DNA of 64,000 nt from Promethearchaeota archaeon (GTDB lineage: Archaea; Asgardarchaeota; Lokiarchaeia; Sigyniarchaeales; SOKP01), in the NCBI GenBank assembly GCA_016926735.1, contig JAFGOA010000011.1, forward strand, positions 1 to 64,000. The letters are read 5' to 3'. The translations under genes and the position numbers were made by a program. This document shows positions 1 through 64,000 of the stretch, piece by piece. Positions within the stretch are counted from its first letter, which is position 1. Each line of letters opens with the position of its first letter. The notes beneath the pieces are model-generated. The model saw only the letters and a program-made list of their open reading frames with translations. It was not told the origin of the DNA and made no database searches.

Positions 1-447
1 GATCTCCAAAGGCGTGAATTTCCATAGTCCATACGGTATTAATCGTATCTCACGCGATAATTATGTTTTCTCTTTCTTTTAACCTCCGGATTCCTTCTTG
101 ATTAACTTTGATAGGATCATTACTATTTCTTTTATTTTTCTTATCTAAACGAGTAATCCCTCAATGCTTGGCGATCGTTTTTATATTTATTGTAGATGGT
201 TGTTCTTACTTCTAAAATCTTAGTATATACGAATCTGTAATGTCTGAAATTCATTAAGAATAACGCTTTTTGCTTGACATTCGGATGGACTCGTATATTC
301 ATCGAATGATTACTCGACATAGATAGAAGTGTATAGATAAAATCATTATTATGATATAGGAGAGAATGGAATTAGTATATTTCATTTAAAACCTATTATT
401 CAATTCATCTCCCCCCTAAAAAAGGGAGTGTTCTTGAATCGTCATAA
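1..447 (-). mobile_element. Internally deleted IS200/IS605-family (tnpB) element; right end lies beyond the window edge
   Basis: Left-end hairpin 399-447 (minus: TTCAAGAACACTCCCTTTTTTAGGGGGGAGATGAATTGA), truncated TnpB N-terminus 320-141, and tnpB 3'-end-like motif ATACCGTATGGACTATGGAAATTCACGCCTTTGGAGATC at ~39-1. Confidence 0.8.
141..320 (-). pseudogene. tnpB: TnpB N-terminal HTH fragment (59 aa)
   Basis: Translates MSSNHSMNIRVHPNVKQKALFLMNFRHYRFVYTKILEVRTTIYN..., resembling the OrfB_IS605 HTH pattern (xRxYPxxxQ...RFVYN); stops at codon 60, no RuvC domain. Confidence 0.7.
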
Positions 448-547
448 TGAAATTTGAATTATAAATTTATCAAATAATCATCATATTATAGAAATAATAA
501 AGTTTATAGATGTTATTTAATAATAATAAATATATAATCTTTATTTT

Positions 548-644
548 GGACTTGTAGCCAAGCTTGGATTGTTAGAAAAACTAACCCAAAAATGGCGTCG
601 GACTTCTAATCCGAAGATCGCAGGTTCAAATCCTGCCAGGTCCA
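548..644 (+). tRNA. tRNA-Arg(TCT) with ~22-nt D-loop intron (570-591)
   Basis: Acceptor GGACTTG/CAGGTCC, D stem GCCA/TGGC, anticodon arm TCGGA-CTTCTAA-TCCGA, T arm GCAGG-TTCAAAT-CCTGC; TTGG/CCAA central helix with 3-nt bulges ATT and AAA. Confidence 0.93.
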
Positions 645-774
645 TTTAATCTTTTATTATAGATTAATACTGCATAATGATTTTATTGAAATTACCTATT
701 AATAAAGTATTAATACCTAATTTTTAATTATTTTATCCCTTATACTAATTAAAAACTAATAGAATGGTAATATA

Positions 775-1482
775 ATGTTAAATCGTCGGGACTTTTATCA
801 TCAAAATATCCGATATAGTTTTCATTATCATAGAGAAAGATTAGATAGATTAAACCTATTAAACCAACGTTATAATAAAATAAAGAAATTTTTTGAAAGA
901 ATATATAGTGGCAATATCCCAAATGATGTTTTTAATAAAAAAAAAGCACCAAGAATCTCTAATTTCAGAATTAAAGGAATAAAAAAAACATTTTTAACGA
1001 GTATTGAAAAACGATTAATTAGAACTGGAAAAGTTAAAAAGTTTGACTCTGATTTTATATTATCATCCTATGCGGAAGATGTATTTAATAATTATGTTAA
1101 AAATAGAATTGAAAAAATACCTGGACATGATCCAATTTTAAAAAACATTCTTATAAAAGATAAAAATGCAATTGCTATAGAAATCCCTATATGGAAACAA
1201 GTTCATAATCATTATATTACTGGACATATTGATTTAATCCAAGCAAAAGAAGATATAATTAAAATTATAGATTATAAACCAGAAGGTCATTTTCTTTATT
1301 CATTACCTCAAGTTGCTTCTTATGGGTTAATCTTTAAATCTATTTCATCTTTTAATAAAATTATTTGTGTTTCATTTAATAAGAAAGAAGCATGGGAGTA
1401 TAATCCTAATATCTTATTAGAGGAAATAAAAGATTATTTAAATTTTCATAATATAGAGCAGATTTGGGAAAAATATATATAA
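775..1482 (+). CDS. PD-(D/E)XK (RecB-like) nuclease superfamily protein
   Basis: Motifs AIEIP...GHIDL...IIDYK...QVASY; lacks the four Fe-S cysteines of Cas4. Confidence 0.75.
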   Translation: MLNRRDFYHQNIRYSFHYHRERLDRLNLLNQRYNKIKKFFERIYSGNIPNDVFNKKKAPRISNFRIKGIKKTFLTSIEKRLIRTGKVKKFDSDFILSSYAEDVFNNYVKNRIEKIPGHDPILKNILIKDKNAIAIEIPIWKQVHNHYITGHIDLIQAKEDIIKIIDYKPEGHFLYSLPQVASYGLIFKSISSFNKIICVSFNKKEAWEYNPNILLEEIKDYLNFHNIEQIWEKYI

Positions 1483-1486
1483 TAAT

Positions 1487-1735
1487 TTATTTTTGAATTT
1501 TTTTCTTTTTTCGTACTGATTCTTCTGGTGTTATTTTTTCGTTTAAATAGGTCTTGAGAATTAAAAAGCACAAAATAATTCCAAAAATCTCAATTATAAC
1601 CCCAATTAACACAATCAGATTTCCATTAAAACCTGATATCCTTAAAATTACTGCTATAACAAAACCAGATAATGTTAAAATAAACAATAAAAATCCGTTG
1701 ATTAGGTCTCTAAATTTTTTTATTATTGATGACAA
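1487..1735 (-). CDS. Small 2-TM membrane protein
   Basis: Two hydrophobic helices and a basic C-terminal tail. Confidence 0.6.
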   Translation of the reverse strand: MSSIIKKFRDLINGFLLFILTLSGFVIAVILRISGFNGNLIVLIGVIIEIFGIILCFLILKTYLNEKITPEESVRKKKKIQK

Positions 1736-1799
1736 ATTTTTTCTTATTTTAATTTAAATTATAAGTATTTTATCTAAATTGTGTATTATTTTAATATCT

Positions 1800-2190
1800 T
1801 TTTGTTATGAACCATTGCAAAAAATCTAGACCTTTCTCGATCAACTTTCTTGCATCTATGTTATATAGACAAGATGCCTTAGTGGCCTTCACCGGACGGT
1901 CTTGAGCACGAATTGTGGGTCTCCTCAGATTTTCTGTGGTCTGATTGACGAAAGTGCGATTACTTGTACCGTATTCAAATCGAACTGAATTGGGATATTC
2001 TTTCTCCTTCCAATGACACAATGTTTTGATACACACACTGAGTAATATAGAGGTAGTCCCAATGGCGTATATGAATGATAAAATTTCCTAAATACTTCGA
2101 AATAGTTGGAATACGTGGTTCGTATATGAATTATAATCGTATATGGATTTATCTTAACTTCTGGGACTATAAATTACCCATAAATTATTT
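1800..2190 (+). ncRNA. Candidate structured ncRNA of unknown class
   Basis: GC-enriched intergenic region with several nested helices whose G-U pairs favour the + strand; no convincing ORF. Confidence 0.45.
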
Positions 2191-2288
2191 ATAAAAAATT
2201 AGGAATTTTTATTGCTTATTATTATATATTTAGAATATTTTTTTTTTCCATTAAGTTCTCTATTAATTATGAATAAAGAATTAAATGG

Positions 2289-4685
2289 TTATTTCACTTT
2301 AGATTTAAATTTTAAATATAATGCTTTATCTAAAAATTTTCCAATCTTTTTTGAAATTATTTTTGAAATTTCATATTTTTCTCCATCATATAATTCTATA
2401 CTGGTAATGTCTTCTTTTTTTTGAGTAGGACGATTTTCTAAAATTTGTTCAATATTCTTTTTTATGTCATTTTTCACGATATTTTGATCTGGTAATTTTA
2501 TCTCTGGTGTTAAACTTTTTATTTTATCTATAGCAAATAGGAAAAATTCTGTCAATCTCTCTATATTATTCCCTTCCAACTCACAATGTAATTTAATATT
2601 CTCTGTTGTAGTCTTTGTGTCTTTTTCTTGCCAGTATAATTGATTTGGATTTATTCCTGGGCTATTAATTCTCATTAAAGAGGATGTGATTCTACGTTCG
2701 ATCCAATTAAGAGTACTTGTTTTTTGTTTTTCTCGTATTAGAATTTTTTTATTTTCTATCTTTTGTTCTTTTAATTTAATTTCTTCAGTAATCGTGTGTC
2801 TTTTAAGTTCTTCAAATTGTTCGAATCTTTTAATGAGATCATATCCAAGGCAATATGAAATGGGAGAAATCAAATCCTTACTGAGTTTTATATCTTTAAC
2901 GTTTTGATATATTGGACTTGGAGAATTGTTATAAATTTTAATTGTTTTTTCTAATGATGAATCTATTAATCGTGCTAATATAAATCCATTAACAAGAAAG
3001 GGTTTATTATCTGCATTAAATATGAGAACTAATTCTTTTTGTCGTTTTTTTAATCGATTTATTAATAATTCCTCTAATTTTATCCATATCCATTCTTCTG
3101 ATTTATTTGTATTATACATTTTTTTTAAAGCTAAAAGATATAATGCTTTTTCGTCTGAGATCTTATTATATGCTTCAATAATTCTACTTAATTGTCTTAA
3201 AATTTTTGATAATATGAAAAAATAGATATCTTTAACGATTTTATTTAAAATTTCTTCAAAATCTAATGAAAAAAGAATTTGCGAATAATTATTAAGATCT
3301 AAATCTTTAAGAAAAATATCATCAATAACATCTTTTTTCTTCTTAAAGTCTCTTAAATCTGAAAATGAAATATTTATTTTTCTTTCTATTACATCCCATA
3401 ATTTCTCATTATCACTTTTTTCCATTTTTAATAAATCATCAAGATTTTTCTTTTCATTTCTGATATTATTTTCTACGTTCAATTCGTATATCTTTAATAA
3501 CGTATTTTTTGCAATACTTAATATGTTTTTTTTTTGATCATTAAGCTGTAATATATCAAATTTATTTATATTATATCTTACCATATTATCTTTAATTTTT
3601 CTGACAATTTCTTCATCCATATTCATAATATGTAGTATATTAAAAATCCCATATTTATTCAAAATATAGATTATTTCCCTAAAATTTTGTTCATTAATGT
3701 TCTGTAAAAAATATATAAAATCATTTGGATTTGTTCTAAATTGAAGAATTATCTCTTTTTTTAAGTAATCAAATACCTTATTTTCAAATATATCATAATC
3801 TATTTCTGTTTCTAAAGCATTCTCAATAATTCGGATTAGGGTTTTTTTTATTTTGTTTGCATTCTTAAAAGCTTTTAATCCCTGTATAGATACCGGAAAA
3901 CGATTAAGATCATATTCCATTATTTTTTTTTTTATCATCCTAACTGACATTGCATTCATTTTTAACTCTTGATATGATTTAAACTCAAATTTTGTTTGAA
4001 TTGAATTTTTTATTTTTATAAGTGTCGATAATTCTATATTTTTATCTTCTTTCTCATTAAGTTGTAATCTTTTCTCTAATTCAACAGAAATATCTCTTAA
4101 TTCTGCACTTTTTTCTAGAACTTCAACTTTGATTATATCCGTTAATCCAATTAGATCTCCAATAAGGTCATAAAAATTATAAGGCGAAAAATGTAATATA
4201 ATATCTAAAATTTCTTTTTCTAAATATTTATCAATTTCATTTAATAATAATTCTTTTTCACTTTCATTAATATCCTTTTTTCTTAAATTTATTAATAAAT
4301 CTAAAAATTTATCTTCTAATTCAATCAGTTTATATAATAATGCTATTTCAGATTCAAATGAATTATTTAATAATAATCTTATTTCTTTATAGATGGTTTT
4401 TTTTTCATTAACCTCTAAAATTTTTGAATATTCAAATGTACCTTTATTAAAATCTACTAATTCCCCTACTCTAATCCCATAATTATGATAGATATGAACA
4501 GAAGCTGTGGCGATTAATAAATCTTTTAAAGTTGGTTTTTTTTCTACCAGTTCAAAAATCTTTAATTTATCTGCTTCTCTTTTAAAATGAGATAGTATTA
4601 AATCAATTGTTTGAAAATATCTAAAAGTACTTTCAATAGCCGTTTTTTTTCTTTTTATTCCGGTTATCATAATTCTTTTATCCAC
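2289..4685 (-). CDS. Large alpha-helical hypothetical protein
   Basis: 798-aa ORF overlapping the upstream ORF by 19 nt; no recognisable catalytic motif. Confidence 0.8.
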   Translation of the reverse strand: MDKRIMITGIKRKKTAIESTFRYFQTIDLILSHFKREADKLKIFELVEKKPTLKDLLIATASVHIYHNYGIRVGELVDFNKGTFEYSKILEVNEKKTIYKEIRLLLNNSFESEIALLYKLIELEDKFLDLLINLRKKDINESEKELLLNEIDKYLEKEILDIILHFSPYNFYDLIGDLIGLTDIIKVEVLEKSAELRDISVELEKRLQLNEKEDKNIELSTLIKIKNSIQTKFEFKSYQELKMNAMSVRMIKKKIMEYDLNRFPVSIQGLKAFKNANKIKKTLIRIIENALETEIDYDIFENKVFDYLKKEIILQFRTNPNDFIYFLQNINEQNFREIIYILNKYGIFNILHIMNMDEEIVRKIKDNMVRYNINKFDILQLNDQKKNILSIAKNTLLKIYELNVENNIRNEKKNLDDLLKMEKSDNEKLWDVIERKINISFSDLRDFKKKKDVIDDIFLKDLDLNNYSQILFSLDFEEILNKIVKDIYFFILSKILRQLSRIIEAYNKISDEKALYLLALKKMYNTNKSEEWIWIKLEELLINRLKKRQKELVLIFNADNKPFLVNGFILARLIDSSLEKTIKIYNNSPSPIYQNVKDIKLSKDLISPISYCLGYDLIKRFEQFEELKRHTITEEIKLKEQKIENKKILIREKQKTSTLNWIERRITSSLMRINSPGINPNQLYWQEKDTKTTTENIKLHCELEGNNIERLTEFFLFAIDKIKSLTPEIKLPDQNIVKNDIKKNIEQILENRPTQKKEDITSIELYDGEKYEISKIISKKIGKFLDKALYLKFKSKVK

Positions 4686-6970
4686 TCTCTATATACTTCT
4701 TTAAAATTATCAGATAAACTAATCAAAATATTACCTTCTCCCCAATATTTTATGTTAAATACCTGAAACAATTCTCCTTTAAACAGTTCCTTTTCCTCAC
4801 TTGTAAAGATATGTTTAAGTATCAATGATTTAGGAATAGGAATTAATTTAGAAAAATATCTTAATTCATTTTTTCTCATATAATTATAAAAAGTATTCTC
4901 ATTATTAGCTTTAAGATATTCTATTGGAATATATTCCTGTGAAGATAAACTCGTAGTACTAGTTAATTTTTCAATTTTTCTTTTTATATATTTTGGAAAT
5001 TCTGTTTTTATTCCAAGAAAATATTCATATTGCTTAAAAAACTCAATTAATTTTTTTTTTATATCTTCATTTGTTTCTTGAGCTATATAATGATCCAAAA
5101 ATTCCAGAAATTTGTCAGGATTTTGTGAATCTCTCTCTCTGTCTTCTAAATAACCTATAAAATCATTATAGATCTCAATAATACTCCATTTTTTTTGAAC
5201 ATTCATTTTTAAAAATATCTTTGAATAATCCTTAATCCATTCAAGAATATATTTTTTCCAAGTTAAAGTAATTCCTGACAATCTTTTCTCTAAAAATCTA
5301 TGAAACTTAGTTGAAAATAATACAGGATCACTAATTTCTGTATTTGGTATTTCTTTTAAAAATCTATTTATTGTAGAATAACGTAAAATATAGCTCAATA
5401 GAAAATGCAGTTCTTCAGAAAATTTTTTAAATTCTTCTATTGATTTTATTATATTCTTTGAATCATATAAATTGATCTCAGCAAACGAAACAATATCTTT
5501 TATTTTTAATTCTACATCATTAAAAAAAATATCAATATTTTTAGAAATTAACTCTTTAAACGCTTTTAATATAACTGTATCATTAAAATTTCCATCTATT
5601 ATCGTAGAAAGAGATATTCTATCTATCTCCTTGAGAATATAGTCATAAAAATTTTCAATTATACGTTGTCCTAATATTTTCGATGGTTCTGGTTCTTTTA
5701 AAAGATCTATTTTTATGTCTTCTAAGAGTTTTTTGGCAAATAATCCCAGTTTTCTATTTACAAAATATTTAATCTTATAAGTATTTATCATAACAATACT
5801 ATTAGAAACTAATTCTGAAAAATAATTAAAAATCGATATTAACTCATTAGCTCTAATTTTTTCGGATTTAACAACCATTTGAGTTATAAATTTCTTAGTT
5901 ATGTCTAAAATTTCAGAGAAATTACCATTATCATGGGTTTTAATTTCTCTTTCAAATGCATTTACAATCTGTTCTACCGTCCCTACTTCTCCACTTATTT
6001 GAAAATTTTTACTTATTCTTAGAAAATCTTCGATATCTTTTTTATTTCTTAATAATATATCTTCAATTCTTTGTATCATCCATGATTCTGTTTTTTTATC
6101 CGTTTCTTTCCCAATATCTTCATTTATTTTTTTAATGAAATATTTTATCAATTTATTTTGAAAATAATCAATTGTACCTGTGTTTGCTAAATTTAAGAGA
6201 TTTGTACCTAAATACATTGTTTTTTCTATAATAAAATTTGCGCTTGGTTCTGTAATAGAAAATTTAAGATGATCATTTTCTGTTTTTCCCTCAAAAGAAT
6301 TTTTTAATTTATCAAATTTAGAATTGGATAAATTAACAACGACAGGATCCTTATGCCATTGTATATCTATTTTCGATCTAAATTTACAATATTTTTCTAA
6401 ATATTCTTTTTCTATTAAAGTTAAATCTGATAACCCAATCATTCCCTTATTCCATTTATTTTCAATCAATTGACTATATAAACTTTTAGTAAATCGAGAT
6501 GCAAATCGTGTATAAATAAGTTCTCTTTGTTCTTTGGTCAATTCTGGATGATTTGCATAATCTTCAACCTCAAAAAATAATTTACTTATTTTCGTAATAG
6601 CTTTATTTGATTTATGAATATCAAGAATACCTACATCTGGTTTTAAAGCTAGCATTAAACTTTCACATTCTTTATAGTTACCTGGTACTAATATCATTGA
6701 TTTTGGATAAATATTTGTAATATTTGCTTTTAGATTAAAATTTATTAATTCAAATTCTACAAAAAATAATTCAGAACCGGTATAATCCCTTAACATTGCA
6801 TTAAAGCTAGTTAAATAATTTATAACATCTTTGGAGAGTTCTTTAATAAGTGTTTTTTTTAAATTTCTCGGACCTACAATATCCCCAACAATCAAATTTT
6901 CTTTATTTGGTGAAGAATATCCAAATATTATAGAAAATTGATAATTAATTGATTCTCGAGTTGTTATCAT
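4667..6970 (-). CDS. Large, mostly helical hypothetical protein
   Basis: 767-aa ORF; first gene of a two-gene operon. Confidence 0.8.
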   Translation of the reverse strand: MITTRESINYQFSIIFGYSSPNKENLIVGDIVGPRNLKKTLIKELSKDVINYLTSFNAMLRDYTGSELFFVEFELINFNLKANITNIYPKSMILVPGNYKECESLMLALKPDVGILDIHKSNKAITKISKLFFEVEDYANHPELTKEQRELIYTRFASRFTKSLYSQLIENKWNKGMIGLSDLTLIEKEYLEKYCKFRSKIDIQWHKDPVVVNLSNSKFDKLKNSFEGKTENDHLKFSITEPSANFIIEKTMYLGTNLLNLANTGTIDYFQNKLIKYFIKKINEDIGKETDKKTESWMIQRIEDILLRNKKDIEDFLRISKNFQISGEVGTVEQIVNAFEREIKTHDNGNFSEILDITKKFITQMVVKSEKIRANELISIFNYFSELVSNSIVMINTYKIKYFVNRKLGLFAKKLLEDIKIDLLKEPEPSKILGQRIIENFYDYILKEIDRISLSTIIDGNFNDTVILKAFKELISKNIDIFFNDVELKIKDIVSFAEINLYDSKNIIKSIEEFKKFSEELHFLLSYILRYSTINRFLKEIPNTEISDPVLFSTKFHRFLEKRLSGITLTWKKYILEWIKDYSKIFLKMNVQKKWSIIEIYNDFIGYLEDRERDSQNPDKFLEFLDHYIAQETNEDIKKKLIEFFKQYEYFLGIKTEFPKYIKRKIEKLTSTTSLSSQEYIPIEYLKANNENTFYNYMRKNELRYFSKLIPIPKSLILKHIFTSEEKELFKGELFQVFNIKYWGEGNILISLSDNFKEVYREWIKEL

Positions 6971-7220
6971 TTTTCGTCAATAAAAAAATAATTGCTTTTC
7001 TTTCAATTATATAATAGATTAAATATATCTTTTTAAATAATTGTTCTTTAGATAGTGTATTAAATTCAAATTGACTATATAATTTTCAATCAAATAAAAA
7101 TATTAATGATTATATTTTTAATTATACTATAAAATAAATATCATACTACAGAATTATCTTCATAAAAATTCTTTATTTTTATTATTAAAAGGTGAGAAAA
7201 AGATTCAATTTGGAACTGAC

Positions 7221-7607
7221 TTGGGTATTACTAATGAAGATATCGAAAAAATTAGTCCACAAATTACATTCATTACTTCAAATGCCGATATTGAAGCAAT
7301 AGCATTAGTATCTACTGAAGGCTATCAAATTGCGTTTTCTGCTTTACCACAATATAAAGTAGATGGTGATCAATTTTGTGGTTTAGCATCAGCTTTACTA
7401 ATGACGGGAAGATCAACAATTCAGCAATTATTTCAAGAGGATCTTAGTGAAATAATCCTGAGAGCTGAAGATGGATACATTATCATTACAAATGCTGGTA
7501 AATTAGTTATTGTTTGTGCAGGAACTTTAATCGAAACGCTTATGAAAACAGTAAAGGTTATGAGAGTTGCTGCGAAAAATTTAATGCAAATTTTTGAAGG
7601 AAGATAA
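7221..7607 (+). CDS. Roadblock/LC7 (MglB/LAMTOR-like) domain protein
   Basis: ALVSTEGYQIA...GLASALL...LSEIILRAEDGYIII pattern, 128 aa. Confidence 0.85.
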   Translation: MGITNEDIEKISPQITFITSNADIEAIALVSTEGYQIAFSALPQYKVDGDQFCGLASALLMTGRSTIQQLFQEDLSEIILRAEDGYIIITNAGKLVIVCAGTLIETLMKTVKVMRVAAKNLMQIFEGR

Positions 7608-7762
7608 CCCTATATTTTATTTAATTAGACGATTAAAGCTAAAAAAAGTTGAATTTAGATTTTTTTGTATTAATGTTTTAATATCTTGTTTTATGTGATT
7701 TAATAAGATTTAATATTAATTCACAACAATATATCTATAAAAAATTATCGAGGTATTCAAAT

Positions 7763-9166
7763 ATGGTAGATTACTTTAATTCAAGAATTTTTTTAAATCC
7801 AAATGAAATACCAAAAGAATGGGTAAATATTTTACCTGATTTACCCTCTCCAATGACTCCTTTACTTAATCCAATGGATGGAAAGCCCGCACCATTCGAA
7901 ATGGCATGTGCTGTTTTCCCTAAAGAATGTGTCCTTCAAGAAGTATCACAAGAACCAAATATTCCCATCCCAAATGAAATAAGGGAAATATTTGCAAAAA
8001 CCTATCGACCAACACCTCTTCACAGAGCTTTAGGATTAGAGAGATCTCTTGGAATAGAAGGCGATGATATACAAATTTTCTATAAAAATGAATCAGTCTC
8101 TCCTACAGGGTCTCATAAACCTAATACGGCTATTGCTCAAGCATATTATGCTAAAAAACAAGGACTTCAGGAATTAGTCACTGAAACGGGAGCAGGCCAA
8201 TGGGGGTCTGGTCTTTCATTCGGATGTAGTCAATTTGATTTAAAATGTATTGTTTATATGGTTCGTGCAAGTTTTCTGCAGAAGCCTGGAAGGAAAATAT
8301 TGATGAGATCATTTAATGCAGAGGTTCATGCTAGTCCATCAAGATTTACTGACTCTGGAAAGATATTTTATGAAAAAAATCCAGATCATCCCGGAAGTCT
8401 AGGTCTTGCAATTTCAGAGGCCGTTGAGCATAGCCTTAGAAGTGATAAAGCAAGATATTCACTTGGAAGTGTTGTTAATTTTGTTTTGTTACATCAAACT
8501 ATTGTTGGTCAAGAAGCAAAAATTCAGCTCAAGAAAGGAGGTATTCAAACACCTGATATGATTATTGGATGTATGGGAGGGGGTTCAAACTTTGGGGGAT
8601 TAATGCTTCCATTTGCAAGAGATAAAATAAATGGAATAACTCCGGATATTGATATAATTGGTGTAGAACCAAGAGCTTGTCCGAGTGTATGTAAGGGGAT
8701 ATATCGTTGGGATTTCGGAGATACTGCAAAAAGAGCACCAATTGCAAAAATGCATACTTTGGGTCATACATTTATCCCAAGTCCAATTCATGCGGGAGGA
8801 TTAAGATATCATGGGATTGCACCTATTATTTCGATTCTTCACAATAATAATATCCTTAGAGCGGTAATGCATCATCAAACAGAAGTTATAGAAGCGGGAA
8901 TAAAATTTGCAAATGCAGAAGGAATCATTCCTGCTCCAGAATGTGCACATGCTGTTAAAGAAACTATTGATCAGGCATTAAAAGCGAAAGAAGCTAATGA
9001 AAAGAAAGTCATACTGTTTAATTTTAGTGGACATGGATTTTTTGATTTATTAGCTTATAAGGAGTTTATGACCGGTAATTTAATAGATTATGAATTACCA
9101 ACTGATGAAATTCAAAAAGCCTTAAATTCATCTGAGATGCCAAATATCGATGAATCACAATTCTAA
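7763..9166 (+). CDS. trpB2: Tryptophan synthase beta chain, TrpB2 type
   Basis: RPTPL, GSHKPN (PLP lysine), TETGAGQWG, GGGSNFGG, HAGGLRYHG, SGHG. Confidence 0.93.
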   Translation: MVDYFNSRIFLNPNEIPKEWVNILPDLPSPMTPLLNPMDGKPAPFEMACAVFPKECVLQEVSQEPNIPIPNEIREIFAKTYRPTPLHRALGLERSLGIEGDDIQIFYKNESVSPTGSHKPNTAIAQAYYAKKQGLQELVTETGAGQWGSGLSFGCSQFDLKCIVYMVRASFLQKPGRKILMRSFNAEVHASPSRFTDSGKIFYEKNPDHPGSLGLAISEAVEHSLRSDKARYSLGSVVNFVLLHQTIVGQEAKIQLKKGGIQTPDMIIGCMGGGSNFGGLMLPFARDKINGITPDIDIIGVEPRACPSVCKGIYRWDFGDTAKRAPIAKMHTLGHTFIPSPIHAGGLRYHGIAPIISILHNNNILRAVMHHQTEVIEAGIKFANAEGIIPAPECAHAVKETIDQALKAKEANEKKVILFNFSGHGFFDLLAYKEFMTGNLIDYELPTDEIQKALNSSEMPNIDESQF

Positions 9167-9227
9167 CTTTAAATTTTTTATACTTTTTTTTTAAAAATAA
9201 TATGAATTTAATAATTTATTATTAATT

Positions 9228-9506
9228 CTCAAAAAACTACATTCTTTTGAGGATAAGATGAATTGAGATTCAATCGAAAATCATGAATCCGTTTATAATT
9301 CCTCTTTTTTCACTTGTTATTATCTAATATTATTACGATAAAATTGGATTTTATATAAAATCAAATTATTATCATATTTTTCCTCTGTGGAAGAATTATC
9401 ATTCCTATCATAATGTAGTGATTCTCCATAACAAAATGACTAATAAATAGTAGAAGAGGTTGTGTACTCGTAGGAAATCACTGCTATTGAGCAGTATATT
9501 ATCCAC
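9228..9506 (+). mobile_element. IS200/IS605-derived miniature element, copy A
   Basis: Degenerate left end TCAAAAAACTAC...GATGAATTGAG; aligns along its length with copy C; right-end hairpin ACTGCT-ATTG-AGCAGT. Confidence 0.65.
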
Positions 9507-9654
9507 AACCATTAATATAAAATAAAATATAAGAGATAAACTTATTATTTTTGTTCAATTAGTTTTTTAATTCTATAATTATAAATAATATCTATACTAC
9601 TCTATTAATTAATTTTAGTAAAATATATAAATTAATCAAGAAATTATTATCAAG

Positions 9655-10161
9655 ATGTCACAGTCTAATTTAAGAATTGATAGGATTCATGAAGGGACAG
9701 TAATAGATCATATTGATGCAGGATATGCCCTAACAATATTAAATTTAACAGGTCTTGATGAATCCCCTAATCTAATGACTATTGGAGTTAATGTGTCATC
9801 AAAAAAATACGGTAAAAAGGATATTATAAAGATTGAAAATGTATTTTTAGATAAAGTTCAGATGCAAATGATCTCGATTTTATCTCCAAATGCAACAATA
9901 TCTCTCATAGAAAATGATTCTGTTATAAAAAAAGAAAGCGTTAATTTACCAAATATAATTAAAAAATTAATTGCATGTAAAACAAAAACTTGTATTAGCA
10001 ATTCACAAAAAGAACCGATTGATACAGAATTTATTGTATTAGAGGAGAAACCTTTGAAAATTCAATGTGTTTTTTGTGATAGAATATATAAATTAGATGA
10101 AATAAATTTTAAATCAAGAAGGAAAAAGAGAAAAAAGATAAGACAAAGAATTTTATTATAA
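9655..10161 (+). CDS. pyrI: Aspartate carbamoyltransferase regulatory subunit
   Basis: GTVIDHI, GKKDIIKIE, Zn ligands CKTKTC...CVFC. Confidence 0.93.
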   Translation: MSQSNLRIDRIHEGTVIDHIDAGYALTILNLTGLDESPNLMTIGVNVSSKKYGKKDIIKIENVFLDKVQMQMISILSPNATISLIENDSVIKKESVNLPNIIKKLIACKTKTCISNSQKEPIDTEFIVLEEKPLKIQCVFCDRIYKLDEINFKSRRKKRKKIRQRILL

Positions 10162-10190
10162 TTGGGATCCAATTAATGTTAAAATATAAA

Positions 10191-10601
10191 TTATAATAAC
10201 AATAGAGTGTGTATTATCGTGGTAACTATCATAAATAATAGAAAATAGATTCCTAATCCAGGCATAATAATTTTTTTCCAATTCCATTCCTCTTTATCAT
10301 ACTTAAATTTAAAAATTATAAAACTTGCAAAAAATGGAAATAGAAACAAAAATATAATCATCCATAAAAATAACCACCAACCAATGAATCCTAATAAAAG
10401 GCGACCAATGAACCCGCTTAAAACTCCGGTAATAGCACGAGTCCAATATAATTTTGTTTGTCTTGCTAAACGGATATCGAGACTACTCTCTTTTCCTTTT
10501 TTTTCTTTACTATGAACTTCTAATTTTGCTTGTCTTAATTTGATTAGTTTCTTCCTTTTCTTACGAATATCGACCTTCTTTGGGCGGGTTTTTTTTACCA
10601 T
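10191..10601 (-). CDS. EMC6/Rab5ip-like membrane protein
   Basis: Basic N-terminus followed by LYWTRAITGVLSGFIG..LG..GW and about three TM segments. Confidence 0.55.
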   Translation of the reverse strand: MVKKTRPKKVDIRKKRKKLIKLRQAKLEVHSKEKKGKESSLDIRLARQTKLYWTRAITGVLSGFIGRLLLGFIGWWLFLWMIIFLFLFPFFASFIIFKFKYDKEEWNWKKIIMPGLGIYFLLFMIVTTIIHTLLLL

Positions 10602-10997
10602 GATTTTTTTTAAATTAATATGAATTTTGAATTGATATTAATTAAAAATTAAAAGCATTATTTAATTTTTTTATTGAAAACTAATTTTTATTTCTTCTAT
10701 TTATTTGAAAAATCTTTTTTTATAAATAGCAGCTCAATTAATAAGTTAAAAATATTCATACTATCCTTTAAAAAATTTAAATTATTCTTTTATGAAGTGT
10801 TTTTACTATTTTTTGTAAAATTTTTGATAACCTAACAAGACCATTATAAGTAAAAAGTGGATCTATTAAATTATCTCTAAATTAATGATATTTATGATAT
10901 TCTTATTTAAGATAATTTATGTAAAAGTTTATTCATCTTGATAGTTTGACAATCTAAAGATTTATACTCCTTAAATTCTTATATTTAATAATCTCAT

Positions 10998-13091
10998 TTG
11001 ATAATTATTTTAATAACTATCAATCATCTAATAAAATTAAATTTAAGGTTGTCAAAAATTAAAACTTATTTTTCAAATATTGATGTATCTGCAATTGTTA
11101 GAGAATTAGATCAATCTTTGACAATGGGTAGGATTATAAATGTCTATGAAATTGAAGAATTACTCATATTAAAGATTAATACAATTGAAGGAAATAAAAA
11201 TTTAATAATTAAAAAAGATGCACGTATCAATTTAACTGAATATAATTATCCCAAACCTAAATATCCTAGTCAATACATAATATCACTACGAAAGTTCCTT
11301 AAAAATAAGAAAATCACAAAAATATACCAATATAATTTTGATAGAATTCTCGTGATTGAATATATCGTTGAGGATAAAATCTGGAAATTTATAATTGAAC
11401 TATTTAACAAAGGAAATTATATAATTATCGATAATGAAAGCATAATAAGAGTTGCTAAAAGATATTTAAAATATAGAGATAGATCGATTCTTGCTAAAAA
11501 AGAATACTTTTTCCCAAAATCTTTTGGTATTAACTTTATGGAAATTAATAAGGATGAATTTCTAAGGATTTTAAATAAAGAATCTCAGATTGTTAAGATT
11601 TTTGCTAAAGAAATTAGTGTATCTGGTATTTATAGCGAAGAAATCTGTTTTAGAGCGAATATTGATAAAGAAATAATGGGAAATCAATTAACTAATGATC
11701 AGATTGATTCTTTATTCAATGCTTTTAAAAATTTAAGAAATGATTTACTATTTAAAGATATTAGAGCACATATTATTTATGATAATAAAAATCTTGAATT
11801 ATCTGTGCTTCCTTTTGAATTATTAATCTATAAAAATTATGAAAAGAAAGATTTTCCTACCTTTAATGAAGCAGTAGATTTTTATTTTTCCAAAATTGAT
11901 TCAAAAACTATTATTAAAGGATCAGATTCTCAAATTAATAATAAAATAAAATCTCAAAAAAAAATCCTCAATAATCAAACTGAATATATAGAACAACTTG
12001 GGTTAAAAATTAAGAAATATTATGATCAAGGAGACTTCATCTATGCTAATATGGACTCATTAGAGAAATTGTTGGATGTAATAAAAATCGCACGAAATAA
12101 GAAATATGCATGGGAAGATATAAATAATAAATTGATTCAGGCAAAAGAAAATAGTATGAATGAAGCATTATTTTTCAAAAAAATTATTCCATCTACACAA
12201 GAAATTGTATTAGAATATCATAATGGGGAAATCTATATAGATTCCAAAAAAACAATTGGAGAAAATGCAAATCTACTCTATCAGAAAGGAAAAAAATTGA
12301 AAAAGAAAAAAAAAGGCACTGAAGAAGCAATCGAAAAAACTAACAATACTTTAAAAAAACTAGAAAGAGAAAAAGAACACTATGAAGAAGAAATAGATTT
12401 TCTTGTAAAAAAACCAGAAAAAAAATGGTTTGAAAAATATCACTGGTTTAAATCATCAACAAATTTTCTTATAATCGGTGGGAGAGATGCATCATCTAAT
12501 GAATTAATATTTAGAAAGCATATTGATCCAAATGATTTAGTATTTCATACAATTTTTCCGGGATCACCATTAGTAATTATAAAAAATCCTGATAAAAAAA
12601 TAATATCTGAAGAAACAATTAAAGAGGTATCTATTTTTGTAGTAAGTTATTCTCAAGCATGGAAAGAGAATTGGGGATATGCAGATATCTTCTATGTAAA
12701 TCCAGAACAAATCTCAAAAACACCTCCTTCAGGTGAATTTCTACCAAAAGGATCTTTTATGATCGAAGGGAAAAAAAATATTATAAAAAGTGTGAAAACA
12801 GAATTAGCCATAGGCCTTCTTTTAGACGAAATGGATGGAGATGAGTATGAAAAAATCTATTATCCAAAAATTATATCTGGACCCATAAATGCAATTAAAA
12901 ATCAAACTGATAACTATTTAATTATTTCCCCCTCAAAATCAGGAGAAACCAAAGGAAAGATTGCTAAAAAAATTAAAAATTTCTTTATTGATAGAGGTAA
13001 AGAAAAAAGAAAATGGATAAAATTTCTCTCATTAGACGATATAATTCTAGTACTTCCGAATGGTTCTTCAAAGATCAATTATTCTAATTAG
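10998..13091 (+). CDS. rqcH: Ribosome quality-control protein RqcH/Rqc2 (NFACT family); true start probably slightly downstream
   Basis: FDRIL, IELFNKGN, KWFEKYHWF, GGRDASSNE, SKTPPSGEFLPKGSFMI. Confidence 0.9.
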   Translation: MIIILITINHLIKLNLRLSKIKTYFSNIDVSAIVRELDQSLTMGRIINVYEIEELLILKINTIEGNKNLIIKKDARINLTEYNYPKPKYPSQYIISLRKFLKNKKITKIYQYNFDRILVIEYIVEDKIWKFIIELFNKGNYIIIDNESIIRVAKRYLKYRDRSILAKKEYFFPKSFGINFMEINKDEFLRILNKESQIVKIFAKEISVSGIYSEEICFRANIDKEIMGNQLTNDQIDSLFNAFKNLRNDLLFKDIRAHIIYDNKNLELSVLPFELLIYKNYEKKDFPTFNEAVDFYFSKIDSKTIIKGSDSQINNKIKSQKKILNNQTEYIEQLGLKIKKYYDQGDFIYANMDSLEKLLDVIKIARNKKYAWEDINNKLIQAKENSMNEALFFKKIIPSTQEIVLEYHNGEIYIDSKKTIGENANLLYQKGKKLKKKKKGTEEAIEKTNNTLKKLEREKEHYEEEIDFLVKKPEKKWFEKYHWFKSSTNFLIIGGRDASSNELIFRKHIDPNDLVFHTIFPGSPLVIIKNPDKKIISEETIKEVSIFVVSYSQAWKENWGYADIFYVNPEQISKTPPSGEFLPKGSFMIEGKKNIIKSVKTELAIGLLLDEMDGDEYEKIYYPKIISGPINAIKNQTDNYLIISPSKSGETKGKIAKKIKNFFIDRGKEKRKWIKFLSLDDIILVLPNGSSKINYSN

Positions 13092-13828
13092 ATTAATAAA
13101 TCTTTCCATTCTTTTATTTTAGATATATTTTGATAATCATCAAATAATATTCCATCAATACCCAATCTAATTAATTCTTTAATCTTTTGCAAAGGATCTT
13201 CATAGATTAAAAAATCCCATGAAAATGCTAATATATCATTATTATGACACTTCTCTATAAATTCAATAGATACTTGATTTGATCTCAAACTGATCATATC
13301 TATAGGAAATTTAATTTTGTTAAATTTTTCATCATCTAAAAAAGACTTTAAAGTTAGCTCTTTTCCTTTAGTTATATTATAACATATTAAACATGTAGGA
13401 ATTATTTTCTTTAATTTTATTATCTCAATAAGACTTCGTCCACTTATTATACAATTTTTTATTATATTTTTTTCAATAATCATCCTTCCTATTTCATCTT
13501 GAATTCCTTTCTCTTTTAATTCTATCATAAAATTAATTTTATTATGGTACTTTGTTAAAATATCACTTAATAATGATACTTTCTGGTTATTATTTTTTGT
13601 CCTATATTTTTTAAGTTCATCATAAGTATAACTATTTACTTTACCAGAACCATTGGTTGTCCGTTCCAATGTTTCATCATGGAAAATAATAAGGTGATTA
13701 TCTTTGGATTTTCTCACATCAAATTCAATATACATTGCTCCTGAATCTATTGCATAATCAAAAGCTTTTATTGTATTCTCATCAAAATCTTTTCGGGTGC
13801 CTCTATGTCCAATAAAAAAAAAAGTCAT
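13088..13828 (-). CDS. Glycerophosphodiester phosphodiesterase family protein
   Basis: GHRG, ENT, IEFDV, HD..L.RTT, IELK, GIDGI. Confidence 0.9.
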   Translation of the reverse strand: MTFFFIGHRGTRKDFDENTIKAFDYAIDSGAMYIEFDVRKSKDNHLIIFHDETLERTTNGSGKVNSYTYDELKKYRTKNNNQKVSLLSDILTKYHNKINFMIELKEKGIQDEIGRMIIEKNIIKNCIISGRSLIEIIKLKKIIPTCLICYNITKGKELTLKSFLDDEKFNKIKFPIDMISLRSNQVSIEFIEKCHNNDILAFSWDFLIYEDPLQKIKELIRLGIDGILFDDYQNISKIKEWKDLLI

Positions 13829-13850
13829 TTTTTTTTCTAATATATTTTAT

Positions 13851-14261
13851 CTATTCTTGAATAAGATAAAGATATATTATTAAAAAAATTAAACCTAAGA
13901 AAGTAAATGCAAAAACAGCTCCATTTAAGGATGATTGGATTAATGATAATAAAAATAATCCAAATAGTTCTTTCCAATTTAGAGGTTTACCCGTTAAATC
14001 TTTATAATTCCCTACACTTATTGTCATGAAAAAGAAAAACAATAAAATAATAGTTGTCTTAAAAATAATTCCCATTATATCTAAGAGTAAGATATCTTCA
14101 AAAGATATTGAGATAATATTCCCATTAAAGATTAAAGAGAGAATAAATAGAATTACTCCTATGATTGCCGAGAAAATAACTGTTCTATAAGAAAAATCTT
14201 TATCTGCGTTTTTTATCTTTTTTATATCCTTTTTAATATTTGGATTTTTAAACTTTGACAT
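13851..14261 (-). CDS. Hypothetical membrane protein (~4 TM)
   Basis: Multiple hydrophobic segments. Confidence 0.7.
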   Translation of the reverse strand: MSKFKNPNIKKDIKKIKNADKDFSYRTVIFSAIIGVILFILSLIFNGNIISISFEDILLLDIMGIIFKTTIILLFFFFMTISVGNYKDLTGKPLNWKELFGLFLLSLIQSSLNGAVFAFTFLGLIFLIIYLYLIQE

Positions 14262-14263
14262 AA

Positions 14264-15076
14264 TTATCTTATCCTTTTCATTTTTTTCTTTAACAATATA
14301 ATTCTATAAATATAGAATCCAATAAATGCACCATTTAAACTAAAGATAGTAATACTAAAAGCGATCATCAATATTTCAATATTAAAAAATGGTGTTTCAG
14401 GGGGATTTTTAATGTTAATAGTAATATTATCACTTCTAATAATCCCTTCGGGATATGAAGGATTCTCTCCTTGGCTTATATTGAATTTATAAGACTTTCC
14501 ATATTCTAAATAAGCATCTTCTGATTTATCTATATCAAGAGGAATATGAAATTCATAAGTAAAAATGTTCACATCTGATTGTTTTTCAATTTTTCCTGCG
14601 CCATTACCATCAATTAATTGATCTCTCGTAAAATTATTTGTAGTATAATCTATATTGTAGTCTGTATATGTATAATCCGTATACGATGAGATGTTCACTA
14701 TTTTAGCGTCTACAAAATCATATTGGGTATAAGAATTTGCATTTGAAATTAAAATAGCAAGGAATCCATTTGGTCCTTGAGACCCATTGTTTATTTCAAA
14801 CTGAAATAACATATACAAATCATTTTTATCCTGTATTGCCTTAATGGATGTTTCCAATCCAAGAGGCTCTTCTGGTTTTGTTTTTAAATAAGCTGTATCA
14901 AATAAGATATCATTCCATTCATCTATATCTATTTCTCCATTTACATTTGGAGTATCTCTAATTACTGGATTGATTTCTAAAGGCGTTCCTAAGGATATGG
15001 GCATTATATATGTTGAAAATAATATTATGCTACAAATTAGTGATACACCTAAAATTTTAGAATTCTTTTTTTTCAA
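14264..15076 (-). CDS. Membrane-anchored surface protein, DOMON/CBM9-like beta-sandwich
   Basis: Signal peptide, P.V.G.ID..EW, D..DLY, YEF.IPL, C-terminal TM plus basic tail. Confidence 0.6.
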   Translation of the reverse strand: MKKKNSKILGVSLICSIILFSTYIMPISLGTPLEINPVIRDTPNVNGEIDIDEWNDILFDTAYLKTKPEEPLGLETSIKAIQDKNDLYMLFQFEINNGSQGPNGFLAILISNANSYTQYDFVDAKIVNISSYTDYTYTDYNIDYTTNNFTRDQLIDGNGAGKIEKQSDVNIFTYEFHIPLDIDKSEDAYLEYGKSYKFNISQGENPSYPEGIIRSDNITINIKNPPETPFFNIEILMIAFSITIFSLNGAFIGFYIYRIILLKKKMKRIR

Positions 15077-15233
15077 AGGTTTCCTTCACTTTTTAATTCA
15101 TAAATTATTTTTAATGATGATTCTACAAAATTTTCCTTTATTTTTAATTTTTCTTAAATTTTAGTTATAAGATTCCTATTTATGATATCAAAAAAAAAAA
15201 ATTATTTAAATATTCAAAAAAGATTTTTCTATA

Positions 15234-15289
15234 ATGACAATTCAAGAAAACTTCCACCTTTAGGGGGGAAATGAATTGGAGGGTAGTTT
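15234..15289 (+). mobile_element. Solo IS200/IS605-type left end
   Basis: ATGACAATTCAAGAAAACTTCCACCTTTAGGGGGGAAATGAATTG closely matches the reverse complement of 399-447. Confidence 0.7.
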
Positions 15290-15341
15290 TTCATTGAAGA
15301 AAATTATTCAAGAAGTCCTAATACGATCTATTTTTGAAATT

Positions 15342-15824
15342 TTAAATTATATAATTTGGTAATAAAACTATACAATTGAATTTATTAATATAGGTATTAA
15401 TATAATTTAAGATTCGCATTATTTCCCTTTTTGCTTCAGAATTATTGTTATTATAATCTGAAAATTCTTTAGGACCCAAAGCAATCAATGTACCGGAAAT
15501 ATCTTTTTCTCTTTTGATTAAAAATAAGAAATCCTTATTTTTTTCCATATCTTTTATTATTAATAAAATCCATGGGTTTAAAGACCAATCTATATTATCT
15601 GGAGAATATACGCTTTCAATACCCCTTCCCGTCATATACTTATTTGAAGTTCTTATTGCTTTATTGAGGCTATTGAAATAACTTCGTTTTATTGTTAAAT
15701 ATCCATCAAAATACTTCTTGACATCAAATAGAGAAATTGTTTTTTTTTGATTATTTAATTTGATATCGACAAACCAATTATCCATTTTTTTAACCAAACC
15801 TCTTTTATAATGAAATTTCTTCAA
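15342..15824 (-). CDS. Hypothetical protein
   Basis: 160-aa ORF overlapping the upstream gene. Confidence 0.65.
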   Translation of the reverse strand: MKKFHYKRGLVKKMDNWFVDIKLNNQKKTISLFDVKKYFDGYLTIKRSYFNSLNKAIRTSNKYMTGRGIESVYSPDNIDWSLNPWILLIIKDMEKNKDFLFLIKREKDISGTLIALGPKEFSDYNNNNSEAKREIMRILNYINTYINKFNCIVLLPNYII

Positions 15825-16272
15825 TCTTAATATTTTTAATTAATTTTTTTAATTTATCTAAAGGAATTTTAGACTTTGTTGTAATGCATTTATTAGTTTC
15901 AAATATTTCATAGTAATCCAAATAACATTCAAAAATCAATTTATTTCCTCTTGATGTAAGCCCTGAGGTATGTAAAATATTAAAGTCCTTTAAGATATCC
16001 ACTAACGCATCAATTTGAGCTTTAGATATATCCTCTTCTTTAATTATTATTTTAGTTATTCTATCATTAGCTATTGGATAGATTGTTAATCTTAAACATT
16101 CAGGAGTTTTTGATTTAATAACCAAGATATATTTTGAATTAATCAATTTTTCATCTTCAAAAATATAACCATCTAATTTATTATTAAGAATATCATTTCG
16201 ATCATAAATATTTCCTTCTGTAAGATTTTTTTTCATAATTACTAACTTTTTATTTTTATCATAATTACTCAA
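15805..16272 (-). CDS. Hypothetical protein, possible C-terminal ACT-like domain
   Basis: ILHTSGL...IFECYL beta-alpha-beta pattern. Confidence 0.55.
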   Translation of the reverse strand: MSNYDKNKKLVIMKKNLTEGNIYDRNDILNNKLDGYIFEDEKLINSKYILVIKSKTPECLRLTIYPIANDRITKIIIKEEDISKAQIDALVDILKDFNILHTSGLTSRGNKLIFECYLDYYEIFETNKCITTKSKIPLDKLKKLIKNIKIEEISL

Positions 16273-16544
16273 GAAGCCACCTTCCTTTTGGGATATGTTG
16301 AATTGAGTGAATTATTACCTATTAGTAAATCATAACACTTATACTATTTTTAAGTTTCTTATTCCTCTATATTAGTAGAGAAATTTATAAATATAAAAAA
16401 TCAATTTCTTATTGCATAAACCCTCCGTGAACGAGGAATCACTTCTAGAGCAATGGAATGGGATTCTACGAAAAATAGACCAATCTCTAGTAGAAACGGT
16501 TGCATACTCATAGGTAACCATAACCATCAGGTTATGTTAGTTCA
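16268..16544 (+). mobile_element. IS200/IS605-derived miniature element, copy B
   Basis: Left end CTCAAGAAGCCACC...GTTGAATTGAG; core CCCTCCGTGAACGAGGAAT; right end CATAACC-ATCA-GGTTATG-TTAGTTCA. Confidence 0.7.
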
Positions 16545-16877
16545 ATTCAATATCTCGGTAATTTTATTTTTTATTTTTTTTATTGTCCCAGATGTTTTAA
16601 TTGGTGTTATTATTACTCTTCTTTCTTTTATCTCTTGTACTAAACTTAAAGCTGAAATTATTAATTCTTTATTATTATGGGAGAATTTTATAATTCCATA
16701 GTTTTTATCTGTATTAAGAGTGATAATCCATAATCCCATCTTATTAACTACGCTCAGACCATAATATTTCCAAATAACTTTCCAGATTACGGATATTAAA
16801 TCTCTTTTATTGTACCTATGATCTTTTTCATTTAACAGAGTAAAAAGAATATATCTGCTTCTTTCATGTTTAACCAA
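16542..16877 (-). CDS. pop5: RNase P subunit Pop5/Rpp14
   Basis: RSRYILF...GIIK...KTSGTIKK; downstream of rpp30. Confidence 0.9.
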   Translation of the reverse strand: MVKHERSRYILFTLLNEKDHRYNKRDLISVIWKVIWKYYGLSVVNKMGLWIITLNTDKNYGIIKFSHNNKELIISALSLVQEIKERRVIITPIKTSGTIKKIKNKITEILN

Positions 16878-16881
16878 TCTA

Positions 16882-17601
16882 TTAGCCTCCCTTTATTATC
16901 CTTACTCCCTCTTCGTATATCTCTTCACTTTGCCGAGATTTAGCTCTATTAATCAATTTTATGACATTTTGATTAAACGCTTTTTTTGCTTCTGGGAATG
17001 GGATTCCTAATATTGTATGACAGATACTTACTAATGCTCTTGGATTTCTAAAATTATATGTCTCTGAAAATCCACCACTTATAATATAGTTTGATTTGGA
17101 ATTAATTACTTTTGTTATTGATCTGAAAAGGTGTCTTATTGTTTTTGATTGATATGATATATTTTCGGACATTATCGGTGCTAATGTAAATTCAATAAAT
17201 GAGTTATTTTGATTTACTAAAGATATAATCCCTTTTGAAAGAGATTTTAATAAATCTAAATTAGTAAATGAGATGATATCCACCCTTGAATCTCGCGCAG
17301 CATGAATTTGAACGTCTAAATTTGATGATTCAACACATATAATTTCTGAACAATTATGATATAATTTGATTTTGTTTTTAAAATCTTTTAAATTCTTAGG
17401 CTTTATACAGATTCTGTAGTATATATTAATCGGTGTAATTTCTTTAATTCTTTGTTTTATTTTATTTTTAATTATATTAATATCATCTAAAGGTTCTAGA
17501 ATTATATTTTTAATATTTAATTTTTCACAAAACTTAAGTTTTTCTTCTATTTCACATAGATTATCCAAATTGATGATTAATTTTGATTCAAATAATGACA
17601 A
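16882..17601 (-). CDS. rpp30: RNase P subunit Rpp30
   Basis: AARDSRVDII, ISGG...RNPR; conserved rpl15e-rpp30-pop5 context. Confidence 0.88.
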   Translation of the reverse strand: MSLFESKLIINLDNLCEIEEKLKFCEKLNIKNIILEPLDDINIIKNKIKQRIKEITPINIYYRICIKPKNLKDFKNKIKLYHNCSEIICVESSNLDVQIHAARDSRVDIISFTNLDLLKSLSKGIISLVNQNNSFIEFTLAPIMSENISYQSKTIRHLFRSITKVINSKSNYIISGGFSETYNFRNPRALVSICHTILGIPFPEAKKAFNQNVIKLINRAKSRQSEEIYEEGVRIIKGG

Positions 17602-17749
17602 TATTAGAGCTCTATTTTAATTATTATAAATAATTCTAAGATTCAGTAATTATAAATCGTTAAAAAAATTTTATTAAAAATATTGATCAAATATTATTTT
17701 ATTTTTAGAATTAAAAAAAAGGAATATAACCTAATATCATCGAGGTAGT

Positions 17750-18334
17750 TTATTTACCTCGACCTTTATTTGCCCTAATACTTGGACGAGTTTTTTCAGA
17801 ACCCCATCCCTTCTTATTTAAGCCCCGTGATCTCTTTCCTGCAGAGGTTTTTCCTCGATTTACTCTTTTCTTATGGGATGGTGAGGATATCCAATTTATT
17901 TTAGGATCAGCCTTTACTACAGGATGATTTGGATCTACAAGAATTATTTCATAATACCAATTATATCCATCTGAATAAATTTTATAACTGTTTAAAACTT
18001 CTAGATTAGGAAATTTCTTTTGGGTTCGTTCTTCAGCTACAGTCTGTAAATTTTTACCCGTTGTATATTTCGAAACACCTAAAGCACGTGGTTTTCTTCC
18101 CCTTTTAGGTCTAATTTTGTGCATTCCTCCTTTTCTAATCCTTGCTCTTGCCATTACATATCCTTGTTTTGCTTTATATCCTAATTCTCTTGCTCTATAG
18201 ATTTTGGTGGGTTTATCAATTCTTTGAACGGATCTACCTTTTCTATATTCTATTCCTCTATACCAATCGGGTGTTTCATAACCTTTTTCATGTTTTTCGA
18301 ATGTTTCTTTAACATATTTATATCCAGACTTCAA
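17750..18334 (-). CDS. rpl15e: 50S ribosomal protein L15e
   Basis: ARELGYKAKQG, NLEVLNSY, YEIILVDP, RGKTSAGKRSRGL. Confidence 0.97.
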   Translation of the reverse strand: MKSGYKYVKETFEKHEKGYETPDWYRGIEYRKGRSVQRIDKPTKIYRARELGYKAKQGYVMARARIRKGGMHKIRPKRGRKPRALGVSKYTTGKNLQTVAEERTQKKFPNLEVLNSYKIYSDGYNWYYEIILVDPNHPVVKADPKINWISSPSHKKRVNRGKTSAGKRSRGLNKKGWGSEKTRPSIRANKGRGK

Positions 18335-18401
18335 TTTTATTACCTTTTTATTATTTTATATATCAATTAATTTTTGATAATTTTAGAATTTTATGAATTG
18401 A

Positions 18402-19328
18402 TTATTGGAGATTTTTCAAAAAATTAACAATTTTTAATGCAATTCCTGTACTTGCTTCTATCTGGGTTTCTATCGTTTGACTGCCAATATGTGGTGTCAG
18501 AATTAAATTATTTATACAATTACATAGGTCTAAATTATCAAGAGGTTCTTTTCTAAATACATCTAGAGCCGCACCTCCAATTTTTCCATTATTTAATGCA
18601 TCTAATAATGCTTTTTCATTAATCAGCGTTCCTCTAGCAGTATTTACAATCAATGTACTTTTATTCATTAAATTTAGTTGCATATCATCAATAATATTTT
18701 CTGTATTTTCTGTTGCGGGGAGATGTAATGATATAATTTGACAATCTTTAATTAAATCTTCCAAAGAAGGATATACTTTATACCCTAATTCTTTTGCTTT
18801 GGATCTGGCTTGTTCAGCAACATCATAGATTCCAATATTCATTTCAAATGCTTTAGCTCGTCTTGCAACTTCTATTCCAATATGTCCAAAACCAATTAAT
18901 CCTAAATTTTTTCCTTTTATTACTCTACCCATATAATCATTCTTGCACCATTCTCCACAATGCATTGTTTTATCTGCTTTTGTTATATGTCTGGTTAAAC
19001 TTAGAATTAATCCAATTGTTAATTCCGCTACGGATACAGACGGGGCTTCAGGAGTATTTAAAACATAAATCCCTCTTTTGTTAGCTTCTTCTATATCCAC
19101 ATTATCTAATCCTGCTCCTGCTCTACCAATAACCTTTAAATTAATACCCTTTTCTAATATATCCGATGTTAATTTAGTTCGCGAACGAATGATAATTGCA
19201 TCATAATCTCTGATTATTTTGATAAGCTTCTCTTTTTCAATTGAAAAATCTTTATCAACTTCAAATCCTCCTGCTTCTAATATTTTAATTCCTTCTTCGT
19301 CAATCTTATCAGAAACTAATATCCTCAT
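18402..19328 (-). CDS. serA: D-3-phosphoglycerate dehydrogenase-like (D-2-hydroxyacid dehydrogenase, no ACT domain)
   Basis: RAGAGLDNVD, SVAE, GFGHIG, NTARG, LDVF, TPHIG. Confidence 0.8.
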   Translation of the reverse strand: MRILVSDKIDEEGIKILEAGGFEVDKDFSIEKEKLIKIIRDYDAIIIRSRTKLTSDILEKGINLKVIGRAGAGLDNVDIEEANKRGIYVLNTPEAPSVSVAELTIGLILSLTRHITKADKTMHCGEWCKNDYMGRVIKGKNLGLIGFGHIGIEVARRAKAFEMNIGIYDVAEQARSKAKELGYKVYPSLEDLIKDCQIISLHLPATENTENIIDDMQLNLMNKSTLIVNTARGTLINEKALLDALNNGKIGGAALDVFRKEPLDNLDLCNCINNLILTPHIGSQTIETQIEASTGIALKIVNFLKNLQ

Positions 19329-19422
19329 AATTAATTATAAGTATAATTTTACTTTATTATTATAATAATAATAAATAGTTAAATATCAAATACCTTATAG
19401 ACTTATCTGAATATATTAAAAA

Positions 19423-19887
19423 GTGATATATATGAATCATCAACCTGAAGAATATCAGAAATTCAAATCTATTAAGATAGAGAGTAAGGAATGTATTAAT
19501 TTTACATATGATAAAGATGAGATTGAGAAAGAGATACCTCATATTATTAATGAAATAGCAACTAATAAGGATATGATTAAAATTGATTCTATAAAATATA
19601 ATGAAGAAAAAACTAAAAAGGAGGAAAATGTGGGATTATATTTTGAGGAGTTAACAAATCCCTCTGCTTTAGATTTTATCAGAAGATGTAATACTAAGAA
19701 AGACGCTGTTGAAATTTTAGATTATTTATTAAGAAGAAAGGAAATTTCCGAAAAAAATTATAATTTATATAAAGAAGAAATTGAGAAAGAAAACGGATTA
19801 GAAATTTTGATTGAAAAAAACGGAGGATTTAAAAAATCAGGTTATTATTTAAGAAAATATTATTTTAAAGATAAAAAAAATAAATAA
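19423..19887 (+). CDS. DUF2095-like protein
   Basis: PSALDFIRRC...A.EILDYL.RR.EIS...K..GYY. Confidence 0.7.
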   Translation: MIYMNHQPEEYQKFKSIKIESKECINFTYDKDEIEKEIPHIINEIATNKDMIKIDSIKYNEEKTKKEENVGLYFEELTNPSALDFIRRCNTKKDAVEILDYLLRRKEISEKNYNLYKEEIEKENGLEILIEKNGGFKKSGYYLRKYYFKDKKNK

Positions 19888-20022
19888 AGACTTTATTTAA
19901 CGTATAGATCTAATTTTTTTCATAAAATTATTATACTTTTATCATGATTGATCAATAAACTACCTCTCTTTAGAGATGATGATTAGAATAAGACTAATAA
20001 AGTATAAAACAATATAAAATGT

Positions 20023-20098
20023 GACAGATGATGAACTTGTGACAATATTAAAGAGTTATTGCTCATAACGATGAATAAGCTTGCCCCAGACTGATGTC
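20023..20098 (+). ncRNA. C/D-box guide sRNA
   Basis: Terminal stem GACA/TGTC, box C ATGATGA 20028-20034, box D CTGA 20091-20094, D'-like AAGA 20051-20054, C'-like ACGATGA 20068-20074, hairpin GTTAT/ATAAC between them. Confidence 0.75.
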
Positions 20099-20117
20099 CT
20101 TATATTAAAGATATAAG

Positions 20118-20387
20118 TTAATAAATGTTATTTTTATTTATTTTCGTTTTAAAGCGATGCCCTTTTTCTGTAAGGATATATTCTTCTTCTATCTTTTCAA
20201 TCAAGTTTAAATTTAGTAAGACTGGTACTCTACCTCTAATGCATGAAATAGGAATACCTGAAAAGAGTTTAATTGTATCAAAATTACGAGCTCCCCTATC
20301 GATCGCAAAAAAGATTTCAATACCAATATTCCCCAGCAAATATTTCAGATCATCTTCTGAAGGTTCTTCCTTTGACATAAACAACAA
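20118..20387 (-). CDS. Small winged-helix protein
   Basis: HTH followed by L..L.LIEK....Y.LTEKG wing motif. Confidence 0.7.
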   Translation of the reverse strand: MLFMSKEEPSEDDLKYLLGNIGIEIFFAIDRGARNFDTIKLFSGIPISCIRGRVPVLLNLNLIEKIEEEYILTEKGHRFKTKINKNNIY

Positions 20388-20485
20388 TCAAGCTCTCAAT
20401 TAAATAAGATCCTAAGAAATTTATTTCTTTAATTTTTTATTTTATATTTTTTTTATTATTTTTTTTAAAGTTCTTTTTTAGATCC

Positions 20486-21724
20486 TTAAAGATCTTTTTC
20501 TTTATGATCATTTGTGGAACCTTCAACAGATGTTAATAATTTCTTTTTTTTTGAATAATTTTTTGAATTACTAATTTCTTCATTAAGATTTGGAATATAT
20601 GTTTCGGCGACGACAGGTTTTACCTCTTTTGGTAATAATTTTCTTAAATATTCAGGGAATGCAGTTGTAATTTGTAAATTTGTTTTTAACACGATATATC
20701 TCTCATTTTTATATTTTAATTCTTCAATAATATCATATTTTTTTAAAAAATCTATTACTTTACTGAGAGCATCCAAATTCCTTTTTGAAACTAATTTTGG
20801 TAATTTATCTCTTGGAATTAGACCATTTCTTAGCTCTGAAAGCACATTATACTTTTTAGGATCTGCAATAATTTGAAAAAGACGAAAAGAATCATTCTCT
20901 AATTCTTCTTCTGTTTTAGTTTCATAAGAACTAAAATATTTTTGAACTTTTGGAAGAATTAATTCAATAAGTTTAGGTGTTTGGTCAATATATTCGATAA
21001 CGCTATCTGGAGGAATTCTTTCAGCATTAACTTCTTTAAGAAGTAATACATATTTTTCAACAATTCCTATTTGGTTGATAAAGATCAGCTGTCTTTCAAT
21101 AAGTAAATCAATAATATCATTGAATGATCTCTTTGGAAAACTATTTTGAAACCATTCTCGAAGCCAATCTAACGGTAGGGGTCCTTTAGAGAGTTTTCTT
21201 AATATGTGAAAAATATATTTTTTTTTTAAAAGACTAGCTAATTTTTCTTCCTCAGATTTCTCTCTTGTGACCTCAATAGTAGCCCAGTATAATTCTCTAA
21301 CCCATAGTTTTACTAATTCGTTATTTTTAATAATAATTTCTTGTTCTTCTTTATCAAAATTTCTAATATCTCCAATACGAAATGCTGTGTAAATTTCTTC
21401 ATTTGATTTTAATTTTTCAGAAAATTCTGAACATAGAGATTGTATCTTATCTTCAATTTCTGTAATCATTTGTTGATTAAATATAATTGAAATCATGAGC
21501 ATATCTCGATTTCCGCGAGCCCAATCTGATTGAATTTCAAAATAATAATTCAAAGTGATTATTTCTTCAAATGAATGTGTAAAGAATCCTTCTATAAATT
21601 GTTGATCCATTATATTTGCTATCCTTGTGGATAATTTTTCATCTAATATATCCTCTGGATAGGAATAATATACCAAAGGCCCTATTTTACGATGAAAATA
21701 ACTTAATGCACAAATATTCTTCAA
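20486..21724 (-). CDS. Longin/uDENN-like domain protein with two C-terminal winged helices
   Basis: N-terminal LSYFHRKIGP...SYP, YYFEI.S..ARG; two repeated helix-turn-helix-wing segments. Confidence 0.6.
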   Translation of the reverse strand: MKNICALSYFHRKIGPLVYYSYPEDILDEKLSTRIANIMDQQFIEGFFTHSFEEIITLNYYFEIQSDWARGNRDMLMISIIFNQQMITEIEDKIQSLCSEFSEKLKSNEEIYTAFRIGDIRNFDKEEQEIIIKNNELVKLWVRELYWATIEVTREKSEEEKLASLLKKKYIFHILRKLSKGPLPLDWLREWFQNSFPKRSFNDIIDLLIERQLIFINQIGIVEKYVLLLKEVNAERIPPDSVIEYIDQTPKLIELILPKVQKYFSSYETKTEEELENDSFRLFQIIADPKKYNVLSELRNGLIPRDKLPKLVSKRNLDALSKVIDFLKKYDIIEELKYKNERYIVLKTNLQITTAFPEYLRKLLPKEVKPVVAETYIPNLNEEISNSKNYSKKKKLLTSVEGSTNDHKEKDL

Positions 21725-21953
21725 CTAATAGCTCTCCAAATATTTAATTGTTCTTATGTGAATTTCTGTTAATATTCTATTATTGTATAAACATTAATAC
21801 TAAGGATTATATATACCTAAATATAAATAAATTTATGTTATTCATTGACATTATTTTATTGAAAGAATTAAATTAAATAGAAATTATTATTGTTATATTT
21901 GAGTAATCTCAAATATTATAGATCTCAAAAAAGTTATTTATATTTGAATAAAA

Positions 21954-22691
21954 ATGACAATTAAATTAGTTGGTTTTGATTTAGATGATTGCCTTTTTGA
22001 TTCGACTGGATTGTCTTTAAAAGCTCGTTTAAAGGGAATTGAGGCAATGATAAAACTTGGATTAGAAATTAAAAAAGAAGAAGCAGAAAAGATCCTTTTT
22101 GAAATAGTAGAAGAATATGGTTCTAATTTTTCCAAACATTTTAATTATTTTATCCGTAGGTTAAATCTAATTCATGAAAATATAAACCTATCTTATAATA
22201 TGCAATATAAATATATCGCTGCCGCAGTAATGGCATATCATAAAGAAAAAATTGAATCAATATGTCTTTATGATGATGTAAAAGAATGTCTTTCTAATTT
22301 AAGAGAACGAAATATCAAAACAGCTATAATAACAGATGGAATTCCCATAAAACAATATGAAAAAATCCTCCGATTGGAGATAGATCATCTGATAGATCTA
22401 GTTTTGATAACAGATCAAATTGGCATTCGAAAACCTAACCCAAGCCTTTTTGAATATTGCCTTAAAAAATTCAATGTTAAAGGTCAAGAAACTATTTATA
22501 TTGGAGATCGATTGGATAAAGATATAGAACCTGCTTTAAAGAATGGAATACATAGCATTTTTATACATAGAGGAGGTAAATACGATTTACCTTCTAAAAT
22601 TAAGGATAAAGGACAGAATATAAAACCAACTTATGAAATAAATACATTAGATGAAATAGTTGAAATCATATCAGATATAAATTCAAAATAA
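21954..22691 (+). CDS. HAD-superfamily hydrolase (subfamily IA)
   Basis: FDLDD, IITDG, KP, GDR..KDI. Confidence 0.92.
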   Translation: MTIKLVGFDLDDCLFDSTGLSLKARLKGIEAMIKLGLEIKKEEAEKILFEIVEEYGSNFSKHFNYFIRRLNLIHENINLSYNMQYKYIAAAVMAYHKEKIESICLYDDVKECLSNLRERNIKTAIITDGIPIKQYEKILRLEIDHLIDLVLITDQIGIRKPNPSLFEYCLKKFNVKGQETIYIGDRLDKDIEPALKNGIHSIFIHRGGKYDLPSKIKDKGQNIKPTYEINTLDEIVEIISDINSK

Positions 22692-22695
22692 AAAA

Positions 22696-23508
22696 ATGAA
22701 AATTGCATGTCTCCAGCCTAATCTTTTGAAAAATAGAATGAAATGTTATAAACATATACATAATTTAATAGATAGTTTATTTAACAGATATAATAAATGC
22801 GATTTAATATGTTTACCTGAAAGATGGATTCCTTTTTTTGATAATAAAGGCGAAGATTTCCAGAAAGAAAGAGGAGAGGATTATTCATTTATAAAATCCA
22901 TTTCTAAGGAATATTCAACTAGTATTCTTTCAGGTGCAATTTGGGAGAAAAGAAACAATTTAGATAAACCTCTAATCACATGTTATTTATTTAATGATAA
23001 TGGGGATGAATTAGGAAGACAAGATAAGATTCATCTTTATCAAAAAGAATTAAAATTATTTCAAAGTGGTAAAAAATTAAATATCTTTAAGTTCAAAAAT
23101 CATAATATTGCTATTTTAATATGTTTTGATATGGCTTTTTATGAAACACCTCGATTAGCAGCTGAGAATGGTGCAGATGTCTTATTTTCACCCACTCAAA
23201 TAAGTATTGAAGGGATGTACAACTGGAAAGTGTATTTACAAGCGAGAGCTCTTGAAAATCGAATTCCTGTGGTGGGATGTAATACTTTGGGTAAAATATG
23301 TAATAAAATATTTCCAGGAAATAGTAAAATCATTTCTTTTGATAAAAGCAAAGTAACTCCATCAAAACTTAAAATTATTGAAGCCCCCATTAATCAAAGT
23401 TGTTTTTTATACGGAGAAATTGATTTAGACTATCCTAAGACAATAAGAGATGTTCGTTTAAATGAAAGAATAGATAAAAATACTATTGAAGTGAAGAAAA
23501 TTAGTTGA
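22696..23508 (+). CDS. Carbon-nitrogen hydrolase (nitrilase family)
   Basis: LPE, KIHL, ICFD catalytic triad; ARALEN. Confidence 0.9.
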   Translation: MKIACLQPNLLKNRMKCYKHIHNLIDSLFNRYNKCDLICLPERWIPFFDNKGEDFQKERGEDYSFIKSISKEYSTSILSGAIWEKRNNLDKPLITCYLFNDNGDELGRQDKIHLYQKELKLFQSGKKLNIFKFKNHNIAILICFDMAFYETPRLAAENGADVLFSPTQISIEGMYNWKVYLQARALENRIPVVGCNTLGKICNKIFPGNSKIISFDKSKVTPSKLKIIEAPINQSCFLYGEIDLDYPKTIRDVRLNERIDKNTIEVKKIS

Positions 23509-23607
23509 AAATGGTGCTTTACAATATTTATTTTTACTTCTAATTATCTCTCTCTGTGGGGTTTAAATATGAAAATTAAAATTATATATAAAAAAATTTT
23601 ATAAAAA

Positions 23608-24822
23608 ATGATAACTACAAAAGAAAATATAAATTTTGTTGGAGCAAGAGCACTTTTTGATCCTTATTACATCCCGCCTAAATTACTACACAGAAAAATG
23701 GAAGAAAAATATCTTTTTTCAATTATAAATGATTGCTTAATAGATGATTATTCTATGAATATTTTATATCAAGGTGCTGAAGGAATTGGAAAAAAAGTAA
23801 TTATTAATAAAGTTTTACGGGATCTTATCAATAAAAATTATTCTTATAATGATATATATAAAATTCATATTGATTGTAAAGAAAAAAGTCAAGATGAGGT
23901 AATTATATATATTCTTACAACAATATTAAAGACTTTAAATCTTAAAATTGATATCAATCTAATGATTAATTCTAATATCCATCAACTATGGAATATTTTA
24001 AAATTAACTTTAAAGAAAATGGATGGTAAAATATTTATTATTATGAATAATACTGAAAATCAGAACCTTAAACTAATAAAAAAGATACTTATACTAGGTA
24101 AAGAATTAAAAATTAATACCATTTCAACAAGAAATCAAGTTCTAATGCCCCAAAATTTTGAGATAAAATCATGTTATGATCTAAAAAAAAAATTAAATCA
24201 TTTTTCATATAATCAACTTTTTGATATTCTCAAACAAAGATCTTCATTAAGTTTCCTACATCAAATTGACACAGAAGTAATAGAATATATTACAGACATT
24301 ATTTTTGATAATTATATCCCAATCCCTGGAAAAGGAATTGAGATCTTAAAGGATCTGTTCCCCTCTCTTCAAAAAAAGCAATCAATAAATTATAATCAAT
24401 TAATTCAAATTTGCGAGACTCATTTTGAATCATTTCTTATTTTTAGCGAATATAATATGTTATCCTTTCTTTCAGAAGAAGATCTATTAACAATGTTATT
24501 TCTTGATAATTTAGCTAATTATTTTATGAGTAAATCATCTTTATTCTATATAAATTTGAAAATTCTAAAAGAAATATATTTTATCTCCTGTGAGACCATT
24601 GGATATAATAAAAATCTTAAAGAATTTTCTCAATTGATCAAAAAATTTGAAAATCTTGGAATTATTAATTTATCAAAAAAAAATCTCTTGGTTAATAAAG
24701 AAAATCATTTATATAATCTTCCATCAATGAATTCTTATTTTATATCAATAAGTCCATTGAAATTAAAAGCTATGATTGATGCTATTTTTGAAAAGAATCA
24801 TATAATTAATTTGAATAATTAA
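23608..24822 (+). CDS. Cdc6/Orc1-like AAA+ protein with degenerate ATPase motifs
   Basis: FDPYYIPPKLLHR N-terminus, GAEGIGKK, Y...QL..IL..R, C-terminal winged helix. Confidence 0.7.
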   Translation: MITTKENINFVGARALFDPYYIPPKLLHRKMEEKYLFSIINDCLIDDYSMNILYQGAEGIGKKVIINKVLRDLINKNYSYNDIYKIHIDCKEKSQDEVIIYILTTILKTLNLKIDINLMINSNIHQLWNILKLTLKKMDGKIFIIMNNTENQNLKLIKKILILGKELKINTISTRNQVLMPQNFEIKSCYDLKKKLNHFSYNQLFDILKQRSSLSFLHQIDTEVIEYITDIIFDNYIPIPGKGIEILKDLFPSLQKKQSINYNQLIQICETHFESFLIFSEYNMLSFLSEEDLLTMLFLDNLANYFMSKSSLFYINLKILKEIYFISCETIGYNKNLKEFSQLIKKFENLGIINLSKKNLLVNKENHLYNLPSMNSYFISISPLKLKAMIDAIFEKNHIINLNN

Positions 24823-24956
24823 TTTTTTTTTATACTATTCTTATTAATTATTCAATTTTAGTATTATATAATAAAAAAGAGAATATAAAAAAAACATTTA
24901 TACTCATATAAACTTTTTTAATGTATCATAGGATAATTTGAGATTAGGTTTTTTTA

Positions 24957-27900
24957 TTGACATATATAAAAAAAATTTCAATGACTGGATTCAAATCATT
25001 CGGAGATCGCACAGTAACTATAAAATTATCTCCAGGATTTACATGCGTTGTTGGTCCAAATGGAGCTGGTAAATCAAATATAATCGACGCTTTATGTTTT
25101 GCACTTGGACGATTATCAAAAAAAACTATGAGAGCTGAAAAACTTGAGGACCTTATTTTTGCGGGATCAAGAGCTCATAATCCTTCAAATCGTGCATCTG
25201 TGACTTTATATTTTGATAATTCTGATGGAACTTTTCCTGGAGGTACAAATGACTTTGAAATTACTCGTGTAGTAATTAAAGGTAAGGGAAATAAATATAA
25301 AATGAATGGACAGCGAGCAACCCGTCAACAAATCCTAAATGTTCTTGCAGCTGCAAATATTGATCCTGATGGTAGCAATCAATTTGTTCTACAAGGAAAA
25401 ATAGTTGAACTTACTCATATGAATACTGAAGAGCGACGAAAATTTATTGAAGAACTGATTGGGCTTCAAAAGTATGATGATATGAAGGATGATACTCTAA
25501 AGGAGTTGGAAAAAGCAGAACGTGATTTAGGACAATTTGAAGCTATTTTTAAAGAAGTATCTTCTCAGTTAAAAAAAGTTGAAAAAGAAAAAAATGATGC
25601 TTTAGCTTGGAAAGAATTGGACCAGAAAGTTAAAGAACTTAATGTTAAACTTATTGCTTTAAAAATTTCAAAATTAAAGGAAGAAGAAGAAGCAATCGAA
25701 AAAAAGATCGAGCAATCTCAAAAATATATTGAAGAAATTCAAGAGAAAATCTCACGTCAAGAAGAGACTCTTAAGCAAGAATCCTTAGTTATGGAAAATA
25801 TTCAGAAAGTCATAAATGAAAGGGAAAAAGAAAGAGATAATATAAATGAACAAATTACTCAATTAAAAACCGAGTTATCCTCACATCTGACGACTTCTGA
25901 TTTAGCAAAAAAGTCAATTGAAAAATTAAAAAAAGAAAGATCAAAACTAGAAAACCTTCAAATGCAGTTAGAAGAGGGACAGAATTATGATTCTTTAATT
26001 AATAATATAAACACCGAAATTGATAGTATTAAAATTAAAATTGAAAACTCAAAGAAAGAAATCGAGGAAAAACAACAAAATCAACAACAACTAGATGAAC
26101 AAATAAATAATGCTGAGAAAGAAAAATCAAAACTAATTTCAGATATTTCAAAATTTGAGCAAGAAATTTCATCAAAGGAAGCTAGTATTAATGGTCTGAA
26201 AGAAAATATAAAGAAAAATATCCAAAAAAAAGAAAAAAGAGAAGAAGAATTACAAGATCTTAAAGGGGAAGCTGAAAGCGTTGAAAGCGCTATGAAATTA
26301 GTAAAGGGAGAAGAAGAAAATATAAGAAAAGAAATTGAAATCGTTAAAATCCAGATATCTAAAGAAAATGAAAATAGAAAGAATTTAGAAAACAATATTA
26401 CAGTAAAACAAAAGGAGAAAAATATAATTATCTCAAATATATCTGAAATCAAATCCACATTGTCTTCAATTAGCACTGAAATTAAGATGTATAACGATAA
26501 TATCCAAAATCTTGAAAATAAAAAACTACTAATTAATCAAAAAATTGAAGATATAAGTAAGGGTTCTGAAATTGAAAAAGCATTAAAAAAAAATCTTGAA
26601 GATAGAAAACAACTCACTCAAGAATTAGATCAGATAAAGAAGAAAATTAAAGAAGAGGATTTTGAATTTAGGAAAAATGAAAAAAATCTTGAACTTATAA
26701 AAATGAAACAAAATGCTTTATTAACTGAAATAAATGATAATCAGTCAAAAATTAGTAACTTAGGAACAAAATCAAGAATTTTCCAAAAAGAATTCACTAA
26801 TTTAGAAAGGGAAATTAATACTATAACAGTAAATCTTGAAAATGTGAATAAAGATATTGAGGAAAATGATATTAATATAGAAAATCTCAATAAAAGAAAA
26901 GATAATATTATCCGTAGACTCGAGGAATTAAATGCTGAAAAAAAAAGAATTCAAGATAGAATTGATAATGCAGAACAAGAATATGAAAAAGATAAATCAG
27001 ATATTAATGGAATTTTACAGATCTTAAATATGTTAACTCAAAATATCAATATTTCTGTGGAATCTATAAAAAGTAATATTCAACAATCTAATTCTGAAGC
27101 CATTGATTATTCTGCTGAAGATTTTCGAAAATTTATCTTAGATGTTATTGATATGATGAAAACAATAGAGGATGTGAAATGTGAAACCAATACGGAAAAT
27201 ATTATTCCTATTCTTGAATCAATGGTACAAACATTATCATTATTTAATGAAAATGCAGATCAAACAATTGAACAACTAGTATATCGGATTAAAGAATCTG
27301 TGGATGTTGCTGTTCAAGATTCAACTTCGAATTTTGATCACTTTGTTCAAGATTTAATGGAAATATTGGAAAATGTTCATGTATCTCTAAGAAAATTAAC
27401 CGTTTCTAAAGGACAAGACCTATATAAACAACTTGAAGAAATAAGTGAGAGTATTCAAGAACAAGGAGATCAAGTAAATGAAATAGGAATGAATATCTCT
27501 GAACTTCAAATTAAAAATATTCATAATAATAAAGAGAAAACAACAAATCAAATTAAATTTGAAGAAGTGCAAAAAAGAATAAATGAATTAAATGAAAAAA
27601 ATACCGAATTTAATAAAGAAATAGATGAAAGAAATTCAATTATCAATGAGAGAAACAAACAAGAAGAAGAAATAAAAAAACAAATAGAGGAATTAAAGAA
27701 ATTTAGAGATGAACATTGGGATACGACAACCAAATTACAAGAAGAATTGGATAAAAAACAAAATAATATTTCAAACTTGGAACAAAAACTTCAAGATTTA
27801 AAAGGAATTGAAACGCTCTTTGAAAATCTCGATGATATATCACAAAATATAGAAAGTATAAAAAAATCAATCGAAGATAAAAAATTATCAATAATTGATA

Positions 27901-29396
27901 TTGAAGATAATATAAAAAATAAAAATGAAGAATTAAATGCAGTACAAAAAGAAATTGAGCAATTAAATAATAAAAAAGAAACTTTCTGGGAAATTAATAA
28001 ATCACTTCAAGAGAAGATAGAAGATAAAAACAAAGACCTTGAAAAAGTCTTGGATAGATTAAGATCATTAGAAAATATAGTAAGATTGATACATTCCATT
28101 GAAGAATTAAAAAATGAAAATATTGAAGCAGATAAAAAAATAAAAGATAATACTAAATTAATTGAAGAAGCTAAAACAAATATAGAAACCATTCAAAAAG
28201 ATGTAGATAAAAAACAAAAAATAACTGAGAATTTGAGAACTGAAAAATCTAAAATGATTAAAGAACAAAAAATTGCTCAAGAAAACCTTAATAATCTCAA
28301 TAAAGAATTTCAAGACGCACAATCAAAATTGAATGAACTCAATAAAAACAAGGATAGAGAAGAAAAGATTAATTCAATTTACTCTGAAATAGAACAAACT
28401 AAAAAACAAATAGAAGAGGTTCAAATTAAAATCAAAGACATTGAAACAAACCTTGAAGAAGTTAATGCCAAAAAGATTGAAAAACAAAATGAAATTGATA
28501 GAAATATTACTGAAAAAGATGAATCATGGAAAAAACAAAAACAATTTCAAAAAATTTATACAGATTTAAAATCTGACTTCTCGATGGAAAAATCAAAATT
28601 AAATAATTTAGAGTCAAAAAAGGTAATAAATAATGACCAAATTGAAGCATTATTTCATAGATCTAAAGATTTTGGAATCCTCCCTCAAGTTACGGAAGAT
28701 CTATCTGAAATGGATTTAGAAAATGATATAACCGCCTCAATTAAACAAAGAGAAGCTCTTGAACCTGTAAATCTAAGAGCAATCAAACAATATGATGCGG
28801 TAAAGGAACGATTTGATGAAATTGATATGAGAAGACAAACAATACAAAGAGAAAGAAAATCAATTCTAGATGCAATTGAAAAAATAGAATTAGAGAAATT
28901 TCAATCATTTACGAAAGCTTATCATGAAATAAACAGAGAATTCTCCAGAATATTTCAAAAATTATCTCCAGGAGGATCTGCTAAAATGATACTAGACAGA
29001 CCAGATAAACCTTTTGAAGGAGGAATTAGTATTGAGGCAAGACCTCGTGGAAAAAAAATATCCTCTCTTGAAATTTTAAGTGGAGGTGAGAAAACTCTTG
29101 TAGCACTCTCATTTATCTTTTCTGTTCAAGAATTCTATCCCGCACCTTTTTATATAATGGATGAGATTGATGCTGCGTTGGACGGTCCGAACGTACATCG
29201 TGTTTCCACGGTTATCCAAGAATTTTCTCATCAAGCACAGTTTATTGTTATAAGTCACCGAGAAGAAAATATTGTTAATGCTGAAAGGATATATGGTGTA
29301 TCAATGCAACAAAGTGGAATAACAGACGTATTCAGCGTTGATTTAGAAGAAGAAGCAAAACGTCTTTTGGATATTGAGAATGTAGAAGCAAATTAG
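24957..29396 (+). CDS. smc: Chromosome segregation ATPase SMC (elongated, non-canonical hinge)
   Basis: GFKSF, GPNGAGKSN, VLQG Q-loop, PVNLRAI, LSGGEK, IMDEIDAALD, QFIVISH; scpA and scpB downstream. Confidence 0.93.
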   Translation: MTYIKKISMTGFKSFGDRTVTIKLSPGFTCVVGPNGAGKSNIIDALCFALGRLSKKTMRAEKLEDLIFAGSRAHNPSNRASVTLYFDNSDGTFPGGTNDFEITRVVIKGKGNKYKMNGQRATRQQILNVLAAANIDPDGSNQFVLQGKIVELTHMNTEERRKFIEELIGLQKYDDMKDDTLKELEKAERDLGQFEAIFKEVSSQLKKVEKEKNDALAWKELDQKVKELNVKLIALKISKLKEEEEAIEKKIEQSQKYIEEIQEKISRQEETLKQESLVMENIQKVINEREKERDNINEQITQLKTELSSHLTTSDLAKKSIEKLKKERSKLENLQMQLEEGQNYDSLINNINTEIDSIKIKIENSKKEIEEKQQNQQQLDEQINNAEKEKSKLISDISKFEQEISSKEASINGLKENIKKNIQKKEKREEELQDLKGEAESVESAMKLVKGEEENIRKEIEIVKIQISKENENRKNLENNITVKQKEKNIIISNISEIKSTLSSISTEIKMYNDNIQNLENKKLLINQKIEDISKGSEIEKALKKNLEDRKQLTQELDQIKKKIKEEDFEFRKNEKNLELIKMKQNALLTEINDNQSKISNLGTKSRIFQKEFTNLEREINTITVNLENVNKDIEENDINIENLNKRKDNIIRRLEELNAEKKRIQDRIDNAEQEYEKDKSDINGILQILNMLTQNINISVESIKSNIQQSNSEAIDYSAEDFRKFILDVIDMMKTIEDVKCETNTENIIPILESMVQTLSLFNENADQTIEQLVYRIKESVDVAVQDSTSNFDHFVQDLMEILENVHVSLRKLTVSKGQDLYKQLEEISESIQEQGDQVNEIGMNISELQIKNIHNNKEKTTNQIKFEEVQKRINELNEKNTEFNKEIDERNSIINERNKQEEEIKKQIEELKKFRDEHWDTTTKLQEELDKKQNNISNLEQKLQDLKGIETLFENLDDISQNIESIKKSIEDKKLSIIDIEDNIKNKNEELNAVQKEIEQLNNKKETFWEINKSLQEKIEDKNKDLEKVLDRLRSLENIVRLIHSIEELKNENIEADKKIKDNTKLIEEAKTNIETIQKDVDKKQKITENLRTEKSKMIKEQKIAQENLNNLNKEFQDAQSKLNELNKNKDREEKINSIYSEIEQTKKQIEEVQIKIKDIETNLEEVNAKKIEKQNEIDRNITEKDESWKKQKQFQKIYTDLKSDFSMEKSKLNNLESKKVINNDQIEALFHRSKDFGILPQVTEDLSEMDLENDITASIKQREALEPVNLRAIKQYDAVKERFDEIDMRRQTIQRERKSILDAIEKIELEKFQSFTKAYHEINREFSRIFQKLSPGGSAKMILDRPDKPFEGGISIEARPRGKKISSLEILSGGEKTLVALSFIFSVQEFYPAPFYIMDEIDAALDGPNVHRVSTVIQEFSHQAQFIVISHREENIVNAERIYGVSMQQSGITDVFSVDLEEEAKRLLDIENVEAN

Positions 29397-29460
29397 AAAA
29401 TCAAATAGGTGAATCTTTTTTTTAAAAAAACTTAGAAAACCGCCAGACTCTCATTATTAA

Positions 29461-30042
29461 TTGACTAAGTTTTTCTTTTTTATAGTAATAAAATTCTTGT
29501 TGAGAATTCTTATGCTTATATCTCCATCTCAAGAAACAAAATTATTAAAAATAATTATTGCTGGAAATGCAAGTGTGGGTAAAACTACCTTGATCAAACG
29601 TTATATTGAAGGAATATTTTTAAAAAACTCTAAAATGACTGTTGGTGTTGAACATTATGCTAAAGAAATAGAAATATCTGATTTTGTTTGTAAGATGCAA
29701 TTATGGGATTTGGGTGGTCAAGATAGGTTTCGATATATTTTAGATTTTGCAATAAAAGGAGCTCATGGTGCGTTATTATTATTCGACATTACAAATTATA
29801 GTAGTTTTATTTCTATAGATAAATGGGTAAAATTATTAAGATCTGAGAATGATAACTTACCCATCCTCTTAGTTGGTACTAAAACAGATCTTCAAAATTG
29901 TTCAGTTGTTAAAGATGTTCTCATTCCAAAAGTGGTAAAAAGAAATAATTTCTCTAATTATTTAGAAACATCTTCAAAAACGGGTTTAAATATAGAAAAT
30001 GTTTTTCAATCCATCCTTTCAGATATTTTAATACAAAATTAA
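29461..30042 (+). CDS. Rab-like small GTPase (probable start ATG 29512)
   Basis: GNASVGKT, TVG, WDLGGQ, GTKTD, ETSSK; no C-terminal prenylation Cys. Confidence 0.9.
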   Translation: MTKFFFFIVIKFLLRILMLISPSQETKLLKIIIAGNASVGKTTLIKRYIEGIFLKNSKMTVGVEHYAKEIEISDFVCKMQLWDLGGQDRFRYILDFAIKGAHGALLLFDITNYSSFISIDKWVKLLRSENDNLPILLVGTKTDLQNCSVVKDVLIPKVVKRNNFSNYLETSSKTGLNIENVFQSILSDILIQN

Positions 30043-30134
30043 AAATTTTTTTTTTGGATTTTTATAATTTTGCTTTTACTTTTTATATATAGTTACAAAT
30101 GACAAATTAATATAATAAGGAAGTGATTTCACCA

Positions 30135-30251
30135 TTGGAAATTAACAAAAAAATTATAGTTGGACTTACTATTTTATTAACTGTAGCTTATGGATTATCA
30201 CTTGCTACTGCTGGTGTAAGTTATCCAGGATGTGCAGAAGGACAACCATAA
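30135..30251 (+). CDS. Unannotated 38-aa secreted-peptide precursor
   Basis: TTG start after GGAAGTGA SD-like motif; MEINKKIIVGLTILLTVAYGLSLATA|GVSYPGCAEGQP; TATA-like TTTTATATAT at 30081-30090; T-tract downstream. Confidence 0.65.
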   Translation: MEINKKIIVGLTILLTVAYGLSLATAGVSYPGCAEGQP

Positions 30252-30285
30252 ATATATATAAAAAAATAAAATTAAGGTCCCAATA

Positions 30286-30304
30286 TTTTTTCTTTTTTTT
30301 TTTT
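30286..30304 (+). terminator. Oligo-T terminator-like tract after the peptide ORF
   Basis: Near-uninterrupted T run ~35 nt after the stop codon. Confidence 0.45.
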
Positions 30305-30460
30305 CCAAATTGTAATGATAATTTAAAACTTTATAGAATTATTAAATTAAAAAGAATTCTTTAGTCTAAAAGATTCAATTTAAAATGCAGTTTTTATAGG
30401 TTAAAAAAAAAAGAATGATATAAGATAATTTTTAAATTTAAAAATTTAAGTGGACTTATA

Positions 30461-31279
30461 ATGGAACCCAAAAAACTAAAATATAAAAATTTCTTTTTTA
30501 TTCTCGGTATTTCTTTAATATTTTTATATATATTTCTATTCCTATTCATATGGCCTCAAATTAGCAACATCTTTAATAATATAGAATCTTATTTAGCAAT
30601 TCTTATTATTATCTTTAGAATATTGATCTTTGGGTCTTTTACTGCTTTCTTATTAAAGAAATGGTTTAATCAAGAAGCTATTTATACATCTGATGCATAT
30701 TTCCTATTTTCTTTATTTTTTATAATTTTAATTATGGGAAAAGGTGTTGATCTTATAATTTCTTTAATATATTTAGATAATCTAATTAATTCAGATTATA
30801 TGTTAATTTTCTTTAAAATTAGATATATTATTATTGTGATTAATGCTATCCCTTTGCTGTTTTTAGGATTAGAAGTATTGATAAATCTGTTTGACATTTA
30901 TGTAAAAAAAATACCAAAAACTAAAATTAATTATATAAAGATATCAATTGTATCCGTTTTCTTAATAATAAATTCTATTGTTATTTTGATTTCTCCTAGT
31001 ACAGAAGTAATTCAAAATATTTTACCTATAATTACAACCTTAACAATGATTGGAATTGTTATCTTATTTGTATTAATGTATAAAATCAAACGGTTATCTC
31101 AAGCACATGGATTAATTATAGGTATAGGCTTTCTTTTTGTTATAATTTCTCATATTTTAAGACCAATTTTCACTAAAGATTTCAATGTATCCATACTAAT
31201 TATCGCCGAGATGATAGATCAACTGATTTATATAATAATTTTCATTGGTTTTATAAAAAAACCTCCCTATATATACTGA
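30461..31279 (+). CDS. Polytopic membrane protein (8 hydrophobic helices; 1+7TM receptor-like)
   Basis: Eight hydrophobic segments containing intramembrane charged residues (R, K..D, R, E..D); no soluble domain. Confidence 0.7.
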   Translation: MEPKKLKYKNFFFILGISLIFLYIFLFLFIWPQISNIFNNIESYLAILIIIFRILIFGSFTAFLLKKWFNQEAIYTSDAYFLFSLFFIILIMGKGVDLIISLIYLDNLINSDYMLIFFKIRYIIIVINAIPLLFLGLEVLINLFDIYVKKIPKTKINYIKISIVSVFLIINSIVILISPSTEVIQNILPIITTLTMIGIVILFVLMYKIKRLSQAHGLIIGIGFLFVIISHILRPIFTKDFNVSILIIAEMIDQLIYIIIFIGFIKKPPYIY

Positions 31280-31390
31280 TTTTTTAAATTTCATCTTTTT
31301 TTTTGAGAAAATTGTTATCTGTTTATCTAATTAGAATTGCTAAAAGTTATATGTTTATAATAATATATAATTGAATGAACAAGAGATTCT

Positions 31391-32431
31391 TTGAATTCAT
31401 TTACCTATAAAAATGATAATGGGCTTAATAGAACTATGAGTGAAAAACAAAAGGAAGAAGAATATAATTTTAAAAATTTTACGATAAAACAATTAAGAGA
31501 TTTTGCCGCTGTTAATCATATTTCTATTCCTACAAAATCAAAAAAAATAGATATAATAGAATTATTAGAAAAGATCGTAAAAAGTCCTGAATTTATCGAT
31601 CGGAATAAAGAAGAATTTTTTGAAGAAGAACTAGTTGTTGATTTTAATGATGAGGACGTTGCTCCTCTCTTTAGAAAAGAAGAAAAAGAATTGAAATTTT
31701 GGCAAAAACCTCCTTTTTCTACTTTATTAAATTTGGAATTAGCTAAAGATTCTGATATTGCATTCTATGATTTATCAAATTTAGTTAATAAATTTTTTGA
31801 TAAGATGCTTCATGAAGATTTTATCAATTATAAAGTCTCTGGAATTGCTTTAAAAACTTCTGCATCTTTACATCATCATAAAATTACCAGTATTATTAAA
31901 GAAGAAGAAGATATTCAAAAAAAAGAAGAAATTGAACAATTTAGACAAAGAACGAGAAGAGGAATTCCTAAAACATTAACCCAACCAATTCAATCAAAAC
32001 TTAAGATAACAAGTAAAGATGAACTTTTTGAAGCTATGAGAGCAGCTATAATAGAAACAATGCAGAAAAAAGAAAAATTAAGACGACAAAGATTAAGAAA
32101 AGAGGAAAAATTACAACGAAAAAAAGAATTATCAGCAAAAGCTCAATTACCAAAAGAATTACTAAAACATATTAGTGGAAGAGAACAAACAATTGAAGAG
32201 TTACTTGATAATTGGTATAGCAAAATTAAAGCAATTATTAAATTTGAAGAAAAAGAAGCTGCTAATTTTTATGGTCTAATTAATCTAATTAATGAAGATC
32301 AAGAAACGGTTTTAGGTAGAAAATATGAATTTGTAAGAATGTTTTTAGCATTAATGTTTCTCAGCACAAACAATAGAATATCTCTTGAACAAAATCAAGA
32401 TTTTACTGATATAAACATTAAAATAAAATAA
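31391..32431 (+). CDS. scpA: Kleisin ScpA with extra N-terminal HeH/Rho-N-like domain (probable start ATG 31436)
   Basis: YDLSNLVNKF...INYKVSGIALKTSA N-terminal helices; FLALMFL...ISLEQ...F.DI C-terminal winged helix. Confidence 0.8.
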   Translation: MNSFTYKNDNGLNRTMSEKQKEEEYNFKNFTIKQLRDFAAVNHISIPTKSKKIDIIELLEKIVKSPEFIDRNKEEFFEEELVVDFNDEDVAPLFRKEEKELKFWQKPPFSTLLNLELAKDSDIAFYDLSNLVNKFFDKMLHEDFINYKVSGIALKTSASLHHHKITSIIKEEEDIQKKEEIEQFRQRTRRGIPKTLTQPIQSKLKITSKDELFEAMRAAIIETMQKKEKLRRQRLRKEEKLQRKKELSAKAQLPKELLKHISGREQTIEELLDNWYSKIKAIIKFEEKEAANFYGLINLINEDQETVLGRKYEFVRMFLALMFLSTNNRISLEQNQDFTDINIKIK

Positions 32432-32450
32432 AAACGTATTATCTGATTAA

Positions 32451-33272
32451 GTGACAATTATTATGAATAATGATATCAATAAATCTGAAAATAATGATGA
32501 AAACGATATAGATAAAACTAAAGATGATGATCAAGATTCTTTTAATGACAATATTATTGGCAATGATGAAAAAATAATAGAGGAAAGTAATAGTGAAATA
32601 GATAATATTGATAATGATGAATTCTCAAAAAATGAAAATTTTAATGGAAAATTCTCAGAAGAAAATAACAATGAAATCGGCAATCTTGAGAAAAACAATC
32701 AAGAACAATCTCAAGAAGAAAAAAAAACCACTAAAGACCCATCTGAGGAGGAAATTCATGATATTTATAGAAATCTAGTAGAAGGGGCTCTTTATGCTGC
32801 AGGAAAATCGCTATCCATTGAAGAAATCTCTACAAAATTAAATCTTTCAAAAATTGAGATAGAAGACTTGCTTAATGAACTTCTTGAAATTTATCATAAT
32901 AGATCGAGTGCTATCACCATAATTAAATTAGGAGATAAATATCAAATGCAAATAAAGACTGAATATGCTGAAAAAATCTCTCAATTTGCTCAAGGAGGGG
33001 CTATCTCTGAAAAATATTTAAGAACTCTTACAATTATTGCATTAAAACAACCAATTTTAAAATCTCTTGTGATAAAAATAAGAGGAACTGGAGCATATGA
33101 ACACATTAAATTTCTTGAAGAAAATGGATTTATTGTTTCTGGTAAAAAAGGAAGATCTGCTGAACTAATCACAACTGATAAATATGCAGAAATGTTTGGT
33201 CTTCCGAAAGATAAACAAGAAATGAAAAAAGTTATGATTGAACAATTAGGAATTGAAAAAAAATCAAATTAA
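32451..33272 (+). CDS. scpB: ScpB (kite) with acidic N-terminal extension
   Basis: VEGALYAAG..LS, LRTL.IIA.KQPI, IRG..AY.H, TT..Y...FGL. Confidence 0.9.
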   Translation: MTIIMNNDINKSENNDENDIDKTKDDDQDSFNDNIIGNDEKIIEESNSEIDNIDNDEFSKNENFNGKFSEENNNEIGNLEKNNQEQSQEEKKTTKDPSEEEIHDIYRNLVEGALYAAGKSLSIEEISTKLNLSKIEIEDLLNELLEIYHNRSSAITIIKLGDKYQMQIKTEYAEKISQFAQGGAISEKYLRTLTIIALKQPILKSLVIKIRGTGAYEHIKFLEENGFIVSGKKGRSAELITTDKYAEMFGLPKDKQEMKKVMIEQLGIEKKSN

Positions 33273-35869
33273 TTTATATTATTTAAAATTATATCAAAAT
33301 CTTCAATAATTTCTTTATTCTTTTCATCCAATTTAAGTGAAGCTTCTTCTGATTTATCTAATATCATGAGTTCTTTAATTCTAATTGTATTTACAATGCT
33401 TTCTTTAAGATCATTTAAAATAGTTATTTGATTATTACTTGTGAACAAATAAACTTTTTCAATTTCTTGATTTAAAGGTATTTGAAGTTTAGATTTATAT
33501 GTTCTAAGGGATTTAATAATTTTCATACAAAAATCTCCATTTTTAGCTGAATCCTCTGGAATATCCTTATATCGTGAAGGCCATTTCTCAAGGTGGATTG
33601 ATTTTAAGTTAATAAATTGGTTATATATAATAGAATAAATTTCTTCAGAAATAAATGGCATGAAAATAGCAAATATTTTTAATATTTTATAAAACAAATT
33701 TATAGCATTTTTTAAAGCGTTAATTTTGATCTTTTCATCTTCTAAATAGAACTTATATTTAATTGCCTCAATATAATTATCACATATATCATTCCAAAAG
33801 AATGATCTTAAAAGCATAAATGCTTCATGCCAATTATATTCTTCAAAAAAGTTTGTAACTTTTTCTAAAACTAAGTTAAATTCAGAAAAGATATAATGAT
33901 CAATTTGAGATAATGAATCTTTATCAAAATTAATATCGGTGATATTAATTTTATCTATATTAATCTTTAAAAATCTATAAGCATTCCATATTTTAGTTAA
34001 TAATCTTTGCGCTCCTATTAATTGTTCATATTTTCTACGGTATTTCTTGTTAAAATTATCTTTTGATAAGATTTTCATTTCTTTCTTAATAACTTCATCT
34101 TTTATTGGTTGCTTCGTATGAATATTCATCCATACATATTCAAATGGATAGTCATCGCCTAATGATCCCATAGCTGCCCATTGTCTTATCACATCTGCTC
34201 CAAAATCAGGAAGCACTTCATCAGGAGAAACAATATTTCCAAAACTTTTTGACATTTTTCTTCCATCAGGTCCTGCTACCATTCCATTTATCATAATTTC
34301 GTTGAAAGGAGCTTTTCCTGTCAATTTCTTACAACGAAATAATGTATAAAAGAGCCAAGTTCTTATTATTTCATATCCTTGAGGCCGATGAACATTTGCA
34401 TAAGTATATGTTTTATTGAAAAATTCCTTATCTTCTAACCATTTTCCAATAGCTAAGGGAGTTATACTTGAATCTATCCAACAATCACATACATCCCTTT
34501 CTCCTTCGATTTTTTTACTTTTACATTTTGGGCATTGGTTAATTGGTGGTTTTAGTTTTACGGGATCTAAAGGTAAATCTTTCTCATTTGGAGTAATAAT
34601 TTCACCACAATCTGAACAATACCAAAAAGGAATTGGTGTTCCAAATATTCTTTGTCTTGAGATTACCCAATTCCAATCCAGTCCGTCTGCCCAATCAATA
34701 AGTCGTTGTTTATGTTTTTCTGGATACCATTTCATTATTTCTCCAGCTTCTATAATTTCATCAGTAAACTCCTTTAATTTTATAAACCACTGATATACTG
34801 GTAGATATTCTATTGGTTTTCGACAGGATGATCGTTCTGAATGAACAATAATACTATGTTCATGCTCCTCTATTTTTTCTAATAAACCTTGTTCATCAAG
34901 ATCTTTTACTATCTGAATTCTTGCCTCATTGATTGTTAATCCTTGATATTTTGAGTTTTGATTCATATGACCATCCTTAGTAAAGATTTGGATTTCTTCT
35001 AAATCATATTCAAATTTCCATCTTATATCTGTTTCATCTCCATATGTACAACAATATACAATTCCAGTACCAAAATGCATATCCACATTTTTATCGACTC
35101 TTATTCGAACTTTCCGTTCAGTAAATGGAATCTTAACCTCTGCAGCAGATAAATGAGAATATCTCTCGTCATTTGGGTGAATAAAGACACCCACACAAGC
35201 TTCTACATATTCAGGACGAGTCGTGGCGATTGTAATATATTCATTATCACTACCTACAATAGGTAATTTAAGATACCATAAATTTCCTTTTTCTACCTCG
35301 TATCCTACTTCTGCTTTTGCAACTGATGTTTCACAATTAACACAGAAATGTGTTGGAAATTTCTCTCTGTATAACCAATCTTTTTTATAATAATTTAAAA
35401 GGGATTTTTGTACTTTATATTTATAATTTTCATCCATGGTTCTATAAGTATAATTCCAATCTGTAGAATAACCTAAAGAATCAAATTGTTTTCTCATATT
35501 TACAATATTATCCTCAACCCATTCAATACATTTGTTTAGAAATAGGTCTCGTTGATCCTTTGATATTCCATAATTCTTTTGTACCGCAAGTTCTACAGGA
35601 AGCCCATGACAATCAAATCCTTGTGGAAAATATACATTTTCACCTTTCATCTTATGATAACGTGCAACAAAATCAATCCAAGAATGATTTAATACATGTC
35701 CAAGATGCAACGTTCCACTTACAAAAGGAGGAGGTGTATCAATTGTAAATATTTTTCCTTCTTTCTTATCATCGAAAGAATATATATCATTATCTTTCCA
35801 ATATTTTATCCATTTCTTTTGAACTTCATCGAATTTAAATCGTTTTGGAAATGTTATCTCTTGAGTCAT
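33269..35869 (-). CDS. valS: Valine--tRNA ligase (archaeal type)
   Basis: IDTPPP, HLGH, GFDCHGLP, ATTRPE, WVISRQR, RPQGYEII, KMSKS. Confidence 0.93.
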   Translation of the reverse strand: MTQEITFPKRFKFDEVQKKWIKYWKDNDIYSFDDKKEGKIFTIDTPPPFVSGTLHLGHVLNHSWIDFVARYHKMKGENVYFPQGFDCHGLPVELAVQKNYGISKDQRDLFLNKCIEWVEDNIVNMRKQFDSLGYSTDWNYTYRTMDENYKYKVQKSLLNYYKKDWLYREKFPTHFCVNCETSVAKAEVGYEVEKGNLWYLKLPIVGSDNEYITIATTRPEYVEACVGVFIHPNDERYSHLSAAEVKIPFTERKVRIRVDKNVDMHFGTGIVYCCTYGDETDIRWKFEYDLEEIQIFTKDGHMNQNSKYQGLTINEARIQIVKDLDEQGLLEKIEEHEHSIIVHSERSSCRKPIEYLPVYQWFIKLKEFTDEIIEAGEIMKWYPEKHKQRLIDWADGLDWNWVISRQRIFGTPIPFWYCSDCGEIITPNEKDLPLDPVKLKPPINQCPKCKSKKIEGERDVCDCWIDSSITPLAIGKWLEDKEFFNKTYTYANVHRPQGYEIIRTWLFYTLFRCKKLTGKAPFNEIMINGMVAGPDGRKMSKSFGNIVSPDEVLPDFGADVIRQWAAMGSLGDDYPFEYVWMNIHTKQPIKDEVIKKEMKILSKDNFNKKYRRKYEQLIGAQRLLTKIWNAYRFLKINIDKINITDINFDKDSLSQIDHYIFSEFNLVLEKVTNFFEEYNWHEAFMLLRSFFWNDICDNYIEAIKYKFYLEDEKIKINALKNAINLFYKILKIFAIFMPFISEEIYSIIYNQFINLKSIHLEKWPSRYKDIPEDSAKNGDFCMKIIKSLRTYKSKLQIPLNQEIEKVYLFTSNNQITILNDLKESIVNTIRIKELMILDKSEEASLKLDEKNKEIIEDFDIILNNIN

Positions 35870-36044
35870 ATCGTTTCAAATTTCTAATCTATTTTTTATT
35901 TAGTTAAAAAAGAAAATCACTAAATAATTAATTAGTCTAATTAAAAATCATTTTTGAGTCTATTGATTCTAATTTTATTTAATAATTTTAAATAAGATTA
36001 ACTAAATTGTATGATTTTTAATAAAAATGAGGATGATATGTATT

Positions 36045-36725
36045 TTAGTAATTAGATCTCATATTTTTATTTTTTTGTAAGATATAAAAAGCACAATCAA
36101 ATTCTTTTAAATCAATATTTTTTACCATTTTTATTTCTTTTTTTAGATGTTTAACTTTTTTTAGTTCTTCTTTACTTAAATTTTTCTCATTTATATTTTT
36201 CATTACCTCTTCAAGTGGTTTGTAATAATCTGTCCACCAAAATCCTTCTGGTAATGCAAAATAATCATATAATTTAAAACCATTTTTCTCTATACATTCT
36301 TTATTTTTCTCTAATTTTTTAATTGATTCATGTAATACAAAAAAACCATTATTTTTAAGAAGTTCATAACAGACTTTAAATGATTTCTCAAATCCTATAA
36401 TATGAATAACTCCTTCTGCCCAAATTATATCGAAGCTCTCTTTCATAAATTTAATATTTAAAAGATTATAATTCATTACTTTTACTTTTTTCAGAAGATT
36501 TTGTTCTTTTATTTTTTTATTAAAATTATCTAATGCTTTTTTATCAATATCAATTCCTATGATAGAACCATTACTTAATTTTAATAATTCAATAGTACTC
36601 TGTCCAGTACCACAACCTATATCTAAAATCTTAGGATTAGTCATTGATGGTAATAATGAGAAGGCTTTTCGTGTGAATTTAAGAAAATTTCTTTTGTATT
36701 TTGAATCAAGTTCATTTATTTTCAT
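36045..36725 (-). CDS. Class I SAM-dependent methyltransferase
   Basis: ILDIGCGTG, GIDID, FDIIWAEG. Confidence 0.88.
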   Translation of the reverse strand: MKINELDSKYKRNFLKFTRKAFSLLPSMTNPKILDIGCGTGQSTIELLKLSNGSIIGIDIDKKALDNFNKKIKEQNLLKKVKVMNYNLLNIKFMKESFDIIWAEGVIHIIGFEKSFKVCYELLKNNGFFVLHESIKKLEKNKECIEKNGFKLYDYFALPEGFWWTDYYKPLEEVMKNINEKNLSKEELKKVKHLKKEIKMVKNIDLKEFDCAFYILQKNKNMRSNY

Positions 36726-36799
36726 AATATTCTAATTTTTATTATATATTGTTTCTTATAAAAAGAATTATAATATCTTTTTATTAATTAAAAAAATAA

Positions 36800-36901
36800 T
36801 GGACCTGACGGGGATTGAACCCGTGACCTCATGATTGCGAACTTCACGTTATTAGATGTATTATCCAATAAACACGCGATCTTCCACTAATCTACAGGCC
36901 C
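36800..36901 (-). tRNA. tRNA-Ala(CGC) with ~30-nt intron in the anticodon stem (36843-36872)
   Basis: Acceptor GGGCCTG/CAGGTCC with G3:U70; loop TT-CGC-AA; T arm ACGGG-TTCAATC-CCCGT; CGCG/CGTG helix with TGT and AAG bulges. Confidence 0.9.
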
Positions 36902-37005
36902 ATAAAATAAAATATTGTATATTAAAATAATTACTCTTAAAAATAATTTTTTATTTCAATTTAATAAGATCTAAAAATCATTTTAGTTTATTTTATAATA
37001 AGAGA

Positions 37006-37878
37006 ATGCAGAATATCGATAAAAAAAAAATAAGATTAGAAAATAGAAAATATAAAAAAATAACTGGAGTTCCTCATCCTTTTCTAAAATGGGCGGGAGG
37101 AAAACGTCAACTTATGAGTCAGATTGATCCCTTTATTCCAGAGAACTTCGATAATTATATTGAACCCTTTGTAGGAGGGGGGGCTCTATTTTTCTATTTA
37201 TTACCTGATAAAGCAATCTTAATAGATAATAATCCTGTTTTAGTTAATGCTTATCAAGTTATAAAAAATAATGTAGATGAACTTATTGAATTATTAAAAC
37301 AACATGTAAATGACGAAAAGTATTATTATAAAATAAGAAATATAGATAGAGAAGAGGAATTCCAAGAATGGACTCTCATTGAAAGGGCTTCTCGTATAAT
37401 CTATCTAAATCGTTGCTGTTATAATGGATTATTCAGAGTGAACAGTAAAGGATTTTTTAATGTTCCTTTTGGACGATATAAGAATCCAAATTTCTGTAAT
37501 GAGAAAAATCTTAGAATAATTCATCAGATATTGCAAAATGTAAAATTAATTCATGGATCATTTGAATTATGTATAGATTTTGCAAAAAAAAATGATTTTG
37601 TATATTTTGATCCTCCCTATTCTCCTTTATCAAAAACAGCAAATTTTACAAGTTATACAAAAGAAAATTTCGATGAAAAGGATCAGCTTAAATTAAAATT
37701 TGTTATAGATAAATTGTCAAAAAGGCGTGTAAAAGTATTGTTAAGTAATTCTAATAACGATTTTATATTAAAATTATATGAAAATTATCATATCGAGATT
37801 GTTAAGGCAAAAAGAGCAATAAATAGCAATCCCTGTAAGCGTGGAAACATAAAAGAAGTATTAATTACTAATTATTGA
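37006..37878 (+). CDS. dam: Dam-family (D12 class) DNA adenine methyltransferase, orphan
   Basis: KWAGGK, EPFVGGG, YNGLFRVN..G.FNVPFG, DPPY. Confidence 0.88.
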   Translation: MQNIDKKKIRLENRKYKKITGVPHPFLKWAGGKRQLMSQIDPFIPENFDNYIEPFVGGGALFFYLLPDKAILIDNNPVLVNAYQVIKNNVDELIELLKQHVNDEKYYYKIRNIDREEEFQEWTLIERASRIIYLNRCCYNGLFRVNSKGFFNVPFGRYKNPNFCNEKNLRIIHQILQNVKLIHGSFELCIDFAKKNDFVYFDPPYSPLSKTANFTSYTKENFDEKDQLKLKFVIDKLSKRRVKVLLSNSNNDFILKLYENYHIEIVKAKRAINSNPCKRGNIKEVLITNY

Positions 37879-38019
37879 AACATTTAGAATATATTATAAA
37901 GAGGACACTCTATAAATAATATAATTTGAGATTAAAGAAGATTATAGAAAGTTAAATAAACTTCATTTATTTGCATTTTTTAATATTTATCAATCAATCA
38001 ATGAATAAGGAAAAATATT

Positions 38020-39363
38020 ATGACTCAAGATTTTATTAAAGTAAAAGGAATGGATTTTATACTTAACAATAAAATAATAACATTCCGTGGTTTTGGAATT
38101 CCAAATTTATTCAATTTAGAACATTTTTTAATTGGATTACCTGGTTCTGAACTTCAAATAAAAGGAGCAATTATAGATGCATATGGTGAAGAGAATTCAA
38201 AAATATTTTGGGATAAGTTTTATAATTGCTATTTAAATGAAAAAGATTTTGAATTCTTTAAAAAAATTGGAATAAATGTTATTAGACTTTCATTTAATTA
38301 TCGTTTGTTTGAATCAGATCAAAATCCTTATAATTATAATGAAAACGGGTTTAAACAAATTGATCGTATTCTAAACTTATGTGAAAGATATGAAATATAT
38401 GCAATATTAGATTTACATTCTGCACCTGGAGGACAGAATCCAGACTGGCATTCTGATAATGCCGTTGGAGAATCTCTCTTTTGGGAGTATGCGGATTTTA
38501 GAAACCGTACAATTTTTTTATGGGAACATATTGCAGAAAGATATAAAAATAATCCGTGGATTGCTGCATACGATTTAATTAATGAACCTTGTCTATATGA
38601 CCTCGATGGAAAACCTGTTAATAATTTTTATGTAAAAATTATCAAAAAAATAAGAAAAATCGATAATAATCACATAATATTTATTGAGGGCGATTTTTAC
38701 GCAAGAGATTTTACCTATTTTGATGAAATTGATGATCCTAATATAGCATATTCTTTTCATTATTATGCTTTTTTTAACCTAAATAAATTTCATTCAGGTG
38801 ATATTTTAAAAAAAGTTGAAATTGATTTATTTGAAAATATAACCTTAGATTATCTATTAAAAAAATTAAAAAGACCAATATGGTGTGGTGAAACAGGTAT
38901 ATTACTAAATTCTCAAGATAAAGTACTTGAGGAAAATGTTTTAAAAAATACCATTGAAATCTTTGAAAAGTACAACATATCTTGGAGTTTGTGGGATTAT
39001 AAGGATGCACGAAGTATGGGGGCAATATTTCCTTCAGAAAGTTCAAAATGGATGGAACTTTCGCGTAAAGCTTGCAATAATTGGGAATTCTGGCATGATC
39101 AGAGAGAAATTGAAAAAGAAGTAAAAATGTTATTTAAAAGGTATTCCATTGATTATAAAAATAAAAAATTATTTCTCAAACTCAAATTTAGAATTATGGC
39201 TAATAACCATCTTTTATATGTTGAAAATTATAAAAATATTTTTTCAGAAATTAAATTTGAAGATTTAGTAGAATATCCTGAATCCTTTCTATTTGATAAT
39301 TGTGAAAAGTGGAATGAAATTATACAAATAATAACAGATTATACAAAGAAATTTATTTCTTAA
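38020..39363 (+). CDS. Glycoside hydrolase family 5, no signal peptide
   Basis: N.IRL, LDLH.APGGQN, NEP (acid/base), SFHYY, GETG (nucleophile), W..W. Confidence 0.88.
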   Translation: MTQDFIKVKGMDFILNNKIITFRGFGIPNLFNLEHFLIGLPGSELQIKGAIIDAYGEENSKIFWDKFYNCYLNEKDFEFFKKIGINVIRLSFNYRLFESDQNPYNYNENGFKQIDRILNLCERYEIYAILDLHSAPGGQNPDWHSDNAVGESLFWEYADFRNRTIFLWEHIAERYKNNPWIAAYDLINEPCLYDLDGKPVNNFYVKIIKKIRKIDNNHIIFIEGDFYARDFTYFDEIDDPNIAYSFHYYAFFNLNKFHSGDILKKVEIDLFENITLDYLLKKLKRPIWCGETGILLNSQDKVLEENVLKNTIEIFEKYNISWSLWDYKDARSMGAIFPSESSKWMELSRKACNNWEFWHDQREIEKEVKMLFKRYSIDYKNKKLFLKLKFRIMANNHLLYVENYKNIFSEIKFEDLVEYPESFLFDNCEKWNEIIQIITDYTKKFIS

Positions 39364-39617
39364 TTATAAATAAATTTATATCTTATAATAATTATCAGAC
39401 AAACTAATGTAATAAAATTTCCAAGAATAACTCCAATACTCATGATCAATATTCCGTAAATTAACCAAAGAAAGACACCAAATGCAAAAATAACAATCCA
39501 ATACCATGATAGATCTTGAGTGGATTTAGTTTTTATCACTCGAATTGTTTGAGGTAAAAAGGCTAAAGTAGTAAAAATTGCTGCAATAATTCCCATTAAT
39601 TCTATTACAAAATTCAT
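39360..39617 (-). CDS. SemiSWEET (PQ-loop) sugar transporter
   Basis: TTLAFLPQ, TKST.DLS, LWLIYGI; 3 TM. Confidence 0.9.
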   Translation of the reverse strand: MNFVIELMGIIAAIFTTLAFLPQTIRVIKTKSTQDLSWYWIVIFAFGVFLWLIYGILIMSIGVILGNFITLVCLIIIIRYKFIYN

Positions 39618-39667
39618 AATTTATTCTCGATAATTAAGATTATTGTATTTTAGATAATTCTCTACTA

Positions 39668-40807
39668 TTATTTTTTATGAATCCCATATAATTTATTTAT
39701 AAATTTTTGATATATCTCTATACTATATAAATACTCTTCAATTTCTATAAATTCATTATCACTATGTTCAAGTCTAGGATCTCCACTTCCAAATGTTATG
39801 GAAGGAATATTATAATGAATTCCTATAGTGTTTATAAATGTTGTTCCTGTTTTTTTAATTAAAATTGGTTTTTTGTTAAGGGTTTTAAATATTGCCCATC
39901 TTAATGCTCCAATGATTGGTTCATCTTTTTTAACTTCAAATCCTTCAACTTGGCTTTGTATTTCTTCTTCAATTTGAATTTCTTTTCCTTCATTAATAAC
40001 TATAGTTTCTCTGTAAATTCTAATATTTTGTCTTATTATTTTTAATATTTCTTTTGAAGTGATCAATGGGGGAAAACGAATATCCACATTCATTATACAC
40101 TCAAAGGGAACGCAGTTTGTTAATTTTCCTCCAGATAAAACTGTTAGATTTGTTATTATTTGATTAAAATATTTTTTTTTAGAATCATTAATCTCATATT
40201 CTTCTGATAATTCTTTACAACTTTTTTTGATAATTTCCCAAATTTTTAATCCGATTTCAATTGCATTATAATATAACCACGAGCATGCTACATGCCCTAT
40301 TTCTGTATTGATTTTATATTGAATTGACAATCTTCCTTTATAACCAATACATATCTGATTTATTGTTGTAGGTTCACCAAATATCGCATAATCTGGTTTA
40401 ATTTCTGATTTAATTAATTCCTTTATTCCAATTAAGCTATCTTCTTCACGAACTATTCCAGCGAAAATTAATTTTCCTGTATTCTCTTGTGTAAAATCAT
40501 AGTGAGATATTGCATATACCATCGCTGCTAGGGAAGGTTTGCAATCTACAGCACCTCTTCCATATATTTTTCCCTCCTTTTCTATAACGGGTAGCTCTCC
40601 GGGGATTGTATCCATATGAGACGAAAATAGAATAATTGGGGTTCCAACACCCTTTTCTGCGATTAAATTGCCAACGTTATCAAAATATACCTTGAAACCA
40701 TGAATTCTTAGGAATTCAGCAAGAAATTCAGAATATTCCTTCTCGTGTCCGGAAGGACTATAATATTCAATACATTTTTTTAAAAAATTAACAGACTTAT
40801 CATTCAT
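39668..40807 (-). CDS. lysK: [LysW]-lysine/ornithine hydrolase (M20)
   Basis: SHMDT.PG, GRGAVD.K, REE, GEP, GYKG, GD..LEH. Confidence 0.85.
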   Translation of the reverse strand: MNDKSVNFLKKCIEYYSPSGHEKEYSEFLAEFLRIHGFKVYFDNVGNLIAEKGVGTPIILFSSHMDTIPGELPVIEKEGKIYGRGAVDCKPSLAAMVYAISHYDFTQENTGKLIFAGIVREEDSLIGIKELIKSEIKPDYAIFGEPTTINQICIGYKGRLSIQYKINTEIGHVACSWLYYNAIEIGLKIWEIIKKSCKELSEEYEINDSKKKYFNQIITNLTVLSGGKLTNCVPFECIMNVDIRFPPLITSKEILKIIRQNIRIYRETIVINEGKEIQIEEEIQSQVEGFEVKKDEPIIGALRWAIFKTLNKKPILIKKTGTTFINTIGIHYNIPSITFGSGDPRLEHSDNEFIEIEEYLYSIEIYQKFINKLYGIHKK

Positions 40808-41627
40808 TTGTTATCACGGTTCCTGTTTTATTTTCAAGAGCGTTATAGATTGGATTTAAAGATTCTCCTGAGGTTATTATCACTTTTTTTAAGTTTTTAT
40901 CTAAAGCTTCTAAAGCAGCATATGCTTTTTTTTTCATCCCTCCTTCTAATTCATCAAGAAGGTCTTTAAGTTTAGTGGATGTTATTTTTTTTATTAATGA
41001 ATCTTTTTTTTCAAAATTTCTATATATTCCATCAACATCAGTTAAACTAATTAAAATATCGGCGTTTAATGATTCCGCTACACAACTAGCAGCTCTATCT
41101 CCATCTACATTCACTATTTCTCCATCCTCACTCTTAGCTAATGAAGCAATTATTGGTATAATATCATTTTTTATGAAAAATTTCAGAACTTTATTTTCAG
41201 CTTTTATTACTTTTCCAGAATATTCTCCTCTCTTCATTATTCTTTTATTATCAATTAAGACCAATATTTTATCCTTTCTCTTAGCTTCAATTATACCTCC
41301 ATCAAATCCAGACAATCCAAATGCATTAACATTGCGTTTTTGTAAGGATTCCACCAATCTTTTATTATTTTTTCCTGCTAATGCCATAATTGCAGCCTCA
41401 ATTGCCTCTTGGTCTGTATATCGTGTTTTATATCCTGAAGGAGTATTAAAATATTTAGGTTCCTTATTCATCTGTCGAAGTAATTCATTTATTTGAGGTC
41501 CTCCGCCATGAATAATAACCAATTTATATTTGTCTTTTTTATTCAGATAAATATCTACAATATCATCGATAACATTATCAAAATTTTTAGATAATAAAGC
41601 TCCCCCAACTTTAATAACAATAAGCAA
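40800..41627 (-). CDS. lysZ: [LysW]-aminoadipate/glutamate kinase
   Basis: IKVGG, IHGGG, PSG..TRYTD, NVDGDRAA, GGMKKK. Confidence 0.88.
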   Translation of the reverse strand: MLIVIKVGGALLSKNFDNVIDDIVDIYLNKKDKYKLVIIHGGGPQINELLRQMNKEPKYFNTPSGYKTRYTDQEAIEAAIMALAGKNNKRLVESLQKRNVNAFGLSGFDGGIIEAKRKDKILVLIDNKRIMKRGEYSGKVIKAENKVLKFFIKNDIIPIIASLAKSEDGEIVNVDGDRAASCVAESLNADILISLTDVDGIYRNFEKKDSLIKKITSTKLKDLLDELEGGMKKKAYAALEALDKNLKKVIITSGESLNPIYNALENKTGTVITNE

Positions 41628-41639
41628 ATATAATCACAT

Positions 41640-42512
41640 CTATTTATAATTATTAATTATATAATCGATAATTTCTTCTGCAATATTTATTTTTGTGGCA
41701 GATGCAACTCCTTTAAATTGAGGTGTTCCATTTACTTCAATTACAGATAATTTATCCTCATCTTTCATAAGATCTATCCCTACTATGTCTCCTTTTGTTG
41801 CGTTTGCTGCTTTTTGACTCAATTTTTCTATTTCCAATGTTAGTTCTATTGGTTTTGCTGTACCTCCAATTGCGAGATTACTTCTAAAATCTCTTCCTTG
41901 ATGGAACCTACCCATTGCTGCAATACATTTGTTACCTATAACAAATACTCTTAAATCGGTAGGGGTTGTTTCACCACCATTATGAATAGGTAAATATTTT
42001 TGAATATAAAAAATCTTTTGAAGTATATTGCCTAAAGTCTCTCGAACTTCCAAATTCGCACTTGCGCTGTTAAAATCATCTAATTTAGCAATTAATCTAC
42101 CCCAAGAACCAATAATAGGTTTTATAATTGCTGGATAATTAATCCCCTCTTCAATTGCTTTGATAGAAGAATCACTAGTAAACGCTATACAAGTTTGTGG
42201 TGTTGGAATATCATCTTGAACTAATTTTAATGTTGTTAATAATTTATTTCCTGTAATATTTAAACATTCAAAGTTATTAATCACTTTGTAGCCTTTTGTT
42301 TCTAATATCGCCGTTGAGTATAAACTTCTTAAATAACTAAGTGAACGTTCTAAAAATAAATCACAATCGTATATAATATCTTTTTTTTTATTCAATTTAA
42401 AAAAAATATCTTGATTATTAATTAGACTATAACCAATTTTTTTCTTTTCTAATTCATTAACTATCTGTTTGATTTCCCAAGTGATTCTATTAAATAAAAT
42501 ACCAATCTTCAT
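41640..42512 (-). CDS. lysX: LysX/ArgX ATP-grasp ligase
   Basis: KPIIGSWGRL, YIQKY, DLRVFVIG, RSNLAIGG, IEVNGTPQF. Confidence 0.88.
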   Translation of the reverse strand: MKIGILFNRITWEIKQIVNELEKKKIGYSLINNQDIFFKLNKKKDIIYDCDLFLERSLSYLRSLYSTAILETKGYKVINNFECLNITGNKLLTTLKLVQDDIPTPQTCIAFTSDSSIKAIEEGINYPAIIKPIIGSWGRLIAKLDDFNSASANLEVRETLGNILQKIFYIQKYLPIHNGGETTPTDLRVFVIGNKCIAAMGRFHQGRDFRSNLAIGGTAKPIELTLEIEKLSQKAANATKGDIVGIDLMKDEDKLSVIEVNGTPQFKGVASATKINIAEEIIDYIINNYK

Positions 42513-42610
42513 TTCTTAGTTCATTATACTTTTTTAATAAGTTTTTAAACTCTCGCTTATAATTTAATGTATCTAATTATCCTATATTAAGTTAATTTAT
42601 AAAATTAAAA

Positions 42611-44062
42611 ATGAATTTGCTTTTTATCATACCTGGATTCTTTAATATTGAGGAATATCAAGAAAAGATATATAATAACAATGTTCCTCTAGGAACTTTA
42701 CAAATTTCCTCCTTTTTAAAAGAAAAATTTCAAATTAAGACGGACTTAATTGATATACGAATTGAAAAGGAAAATAATAATTATTTCTCTCTAAAAAATA
42801 ATTATGATATGATAATAAAATCATATTTAAAAATACTTGATTCAAATAATATACAAAAGTTTCAATATATTGGAATAAATTGCTACACTTCTTATCAATA
42901 TCTCCCTACACTGATCATTGGTAATTTAATACGAAAAGAATTTCCAGAAAAAAAGATTATTGTTGGAGGATATCATCCATCTAGTTATCCAGATGATTTT
43001 ATATATAAAAATTCTCCTTTTGATTATATTGTGAAAGATGAAGCTGAATTATCTTTATTCAATCTTTTGAAAAAAGACAATTTAAATAATAGAGAATTTC
43101 AATCCCCAAAAATTATTGAGAAATGTGATTTAATTGATATAAACCTTTTACCTCCCCCCGATTATGAACTCTATTTATCAAAATATTCCAATAGAGATGA
43201 TTTTAATTTTGACCTCTATTTGTCTAGAGGGTGTCCTTATCAATGTAACTTTTGTTCTATAAATTATCCTTTTAGAACAATGCATTACAGTAAATTTAAA
43301 GAAAATATGGATTATATGATAAGATTATTTAATAAGTTTAAGAAAGATAAAATCAAAATTAGTTTCGCAGATCAATCATTTTTTGATAATACAAATGCAG
43401 AATCAATCTTGGATTATATTATTCAAAATGACCTGCAAGATAAATTCAAATTTTCTTGTCAAAGTAGAATAGAAAGTATAGCTAATAGACACAATATATT
43501 AAAAAAAATCCAGAAATCAAAATTAATTATTGGTTTTGGATTTGAATCAGCAAATCCAAATATACTAATTGAGATGAATAAAACAAAAACACCATCTCAG
43601 TATATCCAATCTATGAAAAAAATAATTGAATATTATAAAAAAAATAATAATATCTATTGTAGAATTAATATTGTCTGTGGTTTCCCGGGAGAAACCAAAA
43701 GAACTTTTAAAAAAACAGCTGAATTTATTCAAAAAAATGCCTTAGATGAAAATATACAAATAAGTCCTTCTCTTTTTTCATGTTATCCAAATACTCCCGT
43801 TTATCGAAATATGGATTATTATATTAAAAAGTATGGTTCATTATTCAATAAAATGTGGTGGAAATCTAATTCTGAAAATCTATTTAAGCTTTCAATACTT
43901 AAAAAATCATCAAAACAATATTCAATAAAAGATATACTTTTAGATTACAAAAATGAATATACCCGAATTTTAAATTTATTTAAACATAAGAATTTCTCAG
44001 ATTTAATCATTTGGAAGAAATTTTATAGTAAATGGTATTATGAATTATGTGAAGAAATTTGA
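42611..44062 (+). CDS. B12-binding radical SAM protein
   Basis: IVGGYHPS, SRGCPYQCNFC, GFES, GFPGET. Confidence 0.88.
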   Translation: MNLLFIIPGFFNIEEYQEKIYNNNVPLGTLQISSFLKEKFQIKTDLIDIRIEKENNNYFSLKNNYDMIIKSYLKILDSNNIQKFQYIGINCYTSYQYLPTLIIGNLIRKEFPEKKIIVGGYHPSSYPDDFIYKNSPFDYIVKDEAELSLFNLLKKDNLNNREFQSPKIIEKCDLIDINLLPPPDYELYLSKYSNRDDFNFDLYLSRGCPYQCNFCSINYPFRTMHYSKFKENMDYMIRLFNKFKKDKIKISFADQSFFDNTNAESILDYIIQNDLQDKFKFSCQSRIESIANRHNILKKIQKSKLIIGFGFESANPNILIEMNKTKTPSQYIQSMKKIIEYYKKNNNIYCRINIVCGFPGETKRTFKKTAEFIQKNALDENIQISPSLFSCYPNTPVYRNMDYYIKKYGSLFNKMWWKSNSENLFKLSILKKSSKQYSIKDILLDYKNEYTRILNLFKHKNFSDLIIWKKFYSKWYYELCEEI

Positions 44063-44176
44063 AATTCTTACAAAAGCTAATTTAATTTTTATAAAGAAAA
44101 ATTTTTTTGAGATGAATTTTTATTTAGGTTTAAGTTATATTGGAAAAATTTAATTTTATTTTTAAGAGGTAAGAAG

Positions 44177-45451
44177 ATGTCTTATAAACACCCTAGTAAA
44201 GATATAATGGAAACAGAGGGTACTATTTTACGAGGAAAAACAATATGTTTATGTCTAACTGGAAGTGTTGCGATAATAAGTGCACCAATAATAGCCAGAG
44301 AGTTAATGAGAAAAGGTGCGGAAGTAATTGCTGTAATGACAAAATCTGCTACAGAATTAATATCTCCATCATTAATTCATTGGGCCACAGGGAATCAAGT
44401 TATTTCTAATTTATCTGGCGCTGTAGAACATATTTATTTAGCTGGAGAACGACCTAAAATGGTAGGAAGAGCCGATTTAATACTTGTTTGTCCTGCTACT
44501 GCTAATACTATTTCAAAGATTGCATGTGGAATAGATGATACTCCAGTAACAACTGTAGTTACAACTGCATTTGGATCTGGGATTCCAATAATTGTTGTTC
44601 CTGCTATGCACGAAAGTATGTTTAGACATGATATTCTCATCGAGAATACTAAAAAACTAAGAAAATATGGAGTAGAAATTTTAGGTCCAAGAATTTCTGA
44701 AGGTAAAGCAAAGATTGCAAGAATTGATGATATTATTGATCGTGTAATAGACTTATTAGTTGCAAAAAAAGATTTGCATAGTATGAAGATTCTTGTTACT
44801 TCTGGACCTACGAGAGAACCTATTGATACCGTAAGATTTGTATCTAATAGATCATCAGGTAAACAAGGTATAGAGATTGCAAAGGAATGTTCTGCAAGAG
44901 GTGCGGATGTATTATTAATAAACGGAAAAAGTATTATAGTTCCGCCAGATTATTTAAATGTGATTGATGTAACAACCACTCAAGATTTTATTAATATAGT
45001 TAAGAAAGAATTAATGGAAAATAAATATGATATCTTCATTTGTGCAGCAGCAATAAGTGATTATTCTCCAAAAGACTATATCAAAGGTAAGATCTCATCT
45101 GATGATGTTGAAGAACTTCAGATAAATATGGCTTTAACCCCAAAAATAATTAATGAAGCAAGAAAGGTCGATAATAATATTTTTATTGTTGCATTTAAAG
45201 CAGAATCTAATATCTCTAAAAATGAACTGATAGATCGAGCATTCTCACGTTTAAGTACATCTAAAGTAGATCTAATCGTTGCAAATGATATTGGAAGAGA
45301 TGATATCGGATTTGATAGTATGAATAATGAGGTATATATTATTAATAGAGAAAGGCATGTAAAACATATTCCAAAACATTCAAAAAGATATATAGCTTCT
45401 AAATTAGTTGATACAATTTTGGAAAATTATAGAATTAAAGACCTCCAATAG
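44177..45451 (+). CDS. coaBC: Phosphopantothenoylcysteine decarboxylase/ligase
   Basis: TGSVA, PATANT, PAMH, TSGPTRE.ID.VR..SN.SSG, AAISDY, FKAE, VAND. Confidence 0.95.
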   Translation: MSYKHPSKDIMETEGTILRGKTICLCLTGSVAIISAPIIARELMRKGAEVIAVMTKSATELISPSLIHWATGNQVISNLSGAVEHIYLAGERPKMVGRADLILVCPATANTISKIACGIDDTPVTTVVTTAFGSGIPIIVVPAMHESMFRHDILIENTKKLRKYGVEILGPRISEGKAKIARIDDIIDRVIDLLVAKKDLHSMKILVTSGPTREPIDTVRFVSNRSSGKQGIEIAKECSARGADVLLINGKSIIVPPDYLNVIDVTTTQDFINIVKKELMENKYDIFICAAAISDYSPKDYIKGKISSDDVEELQINMALTPKIINEARKVDNNIFIVAFKAESNISKNELIDRAFSRLSTSKVDLIVANDIGRDDIGFDSMNNEVYIINRERHVKHIPKHSKRYIASKLVDTILENYRIKDLQ

Positions 45452-45825
45452 TAATTCATAATTTATTTATTTTGTATTCGTTTTTAAATATTTTTAAATA
45501 ATATTAGGTAAAAATAACCTAAATTATTTCCTCTCATATTAATATATTTGATTTATAATTTATTATAGATCCACATGGTTCAAGATTTTAAAAAGAATAA
45601 AATCTTTATTGAATTAAGGATAGTTCTTTCATCATAACTTAAAAGTTTTTTAAGAACAAAAAAGTTTAAATAATAATTCGGCTTTTAAATTAAGTGAAAA
45701 TAATTCTACATCTAAGGTAGAAAGTTGGTTTAATAAACAATTACTCATATATCTTATATAAAACAGATTATAGATCTCTGTTTATTATATATCATGATTA
45801 ATTAAGACATAATACATAAAAACTG

Positions 45826-48800
45826 GTGTGTTTTAAAATTAAAGAAGAAGAAGATCAGATAAAACAAGGAACAATCGCAGGATTCATGAGAAAAAGAACT
45901 CAGCTAGTTGGTTTTGAGTTTGGATACTGGAAACATACCCAATATTCTGCTGAATTTCTAGATAACGCACTTGATGCTATTGAGGCCTTTCAATGGGAAG
46001 AATTGAAAAAAAGTGATTCTCAAATTAAATATACACTTGATCAAGATGCAAATTTAGAAAACCTCTCAAATTTATGGAAAAAAGATTTTGAAAAAAAAGA
46101 TCAGAATCTTGAAAGTGATATAAAATATAGATCTAATGAAACCATTAATTCAGAGCAACATTATAGAGCTCTAATTGATGACAATGAAAAAGTTGAAACT
46201 GAAAAATTATCAAAAAAAAAAGAAGAGATTGAAGAACTAGAAGTTACACATATTATTAACGATTTAGAAACACTTCTCGCTCCTTTAAACAATTTAAATA
46301 TTATTGATAAAGAACCGGTAGTTATTATTAGATTGAATGAATCTGAAGCACATTCTTTATTAACCGGTGAAATTGATGCTAAAAATATAATGAGTTATCA
46401 GTTTGAGATATTTGATAATGGGCAAGGAATGTCTAAAATTGATTTGAGAAAATATGGAAAATATTTAGCATCATCAAAAAGCTCTGAATTAAAACAAACA
46501 AGGGGTAGTCAAGGATTTGGAGCCCCAAGTGCATTTAGTGATGCCCAAAACACAACAGGAAAACCTGTTATTGTAATATCTAAAAATATTGATCATTTAT
46601 ATGCTTCAGCTTCAGAGTTCTTCACAACATCTAAAAATGAAAAAAAATATGTTATTCATCCTACAGAAATTGATTCACCTTTTCTTCATGGTACTTATAT
46701 TAAACTAAATTATCTTAATATAAAATACATTCGTGGATATGTTGATACTTATATTCAACAAACAGCATTAATGAATCCTCATGTCACACTTATTTTTATC
46801 GATCCTAATAACGAAGAATATATATATCCTCGAAAGGTTTCTTCTTTTCCATCTCAGCCAAAATACGCCAAACCACATCCTTCATCAACAAATATCGGAG
46901 ATCTTCAAGATTTATTAGCAAAATCAGAGAATAATTCATTAATATCCTTCTTTAAAGAAAATTTTGTTAGGATGAGTAATAAAATTGCAAAAGATGTGTT
47001 AAATCTAGCTGAAAATGATCTTCAAGATAATTTAAACTTATTTGTATTAGAAAATGGTTATATTAATAAAAATAAATCATCTGATGAACCAATTTATTTT
47101 ATTCGATTTGAAAAGAGAATATATGGAAAGTCATCAAAACCAAGAGATAAAATTATAGTATATGAAATCATATCTGATAATCTAAAAAGGATTTATTGGG
47201 AGACGATTTTAGAATATAATAAAAATCATAGTGAAATAGAGAAAATCTATAAAAAAATAAAAAAAAAGAAAGATAAAATTCAAAATACTGATACTAAAAA
47301 AGAAATTTCTAAAATTAAGTCTGAAATAAAAAATTACAATCAGGCGATTGAAAAATATAAAAAAGAAAAAGAATTATTAAAAAGGAAAATTGAAAGTGTA
47401 TTAAAACTTAATAATATTGATTTTAAGGAGATAAAAAATAAAAAAATTACAGAAAAATATTCGGATTTAGTAAAAGAAGTTAAGATTTCAGAAGCGAAGC
47501 CAGAGAGCCTTACTAATAACCAATTTAATTCACTGTTTCTCGCTTTTAAATCAATTAAATATATGGCTCCTCCAACAGATACCGTTGTTCCTGTTGGTGA
47601 TATTGTGCTTGAAAACACTTTAATTAAAGAATTAGATCTTAGAGTGTCTGAGAATTTAGATGATTTTGGTAATGTAAGCCAAAAATTAATTCAAACTTCA
47701 AAATATTTACTTGAACAAAAAAAAGAATTAATAAAAAAAGAAAAAAACAATAATGACGCATTAGAAGATATAAAAATAAATGATTCAGAAATAAAAGATT
47801 TTAGTTCAAAGATTTTATCTTCTTTTTTTTTGAATAATACAAGTTTTGAACCTGAAAATTACTTAAAAAATATAAGAGATATATTAGATTCTAATGAGAA
47901 ATCTGAGAAAGTCTTATATCAAGATGTTTTTGAATATTTTATTGAAAATTTTACTAGAGAAGATGATTTTGTAGCAGCAGAAACTAGGGATCCAACAAGT
48001 GGTAAAGGATTAGCATATGTAGTTGAAGCTGTAATGGCATATTCAAATAAATTAGGAATACCAAAACGTTCAAGGGATGTATTATCTCGATTTGTAAATA
48101 GAACTCCAAAATTACGAGACACAGCAGATTGTGCAATTACTAAAGCAGTACAATCTGTTAATTGGAAAAACTATAAATTAGAGCTTTTTGAAAATAACCT
48201 TCCAAAGGGACCAATCCAACTTTTAGTTAATGTTTCAGGACCATATGTTCATTTAATGTTTAAATCTCAATCTAAAAATGCTTTAGCTGATGATGAAAGA
48301 TTAATTAGTGAGATTAAATATTGTTTAGAAGCAATTGGCAGAAGATTAAGAATTTATCTAAATAGAAGAGCGAAAATTCATAGTAAGGAAAAGAGAGCGA
48401 ATTTAATTGAAAAATATATTCCTCCTTTTATTGAAAGTTTGTATAATATTGCCTCTAAGGGAGGAAAATTCAAAGATCAAATAAGTCTTAAAAACCTAGA
48501 AAATTTAATGATTGAAGCTATTAAAAAACCTATACTACAACCTACAAAATCCTTAACATCTGAACCACCTAAAGAAAAAGTTCTCAAAACAGAGAAATTG
48601 AAAGAAGAAGAACTTATAGAAACATCTGTAATTGGCAGTGTTATATCCTCTGAGAAAGAAGCTCAAGAGATTAAAACATTGTCTGTTCCAAAAGTGGAAA
48701 GAAGCGAAATAAAAGATGAAATTCATACTACTTTTATTACACATAGAAAATCTTCTTACACACCAAAACCTATAAAGAAAGAAGTTTCCAAACCAAAACC

Positions 48801-49029
48801 ACAATTAATAAAGAGTAAACAAACACAATTACCTATTTTAACTACAGAAGTGATAATGAATGCTTTAGATAGGAACGAATGGCAAAATATGAAACATTTA
48901 ATTTTTAAACTGAGAATAAAAGATATGCTTGATGCAAGATTACTTCAAGTAAAATTAAAAGAGTTGGAAAAAAAAGGAAGTGTTTTTGGAATGATTCAAA
49001 AGGGAAAACATTTTTGGAAATTAAAATAA
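45826..49029 (+). CDS. top6B: DNA topoisomerase VI subunit B with large insertions
   Basis: EFLDNALDA, DNGQGM, SSK....QTRGSQGFG, HGT, NPH, PHP, RFVNRTP, FKSQSK; adjacent to top6A. Confidence 0.88.
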   Translation: MCFKIKEEEDQIKQGTIAGFMRKRTQLVGFEFGYWKHTQYSAEFLDNALDAIEAFQWEELKKSDSQIKYTLDQDANLENLSNLWKKDFEKKDQNLESDIKYRSNETINSEQHYRALIDDNEKVETEKLSKKKEEIEELEVTHIINDLETLLAPLNNLNIIDKEPVVIIRLNESEAHSLLTGEIDAKNIMSYQFEIFDNGQGMSKIDLRKYGKYLASSKSSELKQTRGSQGFGAPSAFSDAQNTTGKPVIVISKNIDHLYASASEFFTTSKNEKKYVIHPTEIDSPFLHGTYIKLNYLNIKYIRGYVDTYIQQTALMNPHVTLIFIDPNNEEYIYPRKVSSFPSQPKYAKPHPSSTNIGDLQDLLAKSENNSLISFFKENFVRMSNKIAKDVLNLAENDLQDNLNLFVLENGYINKNKSSDEPIYFIRFEKRIYGKSSKPRDKIIVYEIISDNLKRIYWETILEYNKNHSEIEKIYKKIKKKKDKIQNTDTKKEISKIKSEIKNYNQAIEKYKKEKELLKRKIESVLKLNNIDFKEIKNKKITEKYSDLVKEVKISEAKPESLTNNQFNSLFLAFKSIKYMAPPTDTVVPVGDIVLENTLIKELDLRVSENLDDFGNVSQKLIQTSKYLLEQKKELIKKEKNNNDALEDIKINDSEIKDFSSKILSSFFLNNTSFEPENYLKNIRDILDSNEKSEKVLYQDVFEYFIENFTREDDFVAAETRDPTSGKGLAYVVEAVMAYSNKLGIPKRSRDVLSRFVNRTPKLRDTADCAITKAVQSVNWKNYKLELFENNLPKGPIQLLVNVSGPYVHLMFKSQSKNALADDERLISEIKYCLEAIGRRLRIYLNRRAKIHSKEKRANLIEKYIPPFIESLYNIASKGGKFKDQISLKNLENLMIEAIKKPILQPTKSLTSEPPKEKVLKTEKLKEEELIETSVIGSVISSEKEAQEIKTLSVPKVERSEIKDEIHTTFITHRKSSYTPKPIKKEVSKPKPQLIKSKQTQLPILTTEVIMNALDRNEWQNMKHLIFKLRIKDMLDARLLQVKLKELEKKGSVFGMIQKGKHFWKLK

Positions 49030-49035
49030 TTTAAT

Positions 49036-50235
49036 TTGGAAAATATTATGAGCAAACAAAAGTCAAAAAAAGAATATGATTTTAAGGCAGCAAAGGAATT
49101 ATATAAAGAGTATTTAGAAATAGGAGAAGAAAAAAAGAAAATAACCTTACCTGAAGGTACTGTTAAAATTGATGATCTAAATAGGAGGGAAGCAATCAAA
49201 CGTATCCACGATCTAGCTGATGATTTAATAGAAAAAATTCTAACTACAGGAAAACCATCAATAGAATTACCTTCTAGAAGCAGTTCAAATATAATTTGGG
49301 ATGAAAAAAATGATCTATTATTACTTGGGCAACAAATAATGCAAAAACAATTTCATTCTCTAACAAGTGTAGTTGATATTACAAGATTAATTAGAGTTTT
49401 AGAAATGGTTTATAGCCTATTGACCGAGGATATACACACATCAAAACGAGATATTTTCTATAACGATGTTAAACTTTTTGGAAAACAGGAAGCAAGTGAT
49501 AAATGTATTGAAGATGTAGCTACAATGCTTTATACCACAAGAAATTCAACTCATATTGTAGCTAACCCAAGAGGAGGATGTGTAGGAAGATTAAGGATAA
49601 GAGATAAAAATGATATTATAGATTTAGAAACATTAGGAAGTGGAACATGGCAAATTTCACCCTATCTTGATCAAATTGAAATTCTTGAATCAGATGCAGA
49701 ATTTATTTTAGTTATTGAAAAAAATGCGGTTATGATGAGATTAACAGAAGATCGCTTTTGGCGAAAACATCCTTGTATTCTACTTACGGCTCAAGGAGTA
49801 GGAAATGTTGCAACACGTATGTTTTTGAAGAGATTAAATAAAGAATTAAATCTTCCTACTTTTACATTGGTAGATAGCGATCCTTATGGACATTATATCC
49901 ATTCTGTTTATTTAAGGGGTTCTAAAAGATTAAGCTATGAAACACCATTTCTAGCAACACCAAATATTAAATTATTAGGAGTTTTAACAAAAGATTTGGA
50001 TGAATACAACATACCCAAATTAGCAAGATTACCAATGAAACCACTTGATATTAAACGAGCAAAAGATCTGTTAAAAGAAGATTTTGTTCAAAAAAATAAA
50101 AAATGGGAAAAAGATATAAAAATGGCTTTAAAAGATAAAGTCAAAGCAGAAATTCAAGCTCTTTCTACTCATGGATTTAAATTTATTACAGATGAATATT
50201 TACCCGAGAAATTATCAACAGGAGATTGGATATAA
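49036..50235 (+). CDS. top6A: DNA topoisomerase VI subunit A
   Basis: KRDIFY (catalytic Tyr), VIEK, DSDPYG, KAEIQAL. Confidence 0.93.
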   Translation: MENIMSKQKSKKEYDFKAAKELYKEYLEIGEEKKKITLPEGTVKIDDLNRREAIKRIHDLADDLIEKILTTGKPSIELPSRSSSNIIWDEKNDLLLLGQQIMQKQFHSLTSVVDITRLIRVLEMVYSLLTEDIHTSKRDIFYNDVKLFGKQEASDKCIEDVATMLYTTRNSTHIVANPRGGCVGRLRIRDKNDIIDLETLGSGTWQISPYLDQIEILESDAEFILVIEKNAVMMRLTEDRFWRKHPCILLTAQGVGNVATRMFLKRLNKELNLPTFTLVDSDPYGHYIHSVYLRGSKRLSYETPFLATPNIKLLGVLTKDLDEYNIPKLARLPMKPLDIKRAKDLLKEDFVQKNKKWEKDIKMALKDKVKAEIQALSTHGFKFITDEYLPEKLSTGDWI

Positions 50236-50774
50236 AAAAAGGTGGGATTATGAGAATATTTCATAAAAAAGATGGAGGTATTGTTCAATTAGTAGATAAA
50301 AATAATATGTTAGAATGGCCAATTGAATTACCGTTAATTTTTGTAGAGTATATCAGAAGTAATAAATTAGATACTTACGGTGATTCTAAAGTAAAAAAAG
50401 AAATTGAAGAATATCTTGAAGAAATCACTAAAGATATAGCAATTCCACGATTTATATCGGTATTAAAAGGGGATAATTATGAAGAAATAATTCTTGCTTT
50501 AACAAGAATCGAAGAGCTGTCAAAGAAAAAATCTAAAATTGATATGATTAAACCAATTGAAAAATATTTAGAAGATTTACTAAATAATAACAATAAAAAG
50601 ATCTCTTTACTTGCAAATAATATATCTAAAAACTTTATATCAGCCGAAAGAAAAAAACAGTTAGATAAAAAAAGAAAAGTTATGAAAGAAAAAGAAGAAT
50701 TATTTTTAGTAGGAAAAATAAGCCCCGAAGAATACGCTAACGCAAGAAAAGAATACCTTAATTTAAAGGATTAA
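50226..50774 (+). CDS. Hypothetical helical (HEAT-like) protein (probable start ATG 50250)
   Basis: AIPRFISVL......I..AL..I HEAT-like segment; co-oriented with top6A. Confidence 0.6.
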   Translation: MDIKKGGIMRIFHKKDGGIVQLVDKNNMLEWPIELPLIFVEYIRSNKLDTYGDSKVKKEIEEYLEEITKDIAIPRFISVLKGDNYEEIILALTRIEELSKKKSKIDMIKPIEKYLEDLLNNNNKKISLLANNISKNFISAERKKQLDKKRKVMKEKEELFLVGKISPEEYANARKEYLNLKD

Positions 50775-51350
50775 TTAATCTTGATTTAGATAATGAGTTC
50801 TCCAAATATTAATCCACTCAGATATTTTTCTCACAAATAATAATTCTGAATTTGTCAATAATTTTTCATCTAAAGGGGATAAATCAGAGATTCCCAATCG
50901 TAATAATTTTTGAAGTCTACTATCAATTAAATTTGTATTATATGAATTATATCTATCTAGATCTATTTTTGCTTTTTTTCCACTTAATACAGCTTTTTTC
51001 ATGAATCTCCTAAATTCTTTTATCTTGTCCAGAAAATATTTATTATCTAATTCCTTTAATTTTAAATCATCTCTTTCGATAATAGCATATCGTTGGACAT
51101 CATTAATTTCAAATCTTTCTTCGAAAGCAATTTTAAGAATATCTCTCTTAATTAGAGGAATAGCTATAAATAATTTTATTTTATAGTTTTTACCTTTTTG
51201 AAAAGGACCTATTTTTTCCTTAAAAATAGAAAAACCTTTAAAATTATTTATACATTCTGTCAAAATTTTTTGATTTCTATAAATAAAAGTAATTCGATTC
51301 AATATATGTTCTAAATTTTCTTCAATCATTAACAAATTTTTATAACTCAT
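50775..51350 (-). CDS. GINS subunit, Gins23-like
   Basis: N-terminal B domain IGPFQKG...KLFIA..L; R.QKLLRL...LT.SE; close to mcm. Confidence 0.7.
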   Translation of the reverse strand: MSYKNLLMIEENLEHILNRITFIYRNQKILTECINNFKGFSIFKEKIGPFQKGKNYKIKLFIAIPLIKRDILKIAFEERFEINDVQRYAIIERDDLKLKELDNKYFLDKIKEFRRFMKKAVLSGKKAKIDLDRYNSYNTNLIDSRLQKLLRLGISDLSPLDEKLLTNSELLFVRKISEWINIWRTHYLNQD

Positions 51351-51464
51351 TATCTTTATTTTTTAAAATAATATTATATCGATGTAGTAATTTTTATAGA
51401 ATAATAAAAGTGAAAAAATAAAATAATTTATTTATTAAAATATTATTAGGTTCTGTGAATTAAA

Positions 51465-54400
51465 TTGATAGCTGAAATTATCTTAATTATAATTTTCTTT
51501 ATTTTCCTGATATTGGGTTATTATATAATTTATCGACAAGTTATACTTATAAAAAAAGGGAGCTTCTCTTTAAAAGACAGGTTCTTATGTTTTATCTATG
51601 GTTTTATATTTAGCATGGCAATTATGATTGTTATGTCTATGGCCTTTATATTTGCTATTAAGACTCCGGATTTATGGAAATTTATTCAACCTCAAGAAAA
51701 TATTCATCCAATAATGCTTGTACTACCTATAATTGTATGTTTGTGCTATATTATCATCTACCCCTTAGTAGATTTCATTTACATTGCTATTAACTCTGAA
51801 TCTAAAGAAGGATTGACAATTTTTCATAAAATTATAGGTAATAATTTTATAAATAGAAGTAATTCTAAAGTTATTTCTCTTTTTATGGCTTTATTTTTGT
51901 ATTTTTGTATTTTTTTACTTCCCTTAATTATCCTTATATTAGCAAATTTACCATTTATTTTTGTATGTATTACATGCTATTTGGTATATCCCCTTATGAT
52001 TCTCACTCATTATGGATCAAAGGGATATATAGCAGGATTACTTCATAATTATTACCATGTACCGGATTTTAAACGTTCTTTTTTTCTTGGTTTTGAAGAT
52101 TCAAAACGCGCATTTAAAGACTTCTCTAACGCTCCTTTACCAAGAATACTTATAGGATTTATGTTATTTGTCTTTGTTTGGCAATGGATTTCGCTGATAC
52201 AAACATTAAATCTTCTTTTTACCGGATCTTTAACTATTTCAACATATTCATATTCTGGTATGGTTTTCATTACACTGCTTTTTGGAATTATTGGGTATTT
52301 TACTAGATTTTGGGGAAGAAAAATAAAATATCGAGGAATGGACATCTTTTTTTCAGCTTATCTTATGGCAGCTGTTGGATTAAATATTTTCGTAAATTTT
52401 CTAATAGTTAATATCGATAAAATCGAGAATACATTAAATGCATGGATTTTAACTTCACAAATAACTTCTGATCCATTATTATTTGCAATTCCCGCAGTTA
52501 TTGAAGAGGTCTTTGTAATTTTGTTTATTTCATATTATTTCTTAAACAAAAAGAACTCTTTTGTAGCTAACTTTATAAAATCAAAGATCACTACTTGCGG
52601 TCAAATATTTGATCCTATTCCATTATTTAATTTTATAAAAAATAAAAAATCGGATATAAGAGATCACGCACGAAAATCATTAATAAATATGTATGAAAGA
52701 ATTCCTCTAAAAATTGAGATTGATCTTAATAAAGATAAGTACAAAAACTCTCTATTTGATGGTTTATGTGATTATGATAAGATAACAAGAGAAATTTCAT
52801 ATCAAATCCTCTTACAACTTGAAAAAAATGCACCAGAAATATTAATATCATGGATAATTGAAAATCTCCATGAACCTAATTATGATAAAATTTTTCCAGT
52901 ATTATATTCTTTAAATGAGGTAGATATTGATTTTCTTAACAGAATACCAAAATCTTTGATTTATGGATTACTTAATGATCCAGAATGGAGAGTACAAAAT
53001 TTATCACTTAAATTATTATCAAGATTACTAGAATCAAATAAAAATATCTTTGAAGAATTAGATATCCTAAAATTATTAGAGAATCCAAATTATGAGTTGC
53101 AAATTGAACTTATGAATATTTTATTAAAATTGTCTATACCTATCCCCGAGTATATACTTATCAGAAAAATTGAACACAAGAATAAAAACATTAAAGCAAT
53201 AGCAATTAAATATCTTATAAATCTTCCAAAAGATAAATTAAAACCAAAATTTATTTCAAAATTAATCCCCTTAATGACAGATCCTTCAAGTTCAGTTAGA
53301 GCATCAATATTTGAATTATTTGCAAATATTGGTCAATTTAATAAATATTCTTTATCGGTTTCTCCCTTCTTAGCTGGTTTAACTGATCCTGACGAAAAGT
53401 TAAGAAATGCATCGATATCTGGACTTTTAAAATATGCTGAAGAAAAGCCAAAAGCTTTAGATATTGATAATATTTCTAAAAGAATTGATAAAAAAGACAC
53501 AGAATCTCTTATTAGCATTATTACTCTTTTTGGTATGTTATGGGATAAAAATCCTGAAAAAATATTAAATTTATTTATGGAATTTATAAAATTTGAAGAT
53601 ATTAGAATAAAAGAAAAAATTTCGGAAATTTTAATTGAAAAATATAATTCAAGACCAAACTTGATTTTTGATAATGTAATTGAAATTCCTGATACATCAA
53701 AATTTATTACAAAGGGTATCATCTCAAAGACTCTAATTAAAATAGTTAATAAGGATCCTAAGAAGGTCATTCCTATGCTTAATAAAGTAATTTTTGATAT
53801 GAAAAAAGAAGAAAGTTGTTACAATGCGATTTCAGCTTTAGAAGGAATTAATAGTGACTTCTATGAATTAATTGATATTAGCACTTTAGTCTCAACTTTA
53901 AAAAAGAATCAAAACCCAAGAATAAGAACTTCTATCATTAATATTTTGATAAATATTGGAAAGATAAAACCACAATTGCTAAAATCAGAGATTCCAATTT
54001 TGATGGATATGGTTCACAAACAAGAAGTATCTTTTAGAATTACTTTTACAAAAGCTCTTGTGGAAATTACTGAAAAATCACCAAATATTATGAATTCAAA
54101 CACACTTTTAGAATTTCTTAATGATAAAGATTCTTTTGTAAGGGAATCAGCTACAAAAACTCTAGGTAAGATTGGAGTTAATATTGATGATTTTAAAAAA
54201 TCAATAGATCTATTACTAAACAAATCACTTACTGATAAAGAGTGGATTGTGAGAGAAGCTGCGGTTTCTAGTCTTGGTGAAATATTAGATAAAGTAGAAG
54301 AAAAAGGGTTTATCATTCAAAAATTAGTTCCTCTTTTAGATGATAAAGAAAGTTGGGTTAGAAGATCTGCACTGCTTATCTTATCAGAACTTGATAATAT

Positions 54401-54821
54401 TAGTTCTTCTGAAGTACCTTTTCATAAAATTTTGGGAAATATTTCTCATGAAGATGAGAATGTAAGACAAGCAGCTATTGGATTGTTAAGAATGTATTCT
54501 TATGATTATCTGAAAGAAAAATTTGATATTATTTTGACTTTATTAGAAGATCCATTCGAAGAAGTAAGATTTGAGATTATTAATATATTGATTGAGATTA
54601 TTATGAAAGAGGATATCGGTAAAATATTACCAAATTTATTAAAATATTTTAGTGATGATTTTTCAATTATATTACAAAGATCTATAGCAACTATTATTGG
54701 GCGCACAATTATATATTGTAATGAAGACATAAAAAAAAGAGCAATCTCACTTTTAAAGATCAGATGTGAAGTATCTCAAGATGAAACGATTTGTAAAATT
54801 TACCACCAACTCAAAAACTAA
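51465..54821 (+). CDS. Membrane-anchored HEAT-repeat protein
   Basis: ~360-aa multi-TM N-terminus followed by repeats such as LNDPEWRV, LNDKDSFVRESA..LG, LTDKEWIVREAA. Confidence 0.82.
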   Translation: MIAEIILIIIFFIFLILGYYIIYRQVILIKKGSFSLKDRFLCFIYGFIFSMAIMIVMSMAFIFAIKTPDLWKFIQPQENIHPIMLVLPIIVCLCYIIIYPLVDFIYIAINSESKEGLTIFHKIIGNNFINRSNSKVISLFMALFLYFCIFLLPLIILILANLPFIFVCITCYLVYPLMILTHYGSKGYIAGLLHNYYHVPDFKRSFFLGFEDSKRAFKDFSNAPLPRILIGFMLFVFVWQWISLIQTLNLLFTGSLTISTYSYSGMVFITLLFGIIGYFTRFWGRKIKYRGMDIFFSAYLMAAVGLNIFVNFLIVNIDKIENTLNAWILTSQITSDPLLFAIPAVIEEVFVILFISYYFLNKKNSFVANFIKSKITTCGQIFDPIPLFNFIKNKKSDIRDHARKSLINMYERIPLKIEIDLNKDKYKNSLFDGLCDYDKITREISYQILLQLEKNAPEILISWIIENLHEPNYDKIFPVLYSLNEVDIDFLNRIPKSLIYGLLNDPEWRVQNLSLKLLSRLLESNKNIFEELDILKLLENPNYELQIELMNILLKLSIPIPEYILIRKIEHKNKNIKAIAIKYLINLPKDKLKPKFISKLIPLMTDPSSSVRASIFELFANIGQFNKYSLSVSPFLAGLTDPDEKLRNASISGLLKYAEEKPKALDIDNISKRIDKKDTESLISIITLFGMLWDKNPEKILNLFMEFIKFEDIRIKEKISEILIEKYNSRPNLIFDNVIEIPDTSKFITKGIISKTLIKIVNKDPKKVIPMLNKVIFDMKKEESCYNAISALEGINSDFYELIDISTLVSTLKKNQNPRIRTSIINILINIGKIKPQLLKSEIPILMDMVHKQEVSFRITFTKALVEITEKSPNIMNSNTLLEFLNDKDSFVRESATKTLGKIGVNIDDFKKSIDLLLNKSLTDKEWIVREAAVSSLGEILDKVEEKGFIIQKLVPLLDDKESWVRRSALLILSELDNISSSEVPFHKILGNISHEDENVRQAAIGLLRMYSYDYLKEKFDIILTLLEDPFEEVRFEIINILIEIIMKEDIGKILPNLLKYFSDDFSIILQRSIATIIGRTIIYCNEDIKKRAISLLKIRCEVSQDETICKIYHQLKN

Positions 54822-54954
54822 CAATATTTTTGTAAATTCATGCTCTCTTTATTTTTATTAATTTATTATTAATTAGATAGTACAATAATTCTAAGTTAAT
54901 AATTGCATTAATATAAAATTGAAAATATTTTTAGTTATAACTTAAAAAATATAA

Positions 54955-57900
54955 GTGAGAATTATGACAACACCTCTCTCAAGTCCTAAATTACCCATTA
55001 ACATAATTCAGAGATTTGAAGATTTTTATCGTCTTTTTGAAGATTCTCCTGGCATTTACAAATATCAAGAACAAATAAAAGATATTAGTGCGAAAGGAGG
55101 AAATACTTTAACTATTTTCTATGAGGATCTTTTAGCTTTTGATTTTGAAATCGCAGAAATGTTAAAAAAAGATCCAGAACCATTGATTGAAGATTCTATT
55201 AAAGCCTTTAAAAATCTATTAAAATTCCAAACTAGTGACATCCACATAGATAGGGAATATTATGTAAGATTTTCTACCAAGGATGAAAAAAGTCCAATAG
55301 CGATTAGTATAAGGGGTTTAAGGTCAAAACATATAGATAAACTTGTTTGTATTAATGGAATAACTATACGAAGTTCTGTTGTTAGACCAAAATTAACGAA
55401 AGCAGTTTTCGAATGTATTGTATGTGGTTCTACTTTTGAAATATTACAATTAACATCAAGTATAAGATGGCCAAATTTTTGTTCTGAAAAAAGATGTAAA
55501 GCAAAGGCTAAATCGGATTTCCGACTCATTACTAAAAAATCTGAATTTATCGATTGGCAAAGTATTACTATTCAAGAAGTCCCAGAAGATCTTCCTCCTG
55601 GAAGAATACCCAGATCAATTCAAGCAATTTTAACCCATGATTTAGTTGATTATGTAAAACCTGGAGATCGAATAAAACTTGTTGGTATTTTTAAATCTGT
55701 ACTTGCAACCTCAATGAATAGTAACAATTCTAATCTCTTTAAAACATTCATTGAGACAAATTATATTGATCCCGAGGATAAAAGCGAAGAACACATTGAT
55801 ATAACAAAAGAAGAAAAAATTGAAATTGAAAATCTCGCTAAAGAACCATTCATACAAAGAAAAATCGCTCGTTCTATTGCACCAACAATTTATGGAAGAG
55901 ATGATCTAAAAATGGCATGTGCTCTAAGTCTCTTCGCTGGAACAAGAAAGAAAAAGTCAGGTGGGGGATATAAAAGAGGAGATATACATGTTCTATTTGT
56001 AGGAGATCCTGGAACAGGAAAAAGTATTCATGGCTCTGAAAAAATATATATCGGTGAAAAAAATTGTGAAAGGAAAAGATGGGTACAGAGATGTATTGGG
56101 AATTTTGTTGATGAGTTATTAAAAAAAAATTCTTCAAAGAAAATATTAAATGGAGATACAGAACTCCTTAGACTTGAAAATCTACCTGAATATTACACAT
56201 ATTCTATTAATCCTAAAAATTTCAAGACTCAAGAATCTAAAATTAATGAAATTAGTCGCCATAAAACTAAAATTCTTATTAAGATAAAAACTAAAAATGG
56301 AAGAGAAATTCTAGCAACTCCAAATCATTCTTTCTCAACTTTAATAAATGGTAAATTTCAAACAATTGATGCAAATCAACTATTTAATATGAAGAATTTT
56401 ATTACAAAATCAGATTCAAATCAACGGGTTTACTTACCTGTTGCAAGAAACATTGAATGTGATACAAATTTTCATAGTTTAAATATGGCAGATAATATTG
56501 ATGAGAAAGATTCTCAAAATTCTTATAATATAATTAAAAATATTTCTTTATATAATCAAGGTAAGATTACACTTAATTATGCAGCTAAAAATACAAATAT
56601 AGCTAAATCAACAATTCTATTATATAGTCAAAATTCCTCTTCCATCCCTTCTAGTGATTGGATTAGAAAAAAAGGAAAGATCAATTGGACGCCTCATTTT
56701 ATAGAATTAAATGATGTGATTGGTAGAATTGTCGGATTATATTTAGCGGAAGGAGATTTCAATAAAAATTCTGTTAGAATCACAAATACTCACCCTGATA
56801 TTATTAATTCTCTTCAAAAAGATATTAAATCCATTTTTAATAAAGTTTCAATTTATAATTATGATAATTCAATACAAATTCACAATTCTCTATTTAAAAA
56901 ATGGATTCTGAAAAATTTTGGAAATCATGCTGAAAATAAAAAAATCAATTCACAATTTCTTTTTACTCCTGAAATATTTCGTCTCGGTTTATTATCAGGG
57001 TATTTTTCTGGAGATGGTTATATTGAGAAAAATAATTTAAATATTGTAGCAATTACTGCTAGTAGAGAATTAGCATATGCTATCTCGGATATGTTAAGTA
57101 CATTTGGTATTTTTGCAACAATAGGGTATAAAAAAATAAAATCTGGACAATATAGAGGATATTTATATTATAAAATAATTCTAACTGGAGACGAAGCAAT
57201 TAAATTTCATAACAAAATTGGTTTTATCATAAAAAATAAACAAGATGAATTAAAAAAATCAATTCAAATTGCCTCAGAAACATATAGATATCAAAAAAAA
57301 GATACAATTCCAAATTTTGGACCCGCTCTAACAAATATAATGAAAGATCTTAGTATTAGTGCTCAAAGAGGATCTTGGATAAGAAGTTTTTATGGTGAAC
57401 TTCGTGGAAAGACACAGAGACAAAGAATGGGACGGATATACCTCCGTAAAATTGTTCAAAAATTAGAATTCCTTTATAATGAAAAAAGAAAAGAATATTG
57501 TAATGATCTAATCTGGTTAAGATCTTTATCTGAATCTGATATTTTATGGGATGAGATCGAGAATATAGATGTCATAGAAAGAAATTGTTATGTTTATGAT
57601 TTAGGAACAACTGATCATCATTTTATTGTAGCTAATGGAAACCTAATAGTACATAATAGTGAAATATTAAAATCTGCTGTAGAGATATCTCCAAGAGGAT
57701 TATATACTTCTGGAAAGGGTAGCTCAGCGGTTGGTCTCACGGCAGCGGTAATAAAAGATAATGATACTGGACAAATGAATTTAGAAGCTGGTGCTATTGT
57801 ATTAGCTAATGGAGGGGTTGCTGCTATAGATGAATTTGATAAAATGACTACTGCAGATAGATCGGCCCTGCATGAGGCACTTGAGCAGCAGACCGTAAGT

Positions 57901-58734
57901 ATAGCAAAGGCGGGGATTGTAGCAACCTTAAAAGCAGAAACAGCAGTTATCTCTGCTGCAAATCCTTATTCTGGAAGGTATGATATTTATAAAACACCAA
58001 CTCAAAATATACGACTTCCTCCATCCCTATTATCCAGATTTGATCTTATATTTGTAGTTGTTGATCGTCCAAATAAAGAAGAAGATGCTCAAATGGCTGA
58101 ATTTATATTACAGAATGCAATGGAAATGAATGAAGATGATAATCTTGATGATTATAAAGCTAAAGATTTTTCTCCTATTTCGGGTGAATTATTAAAAAAA
58201 TATATAAAACATGCAAAAAGAGCATGTAAACCAAGACTAACCAAAGTTGCTAAAAACCATATTAAAGAATTTTATCTCAGGTTACGTGGAGATTATAGTA
58301 GTGAAGATGCAATAGTATCAATTTTAGCAAGAAATCTTGATGCATTAGTTAGATTAAGTGAAGCCCATGCAAAAATGGCATTAAGAGAAAAAGTATTAAA
58401 AGAAGATGTTGTTGAGATTATTAAACTTTTCAAACGCTATCTAAAAGACACGGGTTATGACGAAACTACTGGAAAAATCGATATGGATAGAATATTCGTT
58501 GGAGAATCAAGAAGTAAATTAAATAAATTTGAGAAATTAATGGACAGAATCAAGGAGATATTTGAAGAGAATAATGGGAAAATGCTTGAAAGGAAATCCC
58601 TTATTCAAATACTAGATTTAGAGGAACAATTGGAAGAGGAATATATTAAGAAAATGCTTAAGAAATTGATCAATGAGGGTACTCTATATGAACCTAAACA
58701 AGGATATATTAAATTTACAAGAAATGAAGAATAG
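54955..58734 (+). CDS. mcm: Replicative helicase MCM with one intein
   Basis: Zn finger CIVC..C....C, GDPGTGK|S, IDEFDKM, LHEALEQQTVSIAKAG, SRFD. Confidence 0.96.
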   Translation: MRIMTTPLSSPKLPINIIQRFEDFYRLFEDSPGIYKYQEQIKDISAKGGNTLTIFYEDLLAFDFEIAEMLKKDPEPLIEDSIKAFKNLLKFQTSDIHIDREYYVRFSTKDEKSPIAISIRGLRSKHIDKLVCINGITIRSSVVRPKLTKAVFECIVCGSTFEILQLTSSIRWPNFCSEKRCKAKAKSDFRLITKKSEFIDWQSITIQEVPEDLPPGRIPRSIQAILTHDLVDYVKPGDRIKLVGIFKSVLATSMNSNNSNLFKTFIETNYIDPEDKSEEHIDITKEEKIEIENLAKEPFIQRKIARSIAPTIYGRDDLKMACALSLFAGTRKKKSGGGYKRGDIHVLFVGDPGTGKSIHGSEKIYIGEKNCERKRWVQRCIGNFVDELLKKNSSKKILNGDTELLRLENLPEYYTYSINPKNFKTQESKINEISRHKTKILIKIKTKNGREILATPNHSFSTLINGKFQTIDANQLFNMKNFITKSDSNQRVYLPVARNIECDTNFHSLNMADNIDEKDSQNSYNIIKNISLYNQGKITLNYAAKNTNIAKSTILLYSQNSSSIPSSDWIRKKGKINWTPHFIELNDVIGRIVGLYLAEGDFNKNSVRITNTHPDIINSLQKDIKSIFNKVSIYNYDNSIQIHNSLFKKWILKNFGNHAENKKINSQFLFTPEIFRLGLLSGYFSGDGYIEKNNLNIVAITASRELAYAISDMLSTFGIFATIGYKKIKSGQYRGYLYYKIILTGDEAIKFHNKIGFIIKNKQDELKKSIQIASETYRYQKKDTIPNFGPALTNIMKDLSISAQRGSWIRSFYGELRGKTQRQRMGRIYLRKIVQKLEFLYNEKRKEYCNDLIWLRSLSESDILWDEIENIDVIERNCYVYDLGTTDHHFIVANGNLIVHNSEILKSAVEISPRGLYTSGKGSSAVGLTAAVIKDNDTGQMNLEAGAIVLANGGVAAIDEFDKMTTADRSALHEALEQQTVSIAKAGIVATLKAETAVISAANPYSGRYDIYKTPTQNIRLPPSLLSRFDLIFVVVDRPNKEEDAQMAEFILQNAMEMNEDDNLDDYKAKDFSPISGELLKKYIKHAKRACKPRLTKVAKNHIKEFYLRLRGDYSSEDAIVSILARNLDALVRLSEAHAKMALREKVLKEDVVEIIKLFKRYLKDTGYDETTGKIDMDRIFVGESRSKLNKFEKLMDRIKEIFEENNGKMLERKSLIQILDLEEQLEEEYIKKMLKKLINEGTLYEPKQGYIKFTRNEE
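56023..57657 (+). mobile_element. Intein (545 aa) with LAGLIDADG homing endonuclease in the MCM Walker A motif
   Basis: Starts SIHGSEK after GDPGTGK; block B ATPNH; GLYLAEGD and GYFSGDG; ends VYDL...VHN|S. Confidence 0.93.
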
Positions 58735-58740
58735 ATCTCT

Positions 58741-60822
58741 ATGGAAAAGTATTATAAACCCACACAGGGACTAAAAAATAATAAAATAAAGCATCGTTTC
58801 AATGAATATTTCTTCAAGGATAATTTAAATGATGAACAATTAGAAGTTATTGAAAATCTTGGAGGACCTATGATTATTATTGCGGGGGCTGGCTCTGGCA
58901 AAACCAGAATTATAACATATAGTGTTGCAAAATTATTAAGTAAAGATATAAAGCCTTCTGAAATTATGCTAGTAACTTTTACTAATAAAGCAACAGATGA
59001 AATGTTAAAAAGAATTAAAGAAATAATTGGATATATGCCAAAAGGTATATGGGGAGGTACTTTTCATTCATTAGCTAATAGATTTATTAGAATATATACT
59101 GAAGAAGCTGGATTAAGACCTGCATATACAATAATTGATCAATCTGATTCTTTATATCTCATTAAATTAATAAAAGAATATAATTATAAAGATAAAGATT
59201 TTGGATTTATTCCTTCACCAAAAATTTGTTTTAAAATATATTCCTATTCAATCAATAAAAACAAATCGATACGTACAATTTTAATGGAAAATTATTCTGA
59301 ATATAATCAAGAAAAGAATCTCAACAGTATAAAAGAGATTTTAAAAAAATACGAGCAGAGAAAGAAATTAAATAATTTTGTTGATTTTAATGATCTTCTT
59401 ATTATTTGGAATAAATTGTTAGATTCAAAAAAAATTGCACAAAAAATAGCCCAAAAAATAAAATACATTTTAGTCGATGAATATCAAGACACAAATTATC
59501 TACAATCCCAAATAATTTATAAAATAGCAAAATTAAATAACAATATTATTGTTGTTGGAGATGATGCTCAAAGTATTTATGGTTTTCGAGGAGCTAATTT
59601 TAAAAATCTTTTAGGGTTTGAAAAATTATTTCCTAATTTTAAAAAATATAAAATTAGCTATAATTATCGATCTACTTCTGAAATTCTAGATTTAGCCAAT
59701 AACTCCATTAAGAATAATAAAATTCAATTCAAAAAAAAAATGATATCAACAAGAAGAATTCAAAAAAAGCCATTTCATATAATTGTTAGTAATGAACTTG
59801 AACAAGCAGAGTTTATTATTTCCAAGATTTTTGAACTAAAACATAGAGGGATCAATTATTCAGATATTTCAATCCTTTTCAGATCAAATTATCACTCATT
59901 AGTTTTACAAAAACAACTTCAGTCTCATAAAATACCTTTTTTAGTACGATCAGGTCTATCTTTTTTTGAACAATCTCATATAAAAGATTTCATTTCCTTT
60001 TCTAAAATTGCTCTAAATCAATGTGATGAATTAGCTTGGAGAAGAATCTTAAAAATCATTCCAGGAATTGGAAAAATCAGTACTGAAAGAATTATTGAGA
60101 TAATATTCACAAATCAAAATCAAAAAAATTCTATATTAAAAAATAATCTCCTTTTAGAAAAAGTCAAAAAATTTAAATTAAAACAAAAATCCTTTGATTT
60201 ATTAAATAAATTCTTTAGAGATTTTAAGGAATTTAATAGTAATACGAATCCAATAGAAGTATTCAAAGCTACACTTAATTTTACTAAAAATTATATTGAA
60301 AATAAATATAACAATTTAAATAAAAGATTGAAAGATATTGACCAATTGAAAGAGTTTTATAAACAATATAAAACAATCAAAAATCTTTTTGATGATATAA
60401 GTTTGAATATTGAAGAATCGGATAATTCTTCCGAAGTTCATGAAAAGGATAAAGATCGAATAATTTTATCAACAATTCACAGAGCTAAAGGGTTGGAATG
60501 GAAAATTGTTTTTTTAATTTCTTTAACTGAAATGATATTTCCTTCCTCTCAAAATATGAATAATCAAGAAAAGTTGGAAGAGGAAAGAAGGATATTTTAT
60601 GTTGGAGTAACCAGAGCTAAAGATGAGTTATATTTAGTTTCACCGCAAGAATATAATATAATTGGAAAGAAAATAAATTCAACAATATCTCGATTTGTAG
60701 CTGAACTTGATAATAATTTATATAATAAAATTGCACCTTACAATTACGATACTTCTGATAAGGAATTTTTTAAAAATCTTAATTTTATAACTGCTGATAA
60801 ATTATTTCATGATAAAAAATAA
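58741..60822 (+). CDS. uvrD: UvrD/PcrA-family SF1 helicase
   Basis: AGAGSGKT, TFTNKA, GTFHS, VDEYQD, GDDAQSIYGFRGA, NYRS, STIHRAKGLE, EERR..YV..TRA. Confidence 0.92.
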   Translation: MEKYYKPTQGLKNNKIKHRFNEYFFKDNLNDEQLEVIENLGGPMIIIAGAGSGKTRIITYSVAKLLSKDIKPSEIMLVTFTNKATDEMLKRIKEIIGYMPKGIWGGTFHSLANRFIRIYTEEAGLRPAYTIIDQSDSLYLIKLIKEYNYKDKDFGFIPSPKICFKIYSYSINKNKSIRTILMENYSEYNQEKNLNSIKEILKKYEQRKKLNNFVDFNDLLIIWNKLLDSKKIAQKIAQKIKYILVDEYQDTNYLQSQIIYKIAKLNNNIIVVGDDAQSIYGFRGANFKNLLGFEKLFPNFKKYKISYNYRSTSEILDLANNSIKNNKIQFKKKMISTRRIQKKPFHIIVSNELEQAEFIISKIFELKHRGINYSDISILFRSNYHSLVLQKQLQSHKIPFLVRSGLSFFEQSHIKDFISFSKIALNQCDELAWRRILKIIPGIGKISTERIIEIIFTNQNQKNSILKNNLLLEKVKKFKLKQKSFDLLNKFFRDFKEFNSNTNPIEVFKATLNFTKNYIENKYNNLNKRLKDIDQLKEFYKQYKTIKNLFDDISLNIEESDNSSEVHEKDKDRIILSTIHRAKGLEWKIVFLISLTEMIFPSSQNMNNQEKLEEERRIFYVGVTRAKDELYLVSPQEYNIIGKKINSTISRFVAELDNNLYNKIAPYNYDTSDKEFFKNLNFITADKLFHDKK

Positions 60823-60850
60823 TAAAAAAAATCAATTATATATCTTTAAA

Positions 60851-61128
60851 TGAACTACATACAGTCTAAAGACTTTTACACTCTATAAGTACGCTCTTTC
60901 TTCTACAATGGATATAGCTATTCATCACAATAAACTATTCTATTTTTTTAAGAATAATTCCTCGTTCACGGAAGGAATATACCATACGAAATTCATTTTA
61001 CAAGAATTCAAATTTTATATCTATAACAATAGATGATATGAATCGTAAAAAGAGGAATATAAAAAAGATTAATGTTTTTTATTTGAATCTCAAATCATCA
61101 CCTTCATAAATAAAGATGTGTTCTTGAT
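60851..61128 (-). mobile_element. IS200/IS605-derived miniature element, copy C
   Basis: Minus strand: TCAAGAACAC...GATGATTTGAG left end; CCTTCCGTGAACGAGGAAT core; AGTC-TTTA-GACT...GTAGTTCA right end. Confidence 0.7.
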
Positions 61129-61130
61129 TA

Positions 61131-61718
61131 ATGATAATGATAAAAATGTCTCTAGTTATTGATAATTTAAAAGAAGCAATTATTGGAGAGTCTATTGCGA
61201 AAAGAAAATATGAATTATTTTCTGAAAATGCAATAAAAGAAAATCAAAATGAAATTGCCCATATTTTTAGAGCAGTCTCATCAGCAGAAGAAATACATAT
61301 AAAAAATCATCTAAAAGCATTATCAATTATTTCCAAGATTTCAATTGAACAAATTAAAACAGAGCTTCTTGAAGATATACATTATGATATAAATAAAAAT
61401 AATAATACGATTTCTAATTTAGAAGATGCGATTAAAGGAGAAAATTATGAATCAAAAGTAATGTACAAAAATTTTGAAAAAAATGCTTTAAATAATAAAA
61501 ATAATTTAGCAGAGCTTAGTTTTTCTTTAGCTAGAAAAGCTGAAAAAATCCATGCTAAAATATTTTCTAATTACTTAAGGGAGCTCAAAAAAAATAGACC
61601 TATCAATGCAAAGAAAATATATATATGTAAAATTTGTGGAAATGTAGAGTTTGGTAATCCTCCTGCTAAATGTCCTATATGTGATCATTCAAGTAAATTT
61701 TTCAAGGAAATAATGTGA
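61131..61718 (+). CDS. Rubrerythrin
   Basis: GES.A, EEIH, GE.YE, EKIH di-iron motifs; CKICG...CPIC. Confidence 0.9.
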   Translation: MIMIKMSLVIDNLKEAIIGESIAKRKYELFSENAIKENQNEIAHIFRAVSSAEEIHIKNHLKALSIISKISIEQIKTELLEDIHYDINKNNNTISNLEDAIKGENYESKVMYKNFEKNALNNKNNLAELSFSLARKAEKIHAKIFSNYLRELKKNRPINAKKIYICKICGNVEFGNPPAKCPICDHSSKFFKEIM

Positions 61719-61742
61719 TAAATGGAAAATCCTATTTTGAAA

Positions 61743-62450
61743 TTATAATGAAGGAATTATATGATCAAGCCATAATCCAATGCTGAATGAAACAAAAAAT
61801 CCTATTATTCCTATTAAAATCATCTCAATTGCGCTTTTTATTTTTTGTTCTCCAGTTATTTTTGTTTTTATAAATCCGACTATAAACAACATAGAAAAAG
61901 AAATTATAGATGATAAAATTAAAGAAATCACACCTAAATTTAAGAAATATGGAAATAATGTTGTAAATGCACCCAGTACAAAAGCAATAAAAGTAAGAAC
62001 CCCTCCAATTAACGGATTTTCGGGGGTATCCAATCCTAACTCTCCTTTAATTAAAAAATCTAACCATATTTCCTTATTTGAAGTTATTTTTTTTGTACTT
62101 TCTTCAAGTAAATGGCCTTCAAAACCCCATGACTGAAATATTTCTTTTACTTCTTCTTCCTCTTCTTTTGGAAATAATTCAATTTCAGCTTCTTCCTTAT
62201 TTAATTCATTATTAATATATTTTACTTCACTTTTTGAAGATATATATTCTCCTAAACCCATACTTATTGCTCCAGAAACCATTGCAGCAATACCTGTAAG
62301 AATTACGATTACATTATTACCTGATGAAATAGTTGCAGTAGCGATTCCTACTAATAATGTAAAGGTTGATATAAGCCCATCATTAAATCCTAAAATAATA
62401 CTACGGATCTTTTCTCCTCCTTGAATATGTTTTTCATTTCTCTCTTCCAT
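61743..62450 (-). CDS. VIT1/CCC1 family iron/manganese transporter
   Basis: LGFNDGL, GAISMGLGEYIS, E-rich loop. Confidence 0.92.
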   Translation of the reverse strand: MEERNEKHIQGGEKIRSIILGFNDGLISTFTLLVGIATATISSGNNVIVILTGIAAMVSGAISMGLGEYISSKSEVKYINNELNKEEAEIELFPKEEEEEVKEIFQSWGFEGHLLEESTKKITSNKEIWLDFLIKGELGLDTPENPLIGGVLTFIAFVLGAFTTLFPYFLNLGVISLILSSIISFSMLFIVGFIKTKITGEQKIKSAIEMILIGIIGFFVSFSIGLWLDHIIPSL

Positions 62451-62471
62451 TTTAGACCCTAAAAAATATGT

Positions 62472-63005
62472 TTATTTACCTATTTCTTTTTTTCCAATAA
62501 TTATTTTTGCTAAATATTCAAATGCATTATCAACATGTACTCCTGTTTTAGCAGAAGTTCGAAAAAACTTTGTAGGTTGAATTTGTGTTTTAATTTTTTC
62601 TATATCCTTATCAGTTATTTCTTGTTCAAGATCACATTTATTACCAATTAAAATAATCGGTATTGATTGAGTGTATTTTTCTAAGTCAGGATACCAGAAA
62701 TCTACAATATTATCAAAAGATCTTTTTCTTGATAAATCTCCCAAAATAATTGCTCCATGTGTTCCAATATAATACCGATGTCTCATTCTTCTCCAACGTT
62801 CTTGTCCTGCAATATCCCATAGATTTAATTTTATTTTTGTCCCATTTTTTAGATCTATGTCTTTGGTATATATATTTGTCCCAATAGTACTTCTATATTC
62901 CTTACTAAAATGACCACTTATATATCTCTGAACTATACTTGTTTTTCCAACATTAGGTGCTCCTATTATAATAATTTTAAATTTAAAATCTTTTTGTTCA
63001 GACAT
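62472..63005 (-). CDS. Rab-like small GTPase
   Basis: GAPNVGKT, TIG, WDIAGQE, GNKCD, TSAKTG. Confidence 0.92.
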   Translation of the reverse strand: MSEQKDFKFKIIIIGAPNVGKTSIVQRYISGHFSKEYRSTIGTNIYTKDIDLKNGTKIKLNLWDIAGQERWRRMRHRYYIGTHGAIILGDLSRKRSFDNIVDFWYPDLEKYTQSIPIILIGNKCDLEQEITDKDIEKIKTQIQPTKFFRTSAKTGVHVDNAFEYLAKIIIGKKEIGK

Positions 63006-63169
63006 TATCCAAATATTTTTTATTCATCTGTTTTAATCTAATAAGTAAAGATATTTTACAAATTTAAAAATAATTAAAACAAAAAAAAGATAAAATAGCT
63101 TCAGAATTTAAATAAGAATATATTATATTTTATTATTTAGATATTAAAAATATAAAAAGATAATGAATT

Positions 63170-64000
63170 ATGACTACAGGAATTATCTATGATCCTATAT
63201 ATTTAGAACATCGTATAGGACAACATGTTGAATCTCATGAACGATTAATTGCGATTATAGAGTATTTAAAAGAAAAGCAAATTCTAGACGATCCTAACTT
63301 TAAATTAATTAAACCAAGAAGTGCAACTCTAGAACAAATTAAATATGTACATACTGAAGCTTTAATTAATGAGATTAAAGAAATAAGTAAAATTGCAGAT
63401 TTAACAGGTAAGATCCAAAATCTTGATATGGATACATCTGTTTCTGCAAAGACGTATGATGCTTCTTTATTCTCTGTAGGAGGTAATCTTGAAGCTATAG
63501 ATAGAATTCTTAATGGAGATATTACTAATGCGTTTTCAATTGTCCGTCCTCCTGGTCATCATTCAAGAAAAAACAGATGTTCTGGTTTTTGTATATTTAA
63601 TAATATTGCGATAACAGCAGAATATTTGCTAAGAGAAAAAGAATTTAAGAAAGTTGCTATAATCGATTGGGATTGTCATCATGGTGATGGAACTCAGGAG
63701 ATATTTTATCAAGGAAGCTCTTCAGAAAAAGGAGATGTCATTTTTTTTAGCTCTCATCAAGACGGAAGAACTTTATATCCTGGAAGTGGTTTTATTAATG
63801 AAATTGGAAAGGGGAAAGGAGAAGGAAAGATTATTAATTATCCTATGCCCCCTAAAGCAGCTGATGATGTTCTAATGATTTTTTTTGAAGAAATAATTAA
63901 ACCAATATTATTTGAGTTTAAACCTGATTTTATTTTAATTTCTGCAGGATTTGATACTCATTGGACAGATAGATTAACTAATATGGGATGGACATATCAA
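63170..64000 (+). CDS. Histone deacetylase-family protein (3' truncated by window; missing from the ORF track)
   Basis: MTTGIIYDPIYLEH...HVES.ERL, RPPGHH, SGFC, DWDCHHGDGTQ, YPGSG, SAGFD. Confidence 0.92.
   Translation, partial: MTTGIIYDPIYLEHRIGQHVESHERLIAIIEYLKEKQILDDPNFKLIKPRSATLEQIKYVHTEALINEIKEISKIADLTGKIQNLDMDTSVSAKTYDASLFSVGGNLEAIDRILNGDITNAFSIVRPPGHHSRKNRCSGFCIFNNIAITAEYLLREKEFKKVAIIDWDCHHGDGTQEIFYQGSSSEKGDVIFFSSHQDGRTLYPGSGFINEIGKGKGEGKIINYPMPPKAADDVLMIFFEEIIKPILFEFKPDFILISAGFDTHWTDRLTNMGWTYQ

Follow-up and report, generated by a model that had tools for sequence, protein, structure and literature searches.

The long smc gene at 24957..29396 (+ strand, TTG start) of the 64,000-nucleotide stretch of DNA that was analysed (the window) encodes a protein of 1479 aa in which the hinge domain appears to have been lost and the arms end in a helical hairpin carrying a duplicated helix. 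The explanation favoured here is that the product belongs to a true SMC-ScpAB complex, that it is a hinge-less paralogue and that its tips dimerise as a four-helix bundle; taken as a whole, this statement is considered reasonably probable. For its observed parts alone, namely the SMC identity, the absence of the hinge, the hairpin model, the homology of the repeats, the distribution, the paralogy and the operon partners, confidence is high. The hinge is counted among the features that define SMC proteins: they dimerise through it, and several models also make it a site of DNA binding or a gate for DNA.

ATPase head and missing hinge

The protein yielded matches to PF02463, TIGR02169 and TIGR02168. 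In a Pfam scan, PF02463 (SMC_N) scored 143.6 bits across aa 3-1456, with model positions 1-135 matched by the N-terminal half of the head (approximately aa 1-170; 24957..25466, + strand) and positions 73-219 by the C-terminal half (approximately aa 1290-1479; 28824..29396, + strand). The Walker A motif (GPNGAGKS, aa 33-40), the LSGG signature (aa 1374) and Walker B (FYIMDE, aa 1398) were all found, as in the split ABC-type ATPase head of prokaryotic SMC proteins, and the canonical head motifs of the original prediction were recovered in full. TIGR02168 gave 592.4 bits, exceeding its cut-off of 567.35, and TIGR02169 gave 639.4 bits, below its cut-off of 729.4. The highest head scores were obtained with prokaryotic SMC equivalog models, those for anti-phage proteins reaching just 17-18 bits. 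The model for archaea-specific SMC-related proteins (ASRP; NF045487, 593 positions) scored 139 bits (cut-off 300), its best-scoring stretch being the C-terminal head. Judged by the TIGR02168 score and the head motifs, the long SMC is a genuine SMC. An antiparallel coiled-coil arm was present in the AlphaFold2 model described below, and the remainder of the arm is predicted from collinear matches to SMC models together with Tropomyosin-type matches in homologues.

SMC_hinge (PF06470) was not found by Pfam in the whole 1479-aa protein at E<=0.01, nor even at E<=1 when aa 601-948 alone and three homologues were scanned. Precomputed domain annotation placed PF06470 in none of 120 homologues among the matches listed. 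At E<=1, the middle part of the protein matched generic coiled-coil families only, all under their cut-offs. The relaxed glycine motif G-x(5-7)-G-x(2-4)-GG occurred in none of seven long SMCs, compared with 9 of 13 canonical Asgard SMCs and all three SMCs of the sister group, and aa 451-950 contain only 6 Gly, 1 Pro and 1 Cys. The entire protein has three cysteines and no CxxC. The expectation that neither hinge nor zinc hook would be present at the protein midpoint was therefore borne out, and no alpha/beta hinge was predicted by AlphaFold2, which returned an all-helical hairpin for aa 581-910. On the evidence of these scans and of the all-helical model at mid-protein, the alpha/beta hinge is lost from the long SMC. 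The sole hinge match in this genome sits in a divergent 1161-aa SMC5/6-like paralogue; this label follows passages of bioRxiv 10.1101/2024.01.07.573240 rather than a comparison with eukaryotic sequences.

Duplicated apex and lengthened arms

The AlphaFold2 model, built on a 29-sequence alignment, consists of one long hairpin with helices at aa 582-739 and 749-909 and a single turn (mean pLDDT 83.3, pTM 0.43). The tip is the lowest-confidence part of this monomer model, with 10-residue block means of 56-78 and pLDDT values below 50 at aa 741-744. Two apex units, both helical in the model, lie on either side of the turn: unit 1 (aa 682-741; 27000..27179, + strand) at the end of the ascending helix and unit 2 (aa 752-811; 27210..27389, + strand) at the start of the descending helix. 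The stretches by which they were originally recognised as similar correspond to aa 686-734 (nt 27012-27158) and aa 756-804 (nt 27222-27368).

Alignment of the two units with hhalign, using 29 homologues, gave a probability of 97.6%, an E value of 4.8e-12 and a score of 57 over 55 ungapped, in-register columns, whereas the best of 92 control comparisons against coiled-coil windows of the same proteins reached a score of 14.7 and a probability of 2.6%. In a profile dot-plot the units scored 72.1 at an offset of 70, against a maximum of 45.0 in 20 shuffles. BLASTP between the halves of 27000..27410 yielded no alignment at E<=100; the repeat is therefore visible with profiles only. By these profile comparisons, units 1 and 2 are true repeats, as had been proposed.

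Mean column identity in the 29 sequences was 80% for unit 1 and 76% for unit 2. Sequence entropy was 0.97 and 1.09 bits in the units, compared with 1.43-2.13 bits in the flanking arms and 2.32 bits, the highest value, in the turn (aa 740-751; 27174..27209, + strand). Measured in this way, the units are the most strongly constrained part of the approximately 330 modelled residues. The turn, non-helical at aa 740-748 in the model, holds the only proline and the only cysteine of its region and differs in length among homologues. Since it varies in both sequence and length, a strict tip-to-tip contact of the zinc-hook type is unlikely. Hydrophobic positions account for 35-38% of the units and 17-28% of the arms, whereas the heptad hydrophobic moment is approximately 0.01-0.04 in the units and 0.13-0.16 in the arms. 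The combination of more hydrophobic positions with a low heptad moment indicates a hydrophobic face broader than a coil of two strands would require.

The original prediction described a duplicated, all-helical module. Duplication and helicity at the apex were upheld; a separate domain was not, since the units flank the variable turn in the model and the "module" would be a coiled-coil tip rather than a globular domain. In the AlphaFold2 model, the duplicated units are the two strands of that tip, one on either side of the turn. Foldseek against the PDB, a comparison proposed at the outset, retrieved generic long hairpins only (chemoreceptor, dynein stalk, Rad50, MukB elbow and SMC arms; TM <=0.41). 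A sequence profile search of the PDB gave nothing significant, the best match being an adhesin coiled coil at E 0.0066, and the best ESM Atlas score was 0.83, under the level counting as a lead. The module profile also matched a HEAT-repeat protein (E 7.7e-6, nine stretches), which was read as spurious helical-repeat similarity.

Both arm strands contain tandem repeats, detected by profile dot-plot with repeat extents read along the diagonals. The ascending strand (approximately aa 270-660; 25764..26936, + strand; boundaries approximate) holds about four repeats of about 97-98 aa, with scores of 78.5 (376 vs 474), 68.1 (280 vs 377) and 68.5 (282 vs 477); shuffled profiles reached at most 45.0. 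The descending strand (approximately aa 890-1220; 27624..28616, + strand; boundaries approximate) holds about four of about 90 aa, scoring 84.7 (902 vs 992) and 52.7 (956 vs 1136, offset 180) against the same maximum. The arms measure approximately 570 and 540 residues per strand, roughly 1.6-1.7 times the canonical arm, and the protein is 1479 aa long compared with approximately 1173-1206 aa in 18 hinge-bearing Asgard SMCs. Judged by the dot-plots, the extra length derives from the ~97-aa and ~90-aa repeats. A foreign insertion at aa 504-966, the approximately 460 residues between the parts collinear with the SMC model, was also considered; given the arm repeats, internal duplication is the better account and the insertion is disfavoured.

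Partner genes, distribution and paralogy

Genes for ScpA and ScpB follow smc, as originally noted, with two other genes intervening before scpA (29461..31279, + strand). These encode a Ras-family small GTPase (29461-30042; PF00071, 141.7 bits) and a 272-aa ORF (30461-31279) with no family match in Pfam and NCBIfam scans. The ScpA-like kleisin (346 aa; 31391..32431, + strand) matched PF02616 weakly: 19.3 bits by hmmscan, under the cut-off, and 24.1 bits in a genome search, or 25.4 with neighbouring stretches, above it. It was the only ScpA match in this genome and is 39-51% identical to the product of the gene that directly follows long smc in five other genomes. ScpB, the kite subunit (273 aa; 32451..33272, + strand), matched PF04079 at 113 bits and TIGR00281 at 100.3 bits (cut-off 89.2), and was the only match above cut-off in a genome-wide search of this genome, which is 99.3% complete. 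Kleisin and kite partners are thus present at the gene level, strongly for ScpB and weakly for ScpA. All six genomes checked (this one and the five others) carry scpA and scpB with the long smc, and the view that it is a genuine SMC with its own ScpA and ScpB is upheld by both the TIGR02168 score and these genes. In this genome no other SMC is linked to ScpAB. The neighbourhood includes replication and chromosome genes (Orc1/Cdc6-like, topoisomerase VI, MCM and UvrD).

The hinge-less, long architecture occurs in 131 of the 154 genomes of one order and in 3 of 246 elsewhere in the phylum; complete open frames within the order span approximately 1480-1515 aa. When seven candidates per genome were scored, the module match was missing in 21 of the 134 other genomes of the same family, some of them 91-98% complete. 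Among all 135 genomes of this family, 13 contain a strong canonical hinge, 112 a weak SMC5/6-like hinge only, and 10 none. With a strong canonical hinge in so few of them, the long SMC is usually unaccompanied. Some relatives in the order also keep a canonical hinge SMC of approximately 1200 aa with its own ScpB; the canonical copy is lost from this genome, and the hinge-less long SMC is the sole ScpAB-type SMC left here and in most of the family.

In three quick trees, the sister of the long SMC was a hinge-bearing SMC of approximately 1190 aa from sister orders (SH-aLRT 94-96, the only support calculated), the long clade and its sister both lying on long stems. The long SMC fell inside the canonical-type clade, separated from four SMC5/6-like sequences by a branch with support of 100. 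On this phylogenetic evidence, and by its coexistence with a canonical hinge SMC in some relatives, the long SMC is an order-wide paralogue of a hinge-bearing SMC and not a canonical SMC with a swapped hinge. Of the original proposal that the hinge had been replaced, the loss of the hinge stands; a simple swap within a canonical SMC does not, in view of the paralogy, the hinge-bearing sister and the lengthened arms. No published description of a hinge-less, long-armed SMC was found, the supplementary text of bioRxiv 10.1101/2024.01.07.573240 lying outside that search.

Possible role of the apex and comparison with known systems

In the proposed mechanism, the SMC chain would fold back as usual, its coiled coil continuing to the hairpin turn at aa 740-748, with the approximately 55 residues on either side of the turn forming a conserved, acidic, internally duplicated helix pair, on arms extended by the tandem ~97-aa and ~90-aa repeats. 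The cytoplasmic domain of chemoreceptors and Rop have a conserved tip region, and in each two hairpins dimerise into a four-helix bundle. Two SMC chains might join at their tips in the same manner, the hairpins packing their wide hydrophobic faces into a Rop-like or chemoreceptor-like bundle that would assume the dimerisation role of the hinge. The ring would be completed at the heads by ScpA, to which ScpB would attach. The gene arose as a paralogue of a hinge-bearing SMC and is the only ScpAB-type SMC remaining here. Tip-to-tip dimerisation, closure of the ring and a function on the chromosome are inferred from these features.

The strong conservation of the tip and its net charge of -16 (7 K/R vs 23 D/E over aa 682-811) suit a partner-binding surface as well as they do a dimer interface. 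The conserved acidic tip might accordingly serve to dock another factor, for instance a loader, a protein of chromatin or one of the headless module proteins, or else be a regulatory or DNA-mimicking element folded back on the heads, on ScpAB or on the arms, the two chains being joined by arm-arm contacts and ScpA. Invariant polar residues (Q, N, S, T, K, D) flank the hydrophobic core positions of the units, as would suit such a site. Candidate partners occur in another family of the same order (f3) as headless proteins of 921-1118 aa with lysine-rich tails, in which the tip hairpin of approximately 200 aa is present twice in tandem. That arrangement also fits hairpins working in pairs. In this genome, however, the module search matched one protein, the SMC itself, and so a headless partner cannot be general; moreover, so wide a hydrophobic face is a commoner feature of interfaces buried within a bundle than of polar docking sites. 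Docking or fold-back in place of dimerisation is for these reasons considered unlikely.

A self-contained hairpin, as in the monomer model, might instead do no more than cap an over-long arm as a monomer. The protein would then act as a single-armed or head-dimerised ATPase, a mode that has been proposed for certain SMC-related proteins, with no hinge-closed ring. Natural hinge-less relatives of SMC do exist, in the form of the partial matches to ASRP and Rad50 and of the actinobacterial SMCs described in passages of PMC12153180. A cap is, however, unlikely to be the most conserved part of some 330 residues across an order and needs no hydrophobic face wider than that of the arms, and the retained kleisin and kite bridge two heads in known systems; this reading is accordingly judged improbable. 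A specialised or defence SMC, Wadjet- or Lamassu-like in logic and using ScpAB-like partners, would suit a lineage-specific paralogue that in some genomes lies beside a canonical SMC-ScpB pair, but is very hard to credit for a protein that is carried by most of the order, alone is ScpAB-linked in this genome, lies among replication and chromosome genes and has a head matching prokaryotic SMC models far better than anti-phage ones.

The order that carries this hinge-less SMC-ScpAB belongs to the Asgard archaea, the group nearest to eukaryotic ancestry. The presence of a helical hairpin in place of the hinge on the only ScpAB-linked SMC amounts to an experiment of nature on the hinge: which of its functions are dispensable, how a helical tip joins the arms and how arm length evolves. 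If the long SMC has become the sole ScpAB-type motor of most of the family, an SMC-kleisin machine would do the whole chromosomal job with a four-helix-bundle tip and without the DNA-binding site or gate of the hinge, and arm length would have changed in whole steps of approximately 90-97 residues. The class has a third ScpAB-type lineage besides the canonical and SMC5/6-like ones, which refines the view of how SMCs were duplicated ahead of the origin of eukaryotes. This takeover by a hinge-less SMC across most of a large Asgard family, with the headless proteins pointing to possible apex-binding factors, is put forward tentatively; the lysine-tailed tandem hairpins could be such factors, tethering the SMC tip to DNA. 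The questions on hinge function, tip and arm length could be put to a direct test with recombinant apex fragments and in Loki-type archaea grown in culture.

Among known systems, Rad50/SbcC likewise ends its coiled coil in a hairpin with no globular hinge; its models give partial matches to the head, and it is among the Foldseek hairpins. It differs in its CxxC zinc hook, and Rad50 models scored 41-106 bits on the long SMC (best 106.3, with a cut-off of 1087) against cut-offs of 700-1087. No Mre11-type family was found among the eight neighbouring ORFs scanned; the partners of the long SMC are ScpA and ScpB. RecN forms dimers at the far end of its helical arm and would be alike in having an all-helical dimerising apex, provided that the long SMC does dimerise at its tip. 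RecN is, however, a protein of approximately 550 aa with short arms and neither kleisin nor kite, and TIGR00634 scored 26.4 bits on the long SMC (cut-off 407.85). The chemoreceptor cytoplasmic domain 2ch7, likewise a long helical hairpin, was the best Foldseek match (E 7.4e-5), but with a TM of 0.37-0.39 and an E value of 1.3 in the PDB profile search it offers an analogy of shape only.

The hinge-less SMCs of marine Actinobacteria, known from ocean metagenomes, similarly have heads and coiled coil and neither hinge nor CxxC (PMC12153180). They are bacterial and of another lineage, the comparison is by description, and the passages concerned mention no duplicated apex, ScpAB linkage or lengthened arms. 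Canonical Smc-ScpAB (TIGR02168/TIGR02169; PF02463 and PF06470) resembles the long SMC in its ABC head, antiparallel coiled coil and nearby genes for ScpA and ScpB. It differs in having an alpha/beta hinge with a glycine motif, where the apex of the long SMC is a hairpin of duplicated helix, and in its shorter arms, which are not built with ~97-aa and ~90-aa repeats. The closest relative is the paralogue of the sister orders (approximately 1189-1193 aa, with a weak PF06470 match), which forms the nearest clade and also has a ScpB-like neighbour, but is of normal length and retains a hinge with the motif G..IS..GIISGG.

The long SMC gene and its surroundings

The long SMC is encoded by an ORF of 1479 amino acids (24957-29396, + strand). 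Positions 27000-27410 fall mid-ORF, and the two units quoted in the original prediction correspond to aa 686-734 and aa 756-804. Pfam SMC_N matched aa 3-1456 with 143.6 bits and the head motifs were canonical, as anticipated (GPNGAGKS at 33, LSGG at 1374 and FYIMDE at 1398). Against NCBIfam the protein scored 592 bits for TIGR02168 (cut-off 567) and 639 bits for TIGR02169 (cut-off 729). Residues 3-503 align to model positions 1-494 and residues 967-1463 to model positions 676-1181; since collinearity ends at aa 503 and resumes at 967, approximately 460 residues stand in place of an expected hinge region of approximately 180.

No SMC_hinge match was obtained with Pfam in the whole protein at E≤0.01, nor at E≤1 in aa 601-948 or in three homologues, in agreement with the predicted loss of the hinge. 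The proposed lack of a zinc hook also held, CxxC being absent from the entire protein; across aa 451-950 proline (751) and cysteine (742) occur just once each, and glycine only 6 times. The glycine-rich hinge motif had likewise been reported missing from the protein midpoint, and its relaxed form was present in 0/7 long SMCs, 9/13 canonical Asgard SMCs and 3/3 hinge-bearing SMCs from sister orders, being also missing from the 5 canonical SMCs that come from the order of this genome and from the four SMC5/6-like rows.

An Orc1/Cdc6-like gene lies upstream. Both scpA and scpB were found downstream as predicted, although not immediately after smc: a Ras-family small GTPase (29461-30042, +; 141.7 bits) and a 272-aa ORF without known family (30461-31279, +) intervene, whereas scpA directly follows smc in five other genomes. 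The ScpA match was weak (19-25 bits) and the ScpB match clear (113 bits). Across the whole genome (99.3% complete, 238 contigs), ScpB exceeded its cut-off once and ScpA matched once, each time within the window, and the long SMC is taken to be a working SMC-ScpAB protein. The sole hinge match of the genome belongs to an SMC of 1161 aa, divergent and encoded on a separate contig (G000:C109:19777-23262, +; L010:4777-8262 of the surrounding locus), with 32 bits for the hinge and only 233 bits for TIGR02168. This protein fits the SMC5/6-related archaeal paralogue named in bioRxiv 10.1101/2024.01.07.573240. Together with its flanking ORFs of 405 and 216 aa (L010:3570-4787 and L010:8273-8923), neither of which matched a family, it probably represents an SMC5/6-related complex whose kleisin and kite have diverged.

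Several other genes of the window were recorded. Topoisomerase VI is encoded by subunit B (45826-49029, +), unusually long at 1067 aa with its transducer domain only at aa 712-856, and subunit A (49036-50235, +). Between these and MCM lies a 1118-aa HEAT-repeat protein (51465-54821, +), of which aa ~813-984 scored 51.2 bits for PDS5 (cut-off 27) and 46.3 bits for condensin Cnd1 (cut-off 26.4); it is possibly an Asgard hawk-like protein, or the similarity is just generic to HEAT repeats. Inside its P-loop domain, the MCM helicase gene (54955-58734, +) is interrupted by an intein (Intein_splicing 72.7 bits) that includes a LAGLIDADG domain (LAGLIDADG_3 66.8 bits). An NFACT-family protein (10998-13091, +; NFACT_N 182 bits, NFACT-R_1 117 bits) is of the ribosome-quality-control type known in archaea and eukaryotes. 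Two overlapping large ORFs, 2289-4685 (-, 798 aa) and 4667-6970 (-, 767 aa), matched no Pfam family at E≤1e-5.

The helical apex and its possible role in dimerisation

The AlphaFold2 model of aa 581-910, built from a 29-sequence alignment (mean pLDDT 83.3, pTM 0.43), consists of only two helices with a short turn between them, one spanning aa 582-739 and the other aa 749-909; at aa 741-744 pLDDT fell below 50, and 10-residue blocks near the tip averaged 56-78. Because the model comprises just these elements, the module is predicted to be the two strands of a coiled-coil tip and not a globular domain. The original prediction of an all-helical replacement thus stands in that no alpha/beta hinge appeared, but not as a separate domain.

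Unit 1 (aa 682-741) and unit 2 (aa 752-811) gave no match to one another by BLASTP. Comparison of their profiles from 29 homologues yielded a probability of 97.6% (E 4.8e-12, score 57, 55 ungapped columns in register), whereas 92 control comparisons, which drew on 46 further coiled-coil windows of 60 residues from that alignment, reached at best a score of 14.7 and a probability of 2.6%. In a profile dot-plot the pair scored 72.1 at offset 70, and 20 column shuffles gave no more than 45.0. Judged from these profiles the two units are homologous, and the predicted duplication is upheld.

The arms are also repetitive. The ascending strand has repeats of 97-98 residues (dot-plot 78.5 at offset 98, 68.1 at offset 97 and 68.5 at offset 195) and the descending strand repeats of 90 residues (84.7 at offset 90 and 52.7 at offset 180), each against a shuffled maximum of 45.0; roughly four units per strand cover about aa 270-660 and 890-1220. 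A 1296-aa representative has its module at 583-716, about 100 residues earlier, which fits one repeat unit fewer per strand. Engineered B. subtilis Smc reportedly tolerates a Rad50 hook in place of the hinge, and is said to tolerate arm-length changes in certain steps. With strands of about 570 and 540 residues and a length of 0.148 nm per residue, the arm of the long SMC is estimated at about 80-85 nm; the figure in PMC5526789 for B. subtilis Smc is 49 nm.

The units are the best-conserved part (entropy 0.97 and 1.09 bits versus 1.43-2.13 in the flanking arms) and the turn the most variable (2.32 bits), its length differing among homologues. Hydrophobic positions make up 35-38% of the units versus 17-28% of the arms, with a heptad hydrophobic moment near nil (0.01-0.04 versus 0.13-0.16), which together indicate an apolar face broader than that required of a two-stranded coil.

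When the apex profile was run with HMMER against all 1.84 billion representatives, only 38 proteins reached E≤0.001, comprising long SMCs, their fragments and headless proteins roughly 920-1180 aa long. Three headless genes from family f3 of the window's order, at L063:9688-13044 (+, next to a HEAT-repeat protein gene), L060:7981-10746 (-) and L057:6997-10122 (-), contain no Pfam family. Their products (921-1118 aa) contain two tandem copies of the entire ~200-residue hairpin, which score 87 and 38 bits in one of them, and lysine-rich C-terminal tails; one relative gave a sub-threshold histone-H1-like match. The module query found no headless gene in this genome.

The conservation peak, wide hydrophobic face, variable turn and paired hairpin of the headless family lead us to read the apex as a dimerisation site, where two long SMC chains would meet at their tips and the two hairpins would pack into a four-helix bundle. 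The variable turn would favour side-by-side rather than end-to-end contact. The net charge of aa 682-811 is -16, and the main rival explanation is that this acidic tip has some other binding partner or bends back onto the complex, the chains being joined by arm contacts and ScpA; arm contacts do aid dimerisation of hinge-less Smc, according to PMC5526789. A monomeric cap fits poorly with the conservation, and a defence-type role poorly with the genomic setting.

Distribution and origin

For the query aa 640-860, a word-indexed search retrieved 169 proteins. Among the 120 matches listed, most were of 1470-1487 aa with 55-88% identity to the query, none had PF06470 in the precomputed column, and named sources were Lokiarchaeota or Promethearchaeota with a few Thor- or Hodarchaeota. 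The module was present in 134/400 genomes of the phylum and 131/154 of the window's order: 114/135 in family f1, which includes this genome, 1/1 in f2, 14/14 in f3 and 2/4 in f4. Outside the order it occurred in 3/246, namely one case on fragmentary contigs (57-62% identity), one on an 8.6-kb contig that branches within the long clade, and one weak match; the first two are possibly mis-binned.

The hinge family was detected in 305/400 genomes. In f1 the match was strong (E 1e-25 to 1e-35, ~1200-aa frame) in 13/135, weak only (E 1e-4 to 1e-11) in 112/135 and absent in 10/135; strong matches occurred in 10/14 genomes of f3 and 3/4 of f4. In five genomes with both SMC types a dedicated scpA and scpB come after the long smc, and the canonical SMC (hinge 106-112 bits) adjoined its own ScpB in all three copies scanned of the five. 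The long SMC is therefore a paralogue whose set of partners is duplicated too, and the canonical copy has been lost from this genome.

Three quick maximum-likelihood trees of 32 SMCs were rooted on 4 SMC5/6-like rows. Two of them drew on every well-filled column, each with a different filling threshold, and the third only on the 330 residues at each end. In all three the 7 long SMCs formed one clade (support 100) within the canonical-type clade. Its sister comprised three SMCs of ~1189-1193 aa from sister orders of the same class (SH-aLRT 94-96, from quick searches without bootstraps and with both groups on long stems). The sister proteins have an ScpB-like neighbour and keep the hinge (PF06470 29-47 bits, motif G..IS..GIISGG), so the branching suggests that the hinge was lost once the two groups had separated.

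Comparison with known SMC proteins

In the literature searched, including papers on archaeal SMC evolution, no description of a hinge-less Loki-type SMC was found. Hinge-less SMC variants have been reported from marine Actinobacteria (PMC12153180), a different lineage. Rad50 and RecN share a helical apex with the long SMC, although it lacks a zinc hook and fails the models of both families. Among known families it is closest to prokaryotic Smc, whose defining hinge was looked for and is absent here, and the long SMC is accordingly classed as a new variant rather than a plain member of that family.
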